Shown: one piece after another, positions 1-63,568 of the stretch
How the letters are laid out: the number at the start of each line of letters is the position of its first letter
Numbering within the stretch: position 1 is the stretch's first letter
NCBI GenBank assembly: GCA_046594105.1
Contig: JBKJQB010000024.1
Coordinates: forward strand, 1-63,568
Reading direction: 5' to 3'
Length of the DNA stretch: 63,568 nt
Source: Thermoanaerobaculia bacterium
GTDB taxonomy: Bacteria > Acidobacteriota > Thermoanaerobaculia > Gp7-AA8
Program-made: the position numbers and the translations under genes
The notes under the pieces: generated by a model
The model's input: the letters and a program-made list of their open reading frames with translations, nothing else
Told to the model about the DNA's origin: nothing
Database searches by the model: none

Positions 1-944
1 TCCGGCGCGAAGCGCTGACCATCGGTCAGAGCCCACTTCATGAAGTCGACCATCATCCGCGCGCGCTGCTTATCCTTTGGCCGCTCATAGAAGAGCATCC
101 AGGTAAACGACGAGATCGGATAGACGTTGTGTCCTGGAGCGTTGGTGATGGAGACCCGAAAGTCCTTGGGCATGGCCTTCGTTGCCGCGCCTGCGGCGTT
201 GGTCACGGTTTCCGTGGAGGCGCGCACGAACTCGCCCGCGGCGTTCTGCACCGGCCCATACGGAATCTTGTTCTGGATCGCGTAGATCAGCTCGACGTAG
301 CCGATGGCACCGGGAGTCTGCTTGACCAGACCGGCCACACCCTCATTCCCCTTGCCGCCAACACCAACCGGCCAGTTCACCGAGGTGGCCACGCCGACGG
401 TCTTCTTCCAGTCGGGGGAGAGCTTCGCCAGAAAGTCGCAGAAGATGTAGCTCGTTCCCGAGCCATCGGATCGGTGCACCACGGTGATGTCGAGATCGGG
501 GAGATTGAGGCTGGGATTGACAAACTTGATCGCGGCATCGTTCCACTTCGTGATCTTGCCGAGGAAGATGTCGGCCAGCAGCTTGCCGGTAAAGCGGACC
601 TCGGCGCTAACGCCGGGCACCAGGTACACCGGCACCACCCCTCCCATCACCGTCGGAAGGTGCAGGATCGGGCTTCCTGCCGCGAAGATCTGCTCCTGGG
701 TCATCGGTCCGTCCGTGGCGCCGAAGAAGACGGTCTGGGCGGTGAGCTGCCGGATTCCGCCGCCGGAACCGATGGACTGGTAGTTGATGCGCACGTTCGG
801 ATGCAGATTGTTGTACTCCGAGAACCACTTCGAATAGATCGGGTTGGGAAAGGTAGCGCCGGCACCGTTGATCTGCTGTGCGCCGGCAACGGTGGCAACG
901 AAGAGTGCAGCGATGAGGGCAACGATGGTTTTCATTCGAGTCAT
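1..944 (-). CDS. pstS: Phosphate ABC transporter substrate-binding protein PstS (3' end runs off the window)
   Basis: Hand translation of the minus strand: MTRMKTIVALIAALFVATVAGAQQINGAGATFPNPIYSKWFSEYNNLHPNVRINYQSIGSGGGIRQ, i.e. a signal peptide plus the PstS GAGATFP and GSGGG motifs. Not in the ORF track because it is truncated. Confidence 0.95.
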   Translation of the reverse strand, partial: MTRMKTIVALIAALFVATVAGAQQINGAGATFPNPIYSKWFSEYNNLHPNVRINYQSIGSGGGIRQLTAQTVFFGATDGPMTQEQIFAAGSPILHLPTVMGGVVPVYLVPGVSAEVRFTGKLLADIFLGKITKWNDAAIKFVNPSLNLPDLDITVVHRSDGSGTSYIFCDFLAKLSPDWKKTVGVATSVNWPVGVGGKGNEGVAGLVKQTPGAIGYVELIYAIQNKIPYGPVQNAAGEFVRASTETVTNAAGAATKAMPKDFRVSITNAPGHNVYPISSFTWMLFYERPKDKQRARMMVDFMKWALTDGQRFAP

Positions 945-956
945 TGGTTTCCCCTG

Positions 957-2063
957 TTAGAAATTGATGAGCATCTTGAGACCGTAGCGGGTGTCGTCCG
1001 CCCGGGCCGGCGTGAACTGGTCGGAGCGCAGCTTGTCGTAGTCGAGCAGGAAGGCCGTGGTCACCTTCTGGAGGTTGGGCACCCAGTAGGCCACCCCGAA
1101 GATGTCGCGCCTGGTGCTGGTGGAGCGAAAATCCTTGTTCGGCTTGAAGTGGTCATGACGCAGCAGCAGCTCCCAGCCGCTGGTTCCCAATCGTGGAGTG
1201 GCCCACACGGACCAGCCGTTGCTGCTGACGGTCGGCTTGGTTACGGTGGCCCGGTCCTTGGCGGAAGCCACTTCCACTCCGAGGTTTCCCAGCGGATGCT
1301 CGAAGGTGACCTGCCCGATGGCGCGCTGGCGCTTGGCGCGCTCCACGACGTGATCGTCGTCGAAGAATCCGGTCAGGCGAAGGTTCCGCCACACTCCTCC
1401 GAGAGGCAGCGGACGCACCGTGCCCCGCACCTGAAATGCTTTCTGGTTGTTCGCTTCCGCCCGGGTGTAGCCGTCCCCGTTGTAGTAGCCGGCGTGCAGA
1501 TCGCCGTAGTTCCCCGGAAAGTTGTAGTGGCCGGACAGGCCGGCATCGGCGGACGTCAGGTAGCCGATGCGCTCGGCGAATCCCGTTCCCTGAAACCGGT
1601 AGCGGTAAATGGTATCGGTGTAGTCGACGTAGGGCGTCTGCTGGATTCCCAGCCGGGCCCAGGATCCTTTGGTGGCCCAGTCGTCGAGGTTCACCTGGGC
1701 AAAGGCGTACTTCAAGCGAAAGAGCTGACTGCCGGTGAGCGATGGTCCGGTACTCGTTTCGCGCGAAATGTCAGGGGTGACCCGGAAGGCGATCCAGTGG
1801 TTCAGATTTCCGGTGACGTTGATGTAGGCGCGGTTCACGTTGAACGACGACGGGTGGATGGAGTTCCCGTCGGCGTCCCTGCTGGAAGGCGACCCGATAT
1901 ACGTGTAGTCCGCAAAGATCGTCGTGCCGATCTTGATGGCCGGCGTGTCGTCCGCCGGCGTGACTCCCGCGGCGGGCGTGACCTGAGCGGCAGCCGACAG
2001 CGCGATCAGGGTGGATGCAGCAACGGCGAACACCATTCGATTTCCAGCGGCTCTGAGTCTCAT
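957..2063 (-). CDS. Outer-membrane beta-barrel porin, probably phosphate/anion-selective (OprO/P-like)
   Basis: Start reassigned to ATG 2063 (GAGGAGG upstream). Signal peptide, amphipathic beta-strand pattern and C-terminal Phe (YGLKMLINF). Lies directly upstream of pstS. Confidence 0.75.
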   Translation of the reverse strand: MRLRAAGNRMVFAVAASTLIALSAAAQVTPAAGVTPADDTPAIKIGTTIFADYTYIGSPSSRDADGNSIHPSSFNVNRAYINVTGNLNHWIAFRVTPDISRETSTGPSLTGSQLFRLKYAFAQVNLDDWATKGSWARLGIQQTPYVDYTDTIYRYRFQGTGFAERIGYLTSADAGLSGHYNFPGNYGDLHAGYYNGDGYTRAEANNQKAFQVRGTVRPLPLGGVWRNLRLTGFFDDDHVVERAKRQRAIGQVTFEHPLGNLGVEVASAKDRATVTKPTVSSNGWSVWATPRLGTSGWELLLRHDHFKPNKDFRSTSTRRDIFGVAYWVPNLQKVTTAFLLDYDKLRSDQFTPARADDTRYGLKMLINF

Positions 2064-2407
2064 TCTGCGAAGCCTCCTCATGGGCGGTGATGTTGAGTCA
2101 GAGGAGGTGCAGCGCGATTGGTGGACACGTAAATTCGAAGTGAAAGGAGAGCGAATCCTGCGCGCGCTTCGAAATCCGGCCGATGTCGAGGCAGAGACGC
2201 GTGGCAAGCCCTTTAGGTGAGTCCGGCCGCGGAATGAGTCGGTGAGGCGGGACGGGCGTCCGACGCGCCCCAGCGCCTCCCGAACGACGGGCTCGCCGCC
2301 AAATCGCGCACGATCGATTTCGTGACTGCAACCGCAGTCGACTGGCTGGTCAACAGAAGCCTGAAACGCAGAACGCCGCATTCCTGCGGCGTCGACGATC
2401 GGGGGAT

Positions 2408-2483
2408 TGGTGGAGCCGAGGGGGATCGAACCCCTGACCTCCTGAATGCCATTCAGGCGCTCTCCCAGCTGAGCTACGGCCCC
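2408..2483 (-). tRNA. tRNA-Ala(GGC)
   Basis: 76 nt, GGGGCCGTAGCTCAGCTGGGAGAGCGCCTGAATGGCATTCAGG...GGTTCGATCCCCCTCGGCTCCACCA; anticodon GGC, encoded CCA. Confidence 0.98.
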
Positions 2484-2538
2484 TTGCGTCCGGGACTGGG
2501 TCAACGCGAGGACCGCGTCGAAATTCCAGTGCGCGCGG

Positions 2539-2567
2539 ATTGTAGACGACGAGGCTGAGAGGGGCAA
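2539..2567 (-). promoter_or_regulatory. Sigma70-type promoter of tRNA-Ala
   Basis: TTGCCC-N17-TACAAT followed by a GC-rich discriminator (CCGCGCGC), typical of stable-RNA promoters. Confidence 0.65.
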
Positions 2568-2749
2568 CGACTTCGCGTTTGGCTCCGTCAGACCACCACT
2601 CTGGTTGCGCAATCACCCCCTCCTGTGTCGAACCAGCAGGAACGGCTTCGGGCCCGCGGAACGGCAGACGCACAGAACAGTTGGCATCATCTCTGAACTG
2701 TTCCGTTACTCGTTCCCGGTAGGCCAGAGGCAAAGGGGTTTCCGCCGCC

Positions 2750-3601
2750 ATGTTTGACGATGTCCTGATCGAATCAGCAGGTAGGGACAAGCAGAAAGGT
2801 GGATGGGTCACCGCCTTGATTTCGGGCGCCCTCCACGTCGCCATCATCGGCGGCGTCATCGCTGCGGGTTACTACGTCAAGCAGAACCCGCAGATCATCG
2901 AGAAACCGATCCACGCGTTCGTGGTGTCGCAGGCGGCCCCTCCACCACCGCCGCCCCCTCCGCCGCCACCGGCAGCCCATGCCTCCTCCACCCCGAAGAC
3001 TCCTCACGTGGTCAAGAAGACGCCCATCCTCACTCCGCACAACACCTTTCATCAGCCGACAAAGACTCCCAAAGAGGTTCCCCAGCTGGAGCCGGTGGAG
3101 AGTGACACCGCAGCCGACACCACAGCCTCCACCGACACCGCCGACGATACGGGCGGCGTGGTGGGCGGGGTGGAGGGTGGCGTCAAAGGTGGTGTGGTGG
3201 GCGGTGAGAAAGGCGGAGTGATCGGCGGCGTCATTGGCGGCGTGGTCGGAGGAACCCTGGGCGGCACGCTGGGTGGACAGCTCGGGGGCGAACTGGGTGG
3301 AACCGGCGACAAGCCGATGCGCGTGGGCGGAAATGTTTCCGCTCCGGTGGCCATCAAGCGCGTCGATCCTCAGTACACAGAAGTGGCGCGTTCGGCAAAG
3401 ATCGAAGGCATCGTGATCATCGAAGCCATCATCGACACCGACGGGCGGGTCACCGACGCGCGCGTGCTCAAGACGCTGGGAATGGGCCTGGACGACGCAG
3501 CGCTCGATGCCGTGAAACGATGGAGATTCAAACCGGGAAGACTCAACGGGCAGCCGGTGCCCGTCATTTACAACCTGACGGTCAATTTCCGACTGCAGTG
3601 A
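2750..3601 (+). CDS. tonB: Energy transducer TonB family protein
   Basis: N-terminal TM helix, poly-Pro linker, GGxx repeat, and TonB C-terminal domain (PQYTEVARSAKIEGIVIIEAIIDTDG...AVKRWRFKPG). Confidence 0.92.
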   Translation: MFDDVLIESAGRDKQKGGWVTALISGALHVAIIGGVIAAGYYVKQNPQIIEKPIHAFVVSQAAPPPPPPPPPPPAAHASSTPKTPHVVKKTPILTPHNTFHQPTKTPKEVPQLEPVESDTAADTTASTDTADDTGGVVGGVEGGVKGGVVGGEKGGVIGGVIGGVVGGTLGGTLGGQLGGELGGTGDKPMRVGGNVSAPVAIKRVDPQYTEVARSAKIEGIVIIEAIIDTDGRVTDARVLKTLGMGLDDAALDAVKRWRFKPGRLNGQPVPVIYNLTVNFRLQ

Positions 3602-3626
3602 TCGAGACGTAGAGAGGAGCGTTTGC

Positions 3627-4349
3627 ATGGAAGGTATGGGTAGCAATTTCAGCATGCTGGGGATGTGGGCCTCGATGAACTGGGTGGCCAAGGGTGTGGT
3701 CGTCGTTCTGGCCGCGATGTCGGTATGGTCGCTGACCATTGCCATCGAACGGGTGATCCGGTTCCAGCGCGCCAAGCGCGAGTCGCTGGGCATCGCCCTC
3801 GGTGTCACCCCGATGCTCAAGCAGCACAAGCTCGACGACGCCATCACGCTCACCCGCGACAAGAAGTTCAAGCACAGCCATCTGGCGCGCGTGCTCAAGG
3901 CAGGCCTGACCGAGTTTCAATACCAGGCCAGCGAGAAGCTCCCCGACGACTTCGATCTGGTGGCCTCCGGGCAACGGGCCATCGAACGGGAGACCCTCAT
4001 GACCACCGCGGAGATGAAGAAAGGCCTCGGCAATCTGGCCACCATCTCCACGACCGCGCCATTCGTCGGTCTGTTTGGCACTGTGGCCGGAATCATCCAC
4101 GCCTTCCAGGGCATGGCCCTCAGTGGTTCGGGCGGACTGGGCGCGGTCTCCGCCGGCATCGCCGAGGCGCTGGTGACCACGGCTTTCGGCCTCTTCGTGG
4201 CCATCCCCGCCGTGTGGATGTACAACTACTTCCTCAACAAGGTCGAGCGCTTCCAGGTGGAGATGTCGAACTCCTCCTCGCAGCTGGTCGACTACTTCAT
4301 CAAAAATGAAGCACGCGTGCGCGCCTCAGCGGGAACGCGGCAGGGGTAA
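3627..4349 (+). CDS. exbB: MotA/TolQ/ExbB proton channel protein
   Basis: LATISTTAPFVGLFGTVAGII and GIAEALVTTAFGLFVAIPA motifs. Confidence 0.93.
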   Translation: MEGMGSNFSMLGMWASMNWVAKGVVVVLAAMSVWSLTIAIERVIRFQRAKRESLGIALGVTPMLKQHKLDDAITLTRDKKFKHSHLARVLKAGLTEFQYQASEKLPDDFDLVASGQRAIERETLMTTAEMKKGLGNLATISTTAPFVGLFGTVAGIIHAFQGMALSGSGGLGAVSAGIAEALVTTAFGLFVAIPAVWMYNYFLNKVERFQVEMSNSSSQLVDYFIKNEARVRASAGTRQG

Positions 4350-4352
4350 TCG

Positions 4353-4799
4353 ATGGCATTCGGTGCAGGCGGCGGAAGCCCCGACGAAGTCAAAGGAGAC
4401 ATCAACGTCACCCCGCTGGTGGATGTCTGCCTGGTGCTGCTGATCATCTTCATGGTGGTCACGCCCATGCTCCAGTCAGGAGTGGACGTTCTGCTGCCCG
4501 AGGGCCCGCACTCATCCAAGAAACCGGGAAAGCAGGAAGACCTGGTCGTGTCGATCAAGTCCGACGGCACGATCTTCATCGGCCAGGACTGGATTCCCGA
4601 GCGCGACTTGATCCGCTACCTGAAAGCCGAGCATGCCAAGGATCCCGCTCGCGCAGTGATGGTCAAGGCGGACAAGCGGGTGAACTTCGGCAAGGTGCGG
4701 ACCCTGATGAAGGCGGCCAATGATGCAGAGTTCACCGCGGTGTCTTTCCTGACGCAGAACCAGCAGGCTGGCGAACAGATCGCCAAAGGAAAGACTTAG
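4353..4799 (+). CDS. exbD: ExbD/TolR biopolymer transport protein
   Basis: DINVTPLVDVCLVLLIIFMV motif. Confidence 0.93.
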   Translation: MAFGAGGGSPDEVKGDINVTPLVDVCLVLLIIFMVVTPMLQSGVDVLLPEGPHSSKKPGKQEDLVVSIKSDGTIFIGQDWIPERDLIRYLKAEHAKDPARAVMVKADKRVNFGKVRTLMKAANDAEFTAVSFLTQNQQAGEQIAKGKT

Positions 4800-4801
4800 C
4801 C

Positions 4802-5221
4802 ATGTCCATGAGTGCCAGCAGCGGCAGCGGGGTCCGCTCGGAGATCAACATCACCCCACTGGTGGACGTGGTCCTGGTGCTGCTCATCATCTTCATGGTG
4901 GCCACACCAATTCTTCAGATGGGTCTGGATGTCGAAGTGCCGCCGAAGGTGGAGATCACCGGAGCGCCCCCACCGGAGGAAACCAATCAGCTGGTGGTGA
5001 CCGTGCGCGGCGACGGCGTGTATCTCAACTCGTTGCGGCTGGCCGACACCAAAGCGCTGCGCGACGCGCTGGCACCGCAGCTGATCTCGCGCCCGGCGGC
5101 CGATCGCGTCGTCTTCATCAACTCTGACGACAACATCGCGTTCGACCGCGCTGTCGCGGCGATGGACGCAGCCCGCGAGGCGGGCGCGCGCAAAGTCGGC
5201 TTCCTCACCGACGCGCCGTAG
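4802..5221 (+). CDS. exbD: ExbD/TolR biopolymer transport protein (second copy)
   Basis: EINITPLVDVVLVLLIIFMV motif. Confidence 0.93.
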   Translation: MSMSASSGSGVRSEINITPLVDVVLVLLIIFMVATPILQMGLDVEVPPKVEITGAPPPEETNQLVVTVRGDGVYLNSLRLADTKALRDALAPQLISRPAADRVVFINSDDNIAFDRAVAAMDAAREAGARKVGFLTDAP

Positions 5222-5295
5222 GCGGGCACGGCCGGCGGCGCTGGTTGCCCAGGGCTCCGCCAAGATCACGCTCCAAGACGTTCTGCCGCGCAGGC
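5222..5295 (+). repeat. R1a repeat copy (starts at the exbD stop codon)
   Basis: GCGGGCACGGCCGGCGGCGCTGGTTGCCCAGGGCTCCGCCAAGATCACGCTCCAAGACGTTCTGCCGCGCAGGC; near-identical copies at 31465, 44021, 44644 and 60201. Confidence 0.9.
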
Positions 5296-5344
5296 GCCGT
5301 AGCTCGCTGCGCGGAAACGGCGCGCCGGCCGACCGGCGGACGAA

Positions 5345-5442
5345 TGGCGGAGGCGGGTCGGAATCGAACCAACCCATCGACGCTTCCGCGCCGACACAAC
5401 GGTTTTGAAGACCGCGGGAGCCACCAGACCCCATTCGCCTCC
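5345..5442 (-). tRNA. selC: tRNA-Sec (UCA)
   Basis: 98 nt; anticodon arm GCGGT-CT-TCA-AA-ACCGT, long variable arm, GTTCGATTC T-loop, GCCA end. Confidence 0.93.
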
Positions 5443-5545
5443 TGAAGAAGGACTCACGACAACAGCGCGGATTCCATTCAGAATTTCGCTGCACAACCAC
5501 AGCTCACACTTCTCTCCGCCGCCAATCCCTGTACCCTAGAAACCG

Positions 5546-6346
5546 ATGCAGACGCTGCTTGCCTTTTACGCCCTGGCCATCGGCGCAATCGTCGGCAGCT
5601 TTCTCAACGTGGTCATTCACCGGTACCCGCGTGAAGAATCCATCGCCTTCCCCGCCAGCCACTGTCCGCACTGCAACACGCCGATCCGCTGGTACGACAA
5701 CGTTCCCGTCCTCAGCTTCCTGATCCTGCGGGCACGGTGCCGCGCCTGTGCCGAACCGATTTCCGTCCGCTATCCGCTGGTCGAGCTGGCTAACGCGCTG
5801 CTCTACCTCGCCATTTTCCTGCGCACTGGTGCCACCCTCGGCTTCCTGCCGCTCGCCGCGGCTGCCTCGATGATCATCGCCCTCATCTACATCGATGCCG
5901 ACATCCAGATCCTGCCGGACGTCATCGACCTGCCGGGCATCCTGGTGGGACTTTTCGCAGGATGGCTCGGGCTGGGGACTCTCTATCCGGGACTGGTGCT
6001 GGCCACTTCCCTGCTCGACTCTCTCCTCGGCGCGCTCTTCGGCGCGTCGGTTCTTCTCGCCGTGATCGGCCTCTACTGGCTGGTGCGGCGGGTGGAGGGA
6101 ATGGGACAGGGCGACGTGAAGATGCTGGCCATGATCGGCGCCATCCTCGGCTGGCGCGCCGTGCCGGGCGTCCTGCTGGTGGCCTCCATCACCGGTGCGC
6201 TCATCGGCATTCCCGCAGCGATGCGCAGCGGCCGCGGGATGCAGCTGGCCATCCCGTTCGGCGTCTTCCTCGGATTCGCCATGCTGATCGTGCTGTTCTT
6301 CGGACAGACTCTGGCGGGCTGGTACCTTTCGCTGATCGTGCGGTGA
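5546..6346 (+). CDS. pilD: Prepilin peptidase / N-methyltransferase (peptidase A24)
   Basis: GSFLNVVIHRYP, Zn-binding CPHC and CRAC, catalytic Asp motifs (IDAD, GMGQGDVK), IPFGVFL. Confidence 0.96.
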   Translation: MQTLLAFYALAIGAIVGSFLNVVIHRYPREESIAFPASHCPHCNTPIRWYDNVPVLSFLILRARCRACAEPISVRYPLVELANALLYLAIFLRTGATLGFLPLAAAASMIIALIYIDADIQILPDVIDLPGILVGLFAGWLGLGTLYPGLVLATSLLDSLLGALFGASVLLAVIGLYWLVRRVEGMGQGDVKMLAMIGAILGWRAVPGVLLVASITGALIGIPAAMRSGRGMQLAIPFGVFLGFAMLIVLFFGQTLAGWYLSLIVR

Positions 6347-6465
6347 GGGGAAGTTGAAACCAGAAACCAGAAGGCTCGGAGCGGAGTCCGTCATCCTAAG
6401 CAGTGGACAGCGCGCGCGCTGCGCCTGAGAGAAAGAAACGGGGCGCGGAGGCAAAGCGCCGGAGG

Positions 6466-6652
6466 CGCGATTGACCTTAGCCCAGGACTTCAGTCCTGGG
6501 ACTTTGAGGGGCTCCCCCAGACGAGTCCCGGAGGGACGATTGACGATGCTTCGTTGCGACACTTTCAATCGTCCCTACGGGACTCACTCTTCAGGGGCAT
6601 CAAACCCAGGACTGAAGTCCTGGGCTAAGTTCAATCGTCCCTACGGGACTCT
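6466..6652. repeat. R4 palindromic element (CCCAGGACTGAAGTCCTGGG / CGTCCCTACGGGAC arms)
   Basis: Inverted copies TTAGCCCAGGACTTCAGTCCTGGG and CCCAGGACTGAAGTCCTGGGCTAA, plus three (T)TCAATCGTCCCT(A/C)CGGGACTC units. Confidence 0.85.
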
Positions 6653-6697
6653 CAAATCCGCATAAAACCTGGGAGTTTCTTGAAAGCTGGGAAACAG

Positions 6698-6806
6698 CAC
6701 GATGAGCCGATGAGTGGGCGATGAACGTGCGCTTCGTGGTTCTTGTGAGCGGAGCGAACGGAGCGCTGGCAGGATGCCGGCGCTCCGAAGGCAGCAAGAT
6801 CTCCCG
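6698..6806 (+). repeat. R2 repeat, internally deleted copy
   Basis: Both ends match the reverse complement of 43011-43204, but the central ~85 bp between the two GGAGCGCCGGC arms is missing. Confidence 0.85.
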
Positions 6807-6968
6807 AGAGCTGCAAGAGACGGTTCATTAGAAGCCGCGCAGATGGCGAAGGACCTGCAACGTCGCAACGGCTGCCAGCAGCTTTCTCGTGATTGCAGAT
6901 CCTTCGCTACCCATCCGCCACCCACGCCACTCAGGATGACGGTCGTCAGGGTTGTTCTGCTTTCTGCC

Positions 6969-8039
6969 CTACGAACTCGCCTTCTCGGCGTCCAGCGCGG
7001 CTTTGAACAGTTCTTTGTCGATGGCCTTGTCGTAAGCCGCGCGCGCGCTGACCTTCTTCGCTTCGAAGAGTTGCTTGATCGACGAGTCCATGTCGATCAT
7101 CCCTTCGCGGATGCCGGTCTGGATGGCGGAGGTGATCTGCGGCGTCTTTCCCTCGCGGACCATGTTCCCGATGGCCGGTGAGGCGAACAGGATCTCCAGG
7201 GCGGCCACGCGGCCTCCTCCGATTTTCGGCATGAGCTGCTGCGCCACGACGCCACGAATCGTTTCGCCGAGGACGTTGCGGATGCCTTCCTGCTCCCCGG
7301 CGGGGAACACGCTGATGATGCGATCCATGGTCTTGGCCGCGTTGTTGGTGTGCAGGGTGCCGAAGACCAGCGTGCCGCGCTCGGCGGCGCTCAGGGCCAT
7401 GGAGATGGTCTCCACGTCACGCATCTCTCCGACCAGGATGAGGTCGGGATCTTCGCGGCCGGCCGCCTTGAGCGCCTCGGAGAAACTGGCCGCGTGGGAA
7501 CCGATCTCCCGTTGATGGATCAGGCATTTTTTGTTCGGGTGCACGAACTCGATAGGATCTTCGATGGTGATGATGTGCAGACTGCGCGTCTCGTTGATCA
7601 GATCGATGATCGCCGCCAGCGTGGTGGACTTGCCCGATCCGGTCGGACCGGTCACCAGCACCAGCCCGCTGCGGAACTGCGCCACGCGCTTGACCTGAGG
7701 CGGCAGCCCCAGCTGGTCGATGGTCATGATCTTGGTGGGGATGACCCGGAAGACGGCACCGGCGCCTCGCTGCTGGCGGAACAGGTTGACCCGATAGCGG
7801 GCCACGCCGGGGATCTCGTAGGAGAAGTCGATGTCGCCGCTCTTCACATACTCAGCCCACAGCTTGGTCGCCGTGATGGGCTGCAGCATCTCCGTGAAGT
7901 CGGCCTCGGTGACCACGCGGTAGCGGATGGTCTCGATCTCGCCGGAGGCGCGCAGCATGGGGGGACGGCCCACGGTGAGGTGGAAGTCCGAGGCCCCGCG
8001 GTCATTCATCAGCTTGAGGAAGCGATCGATTTTCTGCAT
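6969..8039 (-). CDS. pilT: Type IV pilus retraction ATPase PilT/PilU family
   Basis: ASDFHLTVG, Walker A GPTGSGKST, TIEDPIE, Walker B PDLILVGEMRD, GTLHTNN, AIGNMVRE. Confidence 0.95.
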   Translation of the reverse strand: MQKIDRFLKLMNDRGASDFHLTVGRPPMLRASGEIETIRYRVVTEADFTEMLQPITATKLWAEYVKSGDIDFSYEIPGVARYRVNLFRQQRGAGAVFRVIPTKIMTIDQLGLPPQVKRVAQFRSGLVLVTGPTGSGKSTTLAAIIDLINETRSLHIITIEDPIEFVHPNKKCLIHQREIGSHAASFSEALKAAGREDPDLILVGEMRDVETISMALSAAERGTLVFGTLHTNNAAKTMDRIISVFPAGEQEGIRNVLGETIRGVVAQQLMPKIGGGRVAALEILFASPAIGNMVREGKTPQITSAIQTGIREGMIDMDSSIKQLFEAKKVSARAAYDKAIDKELFKAALDAEKASS

Positions 8040-8040
8040 G

Positions 8041-10545
8041 TCAGGAGCTCGCCTTCAGAAACTCTGCTGGCACCATCGATTCGAAATCCTCTTTCTTCAG
8101 CGCAGCCATGTACGCAGTCTCGCCGCTGATCTCGCCGCGCTTGACCAGATCGCGCAGCGCCTCGTCGAAGGTCTGCATGCCCAGGCTCTTGCCGATCTGC
8201 ATGGCCGAATAGATCTGGTAGGTCTTCTCGTCCCGGATCATGTTGGCGATGTTGGGCGTGCCTTTGAGCACTTCGAAGACCGCCACCTGCTTCCGTCCCT
8301 GCTTCGCCGGCAGCAGGCGCTGGGCGATGATGTATTTCAGCGACTCGGAGAGCGAAGCGCGGATCTGCGGCTGCTGATCGATGGTGAAGCTGGAGATGAT
8401 GCGGTCGATGGCTTTGGGGGCGCTGGTGGAGCTGAGGGTGCCCAGCACGATGTGACCGGTCTCCGCCGCCGTGAGGGCGAGCAACACCGATTCGTTGTCG
8501 CGCAGCTCCCCGATCACGATCACGTCGGGATCTTCGCGGAGAGCTGCTCGCAGGGCGCGGGCGAACGACTGGGTGTGCGATCCGATCTCCCGCTGGTTGA
8601 TCAGCGAATTTTTGAACGGATGCACGAACTCCACGGGATCTTCCATCGTCAGCACGTGCGCGTTGTGGGTTTCGTTGAACAGGTTGACGAACGCCGCCAG
8701 CGTGGTCGACTTCCCGGAGCCGGCAGGCCCGCAGATGATCACCAGCCCCTGGTGGTAGTCGGCGATCTCGGAGAGCTGCGCCGGCAATCCCAGCTCGTAA
8801 ACCGTCGGAGGCTTCTCCGCGATCACCCGGAACACCGCGTTATAGCCTTTGTGATCGAGGAAGACGTTCGCTCGATAACGGCCACCCTGCGGGATGTAGT
8901 ACGAGAAGTCGATCTGCCGCTTGGTCTGCAGCGTCTCCCATTGCGGTGCGGTCAGGATCTCCTTGATCATGGCCTCGGTCTGCGGTGCGGTCAGCGGCTC
9001 CGCCTGCGCCCGGATCAGATCGGCCGCCATGCGGATGATCGGCGGCTGGCCCACCGACAGATGGAAATCCGATCCGCCCTGATTGCGCGTGGCGATCAGG
9101 TAGCTGTTCAGTTGCGGCCCGCCCGCGGTTGCCTGCGCCACCAGCGCCGCAGCCCGGATCGCGCTGAGATCGGCCGTCGGGCCCTTCGATTTTTTCGCCG
9201 CGGCGTCGATCAGATCGAGAACACGAGTCTTCACGTTCCGATCGGGATCGTTGGTGGCCATCTGCGTGAGCGCCGTCAGCACCTGTGTATGAGGCATCAG
9301 GTGCAGCGCCTCGGCCACGGCGATGCGCACCTCCGCCTTCGGATCTCCCAGCAGCCGCCCCAGAGCGGGAAGCGCGCGCATATCCCCGATCTTGCCCAGC
9401 GCCTCAACCGCCGACCATTTCGCCTCGGGATCAGCCAGCGCTTCAACCAACGCGTCCACCGCACGCGGATCCTTCAGATTGCCGAGCGTGTCTGCAGCGG
9501 CCAGACGGATCCACCAGTCGTCATCCTTGAGCAAAGGGATCGTGGCCGGGACGATTCGCGGATCGTCGAACGCTCCGGCGACGGCCACCGCAGCCGAGCG
9601 GATTTCCGGATCGGCGTCCGAGAGCAACGCAATCACCGGCTCGATCAAGGCGGCGCCGAAGACTCTGAGGGACTCCAGCGCGCGCTCGCGCACGAAGCCG
9701 GCCAGCGTTTTGGAAAACTCGAGGTAGCGGCGGATGACCGGATCAGGGTCGCCCAGCCCCATCAGGATCTTCACCACCGTGGTGCGGATTCCCGCATCGC
9801 CCGAGGCGATCAAGGGCAGGAGTTGATCCACGATCTGCGGACCGGCCTGCGCTCCCAGCCGGGTCAGCCCGGCAATGATGGCCTGCTGCAGCGCGTACGA
9901 GGCGGTGGGGAGTTGGGCGACGAGGATTCCGGCGGAGGAGGGCGTGACGTTCGCGGCCAGCACCTCCAGCGACTTCTCCCGGATGAGAGGATCTTCATCT
10001 TTTGCCAGTTTCTGCCAACGGGCGATGGCCTTCTCGTCGATGGGCAGCGGAACCAGTTTCGCGATGTAGGCCAGTCGCTCTTCTGCCATGCCTGCGTCGG
10101 CCAGCTCCCAGAGGATCGGCTCCATCTGCTTGTTCACCGGCGCTTCCAGAAGGATCTTGCGGGCGATGCCCTGCATCTCCCGGATCGCCGGCGTGGACTT
10201 CTCCTCGAACTTCAGAACGGTGTCGGCCAGCCGGCGCTCCAGACCGGGCAGACCGAGCGCGAAGAGGAAGGGCACCGCGCCTCGCATGGCCACATCCGGC
10301 TTCCCTCTCGCTTCCCCGAGAAAGAGATCGACGGTCTCCGGGTCGCGCAGACGCTGCACCAGTTTGGCTCCCGCGTCGCGCACCGGACGGTCGGGTCGGA
10401 ACAGCATCCACATGACGTCGCGCGCCTTCAGTCCTTCCGCGGTGCTCAGCTGCGTGAGCATCGCGTCTCGTTCTTCCACTGAGCCGAAGCCGCGGTCCGC
10501 CGCCTTTTTCAAAGCTTCGCGGAGATCCGATCCGAACATTGCCAT
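8041..10545 (-). CDS. HEAT-repeat / PilT-ATPase fusion protein (834 aa)
   Basis: About 480 aa of HEAT/PBS-lyase-like helical repeats (e.g. DDDWWIRLAAADTLGNLKDPRAVDALVEAL), then a PilT domain (GPAGSGKST, TMEDPVE, PDVIVIGELRD). Start reassigned to ATG 10545. Confidence 0.88.
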   Translation of the reverse strand: MAMFGSDLREALKKAADRGFGSVEERDAMLTQLSTAEGLKARDVMWMLFRPDRPVRDAGAKLVQRLRDPETVDLFLGEARGKPDVAMRGAVPFLFALGLPGLERRLADTVLKFEEKSTPAIREMQGIARKILLEAPVNKQMEPILWELADAGMAEERLAYIAKLVPLPIDEKAIARWQKLAKDEDPLIREKSLEVLAANVTPSSAGILVAQLPTASYALQQAIIAGLTRLGAQAGPQIVDQLLPLIASGDAGIRTTVVKILMGLGDPDPVIRRYLEFSKTLAGFVRERALESLRVFGAALIEPVIALLSDADPEIRSAAVAVAGAFDDPRIVPATIPLLKDDDWWIRLAAADTLGNLKDPRAVDALVEALADPEAKWSAVEALGKIGDMRALPALGRLLGDPKAEVRIAVAEALHLMPHTQVLTALTQMATNDPDRNVKTRVLDLIDAAAKKSKGPTADLSAIRAAALVAQATAGGPQLNSYLIATRNQGGSDFHLSVGQPPIIRMAADLIRAQAEPLTAPQTEAMIKEILTAPQWETLQTKRQIDFSYYIPQGGRYRANVFLDHKGYNAVFRVIAEKPPTVYELGLPAQLSEIADYHQGLVIICGPAGSGKSTTLAAFVNLFNETHNAHVLTMEDPVEFVHPFKNSLINQREIGSHTQSFARALRAALREDPDVIVIGELRDNESVLLALTAAETGHIVLGTLSSTSAPKAIDRIISSFTIDQQPQIRASLSESLKYIIAQRLLPAKQGRKQVAVFEVLKGTPNIANMIRDEKTYQIYSAMQIGKSLGMQTFDEALRDLVKRGEISGETAYMAALKKEDFESMVPAEFLKASS

Positions 10546-10629
10546 GAAGGGACGGAGTATACGGTCTCTCTCCTGATCAAGGCGATGGTGTCCACCCGCG
10601 GGCCAACCCGTTTGGCCTACACTTTCGCG

Positions 10630-12339
10630 GTGGAGACTTCGGTTCAGGCACCGCTGACACGGATCGGATTCCGTCGCGACGTGCGACTGTTTCTCACCGG
10701 CCTGGTCGGCTTCCTGGTGGTCCTCATCTTCACGCTGCTGCTCCTGCTGCGGGCCAATCTGTCGAGCAGGGAGGAGTCCCTCCATCGCTCTCAGCAGATG
10801 ATTGCGGACGTGGCCGCGGAGAGCGTCAACCGCACCTCGGCCGGCCTCTCCGACCAGGGAGCGCAGCTACTCTTTCTGCGGGGACGGTTTGGAATCGCCG
10901 GCCTGGAAATCGTCCGCCGCGATGGAGGCCGGGTGGTGTCCGGCGCGCGGAGCGGCCAGTTTGACGAGGTGACCCGGCTGGTCGGGCCGGGCACGCTGCT
11001 GCTGCGCTTCGACTCCAGCCAGCGCCGCGAGGCTCACCGCGACTTTCTACTCACCGCCGCCATCTGCATCGCCGCGGCCAGCCTCGGTGCGAGCCTGCTC
11101 CTCTTCTATCTACCGCGCATCACCCGTCCCATCGAGGCCATGCTCGATCATGCCCGCGAGCTCGGCGCCCCGGGCGATCAGGAGGAGACGGCCTATCTCA
11201 TCGATACCTTCCGCAACTCGATTGCCACGCTGAAGACGCAGGAGGCCGAGCTCAAGCAACTCCACGATCGCGAGAAGACCCGCGCGGATGATCTGGAGCG
11301 GGTTACCGCTGCGCTCACCCGGAGCCTGACCTCCGGACTGATCGCCGTCGATGCCGATGGGTTCATTCTGGAGATGAATTCTGCGGGACGCGAAATCCTT
11401 CGCATCGACCCAGCGGCCCTGGTGAACGGAGGGAGGCTGGAGACCATCGTTCCCCTGACGCGTTTCCGGGGAGCGCTTGAGGATTCTTTCCGCGAACAGA
11501 GCGCGGTCAGTCGCATCGAGATCGAGGACGTGCATTCCGACGGCGACGCGGTCAGCATCGGCCTGACCACCGTCCCACTGCGCAACGAGTTTGAGACATT
11601 CCTCGGCTTTCTCGCGCTGTTCACCGACCTCACGCCGATTCGCAGTCTGGAGAGCCGCGTTCAGGACATGACCACGCTGGCCCAGCTCGGCGAGATCTCG
11701 GCGGGCATCGCGCACGAGTTCCGCAGCTCGCTCTCCACGATTCTCGGCTACACCCGACTGGCCCGGAAGGGAGGAGTGGGCGAGGTCGCCGAAGGCCGGC
11801 TGGCCAGCGCCGAGAAGGAGGCATCGCTGCTTCTGCAGGCCATCGAACGGTTGCTGGCCTTCGCGCGGCCCGTCCAGCTGCAGACGGAACCGCTCGACCT
11901 TCGAGAGCTCGTCAGCGAGCAGGTGCGCCAGTTCCACGAAATGGCTCCCGACGTCCCGGTGACCCTCTCCGGTCCTTCCGTAATGATCGACGGCGATCGC
12001 GTGCTGCTCAATCGAGCGGTGGAGAATCTGCTGCGCAATGCCGTCGATGCGGTGCGGGAAAAAGCCGACGGCGGCGGCGTTCAGGTGGCCATCTCGGAAA
12101 AACCAGTGCCCACACTGACCATCACCGATCAGGGAGTGGGCTTCGATCCATCGGAGACCGCGCGCCTTTTCCTTCCCTTCCAGTCGAACAAGCCGAATGG
12201 ATTCGGGATGGGGCTGCCCCTGGCGAAGAAGATCGTGCTGGTCCACGGCGGATCGATCCGCCTGCAGGGCCGCCCGGGCGAGGGCAGCGTCGCCGTGGTG
12301 GAGTTCGCCCCGGCTGCGCCAGCGTCCCCCACGGCGTGA
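10630..12339 (+). CDS. PAS-domain sensor histidine kinase, PilS/NtrB-like
   Basis: Two TM segments, PAS-like region, H-box IAHEFRS, N-box ENLLRNA, DQGVG, GFGMGL. GTG 10630 chosen because TACACT lies 6 nt upstream; the alternative is ATG 10585. Confidence 0.88.
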   Translation: METSVQAPLTRIGFRRDVRLFLTGLVGFLVVLIFTLLLLLRANLSSREESLHRSQQMIADVAAESVNRTSAGLSDQGAQLLFLRGRFGIAGLEIVRRDGGRVVSGARSGQFDEVTRLVGPGTLLLRFDSSQRREAHRDFLLTAAICIAAASLGASLLLFYLPRITRPIEAMLDHARELGAPGDQEETAYLIDTFRNSIATLKTQEAELKQLHDREKTRADDLERVTAALTRSLTSGLIAVDADGFILEMNSAGREILRIDPAALVNGGRLETIVPLTRFRGALEDSFREQSAVSRIEIEDVHSDGDAVSIGLTTVPLRNEFETFLGFLALFTDLTPIRSLESRVQDMTTLAQLGEISAGIAHEFRSSLSTILGYTRLARKGGVGEVAEGRLASAEKEASLLLQAIERLLAFARPVQLQTEPLDLRELVSEQVRQFHEMAPDVPVTLSGPSVMIDGDRVLLNRAVENLLRNAVDAVREKADGGGVQVAISEKPVPTLTITDQGVGFDPSETARLFLPFQSNKPNGFGMGLPLAKKIVLVHGGSIRLQGRPGEGSVAVVEFAPAAPASPTA

Positions 12340-12348
12340 GCGCTTCTC

Positions 12349-12367
12349 GTGTTACTTTTTGTAACAC
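12349..12367. promoter_or_regulatory. Palindromic operator/enhancer candidate upstream of the minor-pilin operon
   Basis: Perfect inverted repeat GTGTTAC-TTTTT-GTAACAC. Confidence 0.5.
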
Positions 12368-12404
12368 ATTGAGCGGCCTCTTCCAGTCACGAATTACCTC
12401 GTGC

Positions 12405-12433
12405 TTGACGTAAACTGTTGCAAGCCATGTAGT
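12405..12433 (+). promoter_or_regulatory. Sigma70-type promoter candidate
   Basis: TTGACG-N17-TGTAGT. Confidence 0.5.
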
Positions 12434-12452
12434 TGAAGGGCCACGCGTCGAG

Positions 12453-12468
12453 TGGCACCTGCGTCGCA
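12453..12468 (+). promoter_or_regulatory. Sigma54 -24/-12 promoter candidate
   Basis: TGGCAC-CTGCG-TCGCA: GG-N10-GC spacing is intact, one mismatch to TGGCAC-N5-TTGCW. The predicted start site would fall close to the ATG. Confidence 0.45.
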
Positions 12469-12483
12469 AAAGGGAGCATCCTC

Positions 12484-13059
12484 ATGAACAAGCAAGATGG
12501 TCGTTCGGAAGGCGGATACAGCATCGCAGAGTTGTTGACGGTGGTGGCCATCGTCGGCGTTCTCTCGCTGGTGACCGTGCCCTCCTTCATCGGTTACTTC
12601 AATTCCAACAAGGTGAAGGCGGCCATGCGCACCTTCAGCTCTGACCTGCGCACCGCGCGGTCCACCGCGATCAGCCAGAGCCGGGAAGTCAAACTCACGT
12701 ACAAGACCGGGACGAAACAACGGGCCTACGACCTGTATCTGGGCGACCGGGCCTTCGGGACCGTTCCCTCGGCGAACTGGACCCGCCTGACCGGACCAGG
12801 TTCCAACCCTCCAAAGCCCAGCAAGATCCTCGACGATGTCGTCTATTTCCCAGCGGACAGCGTGACCACGCCGCAGACGTTCACCGACCTGGATACCACT
12901 GCGGACGGCTGGCTGGACGTCATCTTCTTTCCTGATGGACATGCCCAGCTTCCGACGGCGGCAACCTCCGGGACCATCACCATCAAGACGGACATGAACG
13001 TGCCGAAGTCTTCCTACGCAATCACCATCAGCCCCAGTGGACGCGTTCTGGCGCAATGA
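12484..13059 (+). CDS. Minor pilin, FimT/FimU/GspH-like
   Basis: Class III signal GG|YSIAELLTVVAIVGVL; LRTARSTAISQ and ITISPSGRV are FimT-like motifs. Confidence 0.85.
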   Translation: MNKQDGRSEGGYSIAELLTVVAIVGVLSLVTVPSFIGYFNSNKVKAAMRTFSSDLRTARSTAISQSREVKLTYKTGTKQRAYDLYLGDRAFGTVPSANWTRLTGPGSNPPKPSKILDDVVYFPADSVTTPQTFTDLDTTADGWLDVIFFPDGHAQLPTAATSGTITIKTDMNVPKSSYAITISPSGRVLAQ

Positions 13060-13679
13060 GCCGGAGCAGCGAGGAAATGATGAAGAGACGAGAAGCGAGC
13101 GGCTACAGCCTGATCGAAGTCCTGATCGCCATCGCCATCACCAGCGTGGTGCTGCTGACGGTGATCACCCTGTTCTACATGGGGCGGCGCAACGTCTACA
13201 GCGGCAAGCAGCAGACCATCGCCGTCGCCTCGGGCACCCAGATTCTGGAAGACCTCTCCACCATGACAGCGCAGGATCTGGGATCCAACTTCAACATCAA
13301 TGACGGCACGGCGCTCAGCACGGTCACGCTGCAGGGAGTGGCGGATGGCGTGAACGGGCAGCTGGCCTTCACCAACAGCGTCGGCCGTGACTCCAGCAAC
13401 TGTACCGTCGCTTCGACGACCCCGTACGCCATCACCTGCACGGACGATCCGAACGGGTACATGACCAAATGGCTGCGATTGTTGTCGCCCGCCGGAGACC
13501 GGAACGAAGTGCTCACCAACCCGGTGGTCGGCCTCGTCTTGCGGCCCCGCAATCCCACCGATAACGCCAAGGCATTCAGCACCGCCCGGTTCATCCGGGC
13601 ACGCGTCTATGTCTCGTGGGAAGAAGCACAGAATCGTCGCCGCTACGCGTTCTTCGACACCACGAAAGTGAACCGGTAG
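13056..13679 (+). CDS. Minor pilin, PilV-like
   Basis: SG|YSLIEVLIAIAI prepilin motif; second position in the operon. Confidence 0.8.
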   Translation: MSRSSEEMMKRREASGYSLIEVLIAIAITSVVLLTVITLFYMGRRNVYSGKQQTIAVASGTQILEDLSTMTAQDLGSNFNINDGTALSTVTLQGVADGVNGQLAFTNSVGRDSSNCTVASTTPYAITCTDDPNGYMTKWLRLLSPAGDRNEVLTNPVVGLVLRPRNPTDNAKAFSTARFIRARVYVSWEEAQNRRRYAFFDTTKVNR

Positions 13680-13691
13680 CCAGGAGCAGCC

Positions 13692-16600
13692 ATGAAACCA
13701 ACCGCGCGTCACCAGCAACGGGGATTCACACTCGCAGAGATCCTGGTCACCACGGCGATCTTCGCCGTCATCATGATCGCCGCCCTTTCGGTCTACGACC
13801 AGAGCAACCGTGTGTTCAAGTCGGGAACCGAGTCGGCGGACATGCAGCAGAGCACACGGATCGGCTTCGACAAGCTGGTGGCCGATCTGCGCATGGCCGG
13901 CTTCGACTACAACCGCGGCGGCACTCCCACGAAGACCGGGGAATTTCCGCAACAGGACGAGCAGATCGAATACGCCGGCCCCACCGCGGTGGCCTTCCGG
14001 GGGAATTTCAATTACAACACCGCCTCGTCAAACGGAAACGGGCTGGAACCAACCTTCACTCCGAAGGATCCCACCACCAACGCGGCGATCTTCCCCTTCG
14101 TCACCACCAGCGATGACGAGATCGTCGCCTACGTCACCCGTTCCGCGGACAACACCCAGAACACCGGGTCCATCTCGTTCTACGTGGACGCCGGGAAACC
14201 CCGCAATGTGTATCCCGGCGGTGCCGCGGAAGCGCTGATCACCATCAGCAGCGCTCTCTGCGCCACCTGCGGCGTCGACACCAGCAATGCCAACCCTCCT
14301 TACACGCTGTATCGAATGACCCTGAACGACTACAAGAACCGGCAACCGGGAACGCCGATCGCCGAGAACATCCGCAGCCTCAACTTCTTCTACTACACCG
14401 ACGCGAATGGCCAGACGGTGCTCAAGAACAACGATGCCACGGACATCACCGCGACCCGGAATGCCGATGGCTCCACCGTCCCGGCCACGGCCTCGGTCAC
14501 CATTTTGAATTCCGACGGCACCACGTCGACCACCACCTCGAACACCGGGGCCATCGGAGGGGCGGGACAATACGACCCGGCCAGCCCCGGCACAGCGGCG
14601 AATTTCGTCGACCGGCAGCAGCGCACCACCATCCAGTCGGTGCGCGTGAATGTGATCGGCATGAATGCCAACCCGGAGCCGGGCTATACCCAACGCACCG
14701 AGTCCATCGCCCGCATCAAAAACTACCGGCAATACGCGCTGTCCGCCTTGATCGTGCCCCGGAACCTCGGACTGACCGGGTTCCCCGAGCCCAGCAACTC
14801 CGCGCCTTCGGTTCCGGTGATCACCGGCATCTGCACCGCGCACTGCGCCGCACCCGTCCTCTGCTGGGCCGCCCCGACCGGGGGCGGACCGGTCGATCAG
14901 TACCGCATCGAATGGGACAGCGTGGCCACAGGCTCCTTCCCCAACTCGCTCATCGTGACCGATCCCACCGTCACCACCGCGATCATCCGCGACAACGGCA
15001 TCATGGATCCGTCGATCACCTGGTATTACCGCATCTTCGCGCAGAACGACAACGGTTCGAGCCCGCCGCAAAACCCCACGCCGGCCCAGCCGAAGAACTC
15101 CACCCGGCCCCTGCCGCCCGCGCCCGGCACCATCACCACAAGCAACGCCGTGAATTACGCGGTGACCGTGGGATGGGTGGCCCCCTCCAACAACGACCCT
15201 GCCAAGGCCACCATGAACTGCACCGGGGCCGGCTGCAGCACCGATCCCAGCACCATCCCATCGCAGGAGATCATCAAGTACCGCGTGTATCGCGGGCTCA
15301 CTGCGACGTTTGATCCCACCAACCCTGCCGAGAGCTCCAAAGTCCTGGCCGCTACCACCGGTGTCCAGCCGACATCCGCAGGCCCCGGGTCGCCGATCTC
15401 CTGGGCAGATTCGCCGAGCACCTCGGCCTTCCCCTCTGGAACCTGCGTGGATTACTACTACCGGGTGCAGGCGGTGGATCGCTGCTTCTCCAGCAACAAC
15501 TACAACACCAGCGGCGACCTGAACGATTCGATCAGCACGATTTCACCGCCTCTCGGTTCGAATGCGATTCTGGGCCGGACGAACGACCTCTCCACGGCCA
15601 AAGCGCTGGGGCCGGTGAATCTGAAAGTGAGCAGCGCCACCTCTGCCTGCCCAGCACCCGCATCGCTCAACTGCAAGGTAGATTTGAGCTGGTCCAAGGT
15701 GACCGCCGACAATGCCGGCAACGCCATCGGCGTCGATAAGTACCGCCTGACCCGTTACCGAAAGAAGTATCTCGATCCTGGATTCGTACTCGACACCACG
15801 TTCAATCTCACCGGCTCGCTGGACATGCCTGGTTACTCGCAGAGCGGCACTGGCCTGGTTGGAAAAACCGACACGACCGGCCCCGCCATCGACACGGCAG
15901 ACGGCGCTCCCTGGTACTACCAATATACGGTCACCGCGAACGACTGCCGGCTGGGTCTTCCCTCCAATACGGCGGACTTCCCGACGTTGTGCGCGGGCAC
16001 TCCCTCCACAGTCAGCCAGGTCGGCGCTTCGGGCGGAGGCTCCGGTGACACCGTGGCCCAGGCCTGGGTCATGAATAGTGGGGACCTTCTCCGCATCACC
16101 GCTGCTGCGGGGTTGACCATCGCGAACGTCAAATACGATGTGTTCGCCTATCCCTCCGGTACGGTTGCGGACTCGGTGACCACAACAGCCTCACCGACCT
16201 TCCCCTACGTCTGGTCCGACCGCACCGACAACCAGATCTACCAGATCCGGATCGCCATCACCGACTCCACTGGCTGCACCGAGGTCCATGTGAAGTATGT
16301 GAAGGACGAGCAGGCTGCGCCCTGCGCGTTCGGCAACGTGGCCCTCACGGCATTCACCAGCACAACCTCCGGCCCGACCCGGTCGCTTTTCGAAACCTAC
16401 ACGGTGACGAACGTAGCCACGGAGGCACTGACCTTCAGCGCGAAGCCGATCAAAGTCACATGGGCTATCCCGGCCGGCTTCGCCGCCAGCCACAGCGACA
16501 TGACTCTCGATGACATCACCTACTCACTGGGTGGCTCCGACGGAGGCGCCAATTCGGGCCCCGGAACGGTCACCCGGTCAATCCCGGCCGCAGCGATCCT

Positions 16601-16796
16601 CTCTGCGAGTTCGTCGATGACGGTCCGGCTGCACTGGACTTTCAGAAAGAACGACGACAACCCCACAACCCTGGCCGGTCAACCGCTCTCGAAGATCTGC
16701 CTCGACTACACCATCCTCAGTGAGCCAGGCATCACCAAACACTGCAACCTGGTCGGGCAGAGCGCCAGCACCACCAACCCGACTTCGTGCGATTAG
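13692..16796 (+). CDS. Giant PilW-like minor pilin with fibronectin-III-like and Cys-rich beta domains (1034 aa)
   Basis: RG|FTLAEILVTT, PilW-like QQSTRIGFDKLVADLRMAG, then three FN3-like signatures (W..P...Y.(I/V)...YYY.V.A) and many Cys pairs. Confidence 0.8.
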   Translation: MKPTARHQQRGFTLAEILVTTAIFAVIMIAALSVYDQSNRVFKSGTESADMQQSTRIGFDKLVADLRMAGFDYNRGGTPTKTGEFPQQDEQIEYAGPTAVAFRGNFNYNTASSNGNGLEPTFTPKDPTTNAAIFPFVTTSDDEIVAYVTRSADNTQNTGSISFYVDAGKPRNVYPGGAAEALITISSALCATCGVDTSNANPPYTLYRMTLNDYKNRQPGTPIAENIRSLNFFYYTDANGQTVLKNNDATDITATRNADGSTVPATASVTILNSDGTTSTTTSNTGAIGGAGQYDPASPGTAANFVDRQQRTTIQSVRVNVIGMNANPEPGYTQRTESIARIKNYRQYALSALIVPRNLGLTGFPEPSNSAPSVPVITGICTAHCAAPVLCWAAPTGGGPVDQYRIEWDSVATGSFPNSLIVTDPTVTTAIIRDNGIMDPSITWYYRIFAQNDNGSSPPQNPTPAQPKNSTRPLPPAPGTITTSNAVNYAVTVGWVAPSNNDPAKATMNCTGAGCSTDPSTIPSQEIIKYRVYRGLTATFDPTNPAESSKVLAATTGVQPTSAGPGSPISWADSPSTSAFPSGTCVDYYYRVQAVDRCFSSNNYNTSGDLNDSISTISPPLGSNAILGRTNDLSTAKALGPVNLKVSSATSACPAPASLNCKVDLSWSKVTADNAGNAIGVDKYRLTRYRKKYLDPGFVLDTTFNLTGSLDMPGYSQSGTGLVGKTDTTGPAIDTADGAPWYYQYTVTANDCRLGLPSNTADFPTLCAGTPSTVSQVGASGGGSGDTVAQAWVMNSGDLLRITAAAGLTIANVKYDVFAYPSGTVADSVTTTASPTFPYVWSDRTDNQIYQIRIAITDSTGCTEVHVKYVKDEQAAPCAFGNVALTAFTSTTSGPTRSLFETYTVTNVATEALTFSAKPIKVTWAIPAGFAASHSDMTLDDITYSLGGSDGGANSGPGTVTRSIPAAAILSASSSMTVRLHWTFRKNDDNPTTLAGQPLSKICLDYTILSEPGITKHCNLVGQSASTTNPTSCD

Positions 16797-16808
16797 GAGT
16801 AGACGACA

Positions 16809-19382
16809 ATGAAACGCACATCACGTAGAAAACGACTCCTTCGCAACGACCGAGGCTCCGCGCTGCTGGTGAGCCTCATGGTCATCGTCGGGCTGTCGTT
16901 GCTCGGCCTCGGCTTCGTGGCCATCTCGGAGACGGAGACCGCCATCGCCAAGAACCAGCTGTCGGTCGTGCAGACTCAGGCTGTGGCGGAGGCGGGAGCC
17001 AAGCTCGTCGTGGAATGGTTCCAGGATCCAGTCTGGGCCGAGCTAAATGCAGGATTGCCCTTGAATGACGGGTCGGTGAACGCCAGTCTGGCAGCCATCA
17101 AAACCAACCGGGTGATCGCCGGGACCAACCCCATCAATGGCGTGTACAAGCCAGCCGCCAACATCCGGCTTCTGGAGAAACCATACCGGCCGAAACCGGA
17201 GAATCGATTCTATGGAGACGAGAACTCGGCCGATCTGATCATCAACCGGACCACCGACATCACCACCATCGACACCATCAACAACGTGTTGCTCGGAACG
17301 ACTGCGGAAGAACGCCGCAGTGGCGAGGTCACCGAGGTCAAGATTTACGCGCCGCCCATCGTGGGTGGAACGCTGCTCACCGACGGCACCACCACGAACG
17401 CGGACGGAACACCGCGGCGTTTCTGGGGCGGCACGGCAGAACGATTCGGCGTGGCCACCATCAAGGTCACCGCCACCATGTTCCGCGACCGCACGTTGAC
17501 CGGCGCGGCTCGCATGGCAGCATCGAACATCATGGCCTCCCATGCCGTGCGGCTGGTGGTCGGAGAGATTCCCCTCCCCATCCCCGGCGGCCCCATCCAG
17601 AGCAACACCTCGATTTCGTTCGGCGGCAACTTCGTCGTGCACTGGGGCAATGAGACGTCGACGACCGACCTCACCAACAAGCGGAATCCGAGCTCGCTCC
17701 CCTGGGCCAACGCCTACGAGCGCCCGCACTTCGAGCACGGCTACGAGCCGGGCCAAAGCATCTCCCAGATTCAGCTCACCTCCGGCGGATCGGGCTACCC
17801 GGGAGGAACGACCGTCAATATCGTCGGGGGGGGGGGCTCATTGGCGACCGCCACTGCCACTGTGACCGGCGGGGTCATCACCGCGGTCACTCTGACCGCG
17901 CGCGGCACGGGCTACTCCACCTCATCGCAGCCAACCATCACCTTCACGGGGGTCGGGGGCTCGGGTGCCTCCGCCACTCCCATCGTCGGAGCGGAAGTGT
18001 GGCCCACCACGCAGGCGTCCTTCGAGCAGGAAAACTATCTCAACGAAGTTCTCAACAAGACCTTCGAGGATCCCTGGTTCGGTTCGCGAGCCGTGCGCGA
18101 CAACTTCATCGATGGGGCCACAGCGTCGGGAGTTTTTCCGCAGTGCTACCCCTACTCGGCGTTATCGAACGAAACCAGTCCTCCCGGTTCCTACTTCTTT
18201 CAGTGGCAGGCAGCCAACACCTATCCATTGTTGAAAAAGGTCGTGTTCCCGACGATCAAATACGACTTCTGGAAGAGGATCGCCTCGCAGGGCCGCGGCT
18301 ACAAGGGGATCTACTACTTCAGCTTCGACAAGGCGGCCGGCAGCGGCTACAAGAAGGGTGGAACCGGTACCACTAAGCCGATGGCGTACTGGGCCAATTC
18401 TCTCAAGACCGGGCCGGGCGGGCGCCTCGGCCCCGGCGTGTACTTTTTCGACACCGTCGATGCGATCAACCCGCAGAATCTGATCGGCGGCGCACGCACT
18501 GCCCAGTTCACCCCCGCGGAGTCGTGGAACTCCTCCGATTACGGCTCTTCCTTCCTGATGGAGGGGTTCCTCTACGCGAACAACTCATCCTTCGGCACGC
18601 AGGGACAGGGCAGCTCCGCGGTAACGATCCAGGCAAACTTCCCCGGTGAGCCGTATCGCGATGTCGGTTGCCCCCTGTTTGACCTGGCCTCCAACGACTG
18701 GAACCGTACCTGTGCAGGAGCCATTTGTACGAAGGGCGCCGGCGATGGAATCTTCACCTCCGATGACCTGAATGGAAACCAGAGATTCGATGTCGTCACC
18801 ATGCCTGCCCCGGCCTGGCTGTCGAATGACCCCGGCCCCATTGCTCATGCTGCCGGAAGCACGTACATCGTCAAGACCTGGAAGTCGCCCTTGCAGGCCA
18901 CTGCCGACTACGGCGCACCCTGCACCGTTCCGGCCGTTGGATACAACGGGACGAATCCCGGCCCCAACGACTGCTCGGAGCCGCACGAGCCGTACCTCAA
19001 TCTGATCTACACAGGCACGGCCACCGATCCGCTCACCGTCGGATGGCAACCGTCGAACGGCTCCCAGACGTTTCTGAAGAAGAACACCGGCATCACCTGC
19101 ACCGCTGCGTCCGCGCAGACGGACTGCACCTCGAACGCTTACGACCTCGATGGCTCGCAGGTGCCCATCGACGTCATCCTCGACGGCATCTTCTACAACG
19201 AGGGCGGCTACGACACGCAAGGCAATACCGCCTACTACGGCTCGCTGCTCATCAATGGTGTGGTCACCGGAACCGGTACTCCCGACATCTGGTTCGACGA
19301 GAAACTCATCAAGGGCACCTGGGCTCCCCCGAACATGCCCCGGGTCATCGTCTACAACGAACAAACGGACGAAGAACAGTAA
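16809..19382 (+). CDS. Giant PilX-like minor pilin (857 aa)
   Basis: RG|SALLVSLMVIVGLSLLG lacks Glu5 (PilX/GspK hallmark); AQAVAEAG-type PilX N-domain; long Gly/Thr/Asn-rich extracellular region. Confidence 0.8.
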   Translation: MKRTSRRKRLLRNDRGSALLVSLMVIVGLSLLGLGFVAISETETAIAKNQLSVVQTQAVAEAGAKLVVEWFQDPVWAELNAGLPLNDGSVNASLAAIKTNRVIAGTNPINGVYKPAANIRLLEKPYRPKPENRFYGDENSADLIINRTTDITTIDTINNVLLGTTAEERRSGEVTEVKIYAPPIVGGTLLTDGTTTNADGTPRRFWGGTAERFGVATIKVTATMFRDRTLTGAARMAASNIMASHAVRLVVGEIPLPIPGGPIQSNTSISFGGNFVVHWGNETSTTDLTNKRNPSSLPWANAYERPHFEHGYEPGQSISQIQLTSGGSGYPGGTTVNIVGGGGSLATATATVTGGVITAVTLTARGTGYSTSSQPTITFTGVGGSGASATPIVGAEVWPTTQASFEQENYLNEVLNKTFEDPWFGSRAVRDNFIDGATASGVFPQCYPYSALSNETSPPGSYFFQWQAANTYPLLKKVVFPTIKYDFWKRIASQGRGYKGIYYFSFDKAAGSGYKKGGTGTTKPMAYWANSLKTGPGGRLGPGVYFFDTVDAINPQNLIGGARTAQFTPAESWNSSDYGSSFLMEGFLYANNSSFGTQGQGSSAVTIQANFPGEPYRDVGCPLFDLASNDWNRTCAGAICTKGAGDGIFTSDDLNGNQRFDVVTMPAPAWLSNDPGPIAHAAGSTYIVKTWKSPLQATADYGAPCTVPAVGYNGTNPGPNDCSEPHEPYLNLIYTGTATDPLTVGWQPSNGSQTFLKKNTGITCTAASAQTDCTSNAYDLDGSQVPIDVILDGIFYNEGGYDTQGNTAYYGSLLINGVVTGTGTPDIWFDEKLIKGTWAPPNMPRVIVYNEQTDEEQ
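17826..17836 (+). repeat. G11 homopolymer inside the pilX-like CDS
   Basis: GTC GGG GGG GGG GGC = V-G-G-G-G; 11 consecutive G. Confidence 0.95.
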
Positions 19383-19394
19383 TCGCGGTTCGTT

Positions 19395-19429
19395 CGCGGC
19401 GGGCAGGACTTCCTGCCCGCCGCGTTTTT
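19395..19429 (+). terminator. Intrinsic terminator of the minor-pilin operon
   Basis: CGCGGCGGGCAGG-ACTT-CCTGCCCGCCGCG 13-bp stem followed by TTTTT, 12 nt after the pilX stop. Confidence 0.85.
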
Positions 19430-19722
19430 GGGGGTTCCAGCCCATGGTCAGCGCGTGCACCGCTCAGCAAAGAGACCCACAGGGGTTCCCGACGCAGTCG
19501 GCGAAACGCCGTGAGTCTGCCGGCGCAAGCCGGCAATAGGTCCGTAGACCCCGGCTTCAGCCGGGGGCGGTCGAGCTCCCGACCCTGCGGCGCTGCGGAA
19601 TCCGCCCCCTTCACCCACCGTTGTAAACTACTCCCCTCCCGCATGAGTCCCGGCGGGAAATCCCTCGGCAATCGGAACGTTTGGCATCATCGGCCGTCGT
19701 AAAGGCAGGCCACAGAAGGACA

Positions 19723-20931
19723 ATGCCCGAATTCATCATCAGAGCCGGAACGCCCGATGGGCAGATCGTGGAGCGCCACGTCCAGGCTCTGAATTCGCGT
19801 GCCGCCCAGGAAGAATTGACCCGCCAGGGCATGCATGTCTTCGAGGCCAAGCGCGGGACCATGCACCTGCGCGACCTCCTGCCGCGCGGCGGCAAGATCA
19901 TCTCCACCGAACGATTCCTCGTCTTCAATCAGGAACTGCTGGCCCTGGTCCGGGCCGGACTGCCTATCCTGCAGTCCTTCGACATCATGCTGGAGCGGCA
20001 GAAGAACCTGCGCTTCCGCGACGTACTCATCGACATCCGGGACAAGCTGAAGTCCGGCATCTCGCTGTCCGACGCCTTCGCCTCTTACGGCGACCAGTTT
20101 CCTGCCATCTACTCGACCTCCATCCGGGCGGGAGAGCGATCCGGCGACCTGGAGGGCGTGCTCAAGCGTTTTCTTCGTTACCAGAAGATCATCGTCAACC
20201 TGCGGAAGCGGGTCATCGGCGCAATGATCTACCCCGCAGTGCTGATCGTTCTGTCGGCGGCCATGGTGTTCATCATGCTGACCCGGGTCATCCCGAAGTT
20301 CGCGGAGTTCTACGCCGGGTTCGGTGCCGAGTTGCCCTGGTTCACCACTTTGATGATCAAGGTGGCCAACCTCCTGAATCAGAACCTGATTATTCTCGTC
20401 GTGGTCTCCGTCGTCGGATTCGTCTTTTTCCGGCGCTGGGCATCGACCACCGGTCGCCTGCTTTACGACCGTTTCAAACTGGGAATCCCCCTGGTCGGGG
20501 GGATCCTTCACCGCTTCGCCATTCTGCAGTTCACCCAGTCGCTGGGGACTCTGCTCTCGGGCGGCACTCCCATGGTCCCGGCCATCGAGATCGCCTCGCA
20601 GTCGGTCACCAATCAGCTGGTGGCCACCCGGATCTACAGCATCATCCAGAACGTCCGGAACGGCGAGCCACTGTGGCGCTCGCTGGAGAGCACCAACGCC
20701 GTGAGCGACCTCGCCGTCGAAATGATCAAGGTCGGAGAGTCCACCGGAGCCTTGACGGAAATGCTGTCCAACGTCAGCGAGTTCTACGACGAGGAGATCG
20801 AGGCGCGGCTCACTCGTCTGGTGGCGGCCATTGAGCCGCTCATCCTGGTCTTCATGGGCATCGTGATCGCCACGCTGCTCTACGCCTTCTATCTCCCTCT
20901 GTTCCAGCTTTCGTCAGTGACACAGCAATGA
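19723..20931 (+). CDS. pilC: Type II secretion F / PilC inner-membrane platform protein
   Basis: Two T2SSF domains (AGERSGDL..., VGESTGALTEML...EP). ATG 19723 with GAAGGA RBS. Confidence 0.93.
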   Translation: MPEFIIRAGTPDGQIVERHVQALNSRAAQEELTRQGMHVFEAKRGTMHLRDLLPRGGKIISTERFLVFNQELLALVRAGLPILQSFDIMLERQKNLRFRDVLIDIRDKLKSGISLSDAFASYGDQFPAIYSTSIRAGERSGDLEGVLKRFLRYQKIIVNLRKRVIGAMIYPAVLIVLSAAMVFIMLTRVIPKFAEFYAGFGAELPWFTTLMIKVANLLNQNLIILVVVSVVGFVFFRRWASTTGRLLYDRFKLGIPLVGGILHRFAILQFTQSLGTLLSGGTPMVPAIEIASQSVTNQLVATRIYSIIQNVRNGEPLWRSLESTNAVSDLAVEMIKVGESTGALTEMLSNVSEFYDEEIEARLTRLVAAIEPLILVFMGIVIATLLYAFYLPLFQLSSVTQQ

Positions 20932-20966
20932 CGCGCCCCGACGGCGCCTGACCTTCAAAGAGACCA

Positions 20967-22589
<1,623 letters not shown>

Positions 22590-22655
22590 TGCGCGAGCCT
22601 TCAGTCATGACGAGCCTGCTGCATCGCGGACCCTCTCCTTTGAGTCACCGAACGA

Positions 22656-22711
22656 CCCCTCATCCGCCTTCGGCACCTTCTTCCCGCTGCGGCGGGGAGA
22701 AGGAACTCGAT
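22656..22711 (+). repeat. R3 REP-like element
   Basis: CCCCTCATCCGCCTTCGGCACCTTCTTCCCGCTGCGGCGGGGAGAAGG; related copies at 29912 (-) and 29988 (+). Confidence 0.85.
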
Positions 22712-22862
22712 CGTAAGGGGCCGCGTCCAGTCTGTGTCCTCAGAAGACGCGCAGACGGCGAAGGGCCTGCCTGTGAGAAGAAGCGAGGTCGACTTTCTCT
22801 CAATCCTTCCTTTCCAAGCTCCTTCTCCGCAACTCTGACTGTGCATCCGTCGTCCAACTGAC

Positions 22863-23759
22863 ATGGCTCGATCTTTTCCACCGGACGTGATCGTCCTCGA
22901 TACCGATGCGCTCGTGCATGCGCGCGTGGGACGGGGCGTGAAGAACCCGCAGATCATGCAGGCCAAGAGCTACCGGCTGGCGTCCGACACGTTCCTCCCC
23001 TCCGTGGTCACGCCGGAACTGGCTTCCGACGTGGGGCTGGCCGAGGCGGTGCGGAGGATGAAAGGGGAGACGGGCCGCTGGAGCAAGGCGTCGCTGCTGC
23101 TTCCTGACTCCTGGTTCCGCATGAACATCCTGGAGATCCCCACGCTGCCCGACAAGAGCGACGAGGCAGACGCCATGATCCGGTGGAGCCTCAAGCGCAC
23201 CATGCCGCTGGAGGGTTCCCAGCTCCGTCTGGCCTACGAGGTGCTCGACCGCGGCGCGAGCGGCGTTCGCGTCCTCGCCGTGAGTGCGGTGGAAAAGACT
23301 CTGGTCGCGATCGAACGAGTCTTCGAAGCGGCCGGCATCGAGATCGTCCTGATCGAGCCGGTAGGCCTGAACATCTGGAATGCCGTGACCGTCCGCGAGC
23401 CCTCCACCGCCGGGGACCGCATCTTTTTTTACGTCCGCGATCAGGACTTCACCACCGCCGTGTTTCGTGGTGGTGCTCCCCTGTTCATCCGCTCGCGAAA
23501 CCTCAATGCCCAGCGCAGTCTCCAGCAGGAGATCAAGCTCTCCGCCTCCTATCTCCGCGACACCCTGGGCACGGAGACGATCGAGAACTGTTACCTCTGT
23601 GGCAACCAGCTGGCTGCCGGACTGGCGGATGAAATCGCGACGGAGTTCTCCGCGCCGGTGCGGGTGGTGGCTCTGCGCGACTTCACCGAGCACACCCCCG
23701 AGGGTGTGGGAGCATACGAAGCGGAGCTGACTGCCTGCACGGGAGTGTTCACAGGTTGA
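22863..23759 (+). CDS. pilM: PilM/GspL-like cytoplasmic alignment protein
   Basis: Position before pilN and pilO; actin-like-fold PilM-type segments (LLLPDSWFR...WSLKRTMP). Confidence 0.7.
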   Translation: MARSFPPDVIVLDTDALVHARVGRGVKNPQIMQAKSYRLASDTFLPSVVTPELASDVGLAEAVRRMKGETGRWSKASLLLPDSWFRMNILEIPTLPDKSDEADAMIRWSLKRTMPLEGSQLRLAYEVLDRGASGVRVLAVSAVEKTLVAIERVFEAAGIEIVLIEPVGLNIWNAVTVREPSTAGDRIFFYVRDQDFTTAVFRGGAPLFIRSRNLNAQRSLQQEIKLSASYLRDTLGTETIENCYLCGNQLAAGLADEIATEFSAPVRVVALRDFTEHTPEGVGAYEAELTACTGVFTG

Positions 23760-24331
23760 AACCGATCCATCTGAATCTCGCCGCGCGCCCTCACCGCGAT
23801 TACCGTCCGTATGTCGCCGCCGTGGTGTTCAGCTCTCTGCTGATCGCCTACCTCACCGTGACGAACTTCGACACTTGGTACCGCTATCGAAATGAAACGC
23901 AGACCACACGGACCAGGATCGAGTCGCTCGATCACCAGACCGAAGAGGAGCAGCACCGCACCGACGCAGTGAACCAGCGACTGCGGGCCGTCGACGTGAA
24001 AGTGCTGGCCACCCAGACCCAGTTCGCCAATGCCCGGCTGGCCGAGCGGGCCTTTTCCTGGAGCGAGCTTCTGGATCGACTGGAGCGGGTATTTCCCAAC
24101 AACGTTCGCATCGACTCGATCGCGCCAAGTTTCGGCAAGACCGGCCTGGTGCACCTCACGCTGCAATGCGTAGCCAAGACTGGTGACGGGTTGGTCACCA
24201 CGCTCGATCGCTTCAATCGCGACGGCCATTTCGCCAACGCGTTCCCCGCCAACGAAGACCATGCCGAACAGGGATACCGTTTCCTCCTCGGCGTGGACTA
24301 CCGGCCGTCGATCGCGAGGTCGGTCGAATGA
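23756..24331 (+). CDS. pilN: PilN-like alignment protein
   Basis: IHLNLA N-terminal motif, one TM helix, coiled coil, WSELLDRLERVFP. Confidence 0.8.
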   Translation: MKPIHLNLAARPHRDYRPYVAAVVFSSLLIAYLTVTNFDTWYRYRNETQTTRTRIESLDHQTEEEQHRTDAVNQRLRAVDVKVLATQTQFANARLAERAFSWSELLDRLERVFPNNVRIDSIAPSFGKTGLVHLTLQCVAKTGDGLVTTLDRFNRDGHFANAFPANEDHAEQGYRFLLGVDYRPSIARSVE

Positions 24332-24960
24332 TCTGGCGCGAGAAACGAATCTCCCTGGCCATCCTCGCCGTTCTTCTGCTGGCGAATGTCCTCTTCTTCT
24401 TTACCTACCGGGTGCAGTACCAGAACCGGCTGCAGGATCTCGAGGGCCGCCTGCGCGCCAGTCAGGACCGCCTGGCCCAGGCCCAGCGCATGCGCACCAC
24501 GGCACAACAACAGCTTGATGGTTATCGCAAAGTGCAGCAGGACCTCCAGGCTCTCTACAACCAGCGCTGGTCGACGCAGGCCGCGCGGTTCACATCGTTG
24601 ATCATCGAGGTCAAGCGGCTGGTGGTGGCCAGCCAGCTGGTGTTGCCCCGAAGCTCCTCCTTCAGCCGCACCGAGGCGCGCACCACCAAAGAAACGGGCG
24701 CCATCGACACCGCGGTCGTCGGAATCAACTTCACCGTCCAGGGCTCTTACGAGCAGGTGCGCAGGCTGATCAATCTGCTGGAGCTTTCCAACCAGTTTGT
24801 GATCATCGACGGCATCAGCCTCGGGAGCGGGAACGACAAGATCCTGACCCTCAATCTCCGTCTGAAGACGCTGTTCCGCGAACCAACGCAGCAGAATGCA
24901 CCGCCGGCATTCGGATTCAGTGAGCCGGCCAGAACTCCCGCTCGGAATCAGGGACTGTGA
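24328..24960 (+). CDS. pilO: PilO/GspM-like alignment protein
   Basis: TM helix, coiled coil, V.GSYEQVRRLINLLE ferredoxin-like motif. Confidence 0.8.
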   Translation: MIWREKRISLAILAVLLLANVLFFFTYRVQYQNRLQDLEGRLRASQDRLAQAQRMRTTAQQQLDGYRKVQQDLQALYNQRWSTQAARFTSLIIEVKRLVVASQLVLPRSSSFSRTEARTTKETGAIDTAVVGINFTVQGSYEQVRRLINLLELSNQFVIIDGISLGSGNDKILTLNLRLKTLFREPTQQNAPPAFGFSEPARTPARNQGL

Positions 24961-25631
24961 TGGATTGGATGAGCTGGAAAACCTGGGGCATCATCGGGCT
25001 GGCGCTTCTGGCCGTCTTCGCCATCTATTCGTTCGCCGCCCCATCGGCCCCGGCGGAGTCCGCCATCGTTTCGTCAGAGACGGTGGGCCGGACTCCGGCG
25101 CGCTCGCCGCGCGTGACGGCCGCGCCGGCGCGTGGCGTCGGCGTCCTGCACAGCGAGTGGCTGGATAAAGTCACCGGCAGCTACCGGAGCGAGCGGAATC
25201 TGTTCTCCTACGTGGAGCCGCCCCCTCCCCCGCCTCCTCCACCGCCGAAGCCGCCCCCGCCTCCGCCCGACAAAGACAAGGACGGCATTCCCGACTTCAA
25301 GGACAACTGCCCTGACAAGGCCAACCCCGATCAGGCCGATATCGACGAGAACGGCATCGGCGACGCCTGTCAGGCCGGTGAGATCATCCGCAAGGTTCAC
25401 CTGCCGCCTCCGCCGCAGCCGCCGCCGTTCAGCTTCAAGTACATCGGGACCTTCGGAACGCCGTCGAGCCCGATTGCCACCTTCTCGGGCAACGGTGAGA
25501 TCGTCAACGTGCGTGTGGGGGAGACCTTCGCCGGGAAGTTCGTTCTGCGCAGCATCGGCATCGAGTCGGTGGAGATCGGATTCGTCGGCTTTCCCTCGGA
25601 CATCAAGACGCGCGTTCCTGTCGGAGAGTGA
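24957..25631 (+). CDS. PilP/GspC-like protein with a thrombospondin type-3 Ca-binding repeat
   Basis: N-terminal TM helix, RNLF, Pro-rich linkers, DKDKDGIPDFKDNCPDKANPDQADIDENGIGDAC, C-terminal HR/PilP-like domain (FKYIG...VRVGE). Confidence 0.7.
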   Translation: MMDWMSWKTWGIIGLALLAVFAIYSFAAPSAPAESAIVSSETVGRTPARSPRVTAAPARGVGVLHSEWLDKVTGSYRSERNLFSYVEPPPPPPPPPPKPPPPPPDKDKDGIPDFKDNCPDKANPDQADIDENGIGDACQAGEIIRKVHLPPPPQPPPFSFKYIGTFGTPSSPIATFSGNGEIVNVRVGETFAGKFVLRSIGIESVEIGFVGFPSDIKTRVPVGE

Positions 25632-25720
25632 CGTTTGGACCGTTTGGACCGTCAGAAGCAACGTGTGAGAGAGTGGCCCGGAACGGACACCCGCGCACAG
25701 GACTCAGGACTGAAAACGAA

Positions 25721-28207
25721 ATGAATCGACTGAAGATCGCAATCGCCGCACTGGCCGTCTCCCTTCCCCTGCTCTCGTGCGCCAGCTACAACGCGTACGA
25801 GAAGGCGAGAACCGCTGAGAAGCTGAAGAACTGGGACGACGCTGTCATCGAGTATCAGAAGGCGCTGGAAGTCGATCCGCAGAACCTTCGCTACCGGGTC
25901 TCCCTGCAACGGGCCAAGCTGGAGGCTTCCCGCGTTCACTTCGAGAAGGGCAAGACCCTGCGCACCGCGGCCATGCAGTCGGTCGGTCCGGACCAGCTCC
26001 GCCTGGCCCAGCTGGCATCCGCCGAGCTCGAGCTCACGGTGAAGCTGGATCCCTCCAACCAGTTCGCGGCCGTGGAACGCGACAAGGCGGTGGGAACGAT
26101 CAACGATCTGACCGTGCGCAACGATGCCACCCTCTCCATCGACGACATCAAGAAAAAAGCGCGCAACAACGTTTCCAAAGCACAGCCCCCCCAACTCAAC
26201 CCCGCCTCCGATCAGCCCATCTCTTTGAGCTTTCCGCGGGAGACTCCGATCAAGGAGATCTACAAGGCGCTGGGAAACGCATTCGGCATCAACATCCTCT
26301 TCGATCAGGCCATCAAGGACAGCGACCGGCTCTCCATCGAGCTCAAGGACGTCACCGCGCAGGAAGCTCTCGAGCGGGTCATGCAGGCGGTCAATCACTT
26401 CTACAAAGTGCTGGACTCCCACTCCATCATCGTGGTTCCGGACAACCCGCAGGCGCGCCGTGACTACGAGGATCTGGTCATCCGCACGTTCTATCTCTCC
26501 AACGGCGACGCCGAGCAGGTCACCAACGTGGTGCGGACCATGATCGAGGCGCGCAACGTGTTCCCGCTCAAGGCCCTCAACGCCATCACTATCCGGGACA
26601 CCGCCGACAAGGTGCGCATCGCCGAGAAGATCATTGAGGCGAACGACAAAGCGAAAGCGGAAGTGGTCGTCGACGTGGAACTGGTGCAGCTCGATCTCAA
26701 CCGCGGGCGGGACATGGGATTCGCCCTCAGCGCGCAGAGCGGCTCCATCCAACCGCAGGGCTCGGTCACAGACACCGCCGGCAAAACCACCGGCGGCACC
26801 ATCAGCTCCATCCTTCTGAGCCAGCTCAAGACCCTCGGCCACAGCGGGAACTACTCCATCACCCTGCCCACGGCCAGCTACGCGCTGCTGAAATCGATCA
26901 GCAACGTCTCCCTGCTGGCCAACCCCGAGTTGCGGATTTCCGAGGGGGAGAAGGCCACGCTGCACATCGGCAACCGCATCCCCGTTCCGGTCACCACGTT
27001 CACCACGGCGGTGCAGCAGAACAACTTCGGCAGCCTTCCGGCCACGTCGTACCAATACCAGGACATCGGCATCAAGGTGGCCATCGAACCGCGCGTGCAT
27101 CACAACCGCGAGGTCACGTTGAAGCTGACAGTAGAAGTCTCCAGCCAGGGTCCGGACGCCCCGGCACCGGCAGGTCAGATCGCCCAGCCGACCTTCATCA
27201 CACGCACCATCGAGTCGACCATCCGCCTGAAGGATGGCGAGACCAACTTCCTGGCGGGCCTCATCCGGGAAGACCAGACCAACTCCGATCAGAAGACGCC
27301 ATTCCTGGGCGACCTGCCGTTCATCGGCCGGCTGTTCACCCAGAACCGCCAGCTGTCGCTCAAAACCGACCTCATTCTGACCATGACTCCGCACATCATC
27401 CGGATCCCCGACATCACCGAGGACGATCTGGCGCCGATGTGGGTCGGAACGACCAACAATCTGACCTTCCGCGGGATGTCGCCACGGCTGGAGTCGCGAT
27501 CGGCAACCGATCCGTTCGTCAATCGCTCCTCGGCCAGCAGTCAGTTCGGCACCGACGCAGCGACCGGCCTGCCGCTCGCTGACGGAGAACCGGGCAATGT
27601 GGTCCGTCCTCAAGGCACCGGACCGATCGCACCGGGGACTGCGCCCAACGATAGGTTCCGCAATTCGCCTCCCCCACCACCGCCTGTCCGGCCTCCATCG
27701 AACAGCAGCCTGGTCTGGCCGAAGCCCGTGGGCAGCGAACCGGACGGAACTCTTGCGGCGGCGACGTCGAGATCCGCTTCGTCCGATTCCGATGGCCTCT
27801 CGCCGCGCATCTCGCCGCAACCGGTGCATCTGTCCCTTCGCAGCGGGGAAGAGAAACTGTGGACTGTGGTGGGCATGGACCTCGACGGTCTGAGCACGAA
27901 TCGAATCGTGCTCCACTACGACCCGCGCACGCTCGACGTTTCCGAGGTGTTGTTCGGGCCGGCACTGGCCATCGACATCAAGGTTCCTCCGGTGGTGGTC
28001 ATCGACCGCAACGGCGGAACGATCAAAATCACTTCCTCGAACGGTCAACCCCTGTTGTTCAAAGGCGGGGGAGACATCGCCATGCTGCGGGTGCACGGTG
28101 GCATCGGCGGAGAGACGTTCCTGGTGCTGGAGAATCCTGATTTGAAGAACGGTCACGGAGACACCGTGGCGTCGGCCGTCTCCGGAGGACGCGCGAAGGT
28201 CGAATGA
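25721..28207 (+). CDS. Secretin (GspD/PilQ family) lipoprotein with N-terminal TPRs and a C-terminal cohesin-like domain
   Basis: Lipobox LLSC, TPR-like helices, N domains, secretin core (LLANPELRISEGEKA...LGDLPFIGRLF...LILTMTPHII). Start reassigned to ATG 25721. Confidence 0.9.
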   Translation: MNRLKIAIAALAVSLPLLSCASYNAYEKARTAEKLKNWDDAVIEYQKALEVDPQNLRYRVSLQRAKLEASRVHFEKGKTLRTAAMQSVGPDQLRLAQLASAELELTVKLDPSNQFAAVERDKAVGTINDLTVRNDATLSIDDIKKKARNNVSKAQPPQLNPASDQPISLSFPRETPIKEIYKALGNAFGINILFDQAIKDSDRLSIELKDVTAQEALERVMQAVNHFYKVLDSHSIIVVPDNPQARRDYEDLVIRTFYLSNGDAEQVTNVVRTMIEARNVFPLKALNAITIRDTADKVRIAEKIIEANDKAKAEVVVDVELVQLDLNRGRDMGFALSAQSGSIQPQGSVTDTAGKTTGGTISSILLSQLKTLGHSGNYSITLPTASYALLKSISNVSLLANPELRISEGEKATLHIGNRIPVPVTTFTTAVQQNNFGSLPATSYQYQDIGIKVAIEPRVHHNREVTLKLTVEVSSQGPDAPAPAGQIAQPTFITRTIESTIRLKDGETNFLAGLIREDQTNSDQKTPFLGDLPFIGRLFTQNRQLSLKTDLILTMTPHIIRIPDITEDDLAPMWVGTTNNLTFRGMSPRLESRSATDPFVNRSSASSQFGTDAATGLPLADGEPGNVVRPQGTGPIAPGTAPNDRFRNSPPPPPPVRPPSNSSLVWPKPVGSEPDGTLAAATSRSASSDSDGLSPRISPQPVHLSLRSGEEKLWTVVGMDLDGLSTNRIVLHYDPRTLDVSEVLFGPALAIDIKVPPVVVIDRNGGTIKITSSNGQPLLFKGGGDIAMLRVHGGIGGETFLVLENPDLKNGHGDTVASAVSGGRAKVE

Positions 28208-28734
28208 GCTCATTCTCCTTTCCGCTCCGGAACGCCAGGTCCGTCCGGGAAACGAGTCCCCGGCCGAACGGCTTCACCATCGCCGAGTTGATCACGGTGG
28301 TGGCCATCATTGGAGTCCTGGCCTCCGTCGCCGTTCCGATCGCCAGCTTCGGGATCCGCCGGCAGAAGGAACTGGAATTGAGGGAGAAGCTTCGCCGGAT
28401 CACCGATGCCATCGATCGCTACCATGACCTCCGGCTGGGCGGCGCGTTGAATCCGACGCTGGGAATCAAGAAACCGCCTGACTTCGGACAGGGCGAATGG
28501 CCCAAGAATCTCGAGGAGCTGAGCAAGCCCATCGAGCTGGGAAACGGGAAACATGTGCGGTTTCTGCGCGAGCGCGATCTGATCGATCCGATGACGCGAA
28601 AGAATGACTGGATCACCCTCAGCATCAGCGACGATCCGGACAAGAGCGACTCCAACTCGGAGCAGGTCTTCGAGGTGCACTCTCGTTCCACCGCCCTGGC
28701 ACTCGATGGAAAGACGCACTACAACGAATGGTGA
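28204..28734 (+). CDS. GspG/PulG-like pseudopilin
   Basis: NG|FTIAELITVVAIIGVLA; KELELREKL...AIDRY; FLRERDLIDPMT. Confidence 0.85.
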   Translation: MSSFSFPLRNARSVRETSPRPNGFTIAELITVVAIIGVLASVAVPIASFGIRRQKELELREKLRRITDAIDRYHDLRLGGALNPTLGIKKPPDFGQGEWPKNLEELSKPIELGNGKHVRFLRERDLIDPMTRKNDWITLSISDDPDKSDSNSEQVFEVHSRSTALALDGKTHYNEW

Positions 28735-28768
28735 AACGAACTGCCTCAGCCCGCACGACCAAAAGCGA

Positions 28769-29221
28769 ATGATGACCAAACCGAAGATTCGACGCACCAT
28801 GCAGCAGGGATTCACGCTCATCGAGCTGATCGTCGTGGTGACGATCATCGGGATCCTGGCCGGCCTGGCCCTCACCAATGTGAGATGGGCGCAGCAGAAG
28901 GCGCGCGAGGCCGCTCTGCGCCATGACCTGTTCGAGCTGCGAAAAGGCATCGACGATTACTACGCGGACAAACAGAAGTATCCCGAGAATCTCGAAGCGC
29001 TGAAGGCCGCCCACTACCTCCGCAGCATTCCCAAGGACCCCATCACCAACGCGGCCGACTGGAAGGAAGAGGCGGTGCAGGTCGATCCCACCGGCAGCGA
29101 TCCGAACGCCGCTCCGGTCGACCCGACCATCCCTCAGGACAGCGGGCCGCCCGGCATCGGCGACGTCCACAGCAACGCGACGGGCAATGGGCTCGATGGC
29201 ACTCCCTACGCGAGCTGGTAG
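28769..29221 (+). CDS. GspG/OxpG-like pseudopilin
   Basis: QG|FTLIELIVVVTIIGILA; REAALRHDL...IDDYYAD...YLRSIPKDP. Confidence 0.88.
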   Translation: MMTKPKIRRTMQQGFTLIELIVVVTIIGILAGLALTNVRWAQQKAREAALRHDLFELRKGIDDYYADKQKYPENLEALKAAHYLRSIPKDPITNAADWKEEAVQVDPTGSDPNAAPVDPTIPQDSGPPGIGDVHSNATGNGLDGTPYASW

Positions 29222-29858
29222 CGATTCGGAGCGGGGCTTCACCCTCGCCGGCGTCATCGTGCTGATGACGCTGATGATGATCATCGTCGCCTACACCGTG
29301 CCGCGACAGTGGTCCGCGGTTCTGCAGCGGGACCGCGACCGCCAGACCATCTTCGCCATGCGCCAGTACGCCCGGGCCTGCCGCGAATGGAACAAGAAGC
29401 ACGCCGGCATCTATCCCACCAGCATCACTCAGCTGAAAGAAGCGCGCTCTCCTCGTTTCATGCGCGGGGTCAAGAGCGAGATGATCGATCCCCTGACCGG
29501 ACAGGTGGACTGGCTGATCATTCCGCAGGCCGCCGCAACCCAGCCGGGCGCACCGGGTCCCGGCAGCCCTCCCCCAACCGGCGGCCCCGCACCCACCACT
29601 CCGACCGGATCACCCACCCAGCCGGGCCTCGGACAACCCACGCTGCCGAATGGCCAGCCCGCCACTCAAGCCCTGCCGGGCGTCCCGATGAAAGACTACG
29701 CTGGCGGCCCCTTCGTCGGCGTGCGCCCCCCGAAAACCGGCAAGAGCATGCTGCGGCTCAAGGACGCCGACACCTACGAAACCTGGATGTTCACGGCCCT
29801 GGACCTCGAGCAGGAAATCGCCGCGAGAATGGCGGCCATGAACAATCCCTGGAAGTAG
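29187..29858 (+). CDS. Glu5-less pseudopilin (GspK-like position)
   Basis: RG|FTLAGVIVLM with Gly in place of Glu5; DP(L)TG and W.F motifs. Confidence 0.72.
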   Translation: MGSMALPTRAGSDSERGFTLAGVIVLMTLMMIIVAYTVPRQWSAVLQRDRDRQTIFAMRQYARACREWNKKHAGIYPTSITQLKEARSPRFMRGVKSEMIDPLTGQVDWLIIPQAAATQPGAPGPGSPPPTGGPAPTTPTGSPTQPGLGQPTLPNGQPATQALPGVPMKDYAGGPFVGVRPPKTGKSMLRLKDADTYETWMFTALDLEQEIAARMAAMNNPWK

Positions 29859-29911
29859 GGGCTTCGTCGAACTTCTTGCCTGCTTTTTTTCTTCGACGGC
29901 CGCGCTCTTCC

Positions 29912-30044
29912 ATCGAGTGTCCTTCTCCCCGCGCACGAGGAGAAGGTGCCGAAGGCGGATGAGGGGTGCTCTCGCGACGTAGAAGGACCCCTCATCCCCG
30001 CTTCGCGGACCTTCTCCCCGTGCGCGGGGAGAAGGACACTCGAT
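29912..30044. repeat. Inverted pair of R3 REP-like elements (BIME-like) between convergent genes
   Basis: 29912-29966 (-) and 29988-30044 (+) both match the 22656 copy. Confidence 0.85.
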
Positions 30045-30071
30045 GGGGATGCTCCGCGCGACGACAAAACC

Positions 30072-31361
30072 TTAAATTGCGATGGCGTCGCGCAGCATCT
30101 CTGCGGAGAATCCTGGCGTCTTGATGTTGCCGAGGAGCGTGAGCGAGAGGCTGTCGGGATCGACGATGGTCTGCGCGGCGCGCTGGATGTCCTCCAGTGA
30201 CACCTCGTCGATGTGCTGGATGATCTCGTCGGGAGAGAACTGCTGGCCGAAGTAATACTCCTGACGGACCATTCCCGACATCCGGCTGACGGTGGACTCC
30301 AGCGACAGGAGGATCGAGCCCTTCAGGTGCAGCTTGGCCGCGCTCAACTCGTCCGCGGTGACACCACTGTTCCGGATGGTGCGCATCTCCTCGAGGGTGA
30401 TGGTGAGCACCTTCTTGAGGTTCTTCGGCACGCAGGCCGCGTAGATCGCCTCATAGCCGCCGTGCAGGTACCCGTTGTGGTACGACAGCACCGTGTAGAC
30501 CAGGCCTTCCTTCTCCCGGATCCTCTGGAAGAGCCGTGACGACATACCGCCACCAAAGACGGTATTGAAGAGCGCCGCGGCGTAGCGTTCCTGGTTCTGC
30601 TGCGGGAATCCTCTCGATCCGAGACAAAGATGGACCTGCTCGAGCTCGCGCTTCTGGCGCAGCAGAACGTGTTGATTGGGAGTGGGGGCGATCCAGGTTC
30701 GAGTCTCCGGCGCTTTGGAGTTCTTCGGAAATGCCCGTTCCAGAAACGGGATGATCTGCTCCGGCCGGACGTTCCCCGACGCGCAGAAAATCAGGTTGGC
30801 GGGATGGAAGGTTTCCTTGTAGTGGGCGACGATCTGTTCCCGTCGCAGCCGGTTGACGGTCTCCTCGGTGCCCAGGATGGGCCGGCCCAGCGGATGGTTG
30901 GCCCAGAACGCGGTGACGAACAGCTCGTGCACCAGATCGTCCGGCGTGTCTTCCACCATCTTGATCTCTTCGAGGATGACGCTGCGCTCCGACTCGACGT
31001 CGTCTTCGGTGAAACGGGGAGAGGCCACGATCTCCGTCAACAGGTCGAGGGCCAGCTCCACCTGCTCATCGAGCACGTGGGCGTAGAACGAGGTGTACTC
31101 CTTCCCGGTGAAGGCATCGACGTCCCCACCGAGAATGTCGATCACCTGAGCGATCTCGGTGGTGGAACGGTTTGCCGTTCCTTTGAACACCAGATGCTCC
31201 AGAAAATGAGAAGCGCCGCTGTGCTCCTCCGACTCCACGGCCGAGCCGGTGCGCAAGGTGTAGCCGAGGGCCACCGACCGCACGTAGGGAAGCGTCTCAA
31301 TGAGGATGGTCAAGCCGGACGGAAGGACGTACCGGCTGACCTGAAGGGGATTCGATTTCAT
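30072..31361 (-). CDS. M16 family zinc peptidase (pitrilysin-like)
   Basis: Inverted zincin HFLEH, NAFT-like DAFTGKEYT, LFQRIREKEGLVY. Start reassigned to ATG 31361. Confidence 0.92.
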   Translation of the reverse strand: MKSNPLQVSRYVLPSGLTILIETLPYVRSVALGYTLRTGSAVESEEHSGASHFLEHLVFKGTANRSTTEIAQVIDILGGDVDAFTGKEYTSFYAHVLDEQVELALDLLTEIVASPRFTEDDVESERSVILEEIKMVEDTPDDLVHELFVTAFWANHPLGRPILGTEETVNRLRREQIVAHYKETFHPANLIFCASGNVRPEQIIPFLERAFPKNSKAPETRTWIAPTPNQHVLLRQKRELEQVHLCLGSRGFPQQNQERYAAALFNTVFGGGMSSRLFQRIREKEGLVYTVLSYHNGYLHGGYEAIYAACVPKNLKKVLTITLEEMRTIRNSGVTADELSAAKLHLKGSILLSLESTVSRMSGMVRQEYYFGQQFSPDEIIQHIDEVSLEDIQRAAQTIVDPDSLSLTLLGNIKTPGFSAEMLRDAIAI

Positions 31362-31464
31362 CGCGGCCGATTGTAGCCGCGGAATCGGAATGACGTCGTC
31401 AGCATTCGCGGAGGGTCTCTGAAAGCCATCCCTGACGCACAACACGAACTGGCGGCGCATTGCA

Positions 31465-31540
31465 GGAGCCTACGCGGCAGAACGTCTTGGAGCGTGGTCT
31501 TGGCGGAGCCTTGGGCAACAGCGCCGCCGGCCGTGCCGGC
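31465..31540 (-). repeat. R1a repeat copy (starts at the L,D-transpeptidase stop)
   Basis: TAG|GCCGGCACGGCCGGCGGCGCTGTTGCCCAAGGCTCCGCC... Confidence 0.9.
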
Positions 31541-32884
31541 CTAGGGCGTCTTTTCTTCGGCCTTCTTCGCTACTTCCGGCATGCCCTCACGGCTGCTGTC
31601 GACGAACGAGACCTCGACCCCTTCGCTGATCCGATGAGAGACCTCGACGGCGTCCCAGTTGGTCAGGCGCACGCACCCATGTGATGACGCGTAGCCGATC
31701 GAGTCGGGGTCAGGATTGCCATGCATCCCGTAATGCGGTTTGCTCAGGGCCATCCACACCAGGCCCACCGGAGAGTTGGGGCCGGGCTTCAACTGCGCAT
31801 CGGGCTCGCTGTCGGCGACCTCATGATAGAGCTTCGGGTTGTAGTGAAACTGGGGGAGTGGAGCAATTCGGGTGACCTTGACGGTCTCGTCGGGTGAGGG
31901 GTCGTACCCGGCGCCGAGGGTCGTTGGCGCATGGAAGATCACATTGCCGGCGCCGTCGAACGCATTGTAGGAGTTGCCGGCGATGGAGATGATCACCCTG
32001 GCGATGTCCTTTGCATCCGCCGTCATCGCCGGCCGGACATTCGGGACGTTGATGGAGCTCCCCTCCTGGAGATCGGAGAATTTCACGCCCGGGTTGAGCA
32101 ACTCCAGGAAATCTTCGGTGCTGTGGAAGTGCTCTGAGAGCTTTTCGCGCAGCGACTCGTAGCACAGGCAATCGAGCTTGGCCTTCTCGTAGGGGCTGGA
32201 GGGAATGCTGACGAAGGGACCTTTCACGTCATCCGCAGTCAACCGGTACGAGATCACCACCGGGACATTTCCCGCCGCCTGGGCGATGGAGCGGAAGGTG
32301 GCCTCGTCGACGTCGCCGGTCGGCTCCATGCCGTGGGACCGCTGCCACCACCAGACGGTGATCGCAGAGTTCCGTCCCCATCGCCCATCCAGGGATCCCA
32401 CCGAGAAATGATTGCGATCGAGGTAGACCTGCGTACGGAGTACCGACGGGCCGCCGACGTCACCGCTGATGGGGAGACTGACCGGAGCGGCGTTGATCCC
32501 GTTCGCGTCGAGCCCCTTGAACTTCTGTTTGACGCCGGTCACGAATTGGAACGGTGACGGAGCGAGCGGCGCAGCAGGGCTGGGGGTGGTCGCGGTCTGG
32601 GCAGCTTGAGCAGCCTGCGCCTTCGCGGCCTGCTGCGCTCGGAACGACTGCAACTGTCGGAACTGCTGGTTGAATCGTTCTTTCTCGCGCTGCTGCCGCG
32701 CCGCAGCGATCGACGCTGGGTCATCCGGCTTCCCGATCGGCGTCGAAATGTCGAACGTTTCGTCCACCTTTGAGGCGACCTTCTCGATGACGTTCTTGTG
32801 TTCCCCGCTGGCGTCGCTGGATTGTTCGCGCGAGCAGCCCGCCATCACCATCGCAATCACGACCAGTCCGAAAATTCTTTTCAT
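31541..32884 (-). CDS. L,D-transpeptidase (YkuD) lipoprotein with a peptidoglycan-binding domain
   Basis: Lipobox MAGC, PG-binding LDGRWGRNS, catalytic YGMHG...SHGCVRLTN. Confidence 0.92.
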   Translation of the reverse strand: MKRIFGLVVIAMVMAGCSREQSSDASGEHKNVIEKVASKVDETFDISTPIGKPDDPASIAAARQQREKERFNQQFRQLQSFRAQQAAKAQAAQAAQTATTPSPAAPLAPSPFQFVTGVKQKFKGLDANGINAAPVSLPISGDVGGPSVLRTQVYLDRNHFSVGSLDGRWGRNSAITVWWWQRSHGMEPTGDVDEATFRSIAQAAGNVPVVISYRLTADDVKGPFVSIPSSPYEKAKLDCLCYESLREKLSEHFHSTEDFLELLNPGVKFSDLQEGSSINVPNVRPAMTADAKDIARVIISIAGNSYNAFDGAGNVIFHAPTTLGAGYDPSPDETVKVTRIAPLPQFHYNPKLYHEVADSEPDAQLKPGPNSPVGLVWMALSKPHYGMHGNPDPDSIGYASSHGCVRLTNWDAVEVSHRISEGVEVSFVDSSREGMPEVAKKAEEKTP

Positions 32885-33054
32885 GAACTCACCCCGTGTC
32901 GTCTGCTGAAGCAAACTTGCTGCCCGGGTCATGGGGCCGCGTTCGATGTCGAAGTGCGAGTGCGTCACAACGGCGACGCTCCGTGGCGCGTCGTAGCCGA
33001 GGACCTCCCCCCATCCACTCTCCGATCCTGCTTCTCGGTTAGACTTTTCCCTCG

Positions 33055-34800
33055 GTGATCACCTATCTCAAAGTCCGGAACCTGGCCATCGTCGAAGAGT
33101 TCGTCATCGAGCCAGGCCCCGCACTGAACGTCCTGACCGGCGAGACGGGGGCGGGAAAGTCCCTGCTCATCGACTCGCTGGAGCTCCTCCGCGGCGCTCG
33201 AAGCTCCTCGGAGATGATCCGCACCGGTGCCGAAAAAATGTCCGCTGAGGCGGTCTTTCATCTCCCGGCCGCGGCAGCGGACGCGCTGGAGGAGATTGGC
33301 GTGGAGATCGATCGCAGCGGGGAAGTTCTCGAGTTGATCGTGAAACGGGAGCTCTCCACGAACGGTCGAGGGCGCGTTCTCCTCAATGGCTCTCCCCTCT
33401 CCGTGCGCGAGCTTGCCATGGCCATGGAGCCGGCGCTGGAGATTCACGGCCAGCACGATTCCCACGCACGTGTCGCCGGACAAGGCTACCGGGAACTGGT
33501 GGACGACTTCGCCGGCAATGAGTCGTTGCGCGGGGCCACTGCCCTGGCCCATTCCACGTGGCGCACCGCCTCGGAAAGCCTGCAGCAACTGACCGAAGCA
33601 CAACGCGACCGCGCCCTCCGGCTCGATCTGCTCCAGTATCAGATCGAAGAGATCTCCACCGCCAGAGTCGATCCGGGGGAAGAAGATCCGTTGCGCAACG
33701 AACGGAGCCTGCTAGCCAATGCGCGGGAGCTGGCCGACGCCACCGGCGGCGCCTTCGCCCTGCTCGATGAAGAGGACTCCTCCGCGCTGGCGCAGCTCGG
33801 TCGGGCCTCTCATCTCCTGGCGCCGCTGTCACGGGACATCGCGGACGTCCGCGCGATCACCGCCGATCTTCAGGAAACGATCTACCGCCTGCAGGAGACC
33901 TCGCGAGCTCTCTCGCGCATGGCGGAGTCGATCCGCCATGACCCGGCTCGCCTCGAGGAGATCGAAGACCGGCTGATCACACTGGAACGGTTGAAGAAAA
34001 AGTACGGAGGATCGATCGAAGAGGTGCTGCGTCATCTGAGCGGCGCCCAGGACGAATTCGAGCAGCTTCGCGACTACGAAGCGAACCTGGAAAAGCTCGA
34101 ACGGATCGAGTCCGAACGCTTCTCCCAGTTCCAGGAGGCCGCGGCAGCGCTCTCCGCATCGCGGAAAAAGGCGGCCAGAGTCTTCCAGGAGGCGATCCAG
34201 GCGGAGTTGAACGATCTGGCCATGGAACGCACCACCGTGCGCATCGCGGTCAGCACCGCGCCGGCAACGGACTCACGACTGAGCATCGACGATCAGCCCG
34301 TAGCCTTCGGCGCTGATGGCTTCGACCGCATCGAGATTCTGATCGCTCCGAACCGAGGCGAAGAGCCAAAGGCCATGCAGAGAATCGCATCCGGTGGCGA
34401 GCTCTCCCGGATCCAGCTGGCCATTGCCGCCGCCCTGTTCAAAGCGTCGGAGGACACCGCTTCCGCCACTCTGGTCTTCGACGAGATCGATGCCGGAATC
34501 GGAGGAAGGGTGGCCGAGGTGGTGGGCCGCAAGCTTCAGGAACTGGCGACACGCAACCAGGTCATCTGCGTGACGCATCTTCCCCAGATCGCCAGCTTCG
34601 GGACCACTCACTTCTTCGTGTGGAAGGAGGATGCCGCCGGTCACACCCGCGCCCGCATCCGCCGGCTCGACGAACGCGAGGAACGCGTCCAGGAAGTGGC
34701 TCGGATGCTCGGAGGCCAGTCCATCCCGGCGTCGGCAGTCCTGCACGCGCGGGAGCTGCTCGACGCGGCTCTGCAGAAACCGGCGAAAGCGCGGCCATGA
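33055..34800 (+). CDS. recN: DNA repair protein RecN
   Basis: LTGETGAGKS, coiled coil, ASGGELSRIQLA, LVFDEIDAGIGG, VTHLPQIA. Confidence 0.96.
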   Translation: MITYLKVRNLAIVEEFVIEPGPALNVLTGETGAGKSLLIDSLELLRGARSSSEMIRTGAEKMSAEAVFHLPAAAADALEEIGVEIDRSGEVLELIVKRELSTNGRGRVLLNGSPLSVRELAMAMEPALEIHGQHDSHARVAGQGYRELVDDFAGNESLRGATALAHSTWRTASESLQQLTEAQRDRALRLDLLQYQIEEISTARVDPGEEDPLRNERSLLANARELADATGGAFALLDEEDSSALAQLGRASHLLAPLSRDIADVRAITADLQETIYRLQETSRALSRMAESIRHDPARLEEIEDRLITLERLKKKYGGSIEEVLRHLSGAQDEFEQLRDYEANLEKLERIESERFSQFQEAAAALSASRKKAARVFQEAIQAELNDLAMERTTVRIAVSTAPATDSRLSIDDQPVAFGADGFDRIEILIAPNRGEEPKAMQRIASGGELSRIQLAIAAALFKASEDTASATLVFDEIDAGIGGRVAEVVGRKLQELATRNQVICVTHLPQIASFGTTHFFVWKEDAAGHTRARIRRLDEREERVQEVARMLGGQSIPASAVLHARELLDAALQKPAKARP

Positions 34801-35390
34801 GACTGTGGAAGGTGGACGGCGAACCGTCGGAGGAGATCATTGCAGCCGTTGCCACGATCCTGAAAGCGCGAGGCGTGGTTCTGATGCCCACGGACACCAT
34901 CTACGGCCTTCATGGTCTAGCCGGCAATCCCGCGATCAACGAGAGGATCGCTCGGATCAAGGGACGCTCGGAGGACAAACCATTTGTCATCATCGCGGCG
35001 AACCTCGTCCAGCTCATAGAGCTCGATCTTCTCATCCCGGAAGTGCTCGAGAGTCTGTGGCCCGCTCCGCTCACAGCAATCCTGCCGAGAAAAAGCAGCA
35101 CTGCATTGGCGGTTCGCGTTCCAGACAGTCGATGGCTGCGCGATCTGCTCGAGCTCACCGGACCTCTCGTCTCCACCAGCGCGAATCCAAGCGGAGAACT
35201 TCCGATAACTTCTCCATCGCAGCTTCCGGACAGCCTGCAATCCGCGCTCGACGCGATCGTTGATGGCGGTGTGCGCGAGGCGAAAGCCTCAGCGATCGTG
35301 GACTTTACCGGGGCACAGCCCAGGCTGACCCGGGAGGGCGATCCGGGCTTTACACAGAAACTGCGGAAAACGCTGCGGAAAAGCCTGTGA
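34797..35390 (+). CDS. tsaC: L-threonylcarbamoyladenylate synthase (TsaC/Sua5/YrdC)
   Basis: PTDTIYGL, KGRSEDKPF, LVSTSANPSG; ATG overlaps the recN stop. Confidence 0.9.
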   Translation: MRLWKVDGEPSEEIIAAVATILKARGVVLMPTDTIYGLHGLAGNPAINERIARIKGRSEDKPFVIIAANLVQLIELDLLIPEVLESLWPAPLTAILPRKSSTALAVRVPDSRWLRDLLELTGPLVSTSANPSGELPITSPSQLPDSLQSALDAIVDGGVREAKASAIVDFTGAQPRLTREGDPGFTQKLRKTLRKSL

Positions 35391-35580
35391 AAAACTCACA
35401 GAATCGCAAAAAACCGGCCGCTTGCAGCGATTTGCACAATGAGTTGGGCGAATTCTGCTAAACCGTTCTTTTTTTAACTAGTTAAGTTCGTCGAAGCGCG
35501 AAATAGCAGCACCTCTTGTGCACTTTGTGAAGCGACGAACCAAGTTTCCACAGAGAATTTTGCACCGCGCCTCTGGAAAA
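35348..35580. promoter_or_regulatory. Cluster of DnaA-box-like 9-mers with an AT-rich core (oriC candidate)
   Basis: Eight sites within one mismatch of TTWTNCACA (35348, 35362, 35374, 35386 perfect, 35430, 35544, 35558, 35572) flanking TTCTTTTTTTAACTAGTTAAGTT. Confidence 0.65.
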
Positions 35581-35674
35581 GGCGCGCTGGGACGAGGCCA
35601 CGGGGCCCGTGAGACTCAGCCTTCCAATCGAGAAATACGCGAATAGCGCCTGCGCCATCAAGGAATCGAGGCGC

Positions 35675-37072
35675 TCAACCGCGCCCGAGATAGCGCAGGG
35701 CCAGGCTGGCCAGACCGAGAAAGGAGAAGAAACCTCCCACATCGGTGAATGTCGTTACGAAGATCGAGGAAGCGATGGCCGGATCGAAGCCGAGCTTCTC
35801 CAGGAGCAGAGGAACCAATCCTCCGGCAAATCCTGCGATGACCAGATTGAAAGTCATGGCCAGCAGAAGGATCGTGGCGAGGATCCAGTCCCCTGTCCAG
35901 AACCCGACCACGACCGAGGTGAGCAGCCCATTGGCCGCACCATTGAAGAAGCCGACGAAGACTTCCTTCCAGATCGGACGCCAGCCGGTCGACCAGTCGA
36001 CCTCGCCGAGCGCAAGACCGCGCACGAACACAGTCAGCGTCTGCGTGCCGGCGTTTCCACCCATCCCCGCAACGATGGGCATGAACACGGCGAGCGCAGC
36101 CCACTTGGCGATGGTTCCCTGAAACATGCTGACCACCCAGGACGCCAGGAAGGCGGTGGCCAGATTGATGGCCAGCCAGGGGAAGCGCATCCGGAACGAC
36201 TGAATCCCGGGAGTGCTCACCCGCTCGGCCGCGGCGACGCCGGCGAGATGGAGAAGATCTTCTTCGGCCTGCTCCTGGATGACGTCGATGACGTCGTCGA
36301 CGGTGACCACGCCGACCAGGCGGTTCTGCCGATCGACCACCGGAACGGAGAGCAAGTCGTACTTGGAAACAATCTGGGCGACTTCTTCCGGCTCCGCGTC
36401 GATCTGGCAGCGCACCACGCTCTGCACCATGGTGTCGCGCAGGTGAGCAAGTGGAGGAGCCAGAATGAGGCTGCGCAGCGAGAGCACTCCGTCCAGATGA
36501 CCTTCGCTGTCGGTGCAATAGACGTAGAAGAACGAGTCCTTGCTCGGATACTGCCGGATGGCCTCGATGGCCTGCCCCACGGTCAGGTCCACATCGAGTG
36601 CGAGGTACTGCGTGGTCATCAGCGAGCCGGCGGTCTCTTCCTCTCCCTCCAGCAGGGACTCCAGTTTGGCGCCCTGAGCAGCGCCGAGGAGGCCGAAGAT
36701 GCGCTGGCGGCGATCCTGGTCCAGAGAGTCGAGCAGATCGGCAGCGTCGTCGGGAGCCGACGAACTGCAGATGGCAGCGAGGGTGGGATCGTCGACGGCG
36801 TCGACCATCTCCGCGAGATCAGAATCGTCCAGCGAGAGAATCGCGCGCGCGGCTTTTCCGGCCTCGATGAGCAGCGAGAGGACGCGGTTCCGGTCGTCTT
36901 CCAGCAGCAGTGGCAACGCCGGTGCGATGTCCGCGGCCATGGTCTTGTCCACGATCTTCCGCAGTTGCGGATATGCGCCATGGCGCAGCAGCTTGGTCAG
37001 CAGCTGCTGATAGGACCGCGCGTTGGCGGTCGGAGGCGCGGGCGCCGGAGCGGGACGGTTCACGCTCCGCAT
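35675..37072 (-). CDS. mgtE: Magnesium transporter MgtE
   Basis: MgtE_N, paired CBS domains (TAGSLMT..., LVGVVTVDDV), GMGGNAGTQ, TTFTDVGG. Alternative start GTG 37063. Confidence 0.95.
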   Translation of the reverse strand: MRSVNRPAPAPAPPTANARSYQQLLTKLLRHGAYPQLRKIVDKTMAADIAPALPLLLEDDRNRVLSLLIEAGKAARAILSLDDSDLAEMVDAVDDPTLAAICSSSAPDDAADLLDSLDQDRRQRIFGLLGAAQGAKLESLLEGEEETAGSLMTTQYLALDVDLTVGQAIEAIRQYPSKDSFFYVYCTDSEGHLDGVLSLRSLILAPPLAHLRDTMVQSVVRCQIDAEPEEVAQIVSKYDLLSVPVVDRQNRLVGVVTVDDVIDVIQEQAEEDLLHLAGVAAAERVSTPGIQSFRMRFPWLAINLATAFLASWVVSMFQGTIAKWAALAVFMPIVAGMGGNAGTQTLTVFVRGLALGEVDWSTGWRPIWKEVFVGFFNGAANGLLTSVVVGFWTGDWILATILLLAMTFNLVIAGFAGGLVPLLLEKLGFDPAIASSIFVTTFTDVGGFFSFLGLASLALRYLGRG

Positions 37073-37135
37073 GCTAAATCAGATGCCCGTCCGTTGATCC
37101 CTCCAATCGGAAGGCCGCGCTACAATCCCGGCATC

Positions 37136-37873
37136 ATGACCACCACCGCCGAGCCCCAAACGAAACCTGCGTCACCCGAAGCGCCGGCCATCCGACGCCA
37201 GTTCGTCAACTTCCTTTTCTTCCGCGCCGACCGTGCGCTGCGCCACGAGAGCCGCGAATTGAAAGAGCAGGCCTCCCGTGAATTTTCGGAGATCGTTCAC
37301 CGCTATACCGGGCCGATGATGATCCTTCCCTACTCGACGATCGGATTGAAGTCGAACACCGATTTCATGCTCTGGCGCATTGGCTACGAGCTCGAGCCGT
37401 TCCAGCAGATGATCTCCGACATCAACAAGTCCATCCTGGGCCGTTACCTCGACGTGCCGGCCTCGTACCTCTCCATGACCAAGCATTCGCAGTACGTCGA
37501 CGAGCACGTGCATGAAGGGCAGGAAGGGCGGCGCCTGAAAATCGTTCCCGGCAAAAAGCCGCTCCTGTTTGTCTATCCCTTCGTGAAAACGCGCGACTGG
37601 TACCTGCTCCCCATGGCCGAAAGGCAGCGCATCATGAACGAGCACATCGCCATCGGGCACAAGTACCCCCGTGTGAAAATCAACACGACCTACTCGTTCG
37701 GACTGGACGATCAGGACTTTGTGGTGGCCTTCGAGGCCGACTCCGCCGCCGAGTTCCTCGACCTGGTGCAGGAGTTGCGCGAGACGGAGTCGTCGAAGTT
37801 CACCCTGCGCGATACGCCGATGTACACCTGCAAGCGCGCCTCGATCGAAGAGATTCTGGAGTCGCTGGCGTAG
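37136..37873 (+). CDS. Chlorite dismutase / coproheme decarboxylase (ChdC/HemQ) family heme protein
   Basis: YPFVKTRDWYLLP..ERQRIMNEHIAIG..Y, YSFGLDDQDFVVAFE. The true start is ATG 37136; the 754-aa track ORF is an artefact. Confidence 0.85.
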   Translation: MTTTAEPQTKPASPEAPAIRRQFVNFLFFRADRALRHESRELKEQASREFSEIVHRYTGPMMILPYSTIGLKSNTDFMLWRIGYELEPFQQMISDINKSILGRYLDVPASYLSMTKHSQYVDEHVHEGQEGRRLKIVPGKKPLLFVYPFVKTRDWYLLPMAERQRIMNEHIAIGHKYPRVKINTTYSFGLDDQDFVVAFEADSAAEFLDLVQELRETESSKFTLRDTPMYTCKRASIEEILESLA

Positions 37874-37923
37874 CCTGGCCAGTGGTCAGAATCCCCCACA
37901 GTCATTCTGAAGCTGGGAAGCTG

Positions 37924-38098
37924 CGCGATGCTCCGTTGGCCAGGCGATGAACGCGCCTCCGCGGTCCTGAGCGAAGCGAACGGAGCGCCGCATCCTTGCC
38001 GGCCGGTCCGCCGGCTTCCAAGCCGGCGAACTTCTGCGAGCTCCTGCGGGCAGGATGCCCGAGGATCGGCCGGCAGGATGCCGGCGCTCCGAAGGCAG
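37924..38098 (+). repeat. R2 repeat copy
   Basis: GGAGCGCCGCATCCTTGCCGGCCGGTCCG...CGGCCGGCAGGATGCCGGCGCTCCGAAGGCA; matches 43011-43204 (-). Confidence 0.88.
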
Positions 38099-38162
38099 CC
38101 GATTCCCCGAGCACCATACTGTCCATCCCCCACCTCGCGAACTCGCTATCATCGCGCTCCGA

Positions 38163-39383
38163 ATGTTCGAGGCCTTTCAGGAGCGGGACTACCGCGGTTT
38201 CTGGACCACACAATTCATCTCGAACATCGGTTCGTGGATGCAGACGGTCGCTCAGGGATGGCTGGTCTATCGCCTCACCGACTCACCCTTCCTCCTCGGC
38301 TTCGTCGGCTTCGCCAGCTCTGCTCCCGCTTTTTTTCTGATGCTGCCGGGCGGTGTGGTGGCCGATCACTTCGACCGCCGTCGCGTCGTGAAGATCTCGC
38401 AGTGGGCGCAGGCGCTCTCGGCACTCTTCCTGGCCGTGGCCATCCGCACCGGCCAGATCAGCGTCTGGCAGATTCTTCTCTCCTCGGTCGTGGTCGGCAT
38501 GGCCATGTCCTTCTCCGCGCCGGCCTATCAGGCCATGGTGGTCGATCTCCTCGACGACCGCTCGCGACTGTCGAACGCCGTGGCCATGAACTCGCTGCAG
38601 TTCAACCTTTCCAGGGCCATTGGACCGCTCCTGGCGGGCCTTACCCTCGCCGCATGGGGCAGCTTCTGGTGCTTTCTCTTCAACGCGCTCTCGTTCCTTC
38701 CCTTGATCTGGATGCTCGGACGTCTGAAGGAACGCCAGCAGCTTGCTGCGTCCACCGGAGCTCTCTGGGAAAAACTGCGCGAGGGATTCCGCTACGTGCT
38801 CACCCAGCGCGTGGTGCTGCTGCTACTGGCCGTGGTGGCCGCGGCCAGTCTCTTCGGCTATCCCTACATGACCATCATGCCGATGGTGGCGCGCACACTG
38901 TTCGGCAGCGACGATGCGCGCGGCCTGGGGGTGCTGATGTCCGGCATCGGCGGCGGGGCACTGGCCGGCTCCCTGGCGCTTTCGGTCAGCACACCGCCGG
39001 AGCGGCGCATGGTGCCGGCAGTACTGGCCAGCATGGCCACGTTCGGAGCGGCGCTGCTGGGCATCGCCTTCTTTCGCGATCACGACGTGGTGATCGGACT
39101 GCTGGCGGTGTGCGGCTGCTCCATGGTCATCTGCACTGCGCTCTGCAACACCTCGATCCAGCGTCGCATCCCCGACGCCATGCGGGGACGGGTGCTGAGC
39201 ATGTACACCTTCGCCTTCTCCGGATTTCTCCCTTTTGGAAATCTCACCGCCGGAATCATGGCGGAGCATCGAGGACTGACGCCCACGATGATGGTGCTGG
39301 GGGGCGGACTGTTGATCTGCGCGGCGGCGGCCGCAGGCGCAGTGTGGTGGGTGGGATCGCGGCGAGCGGCAACGGTGGTGTGA
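38163..39383 (+). CDS. MFS transporter
   Basis: About 12 TM segments, GGVVADHFDRRR motif A. Confidence 0.92.
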   Translation: MFEAFQERDYRGFWTTQFISNIGSWMQTVAQGWLVYRLTDSPFLLGFVGFASSAPAFFLMLPGGVVADHFDRRRVVKISQWAQALSALFLAVAIRTGQISVWQILLSSVVVGMAMSFSAPAYQAMVVDLLDDRSRLSNAVAMNSLQFNLSRAIGPLLAGLTLAAWGSFWCFLFNALSFLPLIWMLGRLKERQQLAASTGALWEKLREGFRYVLTQRVVLLLLAVVAAASLFGYPYMTIMPMVARTLFGSDDARGLGVLMSGIGGGALAGSLALSVSTPPERRMVPAVLASMATFGAALLGIAFFRDHDVVIGLLAVCGCSMVICTALCNTSIQRRIPDAMRGRVLSMYTFAFSGFLPFGNLTAGIMAEHRGLTPTMMVLGGGLLICAAAAAGAVWWVGSRRAATVV

Positions 39384-39410
39384 ACGCGGCACAGACATGC
39401 AGGCCCCCGC

Positions 39411-40946
39411 CTACGCGCGCCGCAACACCACGATGGTCTTGTCGTCCGTGGGACGGGAGCCGCGCTCGAATTCAGTGATCGACCGCAGCACCTGGCGAGG
39501 AATCTCGGTGGCCTCCTCGCCGGTGTGCGAAGCGAATAGCTCGCGCAGGCGCGGATTTCCGTACTCCTCTTCCTCCGGGTCCGCTGCTTCGTTCAACCCG
39601 TCGGTGTAGAGAAACAGCGTTGAGCCGGGGGGGAGCCAGACCTCCCGCGACTGGAAGGAGGAGTCGGGCAGGATGCCGATGGGCTTGCCGGTGGAGGCCA
39701 GCTCGACCAGGCCATGCTCGGTGGCCACAAACGGCGGGTTGTGGCCGGCATTCACATAGCGCAGCATCCCGGTCGAGGGGGTGTAGCGGCCGAAGAAGAA
39801 GGTTACGTACTTCCGGCCGCGCGTGCTGCGGAAGATGAGGGCGTTCAGCCGGGTGACCAGCCTGGCCAGGTCCTCCTCGATCGGAGCAGCCACCCGGAGC
39901 GCCGCCTGCAGGCTGGACATGATCAGCGCGGCGGACACGCCCTTCCCCGACACGTCGCCGATGGCCAGGCCCAGGTCGCCATCGGGCAGCTCCACGAAGT
40001 CGTAGTAATCGCCCCCCACCTCGTAACAAGGCAGGCTCAAAGCGGCGAGACTGATGCCAGCCACGTCGCTGGGGGGCGTGGGAAAGAGGCGGCTCTGGAT
40101 CTCGCGGCCCAACTGCAGCTCCTGCTCCATGCGCTGCTTTTCGAGCAGCTCCAGATGCAGCGTGGCATTCTCCATGGCGATGGCCATGTGATCGGAGATC
40201 CCGCTCAGGAAATCGAGGTCGCGGGCGCCGAACGCTCCGGTGGTCTTGTTGAGCAGCTGCAGCACGCCGACCACTTTCTGTTCCCGGTTCTTGATGGGCA
40301 CGCAGAGCATGGAGCGGGTGCGATAGCCGGTGCGTTGATCGAGCGACCGGTCGAAGCGCTCGTCGTCGTACGCGTCGTGCAGGATGACCGGCTCTCCCGT
40401 CGCGGCCACCGTCCCGGCCAGACCCTGGCCGATCGGAAGGCGGATCGCATTCGAAAGCTCGCCGGCGATCTTGGTCCAGATCTCCTTCTTTGCCTCGTCG
40501 ACGAAATACAACGTGCCACGATCGACGTGCAACTCCTGGCGCGCCACCTTCAGAATCGAGGCGAACAACGCGTCCGCATCGATGGAGGAGTTGATGAGCT
40601 TCGAGGCCTCCACCAGCTTGCGCAACCGTTCCATCTCGTCCCGATCCCCGATGGAGGAAACCACCCGCCGCACCGAATCGGGCTGGCTCCCGGCGAACAT
40701 CACACCGCTGGTGAACGTCGCCTCGTGACGCTCGGAGTGCACGATGGTGCAGGCCACGGTGACCAGCTCGCCATCCCATTCGAACTGCAGTGACTGCGGC
40801 TTGCCGACCGTCAGCGGCTCTTCGTGCTCGATCCGAGTTCCTTTATGTCCGATGTCGATCAGCCGGACCGGATGGTCCTGCACCACGCCAGCGAGGGGAG
40901 GAGAAAGGAGCAGGCGCTCCACGCGCCGCCGTTCCTGATTGAGCAT
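39411..40946 (-). CDS. PilZ-GAF-PP2C (SpoIIE/RsbU-like) phosphatase
   Basis: N-terminal ERRRVER...DIGHKG (PilZ RxxxR / DxSxxG-like), GAF domain (GQGLAGTV...YRTRSMLCVP), PP2C motifs (VGGDYYD, GDVSGKG, YTDGL, DDKT). Confidence 0.85.
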   Translation of the reverse strand: MLNQERRRVERLLLSPPLAGVVQDHPVRLIDIGHKGTRIEHEEPLTVGKPQSLQFEWDGELVTVACTIVHSERHEATFTSGVMFAGSQPDSVRRVVSSIGDRDEMERLRKLVEASKLINSSIDADALFASILKVARQELHVDRGTLYFVDEAKKEIWTKIAGELSNAIRLPIGQGLAGTVAATGEPVILHDAYDDERFDRSLDQRTGYRTRSMLCVPIKNREQKVVGVLQLLNKTTGAFGARDLDFLSGISDHMAIAMENATLHLELLEKQRMEQELQLGREIQSRLFPTPPSDVAGISLAALSLPCYEVGGDYYDFVELPDGDLGLAIGDVSGKGVSAALIMSSLQAALRVAAPIEEDLARLVTRLNALIFRSTRGRKYVTFFFGRYTPSTGMLRYVNAGHNPPFVATEHGLVELASTGKPIGILPDSSFQSREVWLPPGSTLFLYTDGLNEAADPEEEEYGNPRLRELFASHTGEEATEIPRQVLRSITEFERGSRPTDDKTIVVLRRA

Positions 40947-41028
40947 GAAGTCGCGAAGTGTACCGGATTCAGCGACGCCGGCAGTGCATCACCAGCCGTC
41001 ACCCTCGGGGCTGATGGAGGCAGCTCTC

Positions 41029-41298
41029 CTACCACCAGAACAGCAACCGCACTTTCTCCAGCGTCCAGGTAAAGAAGGAGTCTCCGAACTTTGCAGCGAG
41101 GACGCCGCCGGTCAAAGCGATGAGCACAATCGAGAGCAGCTCGCCGCCGGTGGTCGGAAGGTAGAGGGCCAGACCGAGAATCAGGGCCATCGCCGTCCCG
41201 CAGCCAAAGCCGAGCACCCCTCCGCCCTGCACCCGTTTCGATGGAGGGACCACATGCAGGATGCGCTTTGCAGGATCATGAGGTCGATGTTCAGTCAT
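41029..41298 (-). CDS. Small hypothetical membrane protein (89 aa)
   Basis: AGGA RBS; two hydrophobic helices. Confidence 0.55.
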   Translation of the reverse strand: MTEHRPHDPAKRILHVVPPSKRVQGGGVLGFGCGTAMALILGLALYLPTTGGELLSIVLIALTGGVLAAKFGDSFFTWTLEKVRLLFWW

Positions 41299-41352
41299 TT
41301 CCTATGGCGTGAAAACAGGGCGTGTGAGGCGCGGTCAAAGGGTTATTTTTCA

Positions 41353-41381
41353 ATGACTTCCTGCTCTTTCTGAGGTATCAT
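41353..41381 (+). promoter_or_regulatory. Sigma70-type promoter candidate for the RRM gene
   Basis: ATGACT-N17-TATCAT in an AT-rich patch. Confidence 0.5.
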
Positions 41382-41571
41382 AATCCTGCTGAGGAACCTT
41401 CCTCGGCATCGGGCACCTCTGGACTAAGTCAGGACGCCTGGGCCCACCCTCTTAGCAAATCAAATCTTCGATTCCCGATCGTCATTTGCGCATGTGGGCG
41501 CTTCTTCCGCTTGCACGGAGTGTCTCGACGAGAATCGCAGCAACGGCCGGCGAGTCGGCCAAGGAGTCACC

Positions 41572-41817
41572 ATGAAAGTGTATTTCGGAAATCTTTCCAA
41601 AGAGACCAGCGACGCACAGTTGACCGAACTGGTCAAAGAGTACGGTGCGACCAGCTCGGTCGAGATCGTCAAAGAGCACGGCAACGGCGGATCGAAGGGT
41701 TTCGGCTTCGTCGAATTCCCGGATGACGCGCACGCTCGCGCCGCGATTGCCGGTCTCAATGGCAAGGAAGTCCAGGGCAACGCCCTGAAGGTCAACGAAG
41801 CAAAGCCACGCAAGTAG
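41572..41817 (+). CDS. RRM (RNP-1) RNA-binding protein
   Basis: RNP2 VYFGNL, RNP1 KGFGFVEF, LKVNEAKPR; AAGGAG RBS. Confidence 0.93.
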   Translation: MKVYFGNLSKETSDAQLTELVKEYGATSSVEIVKEHGNGGSKGFGFVEFPDDAHARAAIAGLNGKEVQGNALKVNEAKPRK

Positions 41818-41901
41818 TCCAGATTGTGCGTGGGGCGGAGTCGTTCCGCTCCACGCTCGCTGTTCATCAACCGATCACCGAACACCCTGAGGAGCGAACT
41901 C

Positions 41902-42132
41902 ATGAAGATCAAGCCCGCGACGACCGTCACCCGCAAGCGCTCTCCCAAGATGCGCGTTTCCGAAGGCAACATCAAAAAGGCCGCGGTACGGCTGCTGTCA
42001 CCCGCACTGGTCTCCAGCGAGATCCACTACATCCAGCGCGTCCTCGGCGCCTCAGCCACCCAGGACGAAGTCGATGCAAAGGTCCTCGAAGTCCGCAAGA
42101 TGCCCTGGACCAGCATCGTCCTCCCGGAGTAA
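41902..42132 (+). CDS. Small basic hypothetical protein (76 aa)
   Basis: GAGGAG RBS, GC3-rich codon usage; no family recognised. Confidence 0.6.
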   Translation: MKIKPATTVTRKRSPKMRVSEGNIKKAAVRLLSPALVSSEIHYIQRVLGASATQDEVDAKVLEVRKMPWTSIVLPE

Positions 42133-42206
42133 AGGCGAGCACCGAGGGACGGGGCGCGGCGTTGGCGCCCCCGACCCGCTGGCGTCCTTTCTGCAGCGAG
42201 CAGGTC

Positions 42207-42935
42207 GTGAACATTCGACCTGCCCTTCGCTCCATCCCGCTCCTCCTCGCCGCATTCATGTCCCTCTCATGCGGTAGCTCCGGCAACTCGACGTTTCAGA
42301 ATCCCTCCCGTGAGGGACGGAGTTTCGGAACTGGAGATAGAACCCTGACCTACGTTGTGATCGGCGACAGCACCGCGGCGGGGCAAGGCGCAGATTATGA
42401 GAAGGGGATCGCCGTCGCCACTGCGCGTGTCCTGGCCACGCCGGGATTCCGGGTCACCATGACGAATCTTGCGGTGTCCGGTGCGACGATGGGCGACGTA
42501 GCCCGCGATCAACTGCGCCAGGCGGAGAGCCTCCATCCCGATGTCGTTCTTCTTTCGGCCTCGGCCAATGACGTCACCCATCTGACCTGGACCTCCTCGG
42601 TCCGGCGCAGCCTGCTGGAGATCGTCGACGGCCTGCGGAGCGTCAATCCCAAAGCTGCCATCGTCGTCACCGGCTCGCCCGATATGGGAGCGCCTCCGCG
42701 GATTCCGGCGATTCTGCGCCCACTGGCGTCGCTACGAACGAAGCGGGTCAACCGGATGGTGCGCGCGGTCGCGGCCGACCGCCACCTGATCTTCGCGCCG
42801 ATCGCCGACGTAACCGGACCGCAGTTCCGGGCCGATCACACCCTGTTCGCAGCCGATCGCTTTCATCCGAACGAGCGCGGATACGCCACATGGATCGCGG
42901 TGCTGACCGACGCCATGGCCCAGACGCAGCGCTGA
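42207..42935 (+). CDS. SGNH/GDSL hydrolase lipoprotein
   Basis: Lipobox MSLSC, GDSTAAG, ANDV, DRFHP. GTG start inferred. Confidence 0.88.
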   Translation: MNIRPALRSIPLLLAAFMSLSCGSSGNSTFQNPSREGRSFGTGDRTLTYVVIGDSTAAGQGADYEKGIAVATARVLATPGFRVTMTNLAVSGATMGDVARDQLRQAESLHPDVVLLSASANDVTHLTWTSSVRRSLLEIVDGLRSVNPKAAIVVTGSPDMGAPPRIPAILRPLASLRTKRVNRMVRAVAADRHLIFAPIADVTGPQFRADHTLFAADRFHPNERGYATWIAVLTDAMAQTQR

Positions 42936-42987
42936 GCCGGCACGGCCGGCGGCGTTGCTTCGCAAAGCCTCCGCCACGATTTTCGCC
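42936..42987 (+). repeat. R1b repeat copy (starts at the SGNH TGA stop)
   Basis: TGA|GCCGGCACGGCCGGCGGCGTTGCTTCGCAAAGCCTCCGCCACGATTTTCGCC. Confidence 0.85.
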
Positions 42988-43010
42988 TCAGACGCGTTCA
43001 CTCCATTGCA

Positions 43011-43204
43011 GCGGGAGATCTTGATGCCTTCGGAGCGCCGGCATCCTGCCGGCCGGTCCGCGGGCATCCTGCCCGCAGGAGCTCGCCGAACAGCGCCGGC
43101 TTGGAAGCCGGCGGACCGGCCGGCAAGGATGCCGGCGCTCCGTTCGCTCCGCTCACAAGAACCACGAAGCGCACGTTCATCGCTCCACTCATCGGCTCAT
43201 CGCG
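43011..43204 (-). repeat. R2 repeat, longest copy
   Basis: Long imperfect palindrome bounded by GGAGCGCCGGCATCCT(T)GCCGGCCGGTCCG arms. Confidence 0.9.
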
Positions 43205-43977
43205 CGCTGGCCGGCCGGAGTGGTGTTGAAGATCTCGACGAAGCGTCGCCAGACTCTCGCTCGATCGAGATCTGTGCACACCTTCACCGGTCTCGTACCG
43301 GCATGGAACTCAAGGAATGTGTTGCGTCGCATCGTCGCCGTGGTGTGCTCGAAGGTGAAGCCGCTTTCCCCCAGAACGTACATTGCCGCAGCGAGGTCGT
43401 AAACCGGGAAGCGGGCTGTCATGCGCACACGGCGGAGGTGGGTGAACCATCGCTCTGAGCCGGAGCGAAGGAACCTTCCAGCCACGCCCTCGAGCATGGC
43501 GACGTCTTCGGCGGTGACCCACAGTTGACGGGCAACGTTGAGGGGAAACAGGGTCAGCGGAAGATCGGATTGAAACAGCGCGCGCGCTGCCGGTCGATCG
43601 TGCGTCAGGTTGAATTCGAAAGGCCAGATGGGCGGCCAGCGTCCGCCTGAGTTCGAGTTTCCACCGACCACGATCACTTCCGAAGCCTGACGGGCCCCGA
43701 TCAGATTGGTGCAAGGCCCGAGGGCAAGGATCCGTCCGGAAAAACTGCGCAGAGCCTCGCGTGATTCAGGTGCGGGGACGACCGCGCCGTCCCATCGCAG
43801 AACCGACGCCAGCTGGCGGTGGTTCTCCAGCGCCCTGGTTTCGGTGGTGTTGCCGGCGCACGGAGAAAGCGCGCGAATGGAAGCGCCGCTGCGAATCATC
43901 GCGGCAATGGCGTAGGCGTCATCGACATCGCCACTGGCGGAGCCGAGCGCGTTGTCGCTGTCGATCCAAAGTTCCAT
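43189..43977 (-). CDS. Inosine/uridine-preferring nucleoside hydrolase family protein
   Basis: N-terminal IDSDN...DVDDAYA Asp motif, LGPCTN, EFN..HD..AA, YDLAA. Confidence 0.85.
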   Translation of the reverse strand: MELWIDSDNALGSASGDVDDAYAIAAMIRSGASIRALSPCAGNTTETRALENHRQLASVLRWDGAVVPAPESREALRSFSGRILALGPCTNLIGARQASEVIVVGGNSNSGGRWPPIWPFEFNLTHDRPAARALFQSDLPLTLFPLNVARQLWVTAEDVAMLEGVAGRFLRSGSERWFTHLRRVRMTARFPVYDLAAAMYVLGESGFTFEHTTATMRRNTFLEFHAGTRPVKVCTDLDRARVWRRFVEIFNTTPAGQRAMSR

Positions 43978-44020
43978 CGGCAGCGTATCTTCGCATCTGC
44001 TGCTCGAGAGTTGTGCGTTA

Positions 44021-44097
44021 GGAACCTGCGCGGCAGCGCGTCTTGAGCGTGATCCTGGCGGAGCCTTGGGCAACCAACGCCGCCGGCCGTGCCGGCC
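44021..44097 (-). repeat. R1a repeat copy (starts at the RraB-like stop)
   Basis: TAG|GGCCGGCACGGCCGGCGGCGTTGGTTGCCCAAGGCTCCGCC... Confidence 0.9.
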
Positions 44098-44445
44098 CTA
44101 GATCGCCGTGCCCCAGCCGTCGAACTCGGCCAGATACTTGACGCACATCCGCACGATGCGCTCCACGAACGTTTCCTCGGTGACGTTGGTGACCGAATCC
44201 ATCCGGATGGCCTGAACGGACCACTTCCCCTCGATCTCTTCGACCGCTACGTGAGTGCTGTCGAAACCGGCATCCTCAAGATCCGTGGCCAGAGCCCGCG
44301 CCTCCGACTCGGAGGACGTGTAGAAGAAAAAGTCGATCGGCCGGATCTCGTCGAGATCCCCTCCGTGCTGCTCGATGGTCTCGACCAGCTTGACGTTCCT
44401 CGCTGCCTGCGTGGCCAGCTCCTCTTCGATGAACGACCCTGCCAT
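44098..44445 (-). CDS. RraB-like (regulator of ribonuclease activity B domain) protein
   Basis: Acidic 115 aa; G.DL...R.IDFFF and EFDGWGT resemble the RraB domain (recognised from memory). Confidence 0.65.
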   Translation of the reverse strand: MAGSFIEEELATQAARNVKLVETIEQHGGDLDEIRPIDFFFYTSSESEARALATDLEDAGFDSTHVAVEEIEGKWSVQAIRMDSVTNVTEETFVERIVRMCVKYLAEFDGWGTAI

Positions 44446-44472
44446 GTTCCTGGTTCCTCTTCCCTCTCAGGC

Positions 44473-44607
44473 TCAGAGAATCATCAGCAATGCCCCGGTG
44501 GAGGCCAGCGCCGCGATTGCGGTCACGCAGCCGAATGGAATGCAGCCGATGCACCCGCCGCCGTGAACCCGTACGCCGGGGCGTTTCGTCGCCCAGAAAA
44601 ACGCCAT
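44473..44607 (-). CDS. Candidate 44-aa Cys-containing small membrane protein
   Basis: MAFFWATKRPGVRVHGGGCIGCIPFGCVTAIAALASTGALLMIL*; co-oriented with neighbours; below the ORF-track cutoff. Confidence 0.4.
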   Translation of the reverse strand: MAFFWATKRPGVRVHGGGCIGCIPFGCVTAIAALASTGALLMIL

Positions 44608-44643
44608 CGGTGTCCAGGAACTGCAAGGCTGGCGCCGGAGTGC

Positions 44644-44721
44644 GGCCGGCACGGCCGGCGGCGCTGGTTGCCCAAGGCTCCGCCACGATTACGCTCCAAA
44701 ACGTTCTGCCGCGCAGGCTCC
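44644..44721 (+). repeat. R1a repeat copy (not at a stop codon)
   Basis: GGCCGGCACGGCCGGCGGCGCTGGTTGCCCAAGGCTCCGCCACGATTACGCTCCAAAACGTTCTGCCGCGCAGGCTCC. Confidence 0.9.
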
Positions 44722-44795
44722 GGCTCCCTCCGTTCGCAGAAGCGCGGGCAACCGGAGTGCCGCAGCGACAAGCTGGCAGAAGATGAAGTGCGGGA

Positions 44796-45302
44796 TCAGA
44801 TTTTCCGGGAGTCGTAGGCCCAATGCAGCAGCGCCTGCCGCTGGCGGCGGCGGCACCCCAGGTCGCCGCGCATGCAGCCGGCCCGCACCTGCGCGATGTG
44901 GCGGGTCATGGCGCGCCACCGTCCGATCTGCCGCTGGTCATCCTCCATCCGGCGCCCCATGTAATAGCGGCAATACCACTGAAACCAGCCGCGCGGGTCG
45001 TCCTGGTGGATCCAGCCTTTCCTCCGCCACTCGGCGAGCGGCTGCGAGGCGTTGACGCCGAAGAAATTCAGCGAAGCATCGTGACGCTCGTGGCACAGCC
45101 GGGCCTTGCGAAACCACGAGGCTGGAAACTCGTCCTGACAATCGGTCAGGTAGCGCCCGCCGAAAACGCCGAGCGCGAGCATCTCCGCGGGGGTGAGCTG
45201 CGGCTGAAACTCCGGGTCGAAATGGCGGCCCACCGGCTCCACCAGGCGATACTCGTAGCCCCGCTGCATGAGGTCATTGACCAGGACGCGTTTCGTTCGC
45301 AT
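44796..45302 (-). CDS. Conserved hypothetical protein (GWFQWYCRY motif)
   Basis: LTPAEML.LGVFGG.Y, DPRGWFQWYCRYYMGRR, RQALLHWAYD; aromatic-rich and well-formed. Confidence 0.75.
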   Translation of the reverse strand: MRTKRVLVNDLMQRGYEYRLVEPVGRHFDPEFQPQLTPAEMLALGVFGGRYLTDCQDEFPASWFRKARLCHERHDASLNFFGVNASQPLAEWRRKGWIHQDDPRGWFQWYCRYYMGRRMEDDQRQIGRWRAMTRHIAQVRAGCMRGDLGCRRRQRQALLHWAYDSRKI

Positions 45303-45312
45303 AACCCAGAGC

Positions 45313-45885
45313 TCAGCGCTCCGCCGCCACCGAGGGAACCGCGCCGCTTCCGCGGTGGAAGTGCTCGGTGGTCTCGGCGAGGATCACTCCCAGCTTGCTG
45401 ATGATCACGCGGTTGATCATCACCTCGCTCCCCTCCTGCAGGTACATCCAGTGGTTCATGTGGACTCGCGTGAAGGGATTGTGAGGGGTGAGGGCGAGCA
45501 TGTACTCCCAGTGAAAGGTATTTCCGTATGCTTCTCCCGACGCCACGCCTTCGACGTCCGGCGCGGTCGCCTGGTAGTGATGTTCGTCCATTCGCTTGAT
45601 CCGCCAGATCCGCTGCTGTTTCCGGCCGTCTTCGAATGTGAAGTCCTGGGTGATGACCAAGCTGTCACCCTCTCGACGTCCCATCATCTCAGTCCGAAAT
45701 CGGCTCCTGGGATTTCCGCGCCGGGACTCCATCACCCCCCACGAGCGGGTGGGTCCTTCGAAATACTTCTCCGGCTCGAAGCGGGGCGAGGACCGATCGA
45801 AGGCCTGCGGCGCCATGCTCGAACAACCGGCAACGAGAAGGAGAGCGGAGAGAAGGAGAGCGGGGACTCCAGGGCGACGGATCAT
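45313..45885 (-). CDS. DUF3833 family lipoprotein
   Basis: Lipobox VAGC, F.PEKYFEG..RSWG, E.F.FEDG..QQR.W, MINR..ISKLGV. Confidence 0.82.
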   Translation of the reverse strand: MIRRPGVPALLLSALLLVAGCSSMAPQAFDRSSPRFEPEKYFEGPTRSWGVMESRRGNPRSRFRTEMMGRREGDSLVITQDFTFEDGRKQQRIWRIKRMDEHHYQATAPDVEGVASGEAYGNTFHWEYMLALTPHNPFTRVHMNHWMYLQEGSEVMINRVIISKLGVILAETTEHFHRGSGAVPSVAAER

Positions 45886-46005
45886 CGGCAGACCACTATT
45901 GCCGGGTGCATGCCCGAACCGACTTTCCTGTGGGAAAAGTCTGAACACAAAGAAAAGAGCCGGCACGTCGTAGCGCCGGCTCTCTCTCTCATCGAGCTCC
46001 AGTCT

Positions 46006-48825
46006 TTAAAACCCGTTCAGGTCGAATCCGCCGCATGCGCTTCCTGCCGGCTTCAGGTAGCTGCGCATCTTTCCCGTCAACGTATCGACGACTTTGAGTG
46101 TGTACTCAAAGTCCGTCAAGCCGCCGTAGAAGAGCCAGAAGTGACCGTCCAGCGTCCGCGCGTCGACCATCTTCACAAAGACCTCGAGGTTGTCGGGGTC
46201 TCCGGTCAAGCCGACCAGGTTGTAGAAGCCAAAGGCATTGTCCTTTGACAGCGACACGCCCGGCGCGGTCTTCGAGGTGCGGGGATCGCGCGCGCTCAGC
46301 GTAAGCTGGAAGCGCCCGTTGAGCATGCAGAGCTCCGAGCTGTTCCCCGCGCAGCTTCGGGGACTGACCTGCGTCTGCGTGACCGGTCCAACCGGGCAAT
46401 CATTGCCGGTGGGAAGCTGGCCGCTGCCGGTATCGTAACCGCCCTTCGCGCTGCCTGGATCCTTGTGGTAGGTGCTGAGGCGTCCGGTAAACGTATCGAA
46501 CACCGAGATGGTGTATTCAACATCCGTCAGTCCGCCGAAGAAGACCCAGTACCCGCCGTTGACTGGACCGAGGATCTTGACGAAGACCTCCGGGTTGTCG
46601 GCGTTGCCGGTCAGATCAGGCAGGCTGAAGTACCCAAAGACCGGCGTCTGCACGATGGCCACGCCGCCGGCCGTGCGGCCGGTGCGCTGATCGCGCGCGC
46701 TGAGGGTCACAGTGAAGCGGCTGCCGTTGAGCGCCAGCTGATTGCGCTGGGTCACCGTGATGACGCGCACGGCCACACTGCTCGAGGTCGCGCTGGAGGC
46801 AGTCATGTCGACCCGGTAGCTGCCGACAGCGGCGTAAGCATGGGTCGGGCTCTTCAGCGTCGACGAGCTGCCGTCGCCGAAGGACCACAGCCATGAGGTG
46901 GGGTTGCCGCTGGAACGGTCGCTGAAGCTGACCGCGTCTCCCGGATGAGGCGAGACCAGACTGGTGTCGAATGCCGCAGAGACGGGGGGACCGGCGGGCG
47001 ACGAGCTGGCCACGCTCACACCGTGGGTCACTGACGTGGATGACGACCCGTTGGAGACCGTCAACACGATGTTGTAGCTGCCCGCGGCGTTGTAAACATG
47101 GGTGGGATTAGCGGCCGACGACGACGTGCCATCACCAAAGGTCCAGGAGCGGGCGGTCACGCTGCCCGTGGACTGGTCCACGAAGGCGAAGACCGTCGAA
47201 CCGGCGACGCCGGAGCTGGGGGTCACGACGAACGCTGCGGTCAGAGGGCTGGCCTGCGTTCCCGTGAGCGCCGATGTCACGACGTTGGATGTGGCCGATT
47301 CCCCGCCTGCATTCACAGCAGTGACATAGAACTGATAGTTCACTCCACCGCTTAGACCGCTGATGTTGGCGCCGGTGGTATTCACTCCCAGCGGCGAGCT
47401 GCCCACTCGGGAGAAGGCCCCACCGGCGATGGCCGCATAGATCCAGAAACCAGTTTCGTTACTTGAGTTGTCGGCCCACTGCAGCGTGATGACCGTGGGG
47501 CTCGCCGTCGCCGTCAGACCGGAAGGCGCCGCCGGGGCGGGCGTCGTGGTGGGAGGCGGAGTGCTGGTCGTCCCGCTCGGATAGAGCCAGCGTGCGGCGA
47601 CCTGATCGTCGCCTCTGAGCGACGGCCCCAGGCCGGTGACCTGGAAGTACATCAGCGCCGTGCTGTCCGCGCTGTGACCAAATCCGAGCGTGTGGCCGAA
47701 TTCGTGAGCCACGATCTCCGCCAGCCGGGTGCTGGAGAGTCCATTCGCCGGGCTGACCCCGTCCTGAATGGTGAGGTTCCCCTCGATGATGTTGTAAGCC
47801 TGAAACGTGGTCTGGGGATGGGCGGCATCGACGGCGAATGGCGACGTCCACGCGAGCGGACCGTTCACCCCGTTGAAGCCACCCTGTCCGACCACACCGC
47901 CTGTCGACGGGTTGAAGCTCCCGGCAATCTCGCCGAGGGGATCGCTGAACAGGATCTCGTTGACGCCGTTCCGCCCGCCGAGGCCCGCCGGAGAGCCGCT
48001 TCCTGCTCCGGAGTAGACATAGTCGATCTTTGCCGCACTGTATCCATTCCATGAGCTCATGGCCGTGGAGATCTCGTTGACCCCACCGCCTGTGTATCCC
48101 GTCTGCGTTCCGTAGCTAAACCACTTCGCCGAGCTGCCGTTCTGGAAGGCGAACCAGCGATAGACGGTCCCTTCCTGGATCAGCGTGAAATTGGCATTGA
48201 TCGAATGCCCTCCGCTCTTCGGCATTGCAACCTGCCCTGCCAGCACCGGATTCTCGACCCCATAGTTCACGGCCATCGGCTTGTGTCCAGCCACCCGCGC
48301 GTGAATGAAGGACTCGAAGGCGCCCGCATCGCGCTGCACATTGTTCGACTGGATCGGTTCGAACTGCGCGTCGAGCAGAAGGGTGTCCGCGCCCGCATCA
48401 TCGCGAGTCCAAAGCCGCTGGCCGGCCATGGTGCGTCGCTCCGCAAACTTCCCGACAAACAGATCGATGGTCTGGTAATCGCCGCGAACGGTGGGCGTCA
48501 GGAAGGCGAGCACACGTTCTCCCGCAGCGTAAACCGGGCTGCCAAAAACCTTCGTGATCCGATTCTCGACCTGCCCCCCCACTTCGCGAATGGTGATTTC
48601 AGAGGAAGCCGACCCTTTCAAGGTCTGCTCGACGAGGAGACGCGTTTCGGTCCAGATGCCCCTCTCGCCCTCGATTGGCTGGGACGAGATGACCATCCCC
48701 GCTACGATGACGGGAGACTTGCTCACGAGTTGCTCGTCGGTCGGCAATACGATCGTGGTCGCCGAAGCAGCAACGGCGGCCAGAATCGCAACACAGGTCA
48801 ACCAGTACACTCGGATCGATTTCAT
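46006..48825 (-). CDS. Secreted metzincin (matrixin/M10-like) with FN3, two PKD domains and a tandem C-terminal repeat
   Basis: Signal peptide, HEFGHTLGFGH plus Met-turn ALMY, FN3 (LQWADNSSNE), PKD (WTFGDG, WSFGDG), two ~105-aa repeats. ATG 48825 has a GAGGA RBS. Confidence 0.88.
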   Translation of the reverse strand: MKSIRVYWLTCVAILAAVAASATTIVLPTDEQLVSKSPVIVAGMVISSQPIEGERGIWTETRLLVEQTLKGSASSEITIREVGGQVENRITKVFGSPVYAAGERVLAFLTPTVRGDYQTIDLFVGKFAERRTMAGQRLWTRDDAGADTLLLDAQFEPIQSNNVQRDAGAFESFIHARVAGHKPMAVNYGVENPVLAGQVAMPKSGGHSINANFTLIQEGTVYRWFAFQNGSSAKWFSYGTQTGYTGGGVNEISTAMSSWNGYSAAKIDYVYSGAGSGSPAGLGGRNGVNEILFSDPLGEIAGSFNPSTGGVVGQGGFNGVNGPLAWTSPFAVDAAHPQTTFQAYNIIEGNLTIQDGVSPANGLSSTRLAEIVAHEFGHTLGFGHSADSTALMYFQVTGLGPSLRGDDQVAARWLYPSGTTSTPPPTTTPAPAAPSGLTATASPTVITLQWADNSSNETGFWIYAAIAGGAFSRVGSSPLGVNTTGANISGLSGGVNYQFYVTAVNAGGESATSNVVTSALTGTQASPLTAAFVVTPSSGVAGSTVFAFVDQSTGSVTARSWTFGDGTSSSAANPTHVYNAAGSYNIVLTVSNGSSSTSVTHGVSVASSSPAGPPVSAAFDTSLVSPHPGDAVSFSDRSSGNPTSWLWSFGDGSSSTLKSPTHAYAAVGSYRVDMTASSATSSSVAVRVITVTQRNQLALNGSRFTVTLSARDQRTGRTAGGVAIVQTPVFGYFSLPDLTGNADNPEVFVKILGPVNGGYWVFFGGLTDVEYTISVFDTFTGRLSTYHKDPGSAKGGYDTGSGQLPTGNDCPVGPVTQTQVSPRSCAGNSSELCMLNGRFQLTLSARDPRTSKTAPGVSLSKDNAFGFYNLVGLTGDPDNLEVFVKMVDARTLDGHFWLFYGGLTDFEYTLKVVDTLTGKMRSYLKPAGSACGGFDLNGF

Positions 48826-49024
48826 GGGTTCCTCAGGGATGGGCAACATGGACTTCGCCCCTCGTACGCCGGCTGGTGAACGTCGGGGCGGTGCTGGAAA
48901 GCATGGTGGTGATTGTTATTCGCAATCAACCGAGGAGCCGTGGCGGCCATTCCAGGAGTTGCGCCCGGCCCGTGCGCGAAGAGCCATCATGCCCGAAGCG
49001 GGCGAACTGCCGCTGTGCCCCGGA

Positions 49025-49786
49025 TCACAGCCTCGGGACCAGCGCGATCAACTCCCGCAGATCCTGAATGGTCGCGTCGGGGACGATTTTCAGTCCATGC
49101 TCCACCGGAGGGGCCACCGCGGTTCCCCGCTTCGCCGGCTGGAAGAGGATCGCCTTCATTCCACAGCTCTGGGCGCCATGAACATCCGCGTACGGGTTGT
49201 CGCCGACGAAGGCGATCTCCTCGAACGGCAGGCCGAGGGCGGACCGCAGCGACTCGAAAATCGAGCGTTGCGGCTTGCAGGCGCCGTGTTCGTTCGAGAA
49301 CACCATCGCCTGAATCGAGTCGGCAAGCCCCAGCCCTCCCAGCACGTCGCGGAGAGCGGAACCGGGAGTGCGGCCGGTGTTGCTGATCAGACCGATCTGG
49401 TAACCGTGATCCCTGAGAGCCCTCAGGGTTTCCGCGGCGCCGTCCACCGTCGATGGCGGCAGCTCGACGGCTGCGGTGGCGTAGACCGCTTCGAGCGCAT
49501 CGAGAGCCTCGGGGGCAAAGGTCTGCGGATCCAGCTCCAGCGCTTCGAGAAAGTGCTCGATCTGCACGCGGCAGGCGATGTCCTGATCGCGCGACCAGTA
49601 GAGCTCCTGGCAACGGTGCCAGAGCGCGCGATACGCATGCTCGATCCGCTCGGCGGTCACCGGGAATCCGCGGTCGACGAGCACGCGCTCCATGCGATCG
49701 AGGCGGATCCGCTCTTGTTGACGAGACACATGCGGCGTGTCGGTGATGAGGGTTTCCCATAGGTCGAAGGCGATGGCTTTCAGCAT
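49025..49786 (-). CDS. HAD-superfamily hydrolase
   Basis: AIAFDLWETL (motif I), ISNTG, CKP, FVGDN..ADV.GA. Confidence 0.9.
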   Translation of the reverse strand: MLKAIAFDLWETLITDTPHVSRQQERIRLDRMERVLVDRGFPVTAERIEHAYRALWHRCQELYWSRDQDIACRVQIEHFLEALELDPQTFAPEALDALEAVYATAAVELPPSTVDGAAETLRALRDHGYQIGLISNTGRTPGSALRDVLGGLGLADSIQAMVFSNEHGACKPQRSIFESLRSALGLPFEEIAFVGDNPYADVHGAQSCGMKAILFQPAKRGTAVAPPVEHGLKIVPDATIQDLRELIALVPRL

Positions 49787-49793
49787 GGGAAAA

Positions 49794-50090
49794 TTACTGG
49801 AGCGGAACCCTGGCGCCGAAGCCTTCATCGTAGCCATGGAAGTACTGGAGAGACTCTTCCGGATAGTGCCAGCAGTAGTAGCCGCTGCCATTGTCGAAAT
49901 CGATGAGCCAGAGACCCTTGACCTCGATGCCCATGGCGATGAGTGTTTCCGCCCAGCGGGTGACCAGCCGTTCGTGATCCTCGGTGGCACCGTCGGGAAG
50001 GGCGTCGAGCTCCTCCACGGCCAACTGGGTCAGCTCCTGAACGCTGGGGAGCAATGCCGCTGCCTCTTCATAGGTAAACAGTTTTTTCAC
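49794..50090 (-). CDS. DUF2203 family protein
   Basis: FTYEEA..LLP, VKG..LIDF, YCWHYPE....FHG..EGF..R. GTG start inferred. Confidence 0.8.
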   Translation of the reverse strand: MKKLFTYEEAAALLPSVQELTQLAVEELDALPDGATEDHERLVTRWAETLIAMGIEVKGLWLIDFDNGSGYYCWHYPEESLQYFHGYDEGFGARVPLQ

Positions 50091-50255
50091 TTCGATCCCA
50101 CCTGGCGACTCCTGCGCGGATCCAGGGCGTCCGCTGCGGCCCCAGTGTCTCAAACCTCGAGGCGCATTGCGCATTCTGCATTCGAAAACCATTTGTGCTA
50201 AAACCCTCATGCATTTTCCGAGGGATTCTGCGAGTAGAGGATGGAGGACAAACCG

Positions 50256-50495
50256 ATGTCGGTTGAAGAAAGAGTCAAGGCAATCATCGTCGAGCAACTG
50301 GGCGTCGACGCTGACGAAGTCGCTCCGGATGCATCGTTCGTGGAGGACCTCGGCGCCGATTCCCTCGATACCGTTGAGCTGATCATGGCGTTCGAGGAAG
50401 AATTCGGCGTCGAGATCTCTGACGACGAAGCCGAGAAGATCCGCAAGGTCAAAGACGCTGTCGAGTACATCGACAAGCGCGCCAAAGCGTCCTGA
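50256..50495 (+). CDS. acpP: Acyl carrier protein
   Basis: [11 protein letters not shown] phosphopantetheine site; GGAGG RBS. Confidence 0.97.
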
Positions 50496-50535
50496 ATCAT
50501 CCCCGTGTGGAGACCGGCCAGCGGCGGGCACCGCA

Positions 50536-50551
50536 CCGGCCTTCGGGCCGG
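50536..50551 (+). other. cUUCGg tetraloop hairpin between acpP and fabF
   Basis: CCGGCC-TTCG-GGCCGG with no U-tract; possible mRNA stabiliser or partial terminator. Confidence 0.5.
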
Positions 50552-50608
50552 CCTCCACACCCGCACGGGAATGAGATCGCCGCCGCCCGTGTCCCCTCAC
50601 ACTGAACT

Positions 50609-51853
50609 ATGAAACCGCGCCGCGTCGTCGTTACCGGAATCGGCATGCTGTCTCCGCTGGGAGTCGGAAACGAGCCCACCTGGCAGGGCCTCATCGAGGG
50701 GCGGTCCGGCATCGATCGCATCACCAAGTTCGACGCCTCCGACTACAGCTGCCAGATCGCCGGGGAAGTGCGCGGCTTCGATCCTGAGCAGTGGATGGAA
50801 AAGAAGGAAGTCAAGAAGTCCGATACCTTCATCCACTACGCCATTGCGGCGGCGGAGATGGCGGTCCGGGATGCATCCCTGATCCACGACCAACTAGACG
50901 GCGAGCGCTTCGGAGTGATCATCGGCTCCGGAATCGGCGGCCTTCCCCTCATCGAGGAGATGCACAAGAAACTCCTCGAGCGCGGGCCCAGCCGCATCTC
51001 CCCCTTCTTCATTCCGGGACTGATCGTGAACATGGCCTCCGGTCTGATCTCCATCCGTTATGGATGCAAGGGGCCGAGCTCCGCCCCGGCGACGGCCTGC
51101 GCCACCGGCGCGCACGCCATCGGCGACGCATTCAAGTTGATCCAGCGCGACGCCGCCGACATCATGTTCGCCGGCGGCAGCGAGGCAGTGATCACCCCGC
51201 TGGCGGTGGGAGGCTTCGCCGCCATGCGTGCGCTCTCGACGCGCAACGATGATCCGCAGCATGCATCGCGCCCCTGGGACCTCAACCGCGACGGCTTCGT
51301 CATGGGTGAAGGAGCGGGCATCCTCATTCTCGAGGAGTTGGAGCACGCCAAAAAGCGCGGCGCGACGATTTACTGCGAGATCACCGGTTACGGCATGTCC
51401 AGCGATGCGTACCACATCACCTCCCCGGCCGAGGATGGCAGCGGCATGATGCGGGTGATGCGCCTGGCGCTGCGCGACGCGAACCTGCAGCCGGCGGCCA
51501 TCGACTACATCAATGCGCACGGGACCTCGACCTCCGTCGGCGACAAGACGGAGACCATCGCCATCAAGGGCGTCTTCGGCGAGGACGCAAAGACGGTGGC
51601 CATCAGCTCCACCAAGTCGATGACCGGTCACCTCCTCGGCGCTGCCGGCGGTCTGGAAGCCGCCATCGCCGCCATGACCATCAAGACCGGCATCATCCCC
51701 CCCACCATCAACTACCAGACACCCGATCCGGAATGCGATCTCGACTACGTTCCGAATACCGCGCGCAAGAAGACGATCCGCAACGTGCTGTCGAATTCCT
51801 TCGGCTTCGGAGGAACCAACGCCACGCTGGTTCTGTCCGCGATTCAGGACTGA
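50609..51853 (+). CDS. fabF: 3-oxoacyl-ACP synthase II
   Basis: [38 protein letters not shown]. Confidence 0.97.
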
Positions 51854-51914
51854 TCGCCATGCCGGCCGCTCCGCTGCGCGATGAGGCGGATCCGATCCTG
51901 CCGCGCCGACTGCG

Positions 51915-52934
51915 ATGAGCACCTCAACCTTCCGCCCCGCCTGGTGGCTACGCGGCCCGCATGGCCAGACCATCTGGGGCAGCGTCACCAGGACCCGGCG
52001 CCGGGTCCGGCTTCGCCGCGAGACGCTGATCACCCCCGACGACGACGATCTGGTGCTCGATCACCTCGATGTCCCGAACCCACGCGAAGGATTTCGCTTC
52101 GTACTCCTGCACGGTCTGGAAGGCAGCACCTACTCCGTCTACATGCAGGGACTGCTGTCATCGATCGCCGAGCTGGGCTTTTCGGCGACCGCCGTGAACT
52201 TCCGCTCCTGCGCCCGCGACCCCATGCGCATCTTCCGCTCGCTACCGAATCGAAGGCCGCGCTTCTACCATTCCGGCGAGACCAGCGATTTCGACTTCGT
52301 CGTCCGCACGCTCCGAACGCGCGATCCGAAAACGCAGCTCCTGGGATGCGGAATCTCCCTCGGCGGCAACGTTCTGCTCAAGTGGCTCGGCGAACATCCC
52401 GGCTCGAACGGCGTCGTCGCTGCCGCCACTCTTTCCGTCCCTTACGATCTGGGCGCTGGCGCCGAGTACATGACCGGCGGAGGCGGCCCGTTTTACGTCG
52501 GGAGATTTCTCAAGTCCCTGCGCGGGAAGGCAGCGGAAGTGGTGCGCAGATTCCCGGAAGTGGCCACTCTCGTCGATCTGAACGCCGTGCGCACCGCGCG
52601 CACGTTTCGCGAATTCGACGATGCCGTCACCGGCCCTCTGCACGGGTTCACCGGCGCGGACGATTACTACACGCGGTCGAGCTCCATTCATTTTCTCCAT
52701 GGCATCACCGTTCCCACACTCTGCATCAGCGCGGAGGACGATCCCTTCCTTCCCCCCGAGGTCCTTGCGCTGGCACGATCGGTCGCATCGTCGTCGGTCG
52801 AGTTTCTGGTCACGCCGGTGGGAGGCCACACCGGTTTCGTCGGAGGACGGTTGCCATGGCGCTCAGAGTACTGGGCCGAAAAAGTGATGACGCGGTGGCT
52901 GGCCTCTCAAGCGGATCGGATCGAGAAGCGATGA
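51915..52934 (+). CDS. YheT-like alpha/beta hydrolase
   Basis: QTIW, LHGLEGS, GISLGG, DDPF, GGHTGF. Confidence 0.9.
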   Translation: MSTSTFRPAWWLRGPHGQTIWGSVTRTRRRVRLRRETLITPDDDDLVLDHLDVPNPREGFRFVLLHGLEGSTYSVYMQGLLSSIAELGFSATAVNFRSCARDPMRIFRSLPNRRPRFYHSGETSDFDFVVRTLRTRDPKTQLLGCGISLGGNVLLKWLGEHPGSNGVVAAATLSVPYDLGAGAEYMTGGGGPFYVGRFLKSLRGKAAEVVRRFPEVATLVDLNAVRTARTFREFDDAVTGPLHGFTGADDYYTRSSSIHFLHGITVPTLCISAEDDPFLPPEVLALARSVASSSVEFLVTPVGGHTGFVGGRLPWRSEYWAEKVMTRWLASQADRIEKR

Positions 52935-55330
52935 GCGTGCATAGAGAACGGCTGATTCGCCTGGGCGTCGCGTTCTGGGGCCTGGCCATCGCCATTGCGC
53001 TGCGTCCATGGTGGTCCGGGCCGGCACCGCCCGCACAGCTTCCCGGAATCATGACCTCCCTGGGACTTGATGCGTCCGCGGCGCCGCGTTTTGTGCTCGG
53101 ACTGATGCTCCTTCCCGTCATGGCCGCCGCGATGATGCGTCCGGTCAGTCGCCGGTTGTCCGCCCGCGATGTTCAGCCATGGGCGTGGGTCTCATTCAGT
53201 CTCTCCACCATCGCGGCGCTGTGGTTCGTGCTGATCGAACCGAGCCTGTCGTGGGTCCTGGCCATTCCGATGGCCATGCTCGTTCTAACCATGGCGCTCC
53301 GTCACTTCGACGCGCGCTTCGATCGGCATGACTGGATACTTTTTCCGGTGGCCGCGGCGATCGAGCTCGCCTTGCTCGACCTCACCGGGCAACCGGTTCA
53401 TCACGTAGCGGTCCTCGCCGTGGCCATCGTTCTGGCGCTCCGTCTGGTGGTGCGCGCGCTTCAGCGTACGGTCATCTCTCCCGGACTCTGTTTCACTCTG
53501 GCTCCTCTGGCCCTCCTCTTCCAGACCCACTTGCGCACCGAGCACCAGCGTCATGCTCCGTGGCCTCCGCTGCTGGTGGCCGTGCTCACACCGCTCCTGA
53601 TCGCGTTGCTCCGATGGAACTCCGCGCGCATGCAGCGGTCGCTCACGCTGCTCGTGAGCTGGTTCATCTATCCCATGGCCATCCTGGCGTACCTCAGCGC
53701 CACCAGCGTGCTGGCTACGGAGGGATTGCCGCGAGCCGATCTGTTCGAGGACGCCCATCATCTGGTGCCGGCATCGGAGATGCTGCGGGGCGAAACGCCG
53801 TATCGCGACATCATTCCCGCGCATGGCCTCATCCAGGACGCGCTGCTCGACTACGTCTCGTTGTCGACGGGCGCACCCTCGATGGGACGAGCGCTGACGT
53901 TCCGTTCGATGACGGCGAGCCTGTGCATCGTTGCCCAGTACGCGCTCGCCGCCGCGGCCACCGGGTCGGCAGCGGCCGGCCTGGGCGCAGCGATGCTGGT
54001 CGTGCTCCTGGGGACCACCGCGGCCACCGTTCGAGCCTTGCCCGCGCTGATCGCCGTCGCGCTCATCGCGCTGGCCGTCCGGCAACGCCGCCCGCGGGTT
54101 CTTCTGTTCGCGGGGGTGATGGTCGTGATCAGCATTCTCACCAGCCTGGACTTCGGCGCCTACGCAACCCTTTGCCTGCTCCTCGCTCTTCTTCGCTCCG
54201 GAATCCGGGGAGGAGAGGGTGCGCGCGCGATTCGCGCGCGTTCCTGGCGAAACGCGACGGCCGGGGCGGGAATCGCAGGAATCGCCGCCCTGATCATGAT
54301 GGCGTTCCGCGGCTTTGCCGGCGACTTTCTCCGCGCGACCCTTTTCGAGATTCCTTCGCTGCGAACGGTCTACGCCCTCGCACCCTTCGACGCTCCCGCG
54401 GCGCTGCAGGCGGTTCACAACGTCCCCGAAGTGCTGGCCATGCTGTTCGACAAATCTGCCTACCTCTATCTCGCGTGGGTGGGAGCGGCCCTCTTCGTCG
54501 CCGTGATGATCACCGCAGGCAGGCAAAAGAACGCTTCCGAACACGTTGCTGGTGTGCCGGTGCCGGATCCAACGGAGTCTGCTCCGGGTCCACTGGAAAA
54601 CAGCACAGCCATGAGTGTCTGGGCCATACCATCTCGCTTGGCCGAGGCCGCGCTGATCGTCGCCTTCTTCACCATGATCAGTGCGTTCTCGTACGCGGAA
54701 CGCCATCACACCTACTGGCAGTTCGGCATTCCGGCACTGCTCTCCATCACCCTCTTTGCGCTGATCAGCATTCGGACGCGGATGGCGAATGCGGCTGCCG
54801 GCCTGTTGACCCTCATCCTGCTCGTCACCGCCCAGCCCACCACCCACCTGGCCATCGCGGCATCGCTGCGTCGGACGCACGGGCCGCTCGATCCCGGCTG
54901 GCGAACGCTCGACCTGCCGCGTGCATACGGCGCCTTGTTTCGCGATCGCGACGTGCGGGTGGTCGACATCGTCGGCCGCTACACCGCCGCGCATCTCCAG
55001 CCTGGCGACACGTTCTTTGATTTCACCAATCGAGGCGGGCTTTATTTTCTCCTCGATCGCGATTGTCCCATCCGCCAGATCGAGGTTGCCTTCTACGAGC
55101 CGGTCGAGCGGCAGCGTGACGTGATCTCCCGCATCGAAGGGAATCCGCGGATCCGTTTCGCCCTGGTTCCTTCCGCGGGCGACGACTCTTCCGTGGACGG
55201 GATTCCGAACGCCACGCGCGCGCCGCTGGTCTGGGAGTACCTGCAACGGCACTTCAGCCCCGACCACGAAGAGGACGGGGTCACCTTCTGGCGGCGCAAC
55301 GCGGCTCAGCCAGCGGCCCTCTTGCGTTAG
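52931..55330 (+). CDS. Polytopic membrane protein, GT-C glycosyltransferase-like (799 aa)
   Basis: Many TM helices, loop DLFEDAHHL...LRGETPYRDIIPAHG, C-terminal soluble domain. The GT-C call is inference. Confidence 0.6.
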   Translation: MSVHRERLIRLGVAFWGLAIAIALRPWWSGPAPPAQLPGIMTSLGLDASAAPRFVLGLMLLPVMAAAMMRPVSRRLSARDVQPWAWVSFSLSTIAALWFVLIEPSLSWVLAIPMAMLVLTMALRHFDARFDRHDWILFPVAAAIELALLDLTGQPVHHVAVLAVAIVLALRLVVRALQRTVISPGLCFTLAPLALLFQTHLRTEHQRHAPWPPLLVAVLTPLLIALLRWNSARMQRSLTLLVSWFIYPMAILAYLSATSVLATEGLPRADLFEDAHHLVPASEMLRGETPYRDIIPAHGLIQDALLDYVSLSTGAPSMGRALTFRSMTASLCIVAQYALAAAATGSAAAGLGAAMLVVLLGTTAATVRALPALIAVALIALAVRQRRPRVLLFAGVMVVISILTSLDFGAYATLCLLLALLRSGIRGGEGARAIRARSWRNATAGAGIAGIAALIMMAFRGFAGDFLRATLFEIPSLRTVYALAPFDAPAALQAVHNVPEVLAMLFDKSAYLYLAWVGAALFVAVMITAGRQKNASEHVAGVPVPDPTESAPGPLENSTAMSVWAIPSRLAEAALIVAFFTMISAFSYAERHHTYWQFGIPALLSITLFALISIRTRMANAAAGLLTLILLVTAQPTTHLAIAASLRRTHGPLDPGWRTLDLPRAYGALFRDRDVRVVDIVGRYTAAHLQPGDTFFDFTNRGGLYFLLDRDCPIRQIEVAFYEPVERQRDVISRIEGNPRIRFALVPSAGDDSSVDGIPNATRAPLVWEYLQRHFSPDHEEDGVTFWRRNAAQPAALLR

Positions 55331-55339
55331 CATCGCCCT

Positions 55340-57892
55340 ATGACTGCCACCGCCGAGACAGCCAGGGCGCGGACCGCCGGACTGCTGGGGCGATTTGCCG
55401 CGTTCCTCGCCGAGCGCCATCCCTTTGCTCTGCGGCCCGCACTGACCGCCTGCGATCAGGCCTTGAGCGGACTGCAGATCGAGGACGGAAACGCAAAGTG
55501 GATCGACGCGCTCCGGGAGTCGCTGTCTCGAAGCCTTTCCAGCTCCCTGGCTCCGGCTCTCGCTCCGGACGCCAGTGTCGCCGCTCGCCTCGAAGGCGGC
55601 GTGCCCGAAACCACGCCCGGCGTGAACGTCAGCGAGCGGCTGCATCTCGCCGTGACCGAAGTGGTCGATGCCTGTGAGGGATTCCTCCGCCGGGAGGCCA
55701 TCGCCGCATCGCTCACCGCGGACGAACGGAAAGAAATGCTGCGCGGCATGCTGCTGACGCGGGCCACCGACAACCGGCTCAAACAGTTCTTTACCGGGGG
55801 CGAAGTGCGTTACGGCAACGCGTCGTTTCAGGGAAAGGGATTCCGTTCCCTCGGGCAGGAAGCGATTTACGCCGCAACCATCCGCCTCCATCGCCATCCA
55901 GGCTTGCAGTCGCCCGACGGCAACTGGCGCGGCGATGTCGTCTCCCCCATGATCCGCGACCTCGGTGTCGTTCTCGGCATGCACAACAACCGCTCCACCG
56001 TGCGCATGGTCCTCAGCACCCAGATGGGAAAGGCCGGGCCGCCGATGAACGGCAGGGATCTCCACGTCGGCGACTGGTCCCGCGGCATTCTTCCAGCCAT
56101 GGCTCCTCTCGGCACGCCGGCCCTGACCATCGCCGGCATCGCGCTTTCCTTCGCCCTGGATGCCGGGGCTGATCCAGGCGGTGACCTCGCTCCCCGCCGC
56201 GTGGCCATCTCCTTCATCGGCGAAGGGGCCACCTCCCTCGGTGAGTGGCACGAGGCCATCAACGCCTGCGCGGCGCGACGTCTCCCGGCGGTCTTTTGCG
56301 TCCAGAACAACCAGACGGCGCTCTCCACACCGGTCAGCGAGCAATCGGCGGTCCGCGTCTTCGCCGATAAGGCCGCCGGCTACGGCATTCCCAGCGTCAC
56401 CGTGGACGGCACCGATCCCGACGCCATCGCTGCGGCGGTCACCTGGGCCGCCGATCGCGCACGCGAGGGAAAGGGGCCGGCGCTGATCGAGCTCGTGTCC
56501 ATGCGCATGTGCGGCCATGCCCACCACGACGACATGCTGTACCTCGGCAAGGATCCTCAAACCTCCTGGACCTACCCGGCCGTGCTCGATGGGGGGTACG
56601 CCGATCGCGAGCTCTACGACTTCTGGTCGCGCAAAGACCCCATCGCCACCTACGCCGCTCGACTCGAGGCGGAAGGCGTCATCAGTGCGGACGATCTCGG
56701 GAAATGGAAAACCGAAATCGAAGCTCTGGTCGAGATCGAAGCGCGTGCGGTGATCGATGCTCCGTGGCCGGACGGATCGCTGGCAGGCCAAGGCGTCCTC
56801 GCCGGCGAGCCGTGTCGCTCCCGCATCGAAGTGCTCGATGACTCCGTTCGTCAGGCGGTCGCGCAATCCCATCCCCTGCCGGAGGTGGAAGCGGCACCGC
56901 CGTTCGACCCCAGGGGAAGAACGTTCCTCGAGGCGGTCATGCTCGGCGTGGGCGACGTGCTGCGAAGCGACCCGCGAGCGTTCGTCTATGGAGAGGATGT
57001 CGGCGGCAAGTACGGGAACGCCTTCCTGCTGCTCAAGCCGTTGCTGAAGGATTTCGGCGATCGGATGATCAACTCCATTCTGTCCGAGAGCGCCACAGTC
57101 GGCGTCTGCATCGGGGCCGCTCTGGCCGGAAAGCGGCCGATCGGAGAAATCCAGTTCAACGACTTCATCGCCACCGGGTTCAATCCGCTGGTCAATCAGG
57201 CGGCGAAGATCCGTTATCGCTGGGGCGGCTCCGTCCCCATGGTCCTGCGCATGCCGTGGGGAGGCTTGCGCCACGCCGGTCCGTACCACAGCCAGAACAC
57301 CGAGGCGTGGTTCTATCGGGTGCCCGGCCTGAAGATCGTGGCTCCCTCGACACCGCACGATGCGAGAGCCTTGATGGCCGCTGCGGTGGCGGATCCCGAT
57401 CCGGTTCTCTACTACGAGCACATCGCCCTCTATCGCGATCCGAAAGTGAAACAAGCCATTGGGGATGACGCGCCGCAGTCGCTCACGATCGGCAGAGCGG
57501 CGCTGCGCCGCGCTGGCGACGACCTGGCCATCATCTCGTACGGCGCCTACGTGCACGTAGGGATGCGGGTGGCCGAACGGCTGGCCGGAGACGGCATCGA
57601 GGCGTCGGTGCTTGACCTGCGCACGCTCTCTCCCCTCGATCGCGAAACGGTCCTCACGGTGGCGCGCCATTGCAATCGCGTGCTCTTCATCGAGGAAGAT
57701 ACCCGGACCGGTTCGATCGGCGAGTCGGTGGCTGCGATCATTCAGGAAGAAGCCTTCGAGTCCCTCGACGCGCCGGTTCGGGTGATCGGCGCGCTGGACA
57801 CGCCGGTACCGTATTCCCCGCCGCTGGAAGAAGTGTTTCTGGCGGGAGAAGCGGAGATCGAGCGGGCGGCGCGGTTGTTGATGGCGTACTGA
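55340..57892 (+). CDS. Fused alpha/beta E1 component of a 2-oxoacid dehydrogenase with an N-terminal extension
   Basis: TPP motif GEGA...QNN, RMCGHAHHD, beta-half YGEDV, GEIQF.DF, GPYHSQ, LDLRTL.PLD. Confidence 0.9.
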   Translation: MTATAETARARTAGLLGRFAAFLAERHPFALRPALTACDQALSGLQIEDGNAKWIDALRESLSRSLSSSLAPALAPDASVAARLEGGVPETTPGVNVSERLHLAVTEVVDACEGFLRREAIAASLTADERKEMLRGMLLTRATDNRLKQFFTGGEVRYGNASFQGKGFRSLGQEAIYAATIRLHRHPGLQSPDGNWRGDVVSPMIRDLGVVLGMHNNRSTVRMVLSTQMGKAGPPMNGRDLHVGDWSRGILPAMAPLGTPALTIAGIALSFALDAGADPGGDLAPRRVAISFIGEGATSLGEWHEAINACAARRLPAVFCVQNNQTALSTPVSEQSAVRVFADKAAGYGIPSVTVDGTDPDAIAAAVTWAADRAREGKGPALIELVSMRMCGHAHHDDMLYLGKDPQTSWTYPAVLDGGYADRELYDFWSRKDPIATYAARLEAEGVISADDLGKWKTEIEALVEIEARAVIDAPWPDGSLAGQGVLAGEPCRSRIEVLDDSVRQAVAQSHPLPEVEAAPPFDPRGRTFLEAVMLGVGDVLRSDPRAFVYGEDVGGKYGNAFLLLKPLLKDFGDRMINSILSESATVGVCIGAALAGKRPIGEIQFNDFIATGFNPLVNQAAKIRYRWGGSVPMVLRMPWGGLRHAGPYHSQNTEAWFYRVPGLKIVAPSTPHDARALMAAAVADPDPVLYYEHIALYRDPKVKQAIGDDAPQSLTIGRAALRRAGDDLAIISYGAYVHVGMRVAERLAGDGIEASVLDLRTLSPLDRETVLTVARHCNRVLFIEEDTRTGSIGESVAAIIQEEAFESLDAPVRVIGALDTPVPYSPPLEEVFLAGEAEIERAARLLMAY

Positions 57893-57987
57893 AAAGTTCC
57901 GTCCGTTTTCGGGATGCGCCGATGATGCTAAGAAATGGGAGCCTCTCCCGCGTCATCTGCAATCAAAGGCGGCCGAGTCGCGGCTGG

Positions 57988-58040
57988 GGCGAAAATCGTG
58001 GCGGACGCTTTGCGAACCAACGCCGCCGGCCGTGCCGGCC
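57988..58040 (-). repeat. R1b repeat copy (starts at the aldo/keto reductase TGA stop)
   Basis: TGA|A-GGCCGGCACGGCCGGCGGCGTTGGTTCGCAAAGCGTCCGCCACGATTTTCGCC. Confidence 0.85.
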
Positions 58041-58041
58041 T

Positions 58042-59010
58042 TCACTCTCCGCGATACAGCTTCCGCACCCAGGCCGCATCCACCGCATTGAGAACCTCGC
58101 CGGCCGTGGCCGCCGCCTCGACCTGCCGGCGATTGCGTTGACCGAGGAGCACGGTGGCGGTGTCGTTGCCGGCGAGGAGAACGCCAGTCAGCGCGTTCAG
58201 GACGGGCTCCTGACGCGACGCGAAACGGCGGGTCACCTCGTCGCGCGCGTTGCCCATCCGGGCGATGAACGAAGGATCGCGGAACTGCGGGATCCCGCTG
58301 CGAAAGTCTCCTTCCGGGAACTCCGCAGGGGCGTCGTACTTGCCCAGCAGCAGGCCATGCTTGAGCGGCGAGAAGAAGGCCACGCCCAGATCGTGAGCAT
58401 CCACCCACGCCTTCAGGCCGCTGGGCTCGTAATCGTCGTCGATGACGTTGCGGAACGGCTGCACCACATCGGGATCGACGCGCTCGATGAACCGCATGAG
58501 CTTGCGCAGGTCCCAGTCGGAGAGTCCGATGAATCGGATCTTCCCTTCCTCCTGCAGCTTACGCATCGCCGCAAGCGCGTCATCGAAATAGCGATCCTCG
58601 GGCCCGAAATCGCAGTGGTGAAAGTAGTGCAGGTCGATGACGTCGGTCTTCATGTTGCGCAACGACTGCTCGCATTGCGAGCGGAGGAACCCGGCGTCGT
58701 AGAAATGATCGTGCCGGCCTTTGACCCAGCCGAACTTTGTGGCCAGGAAGATGTCCTGGCGGGGAACGCCGGCGGCGAAGACTTCGCCGATGAGCTGCTC
58801 GGCGTGGCCGTTGCCGTACGCATCGGCGGTGTCCCAGTGCGTAATCCCCCGCCGGTGCGCCTCGATCAACGCCTCTCTGGCCTGATCGTCGTCGTGGCCG
58901 GTCCATCCCACCGAAGCACCGTTGCTCACGTTCGGCCCACCGTGCCCCCAGGTTCCCAGACTGATGACCGGAACCTGAACATCCGTTCTGCCCAATCGCA
59001 CCATTCGCAT
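58042..59010 (-). CDS. Aldo/keto reductase
   Basis: ISLGTWG, WDTADAYG.G..E, ATKFG, SLRNM.TD.IDL, GKIRFIGLS. Confidence 0.93.
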   Translation of the reverse strand: MRMVRLGRTDVQVPVISLGTWGHGGPNVSNGASVGWTGHDDDQAREALIEAHRRGITHWDTADAYGNGHAEQLIGEVFAAGVPRQDIFLATKFGWVKGRHDHFYDAGFLRSQCEQSLRNMKTDVIDLHYFHHCDFGPEDRYFDDALAAMRKLQEEGKIRFIGLSDWDLRKLMRFIERVDPDVVQPFRNVIDDDYEPSGLKAWVDAHDLGVAFFSPLKHGLLLGKYDAPAEFPEGDFRSGIPQFRDPSFIARMGNARDEVTRRFASRQEPVLNALTGVLLAGNDTATVLLGQRNRRQVEAAATAGEVLNAVDAAWVRKLYRGE

Positions 59011-59090
59011 GGGCCGGATTATGACAGTGGTGCCCATTTCGTCCGAAGTCCGCGAGCGCCCTGGCGCCGATCCGGGAGTAGGATTTCTCT

Positions 59091-59510
59091 ATGACCTGCG
59101 TTCTCTGCGACACCCCTGACCAGACCGGCGAAATCGTCTTCGAAGACGGCAGCGCCCTGGTCATCATTCACGACGACTGGGCCACACGCGGCCATCTGAT
59201 GGTGGTGTGGAAGGCCCACGTGCAGAATCTTTCGGATTTGAGTGACGATGAGGCTGCGCGCTTTGTTCGCCTCTACCTCCTTGCCGAACGGGCAGCGCTC
59301 CAGGCCACCGGAGCCGAGCGCGCCATCATCCTGAAACTGGGCATCGCTGTGCCACACCTGCACGTCCATATCTATCCGGTGTCGGCATCGCTCGACCGGC
59401 TCGCGGTGATGCAGATCCTCGACTCAAAGGTGAGGGAGGTCCCGGAGGACAGAGAACGGCGAGCGCTCGTGGACCATCTGCGGAGGGAATTGGCTGCCTT
59501 CCCCTTGTGA
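59091..59510 (+). CDS. HIT family protein
   Basis: CVLC, GHLMVV...H, histidine triad HLHVHIY. Confidence 0.9.
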   Translation: MTCVLCDTPDQTGEIVFEDGSALVIIHDDWATRGHLMVVWKAHVQNLSDLSDDEAARFVRLYLLAERAALQATGAERAIILKLGIAVPHLHVHIYPVSASLDRLAVMQILDSKVREVPEDRERRALVDHLRRELAAFPL

Positions 59511-59548
59511 GGCGATCGCCATCGGCATGACCGCTCCCGCCAGATTCC

Positions 59549-59585
59549 TTGACAGCACGCCTGCTGCTGAATGAGCATTCATTCA
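59549..59585 (+). promoter_or_regulatory. -35 box (TTGACA) and FadR(YsiA)-type operator of the tetR gene
   Basis: TTGACA at 59549-59554; perfect inverted repeat TGAATGA-GCAT-TCATTCA at 59568-59585, 1 nt before the ATG. Confidence 0.8.
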
Positions 59586-59586
59586 C

Positions 59587-60201
59587 ATGGCCCGGCTCTC
59601 CGCACCCCCCGCACCTCCTGAAGCCACCCGCGCCACTCCCAAGCGCGAGCGCATCCTCCGAGCGGCCATCGACGTCTTCGCCCGCAACGGTTACTTCAAC
59701 GCGAAGGTCTCGGAGATTGCAAAGGCTGCGGGCGTCGCCGACGGAACGATCTACCTCTACTTCGACGGCAAGGAGGATCTGCTGGTGACGGTTTTCCGGG
59801 AGCACACCCGCAGCTACCTGCAATCACTGGAGCGCGACCTTGCCCATGTCCGGCGGCCGGAGGAACGGCTGCGGATCGCCATCCGTCATCACCTGGAAAC
59901 GCTGGGCCGCGATCGCTCGCTGGCCATCGTGGCGCAGGTGGAACTGCGCCACAGCCTGAAGTTCATGAGCCTTCTGTCGCAGCAGGAGGTGGCCGACTAT
60001 CTCAACATGCTCCGGAAGATCGTCGAGCACGGACAGTCCGACGGCTCTTTCCGCCGCACCCTCCATCCCCAACTGGTGGCCAAGGCGCTCTTCGGCATCC
60101 TGGACGAGATGGTGACATCGTGGATTCTCTCCGAAAAAGAGTACGAGCTCGCCGCCCACTCGGATCAGATCGCCGATCTGATCCTGACTGGACTGCTGTA
60201 G
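59587..60201 (+). CDS. TetR-family regulator, FadR(YsiA)-like
   Basis: HTH ILRAAIDVFARNGY...GVADGTIYLYFDGKEDLL; G.LDEMVT.W C-terminal domain. Confidence 0.9.
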   Translation: MARLSAPPAPPEATRATPKRERILRAAIDVFARNGYFNAKVSEIAKAAGVADGTIYLYFDGKEDLLVTVFREHTRSYLQSLERDLAHVRRPEERLRIAIRHHLETLGRDRSLAIVAQVELRHSLKFMSLLSQQEVADYLNMLRKIVEHGQSDGSFRRTLHPQLVAKALFGILDEMVTSWILSEKEYELAAHSDQIADLILTGLL

Positions 60202-60277
60202 CCGGCACGGCCGGCGGCGCTGGTTGCCCAAGGCTCCGCCGAGATCACGCTCCATGACGTTCTGCCGCGCAGGCTCC
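60201..60277 (+). repeat. R1a repeat copy (shares its first G with the tetR TAG stop)
   Basis: TA|GCCGGCACGGCCGGCGGCGCTGGTTGCCCAAGGCTCCGCC... Confidence 0.9.
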
Positions 60278-60301
60278 TACGGGTCTCTCGGCGGCACGCC
60301 C

Positions 60302-61285
60302 TTACTCCGCTGCGGCGATCTGCGCTGCCGACGGTGCCTCTTCCCAATCCGTATGCGGCTTGCGGTTGAGCACGAGGTACTGCCAGATCAGCTCCCCGTA
60401 ACCATGTCCGGCGATGCCCCGCTTCTCGTAGAACGGCAGCAGGAGCCGCTGCAGACGCGGCAGGTTGTAGAAGGGCACGCCGGGAAAGTAGTGATGCTCG
60501 AGGTGATAGTTCGAGAAGAGATACGCCACATCCCAGAACCACGATCCCCGCATCAACGTGGCCCACTTCGCCGGGTCGGAGGGATCGATGTCGTAGTGCT
60601 GCCCCAGGCGATTCAAGGCGAAGGCGATGGGGAACACAAAGAAGACTGGAACGACGTACAACTTCCAGGCGATGAAACCGCCGCCGACCCAGGCGATCGT
60701 CGCCAGGACAGCGAGCTGGAAAGCGATGGTTGCCAGCCGCTCGCGGGCGATCAGCTTCCTGAGCTCGGGCGGGTACGAATCGGTCTCCTGCTTCGCCGCT
60801 CGAAAGTAAATCGGGAACAAGGCCGGCGTGAAGTAGAGCGCTTTCAGCCACCGGACATTTCGTTTCGGCGACAGGTAGTGACGCTTCGGATCCGCTTCGT
60901 ACGATCCGAGGTTGGCGTGATGATCGAGATGCCACTTCGTGAACTGGGAGGCGGAGATACCGCTGGGGACCGCGTACATCAGCCCGAGGAGCCGGTAAAT
61001 CGCCGGTCTGGCCTCGTTGAGCACAGCGCGATGGACGACCTCATGCAGCAGAACCGTGAAATCGAACACGGCGAAACCGGCCACCAGGGCAAAGGGCACC
61101 CACAGATACCACCGCTGGAAGTGGACGATGGCCGCGCCGGCCAGGATGAGCACCGCTACGTTGGCGATTCCAATGGCGACATGGAGGAGCGGCCTCTTCT
61201 TGTGCAGAAGGCGCAGCTCCTCGACCGGGACCTCGGCTGCGAGGTCCTTCTTCAACTGTCGAGCATGGTCGTCGTAATAGGCCAT
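60302..61285 (-). CDS. Fatty acid desaturase family protein
   Basis: His boxes HEVVH, HLDHH, HLEHH with TM segments. Confidence 0.9.
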   Translation of the reverse strand: MAYYDDHARQLKKDLAAEVPVEELRLLHKKRPLLHVAIGIANVAVLILAGAAIVHFQRWYLWVPFALVAGFAVFDFTVLLHEVVHRAVLNEARPAIYRLLGLMYAVPSGISASQFTKWHLDHHANLGSYEADPKRHYLSPKRNVRWLKALYFTPALFPIYFRAAKQETDSYPPELRKLIARERLATIAFQLAVLATIAWVGGGFIAWKLYVVPVFFVFPIAFALNRLGQHYDIDPSDPAKWATLMRGSWFWDVAYLFSNYHLEHHYFPGVPFYNLPRLQRLLLPFYEKRGIAGHGYGELIWQYLVLNRKPHTDWEEAPSAAQIAAAE

Positions 61286-61419
61286 TGTTTCGTCTGAGGA
61301 ATCGTAGGACAGAACCGCTCGCGGGCGAGGGTTATTCGTGCTCTTCCGAGGGGAAAATAGAGGACTTGCTGACGATCGATCGGGAACGGCACGAGGTTCG
61401 AAGGCATCCGAGACAGAGC

Positions 61420-61977
61420 ATGCGCGCACCTCTCTACACGATCAATCACTCCACCCGCTCTCTCGAAGAGTTCCTCGATCTGCTTCGAGAGAGCGGCGTA
61501 CTCCAGCTGGCGGACATCCGGCGGTATCCAGGCTCCCGCCGGTTTCCCCACTTTTCCCGCGATGCCCTCAACGAATCGCTGCCGCAGGCGGGGATCGACT
61601 ATGGCCACATGGCCGAGCTCGGCGGGCGGAGGAAATCGTCGCCGAACTCTTCCAACGGCGGCTGGCGCAACGAGCAGTTCCGAGCCTACGCGGATCACAT
61701 GGCCAGCGACGAGTTCCGCCAGGCGGTCGACCATCTTCTGGAGAGGGGTGCGCAGGGCTCGCTGGCGGTCATGTGCGCCGAGGCAGTGCCCTGGCGATGC
61801 CACCGCAACCTCCTGTCGGATGAGCTGGTCCGTCGCGGTCTGAACGTCGTTCACATCCTTGGATCGCAAGCCGTCAAGCTCCACGAATTGAATCCGATGG
61901 CCCGCGACTGCGGCGACCACCTTGAATACCCGCCGGAACAGCGCGATCTCGCACTGGGATCCACGAAGGTCTGCTGA
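61420..61977 (+). CDS. DUF488 family protein
   Basis: YTINHST (TIGHS variant), DIRRYPGS, LGGRR, MCAE..PWRCHR.L. Confidence 0.88.
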   Translation: MRAPLYTINHSTRSLEEFLDLLRESGVLQLADIRRYPGSRRFPHFSRDALNESLPQAGIDYGHMAELGGRRKSSPNSSNGGWRNEQFRAYADHMASDEFRQAVDHLLERGAQGSLAVMCAEAVPWRCHRNLLSDELVRRGLNVVHILGSQAVKLHELNPMARDCGDHLEYPPEQRDLALGSTKVC

Positions 61978-62082
61978 TCGGAAGGAGACAGGCGGATCCA
62001 GCGTCGGGTTGTGGAGCGCAGACCCGCCGTATGCCATGATCCGCGCTCGGTGGCGATTCCTGCGACGCCGCGACCCCCATCC

Positions 62083-63054
62083 ATGATCGTTCTTCCCGAC
62101 CCTCTCCGTCAGACGGACCTCCCTCGAGGGTGTGTCGCCACCATCGGAAACTTCGATGGGCTGCACGTCGGTCATCAGGCCATCATCAGCAGCGTGGTGG
62201 AGCGGGCCCGGGCGGCGCAACGGCCGTCGGTGGTGATCACCTTTCATCCCCATCCGCTGTCGGTGGTTGCACCCGATCGCGTGCCGCGGCAGATCCTGAC
62301 CATGTCCCAGAAAGAGGAAATCCTGCGTGACCTGGGGGTCGATGCGCTTCTGATCGTCCCCTTCAGCCACGAGTTCGCGCAGTGGACGGCGGACCGCTTC
62401 ATCGAAGAGTTCCTTGTCGCCGCGCTGCAGGTTCGGGAGGTGCTCATCGGACGGGACTTCTGTTTCGGCGCGAGGCGTGAGGGCAATCTGGCGAAGCTGG
62501 GCGAAGCGGGAGCGCGCTTTCGCTTCGCCGTCGACGGGATCGATGACGTGCAGGTCCGCGGAATCCGGGTCTCCAGCTCCATCATCCGCGATGCCATCAT
62601 CAAAGGCGCGATCCGCACCGCAACCCTGGGCCTTGGGCGACCTTACTTCATCGAAGGACGCGTGGCCACAGGCCGCAAACTGGGCCGCAAGATGGGGTTT
62701 CCCACCGTCAACGTCGATCCAGCCAACGAGCTTTTTCCGGGTGGTGGGGTGTACATCACCACGTCCCGTTTCGAGAGCTTCAGCCGCTCCTTCGAGAGCG
62801 TCACCAACATCGGCGTCCGTCCCACGCTCTACGAAAATTACGCCACGACCATCGAGAGCCACATTCTGGACTTTGACTCCAACGTGTACGGAGACACCGT
62901 GCGGCTCTACTTTCACGAGCTCCTGCGGCGCGAGCAGCAGTTCCGCTCGGCGCTCGAGCTGACCAACCAGATCCGCCATGACATCGAACGGTCCCGTGCG
63001 TACTTTCTCCGGCATCCGGTTCGCTTTGATGAAGCCGGATACTCCATGCGATGA
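62083..63054 (+). CDS. ribF: Bifunctional riboflavin kinase / FAD synthetase
   Basis: TIGNFDGLHVGHQ, VSSSIIR, GRKMGFPT.N, NIGVRPT, IESHILDF. Confidence 0.96.
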   Translation: MIVLPDPLRQTDLPRGCVATIGNFDGLHVGHQAIISSVVERARAAQRPSVVITFHPHPLSVVAPDRVPRQILTMSQKEEILRDLGVDALLIVPFSHEFAQWTADRFIEEFLVAALQVREVLIGRDFCFGARREGNLAKLGEAGARFRFAVDGIDDVQVRGIRVSSSIIRDAIIKGAIRTATLGLGRPYFIEGRVATGRKLGRKMGFPTVNVDPANELFPGGGVYITTSRFESFSRSFESVTNIGVRPTLYENYATTIESHILDFDSNVYGDTVRLYFHELLRREQQFRSALELTNQIRHDIERSRAYFLRHPVRFDEAGYSMR

Positions 63055-63568
63055 CCGATCCCGTTCTGACCCTGGTCGTGCTCGCGGGATTTCTCGCCCT
63101 GATGGCCCTCATGCACTTCTTCAAGACGCTCGACGGCGACCTGGCCGCTGCGTGGCGCACCCCCATCCTGGCTGGGGTCGCCGTCGGAGCGGTGCTGCGA
63201 TTTGCCATCCCCCCTCACCCCCTCTGGCAGGGCCTCCTGCTGAGCGGCGCCGCTCTATGGGCTCGTCACACCGGTCAGGAGAGCGAACCGATCGAAGGGA
63301 TGGTGATGGGAAGCGCCATGGGTGCCGCAGCGGGAGTTCCCTTCCTGCTCGGGGGTGGCGATCTGGAGATGCGCATGGTGGCCTCGCTGATCCTCACCGG
63401 TGCGGTGGCCGGCTTCGGAATCACCTTCGCCGCGTTCCACGTCGCGGACAGATTCCGCCAGCTCCTGTGGGATGCCGTCACCGCCTCGCTCGCCGTGGGC
63501 GCCGCCTGCGTCCCGTCGATCCTGGCTGGCCACGGCATCCGGGATCAGGAAACGCTCCTGGGAGTCGC
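63051..63568 (+). CDS. Hypothetical polytopic membrane protein (5' part; runs off the window)
   Basis: ATG overlaps the ribF stop; hand translation MTDPVLTLVVLAGFLALMALMHFF... is open to the edge and very hydrophobic. Confidence 0.7.
   Translation, partial: MTDPVLTLVVLAGFLALMALMHFFKTLDGDLAAAWRTPILAGVAVGAVLRFAIPPHPLWQGLLLSGAALWARHTGQESEPIEGMVMGSAMGAAAGVPFLLGGGDLEMRMVASLILTGAVAGFGITFAAFHVADRFRQLLWDAVTASLAVGAACVPSILAGHGIRDQETLLGV

Follow-up and report, generated by a model that had tools for sequence, protein, structure and literature searches.

The four tightly packed genes found on the + strand (12484-19382) of a soil acidobacterium of the class Thermoanaerobaculia encode homologues of the core minor pilins H, I, J and K. 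Relative to typical sizes, J is about 3-5x and K about 3-4x larger, which raises the question of whether the adhesive tip of a type IV filament has here been built into the pilins themselves, as the sizes of J (~1000 residues) and K (~860 residues) make probable, and whether such an arrangement amounts to a new system. Examination of the whole stretch of DNA analysed (63.5 kb, referred to as the window) bore out the four pilin ORFs in the fimT-pilV-pilW-pilX (H-I-J-K) order that a first-pass annotation had proposed. The features of this segment are as follows.

12453-12468, + strand: putative sigma-54-type -24/-12 promoter element TGGCACctgcgTCGCA, ending 16 nt before the start codon of H
12484-13059, + strand: H-type minor pilin (GspH/FimT-FimU-like), 191 aa, MNKQDGRSEGG/YSIAE
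13056-13679, + strand: I-type minor pilin (PilV/GspI-like), 207 aa, G/YSLIE
13692-16796, + strand: J-type modular pilin (PilW/GspJ position), 1034 aa, G/FTLAE, 18 Cys
16809-19382, + strand: K-type (PilX/GspK-like) cap pilin, 857 aa, RG/SALLVSLMVIVGL (RG/SALLV), no Glu5
19395-19429, + strand: intrinsic-terminator-like hairpin, 13 bp stem with 12 G-C pairs, loop ACTT, then TTTTT

The genes are separated by an ATGA overlap (H/I) and then by gaps of 12 nt and 12 nt, and their GC3 (0.79-0.85) and GC2 (0.47-0.54) match those of the remaining genes of the window. Of 41 related loci, 17 have the -24/-12 element 55-77 nt ahead of the Gly codon of the prepilin, the background rate being 0.005 per 260 nt, and the window holds just one further match. 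The hairpin downstream of K ranks first among the 18 terminator-like sites listed for the scanned 20 kb, in which chance alone would give 13. The earlier description of an operon closed by a strong terminator was right as to the hairpin, but the remainder of the same machine resumes 340 bp downstream. The minor-pilin operon is part of a ~24 kb type IV filament machine locus and not a separate system. In this locus, H-I-J-K and their putative sigma-54-type promoter are preceded by genes for a prepilin peptidase, PilT, a HEAT-PilT-like ATPase and a PAS histidine kinase, and the downstream half encodes a platform protein, an ATPase, M/N/O/P-like proteins, a secretin and three GspG-like pilins.

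5546-6346, + strand: prepilin peptidase (A24), A24_N_bact 7.8e-37, Peptidase_A24 1.6e-15, syntenic in most relatives
6969-8039, - strand: PilT retraction ATPase
8041-10785, - strand: fusion of HEAT repeats and a PilT-like ATPase
10585-12339, + strand: PAS histidine kinase, directly upstream of the H gene and its conserved neighbour, start codon uncertain because the ORF overlaps a divergent gene
19723-20931, + strand: platform protein (PilC/GspF), 402 aa, T2SSF 6e-52 (Pfam)
20967-22589, + strand: extension ATPase (PilB/GspE) with MshEN domain, T2SSE 5.9e-130, MshEN 2e-16
22863-25631, + strand: four genes in PilM/N/O/P layout, 298, 191, 210 and 224 aa
25628-28207, + strand: secretin with N-terminal TPR, Secretin 8.7e-40, Secretin_N, TPR
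28204-28734, + strand: pilin gene 1 after the secretin, G/FTIAE
28757-29221, + strand: pilin gene 2 after the secretin, GspG-like, G/FTLIE
29187-29858, + strand: pilin gene 3 after the secretin, G/FTLAG, no Glu5

The first codon of the platform ORF is TTG 19681; translated from the in-frame ATG at 19723, the product has 402 aa, its homologues being 401-403 aa long. Names of the M/N/O/P-like type were assigned by size, order and membrane-helix pattern; hhalign comparisons of these proteins with E. coli GspL/M/C and HofMNOP were insignificant. The third of them is weakly T2SSM_b/GspM-like, and the fourth carries a polyPro segment and a thrombospondin type-3 repeat. The three pilins encoded after the secretin are candidates for the major subunit.

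A search for relatives identified 67 syntenic loci, all in Thermoanaerobaculia MAGs, across which the order PilD-HK-H-I-J-K-PilC-PilB-M-N-O-P-Q-G1-3 recurs, the machine genes being present in those loci whose contigs extend far enough. PilT and HEAT-PilT accompany the locus in relatives at varying positions, as seen in five of them (L005, L012, L014, L019 and L030). In some relatives K is followed by other genes, and the large ORFs adjoining it encode spermidine-synthase fusions or Peptidase_C25 proteins; a second H-I-J-K set is also present in some. J and K both form conserved full-length families, and neither these nor the cassette are hypervariable, a point that the first-pass annotation had proposed to check.

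H, I and J carry class III signal peptides (G/YSIAE, G/YSLIE and G/FTLAE) with Glu at +5, and the Pfam N_methyl model scores above its cut-off for I (1.4e-6) and J and reaches 13.5 bits for H. The Pfam GspH domain (PF12019; 9.3e-10, 39.4 bits against a cut-off of 21, full profile 1-108 covered) places H among the GspH/FimT-FimU proteins, its NCBIfam matches to GspH, XpsH, ComGD and Verru_Chthon D all being sub-threshold. I matches TIGR02523 PilV (29.9 bits, cut-off 52.2) and GspI (22.6 bits, cut-off 44.35) below threshold and in its N-terminal part only, and its assignment is based mainly on its second position in the gene order. For the globular portions of I, J and K, no reference family gave a significant sequence match.

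J fits the J type by its third gene position and its Glu5. Its N-terminal helix is the only part that matches PilW (PF16074) or GspJ (TIGR01711), and two distant relatives reach PF16074 with E 0.0016 and 0.0035, below the cut-off. The protein consists of helix alpha1 (14-68), a pilin module extending to about 355, a linker and five beta-sandwich domains, namely three FN3-like domains (376-465, 481-600 and 626-763; FN3 corresponds to IPR003961) and two further beta-sandwiches (773-872 and 889-1021). The earlier account of a 1034 aa PilW with three FN3-like units and many Cys pairs was accurate as to the size, the presence of FN3 and the pairing, but five beta-sandwich domains are present, not three. 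The 18 Cys form nine local pairs, and 13 of the 18 are invariant across 61 homologues. The check for FN3 that the same account had called for returned a weak Pfam fn3 match, a profile-level match to a titin FN3 tandem (E 1.5e-9) and Foldseek matches of the AF2 model (E down to 3.6e-13) to FN3 chains and to chains of cytokine receptors. That model has a pLDDT of 85 and a pTM of 0.46, the latter value fitting beads on a string. Across the family, identity drops from 77% in alpha1 to 37% in the distal domain, which in longer relatives is expanded by insertions of about 155-270 aa. With a pilin module followed by FN3 and beta-sandwich domains, J belongs with the modular pilins. No adhesin-type or ligand-binding domain was recognised in the added modules, and FN3 chains sometimes serve merely as spacers.

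The 857 aa length first reported for the PilX-like protein was confirmed. K shows the type of N-terminus, the absence of Glu5 and the last position in the set that characterise PilX/GspK cap pilins. Its segment G16-L20 (G16/SALLV, without Glu5) is invariant in 64 sequences and its N-terminus resembles that of E. coli GspK (RG-xALLxxLM), the alignment being restricted to this region. PilX_N (PF14341) matches 23 of the 25 N-terminal modules of the K family (best 1.7e-6), and some relatives carry source names or a PF14341 annotation; the copy in the window falls below all PilX_N and GspK thresholds of Pfam and NCBIfam. After alpha1 (18-72) and a sheet (173-253), K contains a PLPIPGGPIQ loop, two small beta repeats (318-393) and a lineage-restricted domain of about 440 aa followed by a conserved terminal strand (846-853). 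An insert of about 580 aa thus sits between the pilin sheet and the last strand, and this combination of pilin module and insert makes K, too, a modular pilin. The two beta repeats are missing from about 15 shorter homologues, and the insert domain is confined to 163 representative clusters among 1.84 billion and gave no significant PDB match.

The AF2 model of K (pLDDT 87, pTM 0.81) indicates a single rigid body and is the source of the terminal strand at 846-853. Conservation at the extreme C-terminus is among the highest in the protein, with near-zero entropy at P844, R845, V846, T853 and D854. Direct coupling analysis gave a single flank coupling (266-842), and in the covariation ranking the terminal strand itself stands only 111th of 289 windows. 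The last strand of K would most likely complete its own pilin sheet in cis.

The best three PDB fold matches of K are the three chains of the entry 6qvi for ComZ, whose type of K pilin carries a beta-solenoid insert. This structural resemblance, together with the K-type inserts described for Thermus and V. cholerae competence pili and the presence of PilT, could point to a DNA-uptake pilus in which the K insert acts as a DNA receptor like that of Thermus ComZ. We regard this as very improbable: the matches are not significant (E 0.02-0.13, TM 0.11-0.22), ComEA, ComEC and DprA were not seen in the window, and we know of no parallel in competence pili for an FN3 rod on J.

The class of the filament was addressed through the motor, platform and secretin, for which T2SS models score slightly above those of T4aP. 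In NCBIfam, GspF exceeds PilC for the platform (286 against 266 bits), GspE exceeds PilB for the extension ATPase (539 against 531 bits) and GspD (154 bits) exceeds PilQ (106) and MshL (105) for the secretin; GspM and GspG likewise stand above their T4aP equivalents. A type II secretion-like system, in which H-I-J-K, as pseudopilins, would build a short periplasmic piston and the modules added to J and K would serve in substrate recruitment or secretin gating, with no part in adhesion, would agree with these scores and with the GspG-like pilins after the secretin, no PilA-type major pilin being recognised. Large secreted Peptidase_C25 proteins adjoin K in four relatives, and the T2SS naturally lacks PilY1, its last strand being supplied in cis by GspK (PMC13533445). 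The scores are, however, all below the family cut-offs and nearly tied, GspC and GspL were not found at the locus, and the inner-membrane genes follow a split M/N/O/P layout instead of GspL-M-C, with a weak GspM/T2SSM_b resemblance in the third gene only. PilT and the PilT-like ATPase are syntenic, and to our knowledge the T2SS has no retraction motor. A five-domain rod on J also seems unnecessary for a periplasmic pseudopilus. A secretion system of this kind is judged unlikely, and gene layout and PilT fit a T4aP machine, for which the equivalog scores are equally sub-cut-off and the candidate major pilin is GspG-like.

The absence of PilY1 after pilX, noted at first pass, holds more widely. 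No match to the PilY1/PilC family (beta-propeller PF05567) was obtained by Pfam among the ORFs of the 63.5 kb window, chosen by length and codon bias, and none was found in the 67 related loci over +-10 kb, where Pfam was run on five large neighbouring ORFs. K is followed by the terminator and then the platform gene, and not by a gene for a protein with a C-terminal beta-propeller. The complex might still be capped by a PilY1/PilC or MshQ-like adhesin whose gene lies in another part of the genome, which would leave the large J and K as accessory decorations: minor-pilin and PilY1 genes may be unlinked in other bacteria, the sequence seen is 63.5 kb of the genome, and some relatives hold a second H-I-J-K set. 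Such an arrangement appears improbable given the neighbouring ORFs scanned and the strongly conserved C-terminal strand of K itself, a mark of PilY1-independent K proteins (PMC13533445).

We therefore favour, with measured confidence, the reading that H-I-J-K are the core minor-pilin set of the surrounding type IV filament machine and probably form a self-contained, PilY1-independent tip. Gene content, domain architecture, conservation and synteny are observed; tip location, the cis strand, adhesion and retraction are its predicted elements. The operon would be transcribed from the sigma-54-type promoter beside the PAS kinase. By analogy with characterised HIJK sets, the four proteins would assemble in the inner membrane into a complex that primes polymerisation and then remains at the filament tip. 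Since K lacks Glu5, nothing could stack above it, and K would cap the fibre. Its last strand would return after the ~580 aa insert to complete the sheet in cis, and K, like GspK, ComZ, cyanobacterial PilX and CpaL, would then need no PilY1/PilC partner. J would keep a normal pilin module, from which five beta-sandwich domains would trail as a disulfide-stabilised rod with an estimated length of roughly 15-20 nm; the last and most variable of these domains probably binds a ligand. With the cis strand of K and the rod of J, the tip would be a self-contained adhesin or sensor made of pilins, and the PilT-type motors encoded nearby would probably retract the filament. A PilY1-independent tip with a built-in adhesin is plausible, as is an adhesin role for the added modules of J and K.

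More tentatively, the FN3 rod of J, borne as the modules of monoderm modular pilins are, and the novel-fold insert of K, placed like that of ComZ, might constitute in Thermoanaerobaculia an undescribed bipartite, self-sufficient adhesin or sensor under sigma-54 and PAS kinase control, with whole H-I-J-K cassettes bearing unrelated K inserts being exchanged or duplicated and so changing specificity. If so, the insert of K would represent a new domain that binds a ligand or acts as an enzyme.

The suggestion of an undescribed system goes too far: these J and K proteins are unstudied, yet diderms already offer published examples of their design principle. Large-insert K-type cap pilins replace PilY1 in Thermus ComZ, the V. 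cholerae competence pilus and Caulobacter CpaL, within a framework of cis or trans strand addition and K-type inserts (PMC13533445), and cyanobacterial PilX is a K-type pilin with a large insert that stands in for PilY1 (bioRxiv 10.64898/2026.02.12.705559). The contrast once drawn with the modular pilins of monoderms is likewise too strong, since modular pilins are widespread, diderms included, and a pilin module with IPR003961 is one of their 15 commonest architectures (PMC8179133). The locus opens no new class of system and brings a small conceptual advance. As type IV filament versatility rests on tip content, it nevertheless provides a conserved case, from an abundant and barely cultured soil class, in which both J and K are enlarged. 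It extends the recent proposal that PilY1-free filaments hold the plug or adhesin within the K pilin, and the ~440 aa lineage-restricted domain without structural relative and the FN3-rod pilin are targets for structural and binding work.

Among known systems, the FimU/GspH-PilV/GspI-PilW/GspJ-PilX/GspK sets of T4aP and T2SS share with this locus the gene order, Glu5 in H, I and J and its absence from K, the GspH domain of H, the PilX_N-type N-terminus of the K family and the platform, ATPase and secretin neighbours; they differ in that no PilY1 follows K here and no significant globular sequence match was found. The Verru_Chthon cassette D-B-C-A (TIGR02596-02600) is likewise a four-gene pilin-like cassette, to whose proteins D, B and C our H, I and J give sub-threshold matches (33.8 of 70, 17.4 of 51 and 22.6 of 256), whereas K does not match protein A. 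PilC/PilY1 and MshQ are comparable in proposed role (tip plug, adhesion, sensing) and added mass, but they are non-pilins with a C-terminal beta-propeller that donate the strand in trans, and no such gene occurs at the locus.

Caulobacter CpaL/TadG is a large pilin-like tip protein with its final strand in cis; CpaL has about 600 aa and a middle region dispensable for assembly and tied to surface sensing (PMC13533445). It belongs to the Tad filament class, lacks an H-I-J-K operon and shows no detected sequence relationship. ComZ, cyanobacterial PilX (including HpsA-like proteins) and the V. cholerae competence PilK homologue are also cap pilins of diderms without PilY1 and hold a bulky domain between sheet and C-terminal strand, the insert of K being a different, lineage-restricted domain with two small beta repeats. 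Finally, J resembles Streptococcus sanguinis PilB-vWA and PilC-lectin and the InterPro set of >1200 modular pilins in its N-terminal pilin module, short linker and C-terminal effector modules, and differs from them in that it bears, in a diderm, a five-domain rod without a recognised binding domain and is paired with an insert-bearing K within one H-I-J-K set.

Four consecutive pilin-like open reading frames (ORFs), H, I, J and K, occupy positions 12484-19382 in fimT-pilV-pilW-pilX order. The first-pass annotation had placed these genes and a strong terminator after K, and both stand; the terminator is the top-ranking site of its kind in the 20 kb scanned.

12453-12468, + strand: sigma-54-type -24/-12 element TGGCACctgcgTCGCA (TGGCAC-N5-TCGCW), just 5' of H
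12484-13059, + strand: H, ORF with a class III signal peptide carrying Glu5 (G/YSIAE)
13056-13679, + strand: I, ORF with a class III signal peptide carrying Glu5 (G/YSLIE)
13692-16796, + strand: J, 1034-aa ORF with a class III signal peptide carrying Glu5 (G/FTLAE)
16809-19382, + strand: K, 857-aa ORF with N-terminus MKRTSRRKRLLRNDRG/SALLVSLMVIVGLSLLG, without Glu5
19395-19424, + strand: terminator-like hairpin of 13 bp (12 G-C), then TTTTT

The spacing is operon-like (an ATGA overlap, then two 12-nt gaps), GC3 is 0.79-0.85, and codon-position GC agrees with that of the remaining genes of the window. A Pfam search identified H as GspH above the gathering score and matched N_methyl in I and J; NCBIfam matches (PilV/GspI, GspJ, Verru_Chthon cassette D/B/C) were all sub-threshold and confined to the N-terminal helix. 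In family membership tests H was recovered as an H protein and K displayed the N-terminal features of its family; I and J are tentatively assigned from gene order, signal peptides and weak matches. The sigma-54-type element lies 16 nt 5' of the start codon of H, so the 5' UTR would be very short. Of 41 related loci, 17 have it at an equal distance 5' of H, most of these being closer relatives; the background rate is 0.005 per 260 nt. The window showed no gene for a sigma-54 activator, and the PAS histidine kinase adjoining H may be the sensor. A search for RNA-seq runs containing the J gene found none; the window sequence was located in soil and rhizosphere metagenome DNA only.

The four genes are not a system of their own: they are embedded in a type IV filament machine locus of ~24 kb, with a gap of 340 bp between the terminator and the downstream genes of the machine.

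5546-6346: prepilin peptidase (PilD), upstream of H-I-J-K
6969-8039, - strand: PilT, upstream of H-I-J-K
8041-10785, - strand: HEAT-repeat and PilT-like ATPase fusion of 914 aa, T2SSE core at residues 669-826
10585-12339: PAS histidine kinase, upstream of H
19723-20931, + strand: platform protein, downstream of H-I-J-K
20967-22589, + strand: extension ATPase with MshEN domain, downstream
22863-25631, + strand: four genes in PilM/N/O/P layout, downstream
25628-28207, + strand: secretin with TPR N-terminus, downstream
28204-29858, + strand: three further pilins, the middle one GspG-like

The main rival to a pilus reading of this locus is a T2SS-like system, towards which the marginally higher GspE/F/D/M/G scores point; against it stand the split layout of M/N/O/P and the PilT-type ATPases found in synteny, and we consider it unlikely. 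Comparison by hhalign of the M/N/O/P-like families with E. coli GspL/M/C and HofMNOP, intended to separate T2SS from T4aP, was insignificant throughout. As an accessory motor or regulator the HEAT-PilT-like fusion is unusual; homologues of ~830-875 aa accompany the pilus locus at varying positions in five related loci (L005, L012, L014, L019, L030). The protein in PilP position (24957-25631, + strand) carries a polyproline tract and a thrombospondin type-3 (calcium-binding) repeat, and the secretin continues for ~265 residues beyond its secretin domain, with a faint cohesin-like match.

Homologues of J (at least 356) and K (at least 638) are almost all full length, at ~960-1400 and ~710-960 aa respectively, and come almost always from soil or sediment metagenomes. 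Their names, where given, are generic ('prepilin-type N-terminal cleavage/methylation domain-containing', 'fibronectin type III domain-containing', 'PilX N-terminal domain-containing'). Scanning one genome per species yielded 67 related loci, all in Thermoanaerobaculia or Acidobacteriota MAGs, with the recurrent order PilD, PAS kinase, H, I, J, K, platform, ATPase, M, N, O, P, secretin and three pilins (G1-3), within which the positions of PilT and the HEAT-PilT fusion shift.

The lack of a nearby PilY1 gene, already remarked from the sequence, holds: among the window ORFs run through Pfam, selected by length and codon bias, none matches a PilY1/PilC family, and in the related loci the interval from K to the platform gene contains nothing PilY1-like. 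That a PilY1 encoded elsewhere in the genome still caps this complex is, in our judgement, improbable. Large ORFs adjoining K in relatives were considered as PilY1 candidates and rejected, those scanned being spermidine-synthase/membrane fusions or Peptidase_C25 proteins. The latter, very large secreted gingipain-family proteins with DUF11 repeats, directly adjoin K in several relatives and could be cargo or chance neighbours.

L047, 14034-19715, + strand: Peptidase_C25 neighbour of K
L040, 6355-12018, + strand: Peptidase_C25 neighbour of K
L045, 5479-11178, + strand: Peptidase_C25 neighbour of K
L056, 12913-15942, - strand: Peptidase_C25 neighbour of K

An AlphaFold2 model of K built with 64 homologues (pLDDT 87, pTM 0.81) indicates one rigid body, comprising alpha1 (18-72), a five-stranded sheet (173-253), an invariant PxPxPxGP loop and a mixed domain of ~440 aa. 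The final strand (846-853) lies in a nearly invariant segment (P844, R845, V846, T853, D854). Residues 318-393 form a Gly-rich tandem repeat of ~38 aa (…GGSGY…V.I.GGGG.GA.A.A.V.GG.VT…), giving two small beta units, and constitute an optional module missing in ~15 shorter homologues. Residues 400-857 retrieved no more than 163 representative clusters from a set of 1.84 billion proteins, and the domain is lineage-restricted, since nearly all full-length matches share the same architecture. PilX_N (PF14341) was found in 23 of 25 K-family N-terminal modules and was not detected in the K of the window; hhalign of the K profile with E. coli GspK aligned the N-terminal helices alone. Sequence-profile searches of the PDB with whole K and with its N-terminal module found nothing. 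Foldseek of the model against the PDB gave no significant fold match, the top three hits being three chains of Thermus ComZ at a non-significant E of 0.02-0.13; a ComZ-like role as DNA receptor is, in our judgement, improbable too. Mean-field DCA (174 sequences, Neff 115), aimed at the pairing of the last strand with the pilin sheet, yielded local hairpins plus a small number of couplings linking the two flanks of the insert; the terminal strand ranked 111 of 289 in a sliding-window control, and DCA was therefore dropped as support for this pairing. Covariation did not locate the packing of the last strand, and we infer the cis-strand topology of K.

In J, AlphaFold2 run with 61 homologues (pLDDT 85, pTM 0.46) indicates confident domains on a flexible chain: alpha1 (14-68), a large pilin module to ~355, a linker (GLTGFPEPSNSAPSVP), three FN3-like domains and two more beta-sandwich domains. 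The family profile hits tandem FN3 domains of titin at E 1.5e-9, and fold comparison of the model retrieves chains of FN3 and cytokine-receptor type (E down to 3.6e-13). The 18 cysteines, 13 of them invariant, fall into nine local pairs. PF16074 (PilW) had no match in the J of the window and matched weakly in the pilin module of two distant family members; hhalign with E. coli GspJ aligned only the N-terminal helices, and among the mostly fragmentary sequences retrieved with the pilin module by itself none was an annotated PilW relative.

Hypervariability of the cassette, raised by the first-pass annotation, is rejected. K is evenly conserved (45-80% along its whole length, apart from the optional module at residues 301-400), and J follows a smooth gradient, its mean identity to homologues dropping stepwise from 77% in alpha1 and 59% in the pilin module to 49, 46, 44, 40 and, in the last domain, 37%. 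Relatives of 1270-1400 aa add ~155-270 residues within that last domain. Judged from the alignments, the pattern is that of a conserved anchor and a rod presenting a diversifying end.

In the published HIJK framework I and J pair, K joins them, and H connects the complex to the major pilin; K, for want of Glu5, forms the cap (PMC13533445). The K sheet requires a final strand, which comes either in trans from the C-terminal end of PilC/PilY1 or MshQ or in cis from K, and in filaments without tip adhesin K often has a large insert right before this strand (PMC13533445). Cyanobacterial PilX has such an insert, proposed to substitute for PilY1 as plug (bioRxiv 10.64898/2026.02.12.705559), and a tip location has been proposed for modular pilins with C-terminal effector modules (PMC8179133, PMC9934059). 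The locus fits this framework on all testable points. We regard as fairly probable a PilY1-independent tip, in which K would serve as plug and sensor and J as an adhesin mounted on a rod, carried by a probably retractile filament.

Several other features were observed in the window. Two oppositely oriented copies of the Acido-Lenti-1 RNA motif (Rfam RF01687; 6455-6500, - strand, and 6605-6650, + strand; 54.5 and 57.5 bits) lie in the convergent prepilin peptidase/PilT spacer. Just upstream of the peptidase gene, a tRNA-Sec gene (Rfam RF01852, 68.2 bits; 5349-5442, - strand) implies selenocysteine use by the organism. The sole other large FN3-bearing secreted protein (947 aa; 46006-48849, - strand) combines a matrixin/M10 zinc-protease motif and FN3 with two PKD domains. 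A fusion of PilZ (weak), GAF and SpoIIE/PP2C phosphatase (39411-40946, - strand), together with the MshEN domain of the extension ATPase, hints from domain content at c-di-GMP control in this organism.

Two genomes carry a second, divergent H-I-J-K set (L035, 15578-21326; L038, 4-5220). The J of this set is also very large (at least 907-983 aa) and resembles the first-set J in the pilin module and adjoining FN3 region only; its K (619 aa in L038) has only the pilin module in common with the first-set K. This suggests interchangeable tip cassettes, for which the several minor-pilin clusters of Myxococcus offer a parallel. The system can no longer be called undescribed, as had been proposed, since adhesin or plug modules within minor pilins of a PilY1-free diderm are already published and the pairing of pilin with FN3 has been catalogued. 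The characterised cases differ from this locus, where an appended five-domain rod in J and an inserted, structurally unmatched domain in K share one H-I-J-K set, where both families span a whole class of Acidobacteriota and are conserved, and where some genomes hold a paralogous set whose K insert is unrelated.

What the first reader, a model, noticed from the sequence alone, without database searches (positions are those of the whole stretch)
17826..17836. G11 homopolymer in the giant pilX: candidate phase-variation switch
Seen: 11 consecutive G encode Gly-Gly-Gly-Gly, while the rest of the gene mostly uses GGC/GGA; I saw no longer run in the window. Loss of one G stops translation at 17863-17865; gain of one G stops it at 18374-18376. 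Both keep the ~340-aa pilin N-part and drop most or all of the native C-terminal ~515 aa. Established: Neisseria pilC (tip adhesin) phase-varies through a poly-G tract. Inference: slipped-strand switching between long and short tip pilin.
Basis: partly seen in the sequence, partly recalled or inferred. Interest (0 to 1): 0.62.

Follow-up and report, generated by a model that had tools for sequence, protein, structure and literature searches.

The report
Lone poly-G run in pilus gene
A run of eleven G's really does sit in frame inside a large pilus-tip-type gene of an uncultured soil acidobacterium and must be prone to frameshifting. None of about 70 related genes has such a run and reads could not be checked, so it looks more like a recent codon accident than a proven on/off switch.

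Summary
G11 lies at 17826-17836 and codes Gly340-343 of an 857-aa PilX-like minor pilin (16809-19382, +). The gene sits in a type IV pilus cluster of a Thermoanaerobaculia (Acidobacteriota) MAG.

The tract is the only coding G/C run of 9 or more in the 4.29-Mb genome. Codon shuffling predicts about 45 such runs, so the genome purges them and this one stands out.

The evidence for an evolved switch is weak:
- The tetraglycine is a conserved beta-turn of an inserted Gly-rich module. The closest relatives (75-82% identity) spell it with mixed codons.
- About 70 homologous genes have no G/C run longer than 8.
- The tract is mid-gene (codon 340 of 857).
- MutS and MutL are present.
- The genome's only other long tract (C12, in front of an ECF sigma gene) is also unique to this lineage.
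- Naive chance allows about one such G-run per genome.

Verdict: a real, intrinsically slippage-prone site, most likely incidental. An adaptive phase switch remains possible (about 25%). This scan has noted better-supported poly-G pilin switches on other DNA.

The parts
17826..17836 (+). G11 homopolymer, codons GGG GGG GGG GG(C) = Gly340-343
   Evidence: Only coding G/C run of 9 or more in the genome.
16809..19382 (+). PilX-like large minor pilin gene (857 aa, P0001)
   Evidence: 367 homologues, some named 'pilus assembly PilX N-terminal domain-containing protein'. Homologues P0109, P0117 and P0120 pass the Pfam PilX_N cut-off. P0001 itself scores only 6.8 bits.
16860..17579 (+). Pilin-like N-domain (residues 18-257): long N-terminal helix plus beta-sheet. 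Retained by both frameshift products.
   Evidence: AlphaFold2 model: helix 18-72, strands up to 253, pLDDT about 80-90.
17751..18014 (+). Inserted Gly-rich all-beta module (residues 315-402) with an internal two-fold repeat GGSGY...GGGGxGA. The tract encodes the turn between strands 335-339 and 344-353.
   Evidence: Absent from the orthologues of about 40% identity, whose matches split into 1-314 and 403-857. Similar units occur in giant ORFs of relatives. Alignment; model pLDDT about 80.
18015..19379 (+). Conserved C-terminal region (residues 403-857), lost in G10 and G12 variants
   Evidence: Dense invariant columns, including Cys residues, across 25 homologues. Frameshift simulation.
17863..17865 (+). 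Stop codon reached after loss of one G (351-aa product)
18374..18376 (+). Stop codon reached after gain of one G (522-aa product, about 180 aa of it out of frame)
12433..13059 (+). GspH/FimT-like minor pilin gene, first of the minor-pilin operon
   Evidence: Pfam GspH 1.2e-09; NCBIfam minor-pilin hits.
13056..13679 (+). PilV-like minor pilin gene
   Evidence: N_methyl; TIGR02523 PilV 6.6e-07, below its cut-off.
13692..16796 (+). 1034-aa prepilin-type protein in the PilW position, directly upstream of the pilX-like gene
   Evidence: N_methyl 5.4e-07 and a weak fn3 hit; TIGR02532.
19681..20931 (+). PilC/T2SS-F platform protein gene
   Evidence: PF00482 6.1e-52.
20967..22589 (+). PilB-type assembly ATPase gene
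   Evidence: PF00437 5.9e-130 plus MshEN.
25628..28207 (+). Secretin (PilQ-like) gene
   Evidence: PF00263 8.7e-40 and Secretin_N.

Best explanation
The G11 is a genuine, lineage-specific homopolymer. It arose when the third positions of three codons of a conserved tetraglycine beta-turn all became G. The turn lies in a Gly-rich beta-module inserted between the pilin domain and the conserved C-terminal domain of a PilX-like minor pilin.

It is an incidental mutational hotspot, probably young, and not a maintained switch. Like any G/C run of this length it should slip by +/-1 during replication far more often than ordinary sequence. That would throw off variants making 351-aa or 522-aa proteins that keep the pilin domain but lack the C-terminal domain.

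Shown: the tract, the frame, the consequences of slippage, its uniqueness in the genome, and its absence from relatives. Inferred: that it slips at a raised rate in this organism, that the truncated forms are loss-of-function, and that no selection maintains the tract.
For: - The tract is real and in frame, with the same four Gly as homologues P0003 and P0005 and no indel.
- The GGGG motif is conserved at protein level in the closest relatives but is written with mixed codons.
- The 25 homologous loci and the 44 named Thermoanaerobaculia loci have no G/C run above 8.
- Codon shuffling gives about 1.3 coding-strand G-runs of 11 or more per genome. The gene-specific GGG frequency of 0.13 gives P = 0.002 per motif, over about 100 stretches of four or more Gly. 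A single accident is therefore plausible.
- Relatives carry sporadic G10 tracts in housekeeping genes, for example inside a class A PBP.
- The genome's only other long tract (C12) is also absent from 19 orthologous promoters and lies outside the conserved promoter-like motif.
- The loop around the motif varies in length among homologues, so it is weakly constrained.
- MutS and MutL are present.
- The tract sits at 40% of the gene. Phase-variable genomes enrich SSRs near N-termini, and coding sequences in general suppress them mid-protein (PMC3315296).
Against: - The genome removes G/C runs of 9 or more very efficiently (1 observed against about 45 expected), so survival of an 11-mer needs explaining.
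- It lies in a surface-pilus gene, the classic target of contingency loci.
- The assembled state is ON and the C-terminal domain is highly conserved, which would also fit a maintained reversible switch.
- No same-species or same-genus sequence was available, so absence from relatives of 82% identity or less says little about a young species-specific switch.
Confidence: 0.58

Rival explanations
1. Evolved contingency locus. Slipped-strand mispairing at G11 reversibly switches the pilus between a full-length PilX-like tip protein with its C-terminal (possibly adhesive) domain and a short pilin-only form or no functional protein. This would give mixed populations, as with Neisseria pilC.
For: - It is the sole coding G/C run of 9 or more in a genome depleted about 45-fold for them.
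- It lies in a minor-pilin gene of a type IV pilus cluster.
- +/-1 changes cleanly truncate the protein after an intact pilin domain.
- No PilY1-family hit was found in the genome, so adhesion could reside in the giant minor pilins. This is weak, because the control genomes did not ring either.
- Homopolymer phase variation of type IV pilus genes is established in gonococci (PMC5610331).
Against: - The tract is not recurrent in about 70 homologues, including the nearest at 75-82% identity.
- It is mid-gene.
- There is only one such coding tract, so no contingency-gene repertoire.
- Mismatch repair genes are present.
- There are no allele data.
- Chance expectation is about 1 per genome under codon shuffling.
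Confidence: 0.25
2. Sequencing or assembly artefact: the true tract is shorter, interrupted or of another length, and the G11 in the MAG consensus is wrong.
For: This is a draft MAG of 370 contigs. Related MAGs carry many poly-G/C artefacts, but at contig ends. Reads could not be inspected.
Against: - The tract is internal to a 63.6-kb contig.
- Both flanks are collinear with orthologues residue for residue.
- The Gly count equals that of P0003 and P0005, and the 857-aa frame is intact.
- A length error would normally break the frame.
Confidence: 0.08
3. Expression-level recoding. RNA polymerase slippage or ribosomal frameshifting on the G-run produces a fixed mixture of long and short PilX isoforms from one allele.
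For: Only the presence of a long homopolymer, with a short -1-frame exit (351 aa) just after an intact pilin domain.
Against: From general knowledge, transcriptional slippage is documented mainly for A/T runs. There is no conservation of the tract, no downstream stimulatory structure was looked for or seen, and there are no RNA data.
Confidence: 0.04

Closest known systems
Neisseria gonorrhoeae/meningitidis pilC1/pilC2 poly-G translational phase variation (Jonsson et al. 1991, recalled from memory; pilC phase variation and homopolymer stretches in T4P genes in PMC5610331)
   Same: A G homopolymer inside the ORF of a type IV pilus accessory or tip component, where +/-1 slippage abolishes the full-length protein.
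   Different: - The Neisseria tract lies in the signal-peptide region at the 5' end, varies among strains and has measured switching. Here it is at codon 340 of 857, is unique to one MAG and has no variation data.
- The protein is not a PilC/PilY1 homologue (no PF05567 hit).
- The host is a free-living soil acidobacterium.
Homopolymeric G/C-tract contingency loci of Campylobacter jejuni and Helicobacter pylori (general knowledge)
   Same: G/C runs of about 8-13 in coding regions of surface-structure genes. The run-length distribution has a gap, with outlier long tracts.
   Different: Those genomes carry tens of such tracts and lack MutS/MutL-type mismatch repair. This genome has one coding and one intergenic tract and encodes MutS and MutL.
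Incidental coding SSRs under purifying selection (Lin & Kussell 2012, PMC3315296)
   Same: The genome-wide avoidance of mutable repeats relative to synonymous codon shuffles is reproduced here. The tract sits on a Gly-rich structural motif.
   Different: An 11-mer is far beyond the usual tail in this genome, where nothing of length 9 or 10 exists.
PilX / GspK-type minor pilins (Pfam PilX_N, PF14341)
   Same: An N-terminal hydrophobic helix followed by a beta-sheet. The gene is last in a fimT-pilV-pilW-pilX-like operon next to pilC, pilB and a secretin. Homologues pass the PilX_N model.
   Different: The protein is 857 aa, with an inserted Gly-rich module and a C-terminal region of about 455 aa (residues 403-857). 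Nothing in the PDB matches the protein by sequence or fold. P0001 itself is below the Pfam cut-off.

Membership tests
SSR (homopolymeric-tract) phase-variable / contingency locus | Tract long enough to be hypermutable (G/C of about 8-9 or more) in an ORF or promoter | tested here: met
   G11 at 17826-17836 in frame. Indel variability rises steeply with SSR length, shown over 6-10 bp (PMC3315296).
SSR (homopolymeric-tract) phase-variable / contingency locus | +/-1 repeat-unit change switches expression of the full-length product off or on | tested here: met
   In silico, G10 -> 351 aa and G12 -> 522 aa; G8, G11 and G14 are in frame.
SSR (homopolymeric-tract) phase-variable / contingency locus | Tract length polymorphic within populations or between close strains | not testable with these tools
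The 90% cluster of P0001 has one member. No encoding contigs are on record. No homologue of 90% identity or more to the N-part exists. The metagenome pattern scan gave only unrelated hits.
SSR (homopolymeric-tract) phase-variable / contingency locus | Tract recurs at the locus, or in the gene family, in related genomes | tested here: not met
   The nearest relatives use mixed Gly codons. No G/C run above 8 occurs in the 25 plus 44 homologous loci.
SSR (homopolymeric-tract) phase-variable / contingency locus | Genome carries an excess or repertoire of such tracts, typically 5'-proximal in surface genes | tested here: not met
   There are 1 coding and 1 intergenic tract of 9 or more. The genome is about 45-fold depleted against the codon shuffle. 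The tract is at 40% of the ORF.
PilX_N-domain minor pilin (PF14341) | Match to the PilX_N model above the gathering score | tested here: inconclusive
   P0001 scores 6.8 bits, E = 9.3, over residues 15-63. Homologues P0109, P0117 and P0120 (44-47% identical) score 26.6-29 bits against a cut-off of 25.5 at the same position.
PilX_N-domain minor pilin (PF14341) | Pilin-type fold and position in a minor-pilin operon of a T4P/T2SS-like cluster | tested here: met
   The model has helix 18-72 plus a beta-sheet. Neighbours are GspH-like, PilV-like, an N_methyl giant, T2SSF, T2SSE and a secretin.
PilC/PilY1 tip adhesin family (PF05567) | PilY1/PilC C-terminal beta-propeller domain | tested here: not met
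   P0001 has no Pfam hit. There is no PF05567 match in the genome, but the control genomes were also silent. No PDB sequence or fold match was found.

The most novel reading that the evidence does not exclude
The G11 is a young, species-specific contingency locus in a free-living soil Acidobacteriota bacterium. It stochastically toggles the large C-terminal (adhesive?) domain of a PilX-like tip pilin in a pilus that appears to lack PilY1. This would extend SSR phase variation of type IV pili to a phylum and lifestyle where it has not been described.
Probability: 0.2. Interest if true: 0.5.

Novelty: new member of a known kind. Interest (0 to 1): 0.25.

Why it matters
If the tract really switched, soil Acidobacteriota would be shown to use the same bet-hedging trick as mucosal pathogens to vary a pilus-tip protein. 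That would point to the C-terminal domain of this giant PilX-like protein as the part under fluctuating selection, for example from phage receptors, surface attachment or predation.

As it stands, the finding is a single unreplicated tract. Its main value is as a flagged site where deep reads of the source sample could settle the question cheaply. It also shows that this genome, and relatives in its family searched for such tracts, strongly purge long G/C runs from coding DNA.

Tried and rejected
2. Same-species alleles:
   - The 90% cluster of P0001 has one member.
   - Exact look-ups of P0001 and the neighbouring PilB found nothing.
   - A search with the 343-aa N-part, aimed at truncated OFF alleles, found nothing above 76% identity.
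3. An exact-pattern scan of metagenome contigs with the upstream flank plus G8 returned six hits. All were unrelated to the gene by tblastn.
4. Recurrence in relatives: none.
5. Survey of tracts of 10 or more in 60 family genomes. Many of the tracts sampled lie at contig ends and look like artefacts. Internal ones are scattered over intergenic DNA and unrelated genes such as a class A PBP and the start of RodZ, with no pilus bias seen.
6. Whether the genome's other long tract (C12 before an ECF sigma gene) is a conserved switch: it is not conserved.
7. Identity of the C-terminal domain: there is no Pfam, NCBIfam or PDB sequence hit and no significant fold hit. The best fold match is Thermus ComZ at E = 1.5.
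8. Chimeric poly-G join: rejected, because both flanks are collinear with orthologues.

Full report
**Observation.** The window reads atcgtcGGGGGGGGGGGctcatt, with exactly eleven G at 17826-17836. The run lies in frame in the 857-aa ORF 16809-19382 (+) as GGG GGG GGG GGC = Gly340-343. It is the longest homopolymer in the window; the next longest is 7. Outside the tract the gene uses GGC 50, GGA 21, GGG 12 and GGT 10. G8 and G14 remain in frame.

**What the gene is.** The window is a whole 63.6-kb contig of a 4.29-Mb MAG in 370 contigs, about 95% complete. Homologues come from Thermoanaerobaculia/Acidobacteriota MAGs, and some are named 'pilus assembly PilX N-terminal domain-containing protein'.
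- P0001 itself is far below the Pfam PilX_N cut-off (6.8 bits).
- Homologues that are 44-47% identical pass it at the same N-terminal position.
- The gene is the last of four pilin-type genes: GspH/FimT-like, PilV-like, a 1034-aa N_methyl protein, then this one.
- Downstream lie the T2SS-F platform protein, the PilB ATPase and, further on, a secretin.

An AlphaFold2 model (mean pLDDT 64) gives four regions:
- a confident pilin-like domain, with helix 18-72 plus a sheet up to about residue 257;
- a disordered linker;
- a confident small all-beta module at 318-393;
- a moderately confident C-terminal region.

The four glycines form the turn between strands 335-339 and 344-353. The module (residues 315-402) is an insertion. 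Orthologues of about 40% identity match 1-314 and 403-857 as separate pieces, and similar units occur in giant ORFs of relatives. The C-terminal region holds many invariant residues across 25 homologues. Nothing in Pfam or NCBIfam, or in the PDB by sequence or fold, matches the protein beyond the weak PilX_N hit.

**Is the run more than chance?** Two nulls give different answers, and both matter.
- Composition alone does not exclude it. Dinucleotide shuffles of the window give 0.10 matches, with 5 of 100 shuffles reaching at least 1. Within-gene synonymous codon shuffling of about 3100 ORFs gives 5.1 G/C runs of 11 or more per genome, and 1.27 for G on the coding strand.
- The real genome almost never lets such runs stand. 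Runs of 9 or more are 1 observed against 44.6 expected, and runs of 8 or more are 27 against 164.
- Genome-wide there are 31 G/C runs of 8, none of 9 or 10, this 11-mer and one intergenic 12-mer.
- Of 101 stretches of four or more Gly, only this one has a G-run above 8.
- Near-complete relatives also carry only a handful of internal tracts of 10 or more, so the depletion is not an artefact of assembly gaps.

The tract is therefore an outlier against strong purifying selection on long runs.

**Comparative evidence.** The tetraglycine is a protein-level feature. The closest homologues (75-82% identity) read IVGGGGAGATATATV at the same place, but encode it as ggt ggc ggc ggg, ggt ggc ggt ggg or ggc gga ggt. 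More distant homologues shorten or alter this loop, so it is weakly constrained. The 25 homologous loci from relatives and metagenomes and the 44 named Thermoanaerobaculia loci contain no G/C run above 8. The G11 is thus unique to this lineage. The single same-genus genome held is 62% complete and lacks the gene.

**Other context.**
- MutS (two hits) and MutL are present.
- The genome's only other long tract is a C12 on another contig. It lies between an EamA transporter gene and an ECF sigma gene.
- That C12 sits just upstream of a TGTAAAC...CGTCC motif that is conserved before the orthologous sigma genes, but the tract itself is absent from all 19 orthologous regions.
- In relatives, many of the tracts of 10 or more that were sampled lie at contig ends and look like artefacts. 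Internal ones are scattered, and include a G10 inside a class A penicillin-binding protein.
- Nothing suggests that this family uses homopolymer switches as a habit.

**What could not be done.** The decisive test is counting tract-length alleles in reads. Substitutes also failed:
- P0001's 90% cluster has one member.
- Exact look-ups of P0001 and PilB found no other contig.
- A search with the N-terminal 343 aa, aimed at truncated alleles, found nothing above 76% identity.
- A flank-plus-G8 pattern scan of metagenome contigs returned only unrelated DNA.

**Interpretation.** I think the most likely reading (about 0.58) is an incidental, evolutionarily young homopolymer. Three third-position changes to G on a conserved GGGG turn, in a weakly constrained loop of a non-essential surface gene, produced a run that has not yet been purged. 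It will nevertheless be a frameshift hotspot. Indel variability of SSRs rises by orders of magnitude between 6 and 10 bp across prokaryotes (PMC3315296). The population should therefore contain truncated variants that keep the pilin domain and lack the conserved C-terminal domain.

An evolved contingency locus remains possible (about 0.25). The points for it are:
- the outlier status of the tract in this genome;
- the pilus target;
- the ON state of the assembled allele;
- the established precedent of homopolymer phase variation in gonococcal type IV pilus genes, including pilC (PMC5610331).

Against it are the lack of recurrence, the mid-gene position and the single-locus repertoire. Phase-variable genomes enrich SSRs near N-termini, while coding sequences generally suppress them mid-protein (PMC3315296).

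An assembly error is unlikely (about 0.08). The frame is intact and the Gly count matches the homologues. Expression-level slippage producing two isoforms is a remote possibility (about 0.04).

**Comparison with known systems.** It would work like Neisseria pilC or Campylobacter-type poly-G contingency loci. It fails two membership criteria that could be tested, recurrence and repertoire or position, and the key one, length polymorphism, is untested. The protein is not a PilC/PilY1 homologue. Earlier notes of this scan describe better-supported poly-G switches in pilin genes of other uncultured bacteria. Those are on other DNA and were not tested here.

**Verdict.** The finding is of low-to-moderate interest until reads are examined.

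Noticed in passing
G000 contig C48:14864-14875 (locus L027 3365-3376), outside the window: This C12 is the genome's only other G/C run of 9 or more. It lies in the divergent intergenic region between an EamA transporter gene and an ECF sigma factor gene. It ends about 14 bp upstream of a TGTAAAC...CGTCC(A) motif that is conserved before the orthologous sigma genes of 19 relatives, and which looks like an ECF-type autoregulated promoter. The tract itself is absent from all of them.
   Followed up: partly
Whole genome G000: Coding regions are strongly depleted of long G/C homopolymers relative to within-gene synonymous codon shuffles. Runs of 8 or more are 27 against 164, and runs of 9 or more are 1 against 45. 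The GGG-GGG dicodon is not itself avoided (159 observed, 158 expected).
   Followed up: yes
window 17751-18014 (residues 315-402 of P0001): The Gly-rich two-fold-repeat beta module is an insertion relative to the orthologues of about 40% identity. Similar units occur many times in giant ORFs of relatives (open frames of 3685, 2660 and 6461 aa) and once on contig C96 of this genome. It has no Pfam match even at E = 10.
   Followed up: partly
Loci L036, L037, L045, L048, L052, L060 and others (relatives' genomes): Many MAGs of this family carry poly-G/C runs of 11-33 bases exactly at contig ends. These are probably sequencing or assembly artefacts. They inflate naive counts of long tracts.
   Followed up: partly
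L046 1501-1510 (genome G006): A G10 tract lies inside the coding sequence of a class A penicillin-binding protein (Transgly + Transpeptidase), on a GGG peptide. This is an example of a long tract in a housekeeping gene of a relative.
   Followed up: partly
L024 4447-4740: In the metagenome contig that carries the 81%-identical homologue P0003, a Y1_Tnp (IS200/IS605-type) transposase gene lies downstream of the pilX-like gene, where the window has pilC.
   Followed up: no
window 24957-25631: A 224-aa ORF between the PilO-like gene and the secretin gene carries a thrombospondin type 3 (calcium-binding) repeat, which is unusual for that position in a pilus cluster.
   Followed up: no

Follow-up and report, generated by a model that had tools for sequence, protein, structure and literature searches.

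Introduction

The control of DnaA by sites outside the replication origin, such as datA, DARS1 and DARS2 and the box clusters of Bacillus subtilis, is understood in only two model organisms. In Escherichia coli, the DARS1 core is built from TTATCCACT, 5 bp, TGTGGATAA, 3 bp and TGTGTATTA, and the DARS2 core from TTATTCACC, 5 bp, TGTGGATAG, 3 bp and TGTGAAGAA; boxes II and III start at 622 and 634 in the DARS1 locus (L099) and at 450 and 462 in the DARS2 locus (L101). The boxes are in opposite orientation and 5 bp apart, and there is also a degenerate box III' (PMC6868365). DARS function presupposes a cycle between ATP-DnaA and ADP-DnaA, for which E. coli and close relatives are the only documented cases. 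Tandem boxes 2–3 bp apart are the preferred target of E. coli DnaA (PMC11317965). B. subtilis has conserved DnaA-box clusters outside oriC, one where the convergent genes gcp (tsaD) and ydiF meet with their 3' ends and another upstream of ywlC (tsaC). The B. subtilis clusters jointly restrain initiation through DnaA binding, and for DBC[gcp-ydiF] the "biological role [is] not clear" (PMC2533591, PMC3245932).

Here, a cluster of DnaA-box-like sites at the 3' end of a tsaC gene in Thermoanaerobaculia (Acidobacteriota) is compared with these systems. The window, that is, the whole stretch of DNA that was analysed, comprises 63,568 nt. We favour, with modest confidence, the view that the segment from 35348 to about 35566 constitutes a conserved cis-acting cluster of DnaA-box-like sites that is autonomous, lies outside the origin and regulates or titrates DnaA. 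The only contig that matches exactly is a Logan contig of 3.9 kb, and the contigs in which the sequence occurs are short ones from soil metagenomes. The proteins at the window ends, which were looked up in order to extend the window, had no match on record.

The Box Cluster and Its Layout

Boxes were sought on both strands as 9-mers within one mismatch of TTWTNCACA. The original prediction had counted eight such 9-mers in 35348–35580, and the rescan returned exactly these eight, with starts at 35348+, 35362−, 35374−, 35386−, 35430+, 35544+, 35558+ and 35572−. The regular spacing ascribed to them, 12 bp at 35362/35374/35386 and 14 bp at 35544/35558/35572, is likewise correct. Over the 63.5-kb window, the total of 25 matches is at the chance level (22.7 expected), but the local clustering, with 8 of the 25 falling within 35348–35580, is above it. 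Dinucleotide shuffles of this segment gave 0.81 ± 0.88 matches, and none of 2000 reached eight; the non-coding portion alone holds four matches against 0.48 expected, a number equalled by 0 of 2000 shuffles. Throughout 321 kb of related DNA, clusters of at least four boxes per 250 bp occurred solely at copies of the tsaC element. The eighth match (35572–35580) is probably not part of the element, because it is located inside a strong hairpin (35566–35589, −15 to −17 kcal/mol) and its stretch diverges at the neutral rate. The conserved element itself extends from 35348 to about 35566 (Table 1).

Table 1. Coordinates of the tsaC gene and of the sites and spacers of the element within the window.
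Feature	Position	Strand	Remarks
tsaC/YrdC-family gene (L-threonylcarbamoyladenylate synthase family)	34797..35390	+	Pfam PF01300 (identical Logan contig)
Box 1, CTTTACACA	35348..35356	+	sole plus-oriented core box; corresponds to DARS box I
Box 2, TTTTCCGCA	35362..35370	-	opposite to box 1, 5 bp away, CACA ends facing
Box 3, TTTTCCGCA	35374..35382	-	tandem, 3-bp spacer from box 2
Box 4, TTTTTCACA	35386..35394	-	tandem, 3-bp spacer; includes tsaC TGA
Fixed-length spacer	35395..35429		conserved A-run CGCAAAAAA at 35405-35413; arms variable, often self-complementary
Box 5, ATTTGCACA	35430..35438	+	TGCACAA (35433-35439) invariant
Conserved block TGGGCGAA	35445..35452	-	weak inverted box, 5 bp past box 5
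AT-rich spacer	35453..35503		constant length, variable sequence; holds palindrome 35474-35485
Conserved block T(A/T)GCA (here TAGCAGC)	35504..35510	+	9 nt upstream of box 7
Box 7, TTGTGCACT	35516..35524	+	2 mismatches
Box 8, GTTTCCACA	35544..35552	+	26-29 bp past box 7
Box 9, TTTTGCACC	35558..35566	+	outer edge of conserved element

The core (35348–35394) consists of one box, a 5-bp gap and three tandem boxes on the opposite strand at 3-bp spacing, and this layout is free of indels across 31 copies. Box 2 never has more than one mismatch in the 31 copies, 14 of which carry a perfect TTTTCCACA. Box 1 stays within one mismatch in 29 of the 31 and varies at positions 1 and 5 only, while box 4 is perfect in 21. 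The weakest core box is box 3 (at most one mismatch in 15/31 copies, at most two in 30/31). Variation in the boxes is concentrated at positions 1 and 5, which are the positions left free by TTWTNCACA. Boxes 2 and 3 mostly carry G at position 7, where TTWTNCACA fixes A, and no box in the element is the canonical TTATCCACA.

In the distal half, box 5 follows box 4 at a distance of 37–38 bp in 30 of the 31 copies, and its TGCACA shows no difference among the 13 aligned group-1 loci or in the loci of group 2. The TTGTGCA of box 7 is the invariant inverted partner of the box 5 word TGCACAA, 81–84 bp apart; it is invariant in group 1, and the palindrome TTGTCAC-TTGACAA is found instead in group 2. 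The TTTCCACA of box 8 is nearly invariant within group 1, and box 9 is common only to the window and the loci L002 and L019. The G, C and A of the T(A/T)GCA block were found in 13 of 13 loci. The block next to box 5 has three mismatches in the window version; in other relatives it reads TGTGCGAA, i.e., TTCGCACA, and the relatives' TGTGCGAAA version has one mismatch. Together with box 7, the TGGGCGAA block is a poor match to the consensus.

The most invariant words of the element (TGCACAA, TTGTGCAC, TTTCCACA and CTGCGGAAAA) are not canonical DnaA boxes, and they would suit an array of sites for another protein of this clade, a nucleoid-associated protein or transcription factor unrelated to DnaA that reads TTTNCACA or TGCACAA. 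The group-2 palindrome is of a type typical of dimeric regulators, and the nearly constant distance between the inverted TGCACAA words points to possible looping by an oligomeric factor. Nevertheless, the pattern of fixed and free positions in the boxes is that of TTWTNCACA, and the 3-bp tandem and 5-bp inverted spacings reproduce known DnaA arrangements. The element is also tied to no promoter, the downstream genes being preceded by separate promoter-like sequences, and a reading by such another protein is considered unlikely. A scan of the region for sigma-70-like promoters returned none. Sigma-54 sites (GG-N10-GC around CATCCNTTGCA), CRP-like TGTGA-N6-TCACA, parS, LexA and IHF sites were checked by eye, and none was conserved across the alignments.

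Selection on the DNA of the tsaC Tail

The TsaC protein scores 116 bits against NCBIfam TIGR00057, slightly below the cutoff of 123. The last 14 codons of its gene (F-T-Q-K-L-R-K-T-L-R-K-S-L-stop) are written by boxes 1–4, with the stop TGA (35388–35390) sitting within box 4; the statement of the original prediction that the tail KLRKTLRKSL is encoded by the boxes themselves is true for boxes 2–4. Conservation of third codon positions is 0.89 in the tail versus 0.60–0.64 in the rest of tsaC, and the AT-ending codons TTT and AAA of the tail are fixed even though the genome has a GC3 of about 0.8. The third codon positions of the tail are fixed, and the DNA therefore sets the limits for the protein here, not vice versa. 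The amino-acid replacements that occur in the tail (T/A/S and R/W) preserve or improve the boxes: box 1 is kept while the encoded residue varies among T, A and S, and box 2 is improved by the change of an R codon (CGG) to a W codon (TGG). The loss of the tsaC stop codon also leaves box 4 intact; in L019 and in detached copies of the element, TGA has become TGC and box 4 is still a perfect TTTTGCACA. What is selected at the tsaC tail is thus the DNA and not the protein.

The 31 copies come from about 30 Thermoanaerobaculia/Acidobacteriota loci in which box order and spacing are fixed, although the TsaC proteins of these loci are only 47–58% identical to that of the window. The conservation in relatives that the original prediction had proposed as a check is thereby found, for the boxes as well as for their order and spacing. 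Between the window and L002, 35348–35390 is identical at 43 of 43 positions and 35391–35566 is 97.7% identical, as against 88–90% at third positions of the flanking genes and 88% in 35567–35674. Past 35566, the identity falls to the neutral level. Purifying selection on the element (35348 to about 35566) is thus strong.

Autonomy of the Element

The element accompanies the 3' end of tsaC and not mgtE, and its right-hand neighbour varies. Its description as lying between tsaC and mgtE is incidental, since the link is to tsaC and many relatives have no mgtE. In five loci (L020, L021, L032, L035 and L038), a full copy is detached from the gene and lies past an insertion, beside a decayed tsaC remnant. 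The detached copies are still conserved. In L035 and L038, the tsaC tail itself has lost boxes, and the detached copy is located 2.5 kb downstream. Every related locus with sufficient sequence has kept the element, in spite of insertions. It is autonomous in that it survives detachment from tsaC.

The position of the element at the end of a gene also allows for an explanation at the RNA level, in which a tsaC 3'-UTR, a terminator or a small RNA would be under selection. The element begins inside the tsaC coding end, and in many loci a short hairpin can form around the A-run that follows the stop, frequently with T-rich sequence behind it. In the window, the first 55 nt past the stop fold to −10.2 kcal/mol, there is one terminator-like match on the minus strand (35430–35418), and the spacer at 35395..35429 may be a weak tsaC terminator hairpin. 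However, RNAalifold found no consensus pairs in the post-stop segment, and for the whole element, on either strand, it returned only the invariant TGCACAA/TTGTGCA repeat without compensatory change. A search of the whole window and of 35200–35800 against Rfam gave nothing in the region, even at E = 10. The motif recurs in either orientation, as would fit the sites of a DNA-binding protein but not a single transcript, and the detached copies keep the element outside the context of the tsaC mRNA. The runs containing this sequence are DNA soil metagenomes only, with no RNA-seq run among them. Selection on an RNA is thus regarded as very improbable.

Is the Element a Replication Origin?

The original prediction had proposed oriC or a DnaA-titration site. 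Its DnaA-box-cluster half is upheld by the 31 conserved copies, while strand skew, gene content and DnaA-trios speak against the oriC half. At an origin, DnaA would fill the flanking boxes and melt the AT-rich spacer (35453–35503). There is indeed some resemblance to a bacterial oriC with a basal unwinding system, where an AT-rich stretch is likewise flanked by DnaA-box-like sites of either orientation: the element comprises at least eight DnaA-box-like sites at fixed spacing in about 220 bp and in both orientations, and its retention in every relative is what would be expected of an essential origin. The predicted AT-rich core is real, as no 30-bp stretch of the window has a lower G+C than the one in 35450–35496 (0.23). 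The boxes therefore flank the most AT-rich 30-mer of 63 kb, and the distal half looks origin-like. Relatives are AT-enriched at the same position, but their spacers reach only 0.30–0.40 G+C over 30 bp, and the spacer sequence is not conserved; three of the four differences between the window and L002 within the element fall in 35453..35503. The palindrome TTAACTAGTTAA is present at 35474–35485 as claimed, but it lacks conservation, already in comparison with L002, a relative at 95% identity.

A DnaA-trio layout had also been suggested. According to the rule for basal unwinding systems, at least three NAN repeats are located 0–16 bp from a box (PMC8287927). Both sides and both strands were scanned. 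The window sequence AAA TAG CAG CAC (35501–35512, plus strand), whose four NAN trios adjoin box 7 (3 bp), fits the permissive NAN x3 rule, but among the relatives this is the case in only 1 of 12: three trios are present in L031 and at most two in the other 11 of the 13 loci. The two degenerate boxes described on the minus strand at 35517–35534 do have three mismatches each.

A skew minimum at the element had been named as a check, and on the window and the related loci none was found; the strand component of the GC3 skew is negative on both sides with no change of sign. The pooled values are −0.041 on the left (95% CI −0.062 to −0.016) and −0.044 on the right (−0.065 to −0.023). The right-side skew is negative in 12 of 13 loci, even though the right-hand genes differ among loci. 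For the arms of the window (35 kb and 28 kb), the GC3 skew computed from Pfam/NCBIfam-verified genes only is −0.062 and −0.039, and in almost every locus the whole-sequence skew, too, has negative values to the left and to the right. The result was the same whether the gene sets came from a self-trained codon model or were limited to Pfam/NCBIfam-verified genes.

The gene content points in the same direction. Left-flank genes lie on the plus strand in 69 cases and on the minus strand in 23 (75% plus), so they point into the site, whereas the opposite is expected of an origin. A tblastn search with E. coli DnaA, DnaN, RecF, RpmH, RnpA and YidC gave no match in the window (28–35 kb either side of the element) or in 30 related loci (10 kb), which confirms the earlier statement that the window has no dnaA; the neighbouring genes are pilus, recN, mgtE, hemQ-like and MFS genes. 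Linkage to dnaA and diverging genes are common at origins but not obligatory. Origins distant from dnaA do exist, for example, in E. coli (PMC8287927). Unlike a bacterial oriC, the element has no skew switch, no divergent genes, no conserved trios and no origin-linked genes. The reading as a replication origin is not supported, and the element is probably not oriC; we consider that it would be quite surprising if it were.

Comparison with Known DnaA-Box Clusters

The regulatory, non-origin cluster remains the preferred reading of the element. A high local density of boxes with at most one mismatch, conserved among relatives, is found here at a place with no skew switch, and the 3-bp spacing of the tandem boxes is of the kind favoured by E. 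coli DnaA. We infer that the binding protein is DnaA and that the complex has an effect on DnaA. In such a mechanism, DnaA would bind the tandem boxes cooperatively and the inverted pair head-to-head, and the resulting nucleoprotein complex would set the amount of active DnaA. A DARS-like complex would do this through nucleotide exchange; the alternative is that DnaA is titrated or inactivated, for which datA and the B. subtilis clusters are the models. After the fixed 37–38 bp, the distal part would contribute the inverted TGCACAA pair, 81–84 bp apart around the AT-rich spacer, and then the TTTCCACA box. The complex would not open the duplex for the start of replication.

The core shares with DARS1 and DARS2 the succession of box I, 5 bp, an inverted box II with facing CACA ends, 3 bp and a tandem box III. 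In DARS, a further degenerate box III' lies beyond box III, and the core of the element is extended by a fourth box. Both are box clusters outside the origin with conserved flanking DNA beside the core. The differences are also considerable. Descriptions of DARS are limited to E. coli and closely related beta- and gammaproteobacteria, and B. subtilis is reported to lack it, whereas the element belongs to Acidobacteriota. Its core, which overlaps a coding sequence and the stop codon, comprises four boxes, and no canonical one is among them. DARS2 has IHF and Fis sites at a fixed distance from its core. At the element, no conserved IHF-like or Fis-like site was recognisable: inspection of the alignments revealed no positionally conserved match to WATCAANNNNTTR, while the spacer length is conserved. 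The match to DARS rests on orientation and two spacings and was noticed post hoc; given a box cluster, its occurrence by chance is estimated at a few percent, which is not negligible. By analogy, the element could tentatively be taken for a genuine DARS-type DnaA-reactivating sequence in Acidobacteriota, the first outside Proteobacteria, although this is rather unlikely.

The B. subtilis clusters offer a different set of parallels. Both are conserved and lie away from oriC; DBC[gcp-ydiF] is located at convergent 3' ends beside a t6A gene (gcp/tsaD), and DBC[ywlC-ywlB] adjoins ywlC, the tsaC/sua5 homologue. Still, the B. subtilis clusters have canonical TTATNCACA boxes, are mostly near oriC and were defined by ChIP. 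Moreover, the ywlC cluster lies upstream of ywlC and represses it, whereas the element is at the 3' end of tsaC. The link to t6A genes that is common to the B. subtilis clusters and the element may be a coincidence, and homology is not implied. The datA locus of E. coli is also a non-origin cluster with a tandem pair of boxes spaced by 3 bp, and like datA the element may act on the availability of DnaA. However, datA depends on an IHF site, promotes the hydrolysis of DnaA-bound ATP and is without an inverted pair 5 bp apart, which the element has.

Significance

The prediction of origins from box clusters in metagenome-assembled genomes can choose a regulatory cluster over oriC, and the present locus is a warning in this respect. 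The end of tsaC, a conserved gene, is a clean case in which selection at the DNA level overrides amino-acid identity as well as the preference for certain codons. DARS in particular has so far counted as peculiar to E. coli and close relatives. A deeply conserved element that shares its core geometry but belongs to uncultured soil bacteria of another phylum would make the generality of the mechanism directly testable with recombinant DnaA and a DNA fragment of 220 bp. If the DARS-type reading is true, head-to-head DnaA dimers on a core of box, 5 bp, inverted box, 3 bp and box would be an ancient way of resetting the initiator, and a regulatory DNA site in the last codons and the stop of tsaC would dictate the C-terminal tail of the protein.

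A Box Cluster with a Fixed Architecture

The element is a candidate cluster of DnaA boxes at the 3′ end of tsaC. All eight 9-mers within one mismatch of TTWTNCACA listed in the original prediction were recovered at the positions given there, together with their 12-bp and 14-bp spacings, the palindrome and the two boxes with three mismatches each. The AT-rich core also holds, with the lowest 30-bp G+C content of the window (0.23). The window, with a G+C content of 63%, shows no overall enrichment in such matches (25 found, 22.7 expected), and one third of them are concentrated in 233 bp. In dinucleotide shuffles of this stretch, the mean was 0.81 matches, and eight were reached in 0 of 2000. 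The non-coding part alone contains four matches against 0.48 expected.

Relatives were obtained from scans with TsaC, which gave five genome loci (L002–L006) and approximately 25 metagenome loci (L018–L042 and L047). The nearest are metagenome-assembled genomes labelled Thermoanaerobaculia/Acidobacteriota. The TsaC proteins of the related loci are 47–58% identical to that of the window, with the exception of L002 (95%). The DNA around each tsaC stop was read and then aligned, and a single architecture with a fixed block order was found throughout. The four-box core has zero indels among 31 copies, and in 30 of them box 5 lies 37–38 bp from box 4. TGCACA and TTGTGCA are separated by 81–84 bp, and boxes 7 and 8 by 26–29 bp. 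In 321 kb of related DNA, clusters of at least four boxes per 250 bp are exclusively copies of the element.

Blocks of the conserved element, in order
Block	Sequence	Remark
1	TTT[A/G/T]CACAG	
2	[C/G]TG[C/T]GGAAAA	after 3 nt
3	CTG[C/T]GGAAA	after 2 nt
4	CTGTGAAAAAC	includes stop codon
5		spacer of fixed length with A-run
6	(A)GCGnTTTGCACAA	
7	TG[G/T]GCGAA	
8		AT-enriched spacer, sequence-variable
9	T(A/T)GCA	
10	TTGTGCACTT	
11	TTTCCACA	

A second group of relatives carries the palindrome TTGTCAC-TTGACAA(A) where the others have TTGTGCAC. A repeat resembling GTTCACAgGGAnnTCACA lies ~60 nt beyond it, and this region may be bound by another factor. The main alternative for the element itself is that it comprises the sites of a DNA-binding protein other than DnaA. 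The second-group palindrome speaks for this, as does the fact that the most invariant words are non-canonical boxes; we consider it doubtful.

Selection on the DNA and Autonomy from tsaC

In the comparison of the window with L002, recN, tsaC and mgtE are 88–90% identical at third codon positions. Positions 35348–35390 are identical at 43 of 43 sites and 35391–35566 at 97.7%. Identity falls to the neutral level (88%) in the rest of the gap (35567–35674), so the element ends near 35566. Just beyond it, CGCGCCTCTGGAAAAGGCGCG forms a strong hairpin on either strand (−15 to −17 kcal/mol), which includes the eighth “box” of the original prediction. No U-run follows the hairpin on either strand, and the 3′ end of mgtE may lie here.

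Over 24 loci, the third positions of the tsaC body have a conservation of 0.60, or 0.64 when only columns with an invariant amino acid are counted; those of the final 13 codons reach 0.89. In this tail, TTT and AAA codons are fixed although the genome GC3 is ~0.8. Where amino acids in the tail change, the box is retained or bettered. A T/A/S change affects box 1 at its free position 5, and an R to W change improves a box by converting TTTTCCGCA to TTTTCCACA. In L019, the stop has changed from TGA to TGC and the protein is extended; box 4 is still perfect (TTTTGCACA). Selection on the element acts at the DNA level.

Only about half of the loci have mgtE downstream; the element thus goes with tsaC rather than with mgtE. 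In five loci, a full copy of the element lies downstream of tsaC, beyond an insertion; in three of these (L020, L035 and L038), the insertion is a ~2.2-kb gene encoding a secreted protein. The 3′ end of tsaC is duplicated in all five, which gives two copies of the box core. The downstream copy is complete and follows the decayed remains of a tsaC 3′ end, whereas the one still joined to tsaC is incomplete or has decayed. The detached core is non-coding yet conserved, often with TGC at the former stop, and L035 and L038 have lost boxes from tsaC’s own tail. Consequently, the tail is dispensable to the protein. The element is autonomous, being kept by the chromosome and not needed by TsaC. Action of the element as RNA is unlikely, since Rfam gave no match, covariation is absent, the motif is present in both orientations and conservation persists away from the tsaC transcript.

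Genomic Setting

As tsaC is followed by mgtE on the opposite strand, the element lies between two convergent genes and overlaps the tsaC end. The divergent mgtE and hemQ-like starts are just 63 bp apart, and Rfam reported no M-box riboswitch upstream of mgtE. Elsewhere in the window, two Acido-Lenti-1 RNA matches form an inverted pair ~100 bp apart, flanked by a prepilin peptidase gene and a PilT-like ATPase gene. A long type IV pilus/type II secretion-like cluster, all on one strand, contains GspH-like and N-methyl pilins, T2SSF, T2SSE and a secretin. A long ORF encloses a tRNA and has no Pfam match, so the full extent of this ORF is unlikely to be a genuine gene.

Features of the window and of related loci
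Feature	Position	Strand	Remark
recN	33055–34800	+	
tsaC (TsaC/YrdC family)	34797–35390	+	
tsaC–mgtE gap			284 bp
Hairpin	35566–35589		
mgtE	35675–37072	−	
mgtE/hemQ-like intergenic	37073–37135		
HemQ-like gene	37136–37873	+	
MFS transporter gene			after HemQ-like gene
Long ORF	957–2612	−	
Second tRNA	2411–2483	−	inside long ORF
Selenocysteine tRNA	5349–5442	−	
Acido-Lenti-1 match 1	6455–6500	−	inverted relative to match 2
Acido-Lenti-1 match 2	6605–6650	+	pair scores 54.5 and 57.5 bits, gathering score 37
PilT-like ATPases	6969–10785		upstream of pilus cluster, opposite strand
Pilus cluster	12433–28207	+	
Second-group palindrome	L004 10740–10760		~130 nt past tsaC stop; also L005, L006, L034, L036, L039, L047
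Insertion, L020	10591–13139		
Insertion, L035	10579–13083		
Insertion, L038	10582–12847		
Insertion, L021	10591–10854		
Insertion, L032	10414–10834		

Position Relative to the Origin

The original prediction had read the cluster as oriC or a DnaA-titration site. Sense-strand GC3 skew was compared between genes of both strands, left and right of the element, to split the strand-linked component from the transcription-linked one. Self-trained gene calls from 15 loci give a strand component of −0.041 (95% CI −0.062 to −0.016) to the left and −0.044 (95% CI −0.065 to −0.023) to the right, where it is negative in 12 of 13 loci despite differing right-hand genes. With Pfam/NCBIfam-confirmed genes only, it is −0.062 in the left arm of the window (35 kb) and −0.039 in the right arm (28 kb), both CIs being below zero. 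Whole-sequence skew agrees. This consistent non-zero component means that these genomes have a strand asymmetry. It would flip at an origin or terminus, and no flip occurs at the element. After accounting for transcription direction, one strand is C-rich at third positions, and it carries ~64% of the genes called in the window and 14 related loci (104/162). By the usual convention, it would be the lagging strand, and such a local bias is unusual.

Of the left-flank genes, 75% are on the + strand and thus run into the element, and none of dnaA, dnaN, recF, rpmH, rnpA and yidC is present around it. In the basal unwinding system, a box is followed, after a spacer of 0–16 bp, by at least three NAN triplets (PMC8287927). 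Such a run stands beside box 7 in the window (AAA TAG CAG CAC, 35501–35512), and L031 also has one; none of the other 11 loci has a run of this length. The distal half looks like an origin and the element is universally retained, both of which would suit an oriC. However, the constant sign of the skew, the converging left-flank genes, the missing marker genes and the rarity of the trios count against that reading, and for this reason, we regard oriC as quite improbable. The element probably occupies a non-origin position.

Likeness to Known DnaA Sites

Nearly all chromosomal targets of E. coli DnaA are bound as box pairs 2–3 bp apart (PMC11317965), and boxes 2, 3 and 4 of the window form a tandem array of the same kind with 3-bp spacers. 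The core of DARS, the DnaA-reactivating sequence of E. coli, is defined by two boxes of opposite orientation whose CACA ends face each other across 5 bp (PMC6868365); box 1 stands in this relation to box 2. Read directly, DARS1 is TTATCCACT, 5 bp, TGTGGATAA, 3 bp, TGTGTATTA, and DARS2 is TTATTCACC, 5 bp, TGTGGATAG, 3 bp, TGTGAAGAA. The window core is CTTTACACA, 5 bp, TGCGGAAAA, 3 bp, TGCGGAAAA, 3 bp, TGTGAAAAA. The orientation and both spacings are identical, and the fourth box has a degenerate counterpart in DARS1. DARS have been described solely for E. coli and its near relatives among the beta- and gamma-proteobacteria, and B. subtilis is reported to lack them. That bacterium has conserved DnaA-box clusters outside its origin, including one of unassigned role at the 3′ ends of convergent gcp (tsaD) and ydiF and another upstream of ywlC (tsaC) (PMC2533591, PMC3245932). 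These clusters and the window element all adjoin t6A genes, a parallel that may be a coincidence.

From the sequence, we infer that DnaA is the ligand of the element. DnaA protomers would fill the tandem boxes cooperatively, and a head-to-head pair would span the 5-bp gap between boxes 1 and 2. More protomers would occupy the inverted TGCACAA boxes, which lie on either side of the AT-rich spacer at a fixed distance of ~8 helical turns. Such a complex may shift the pool of active DnaA through nucleotide exchange, hydrolysis or titration.
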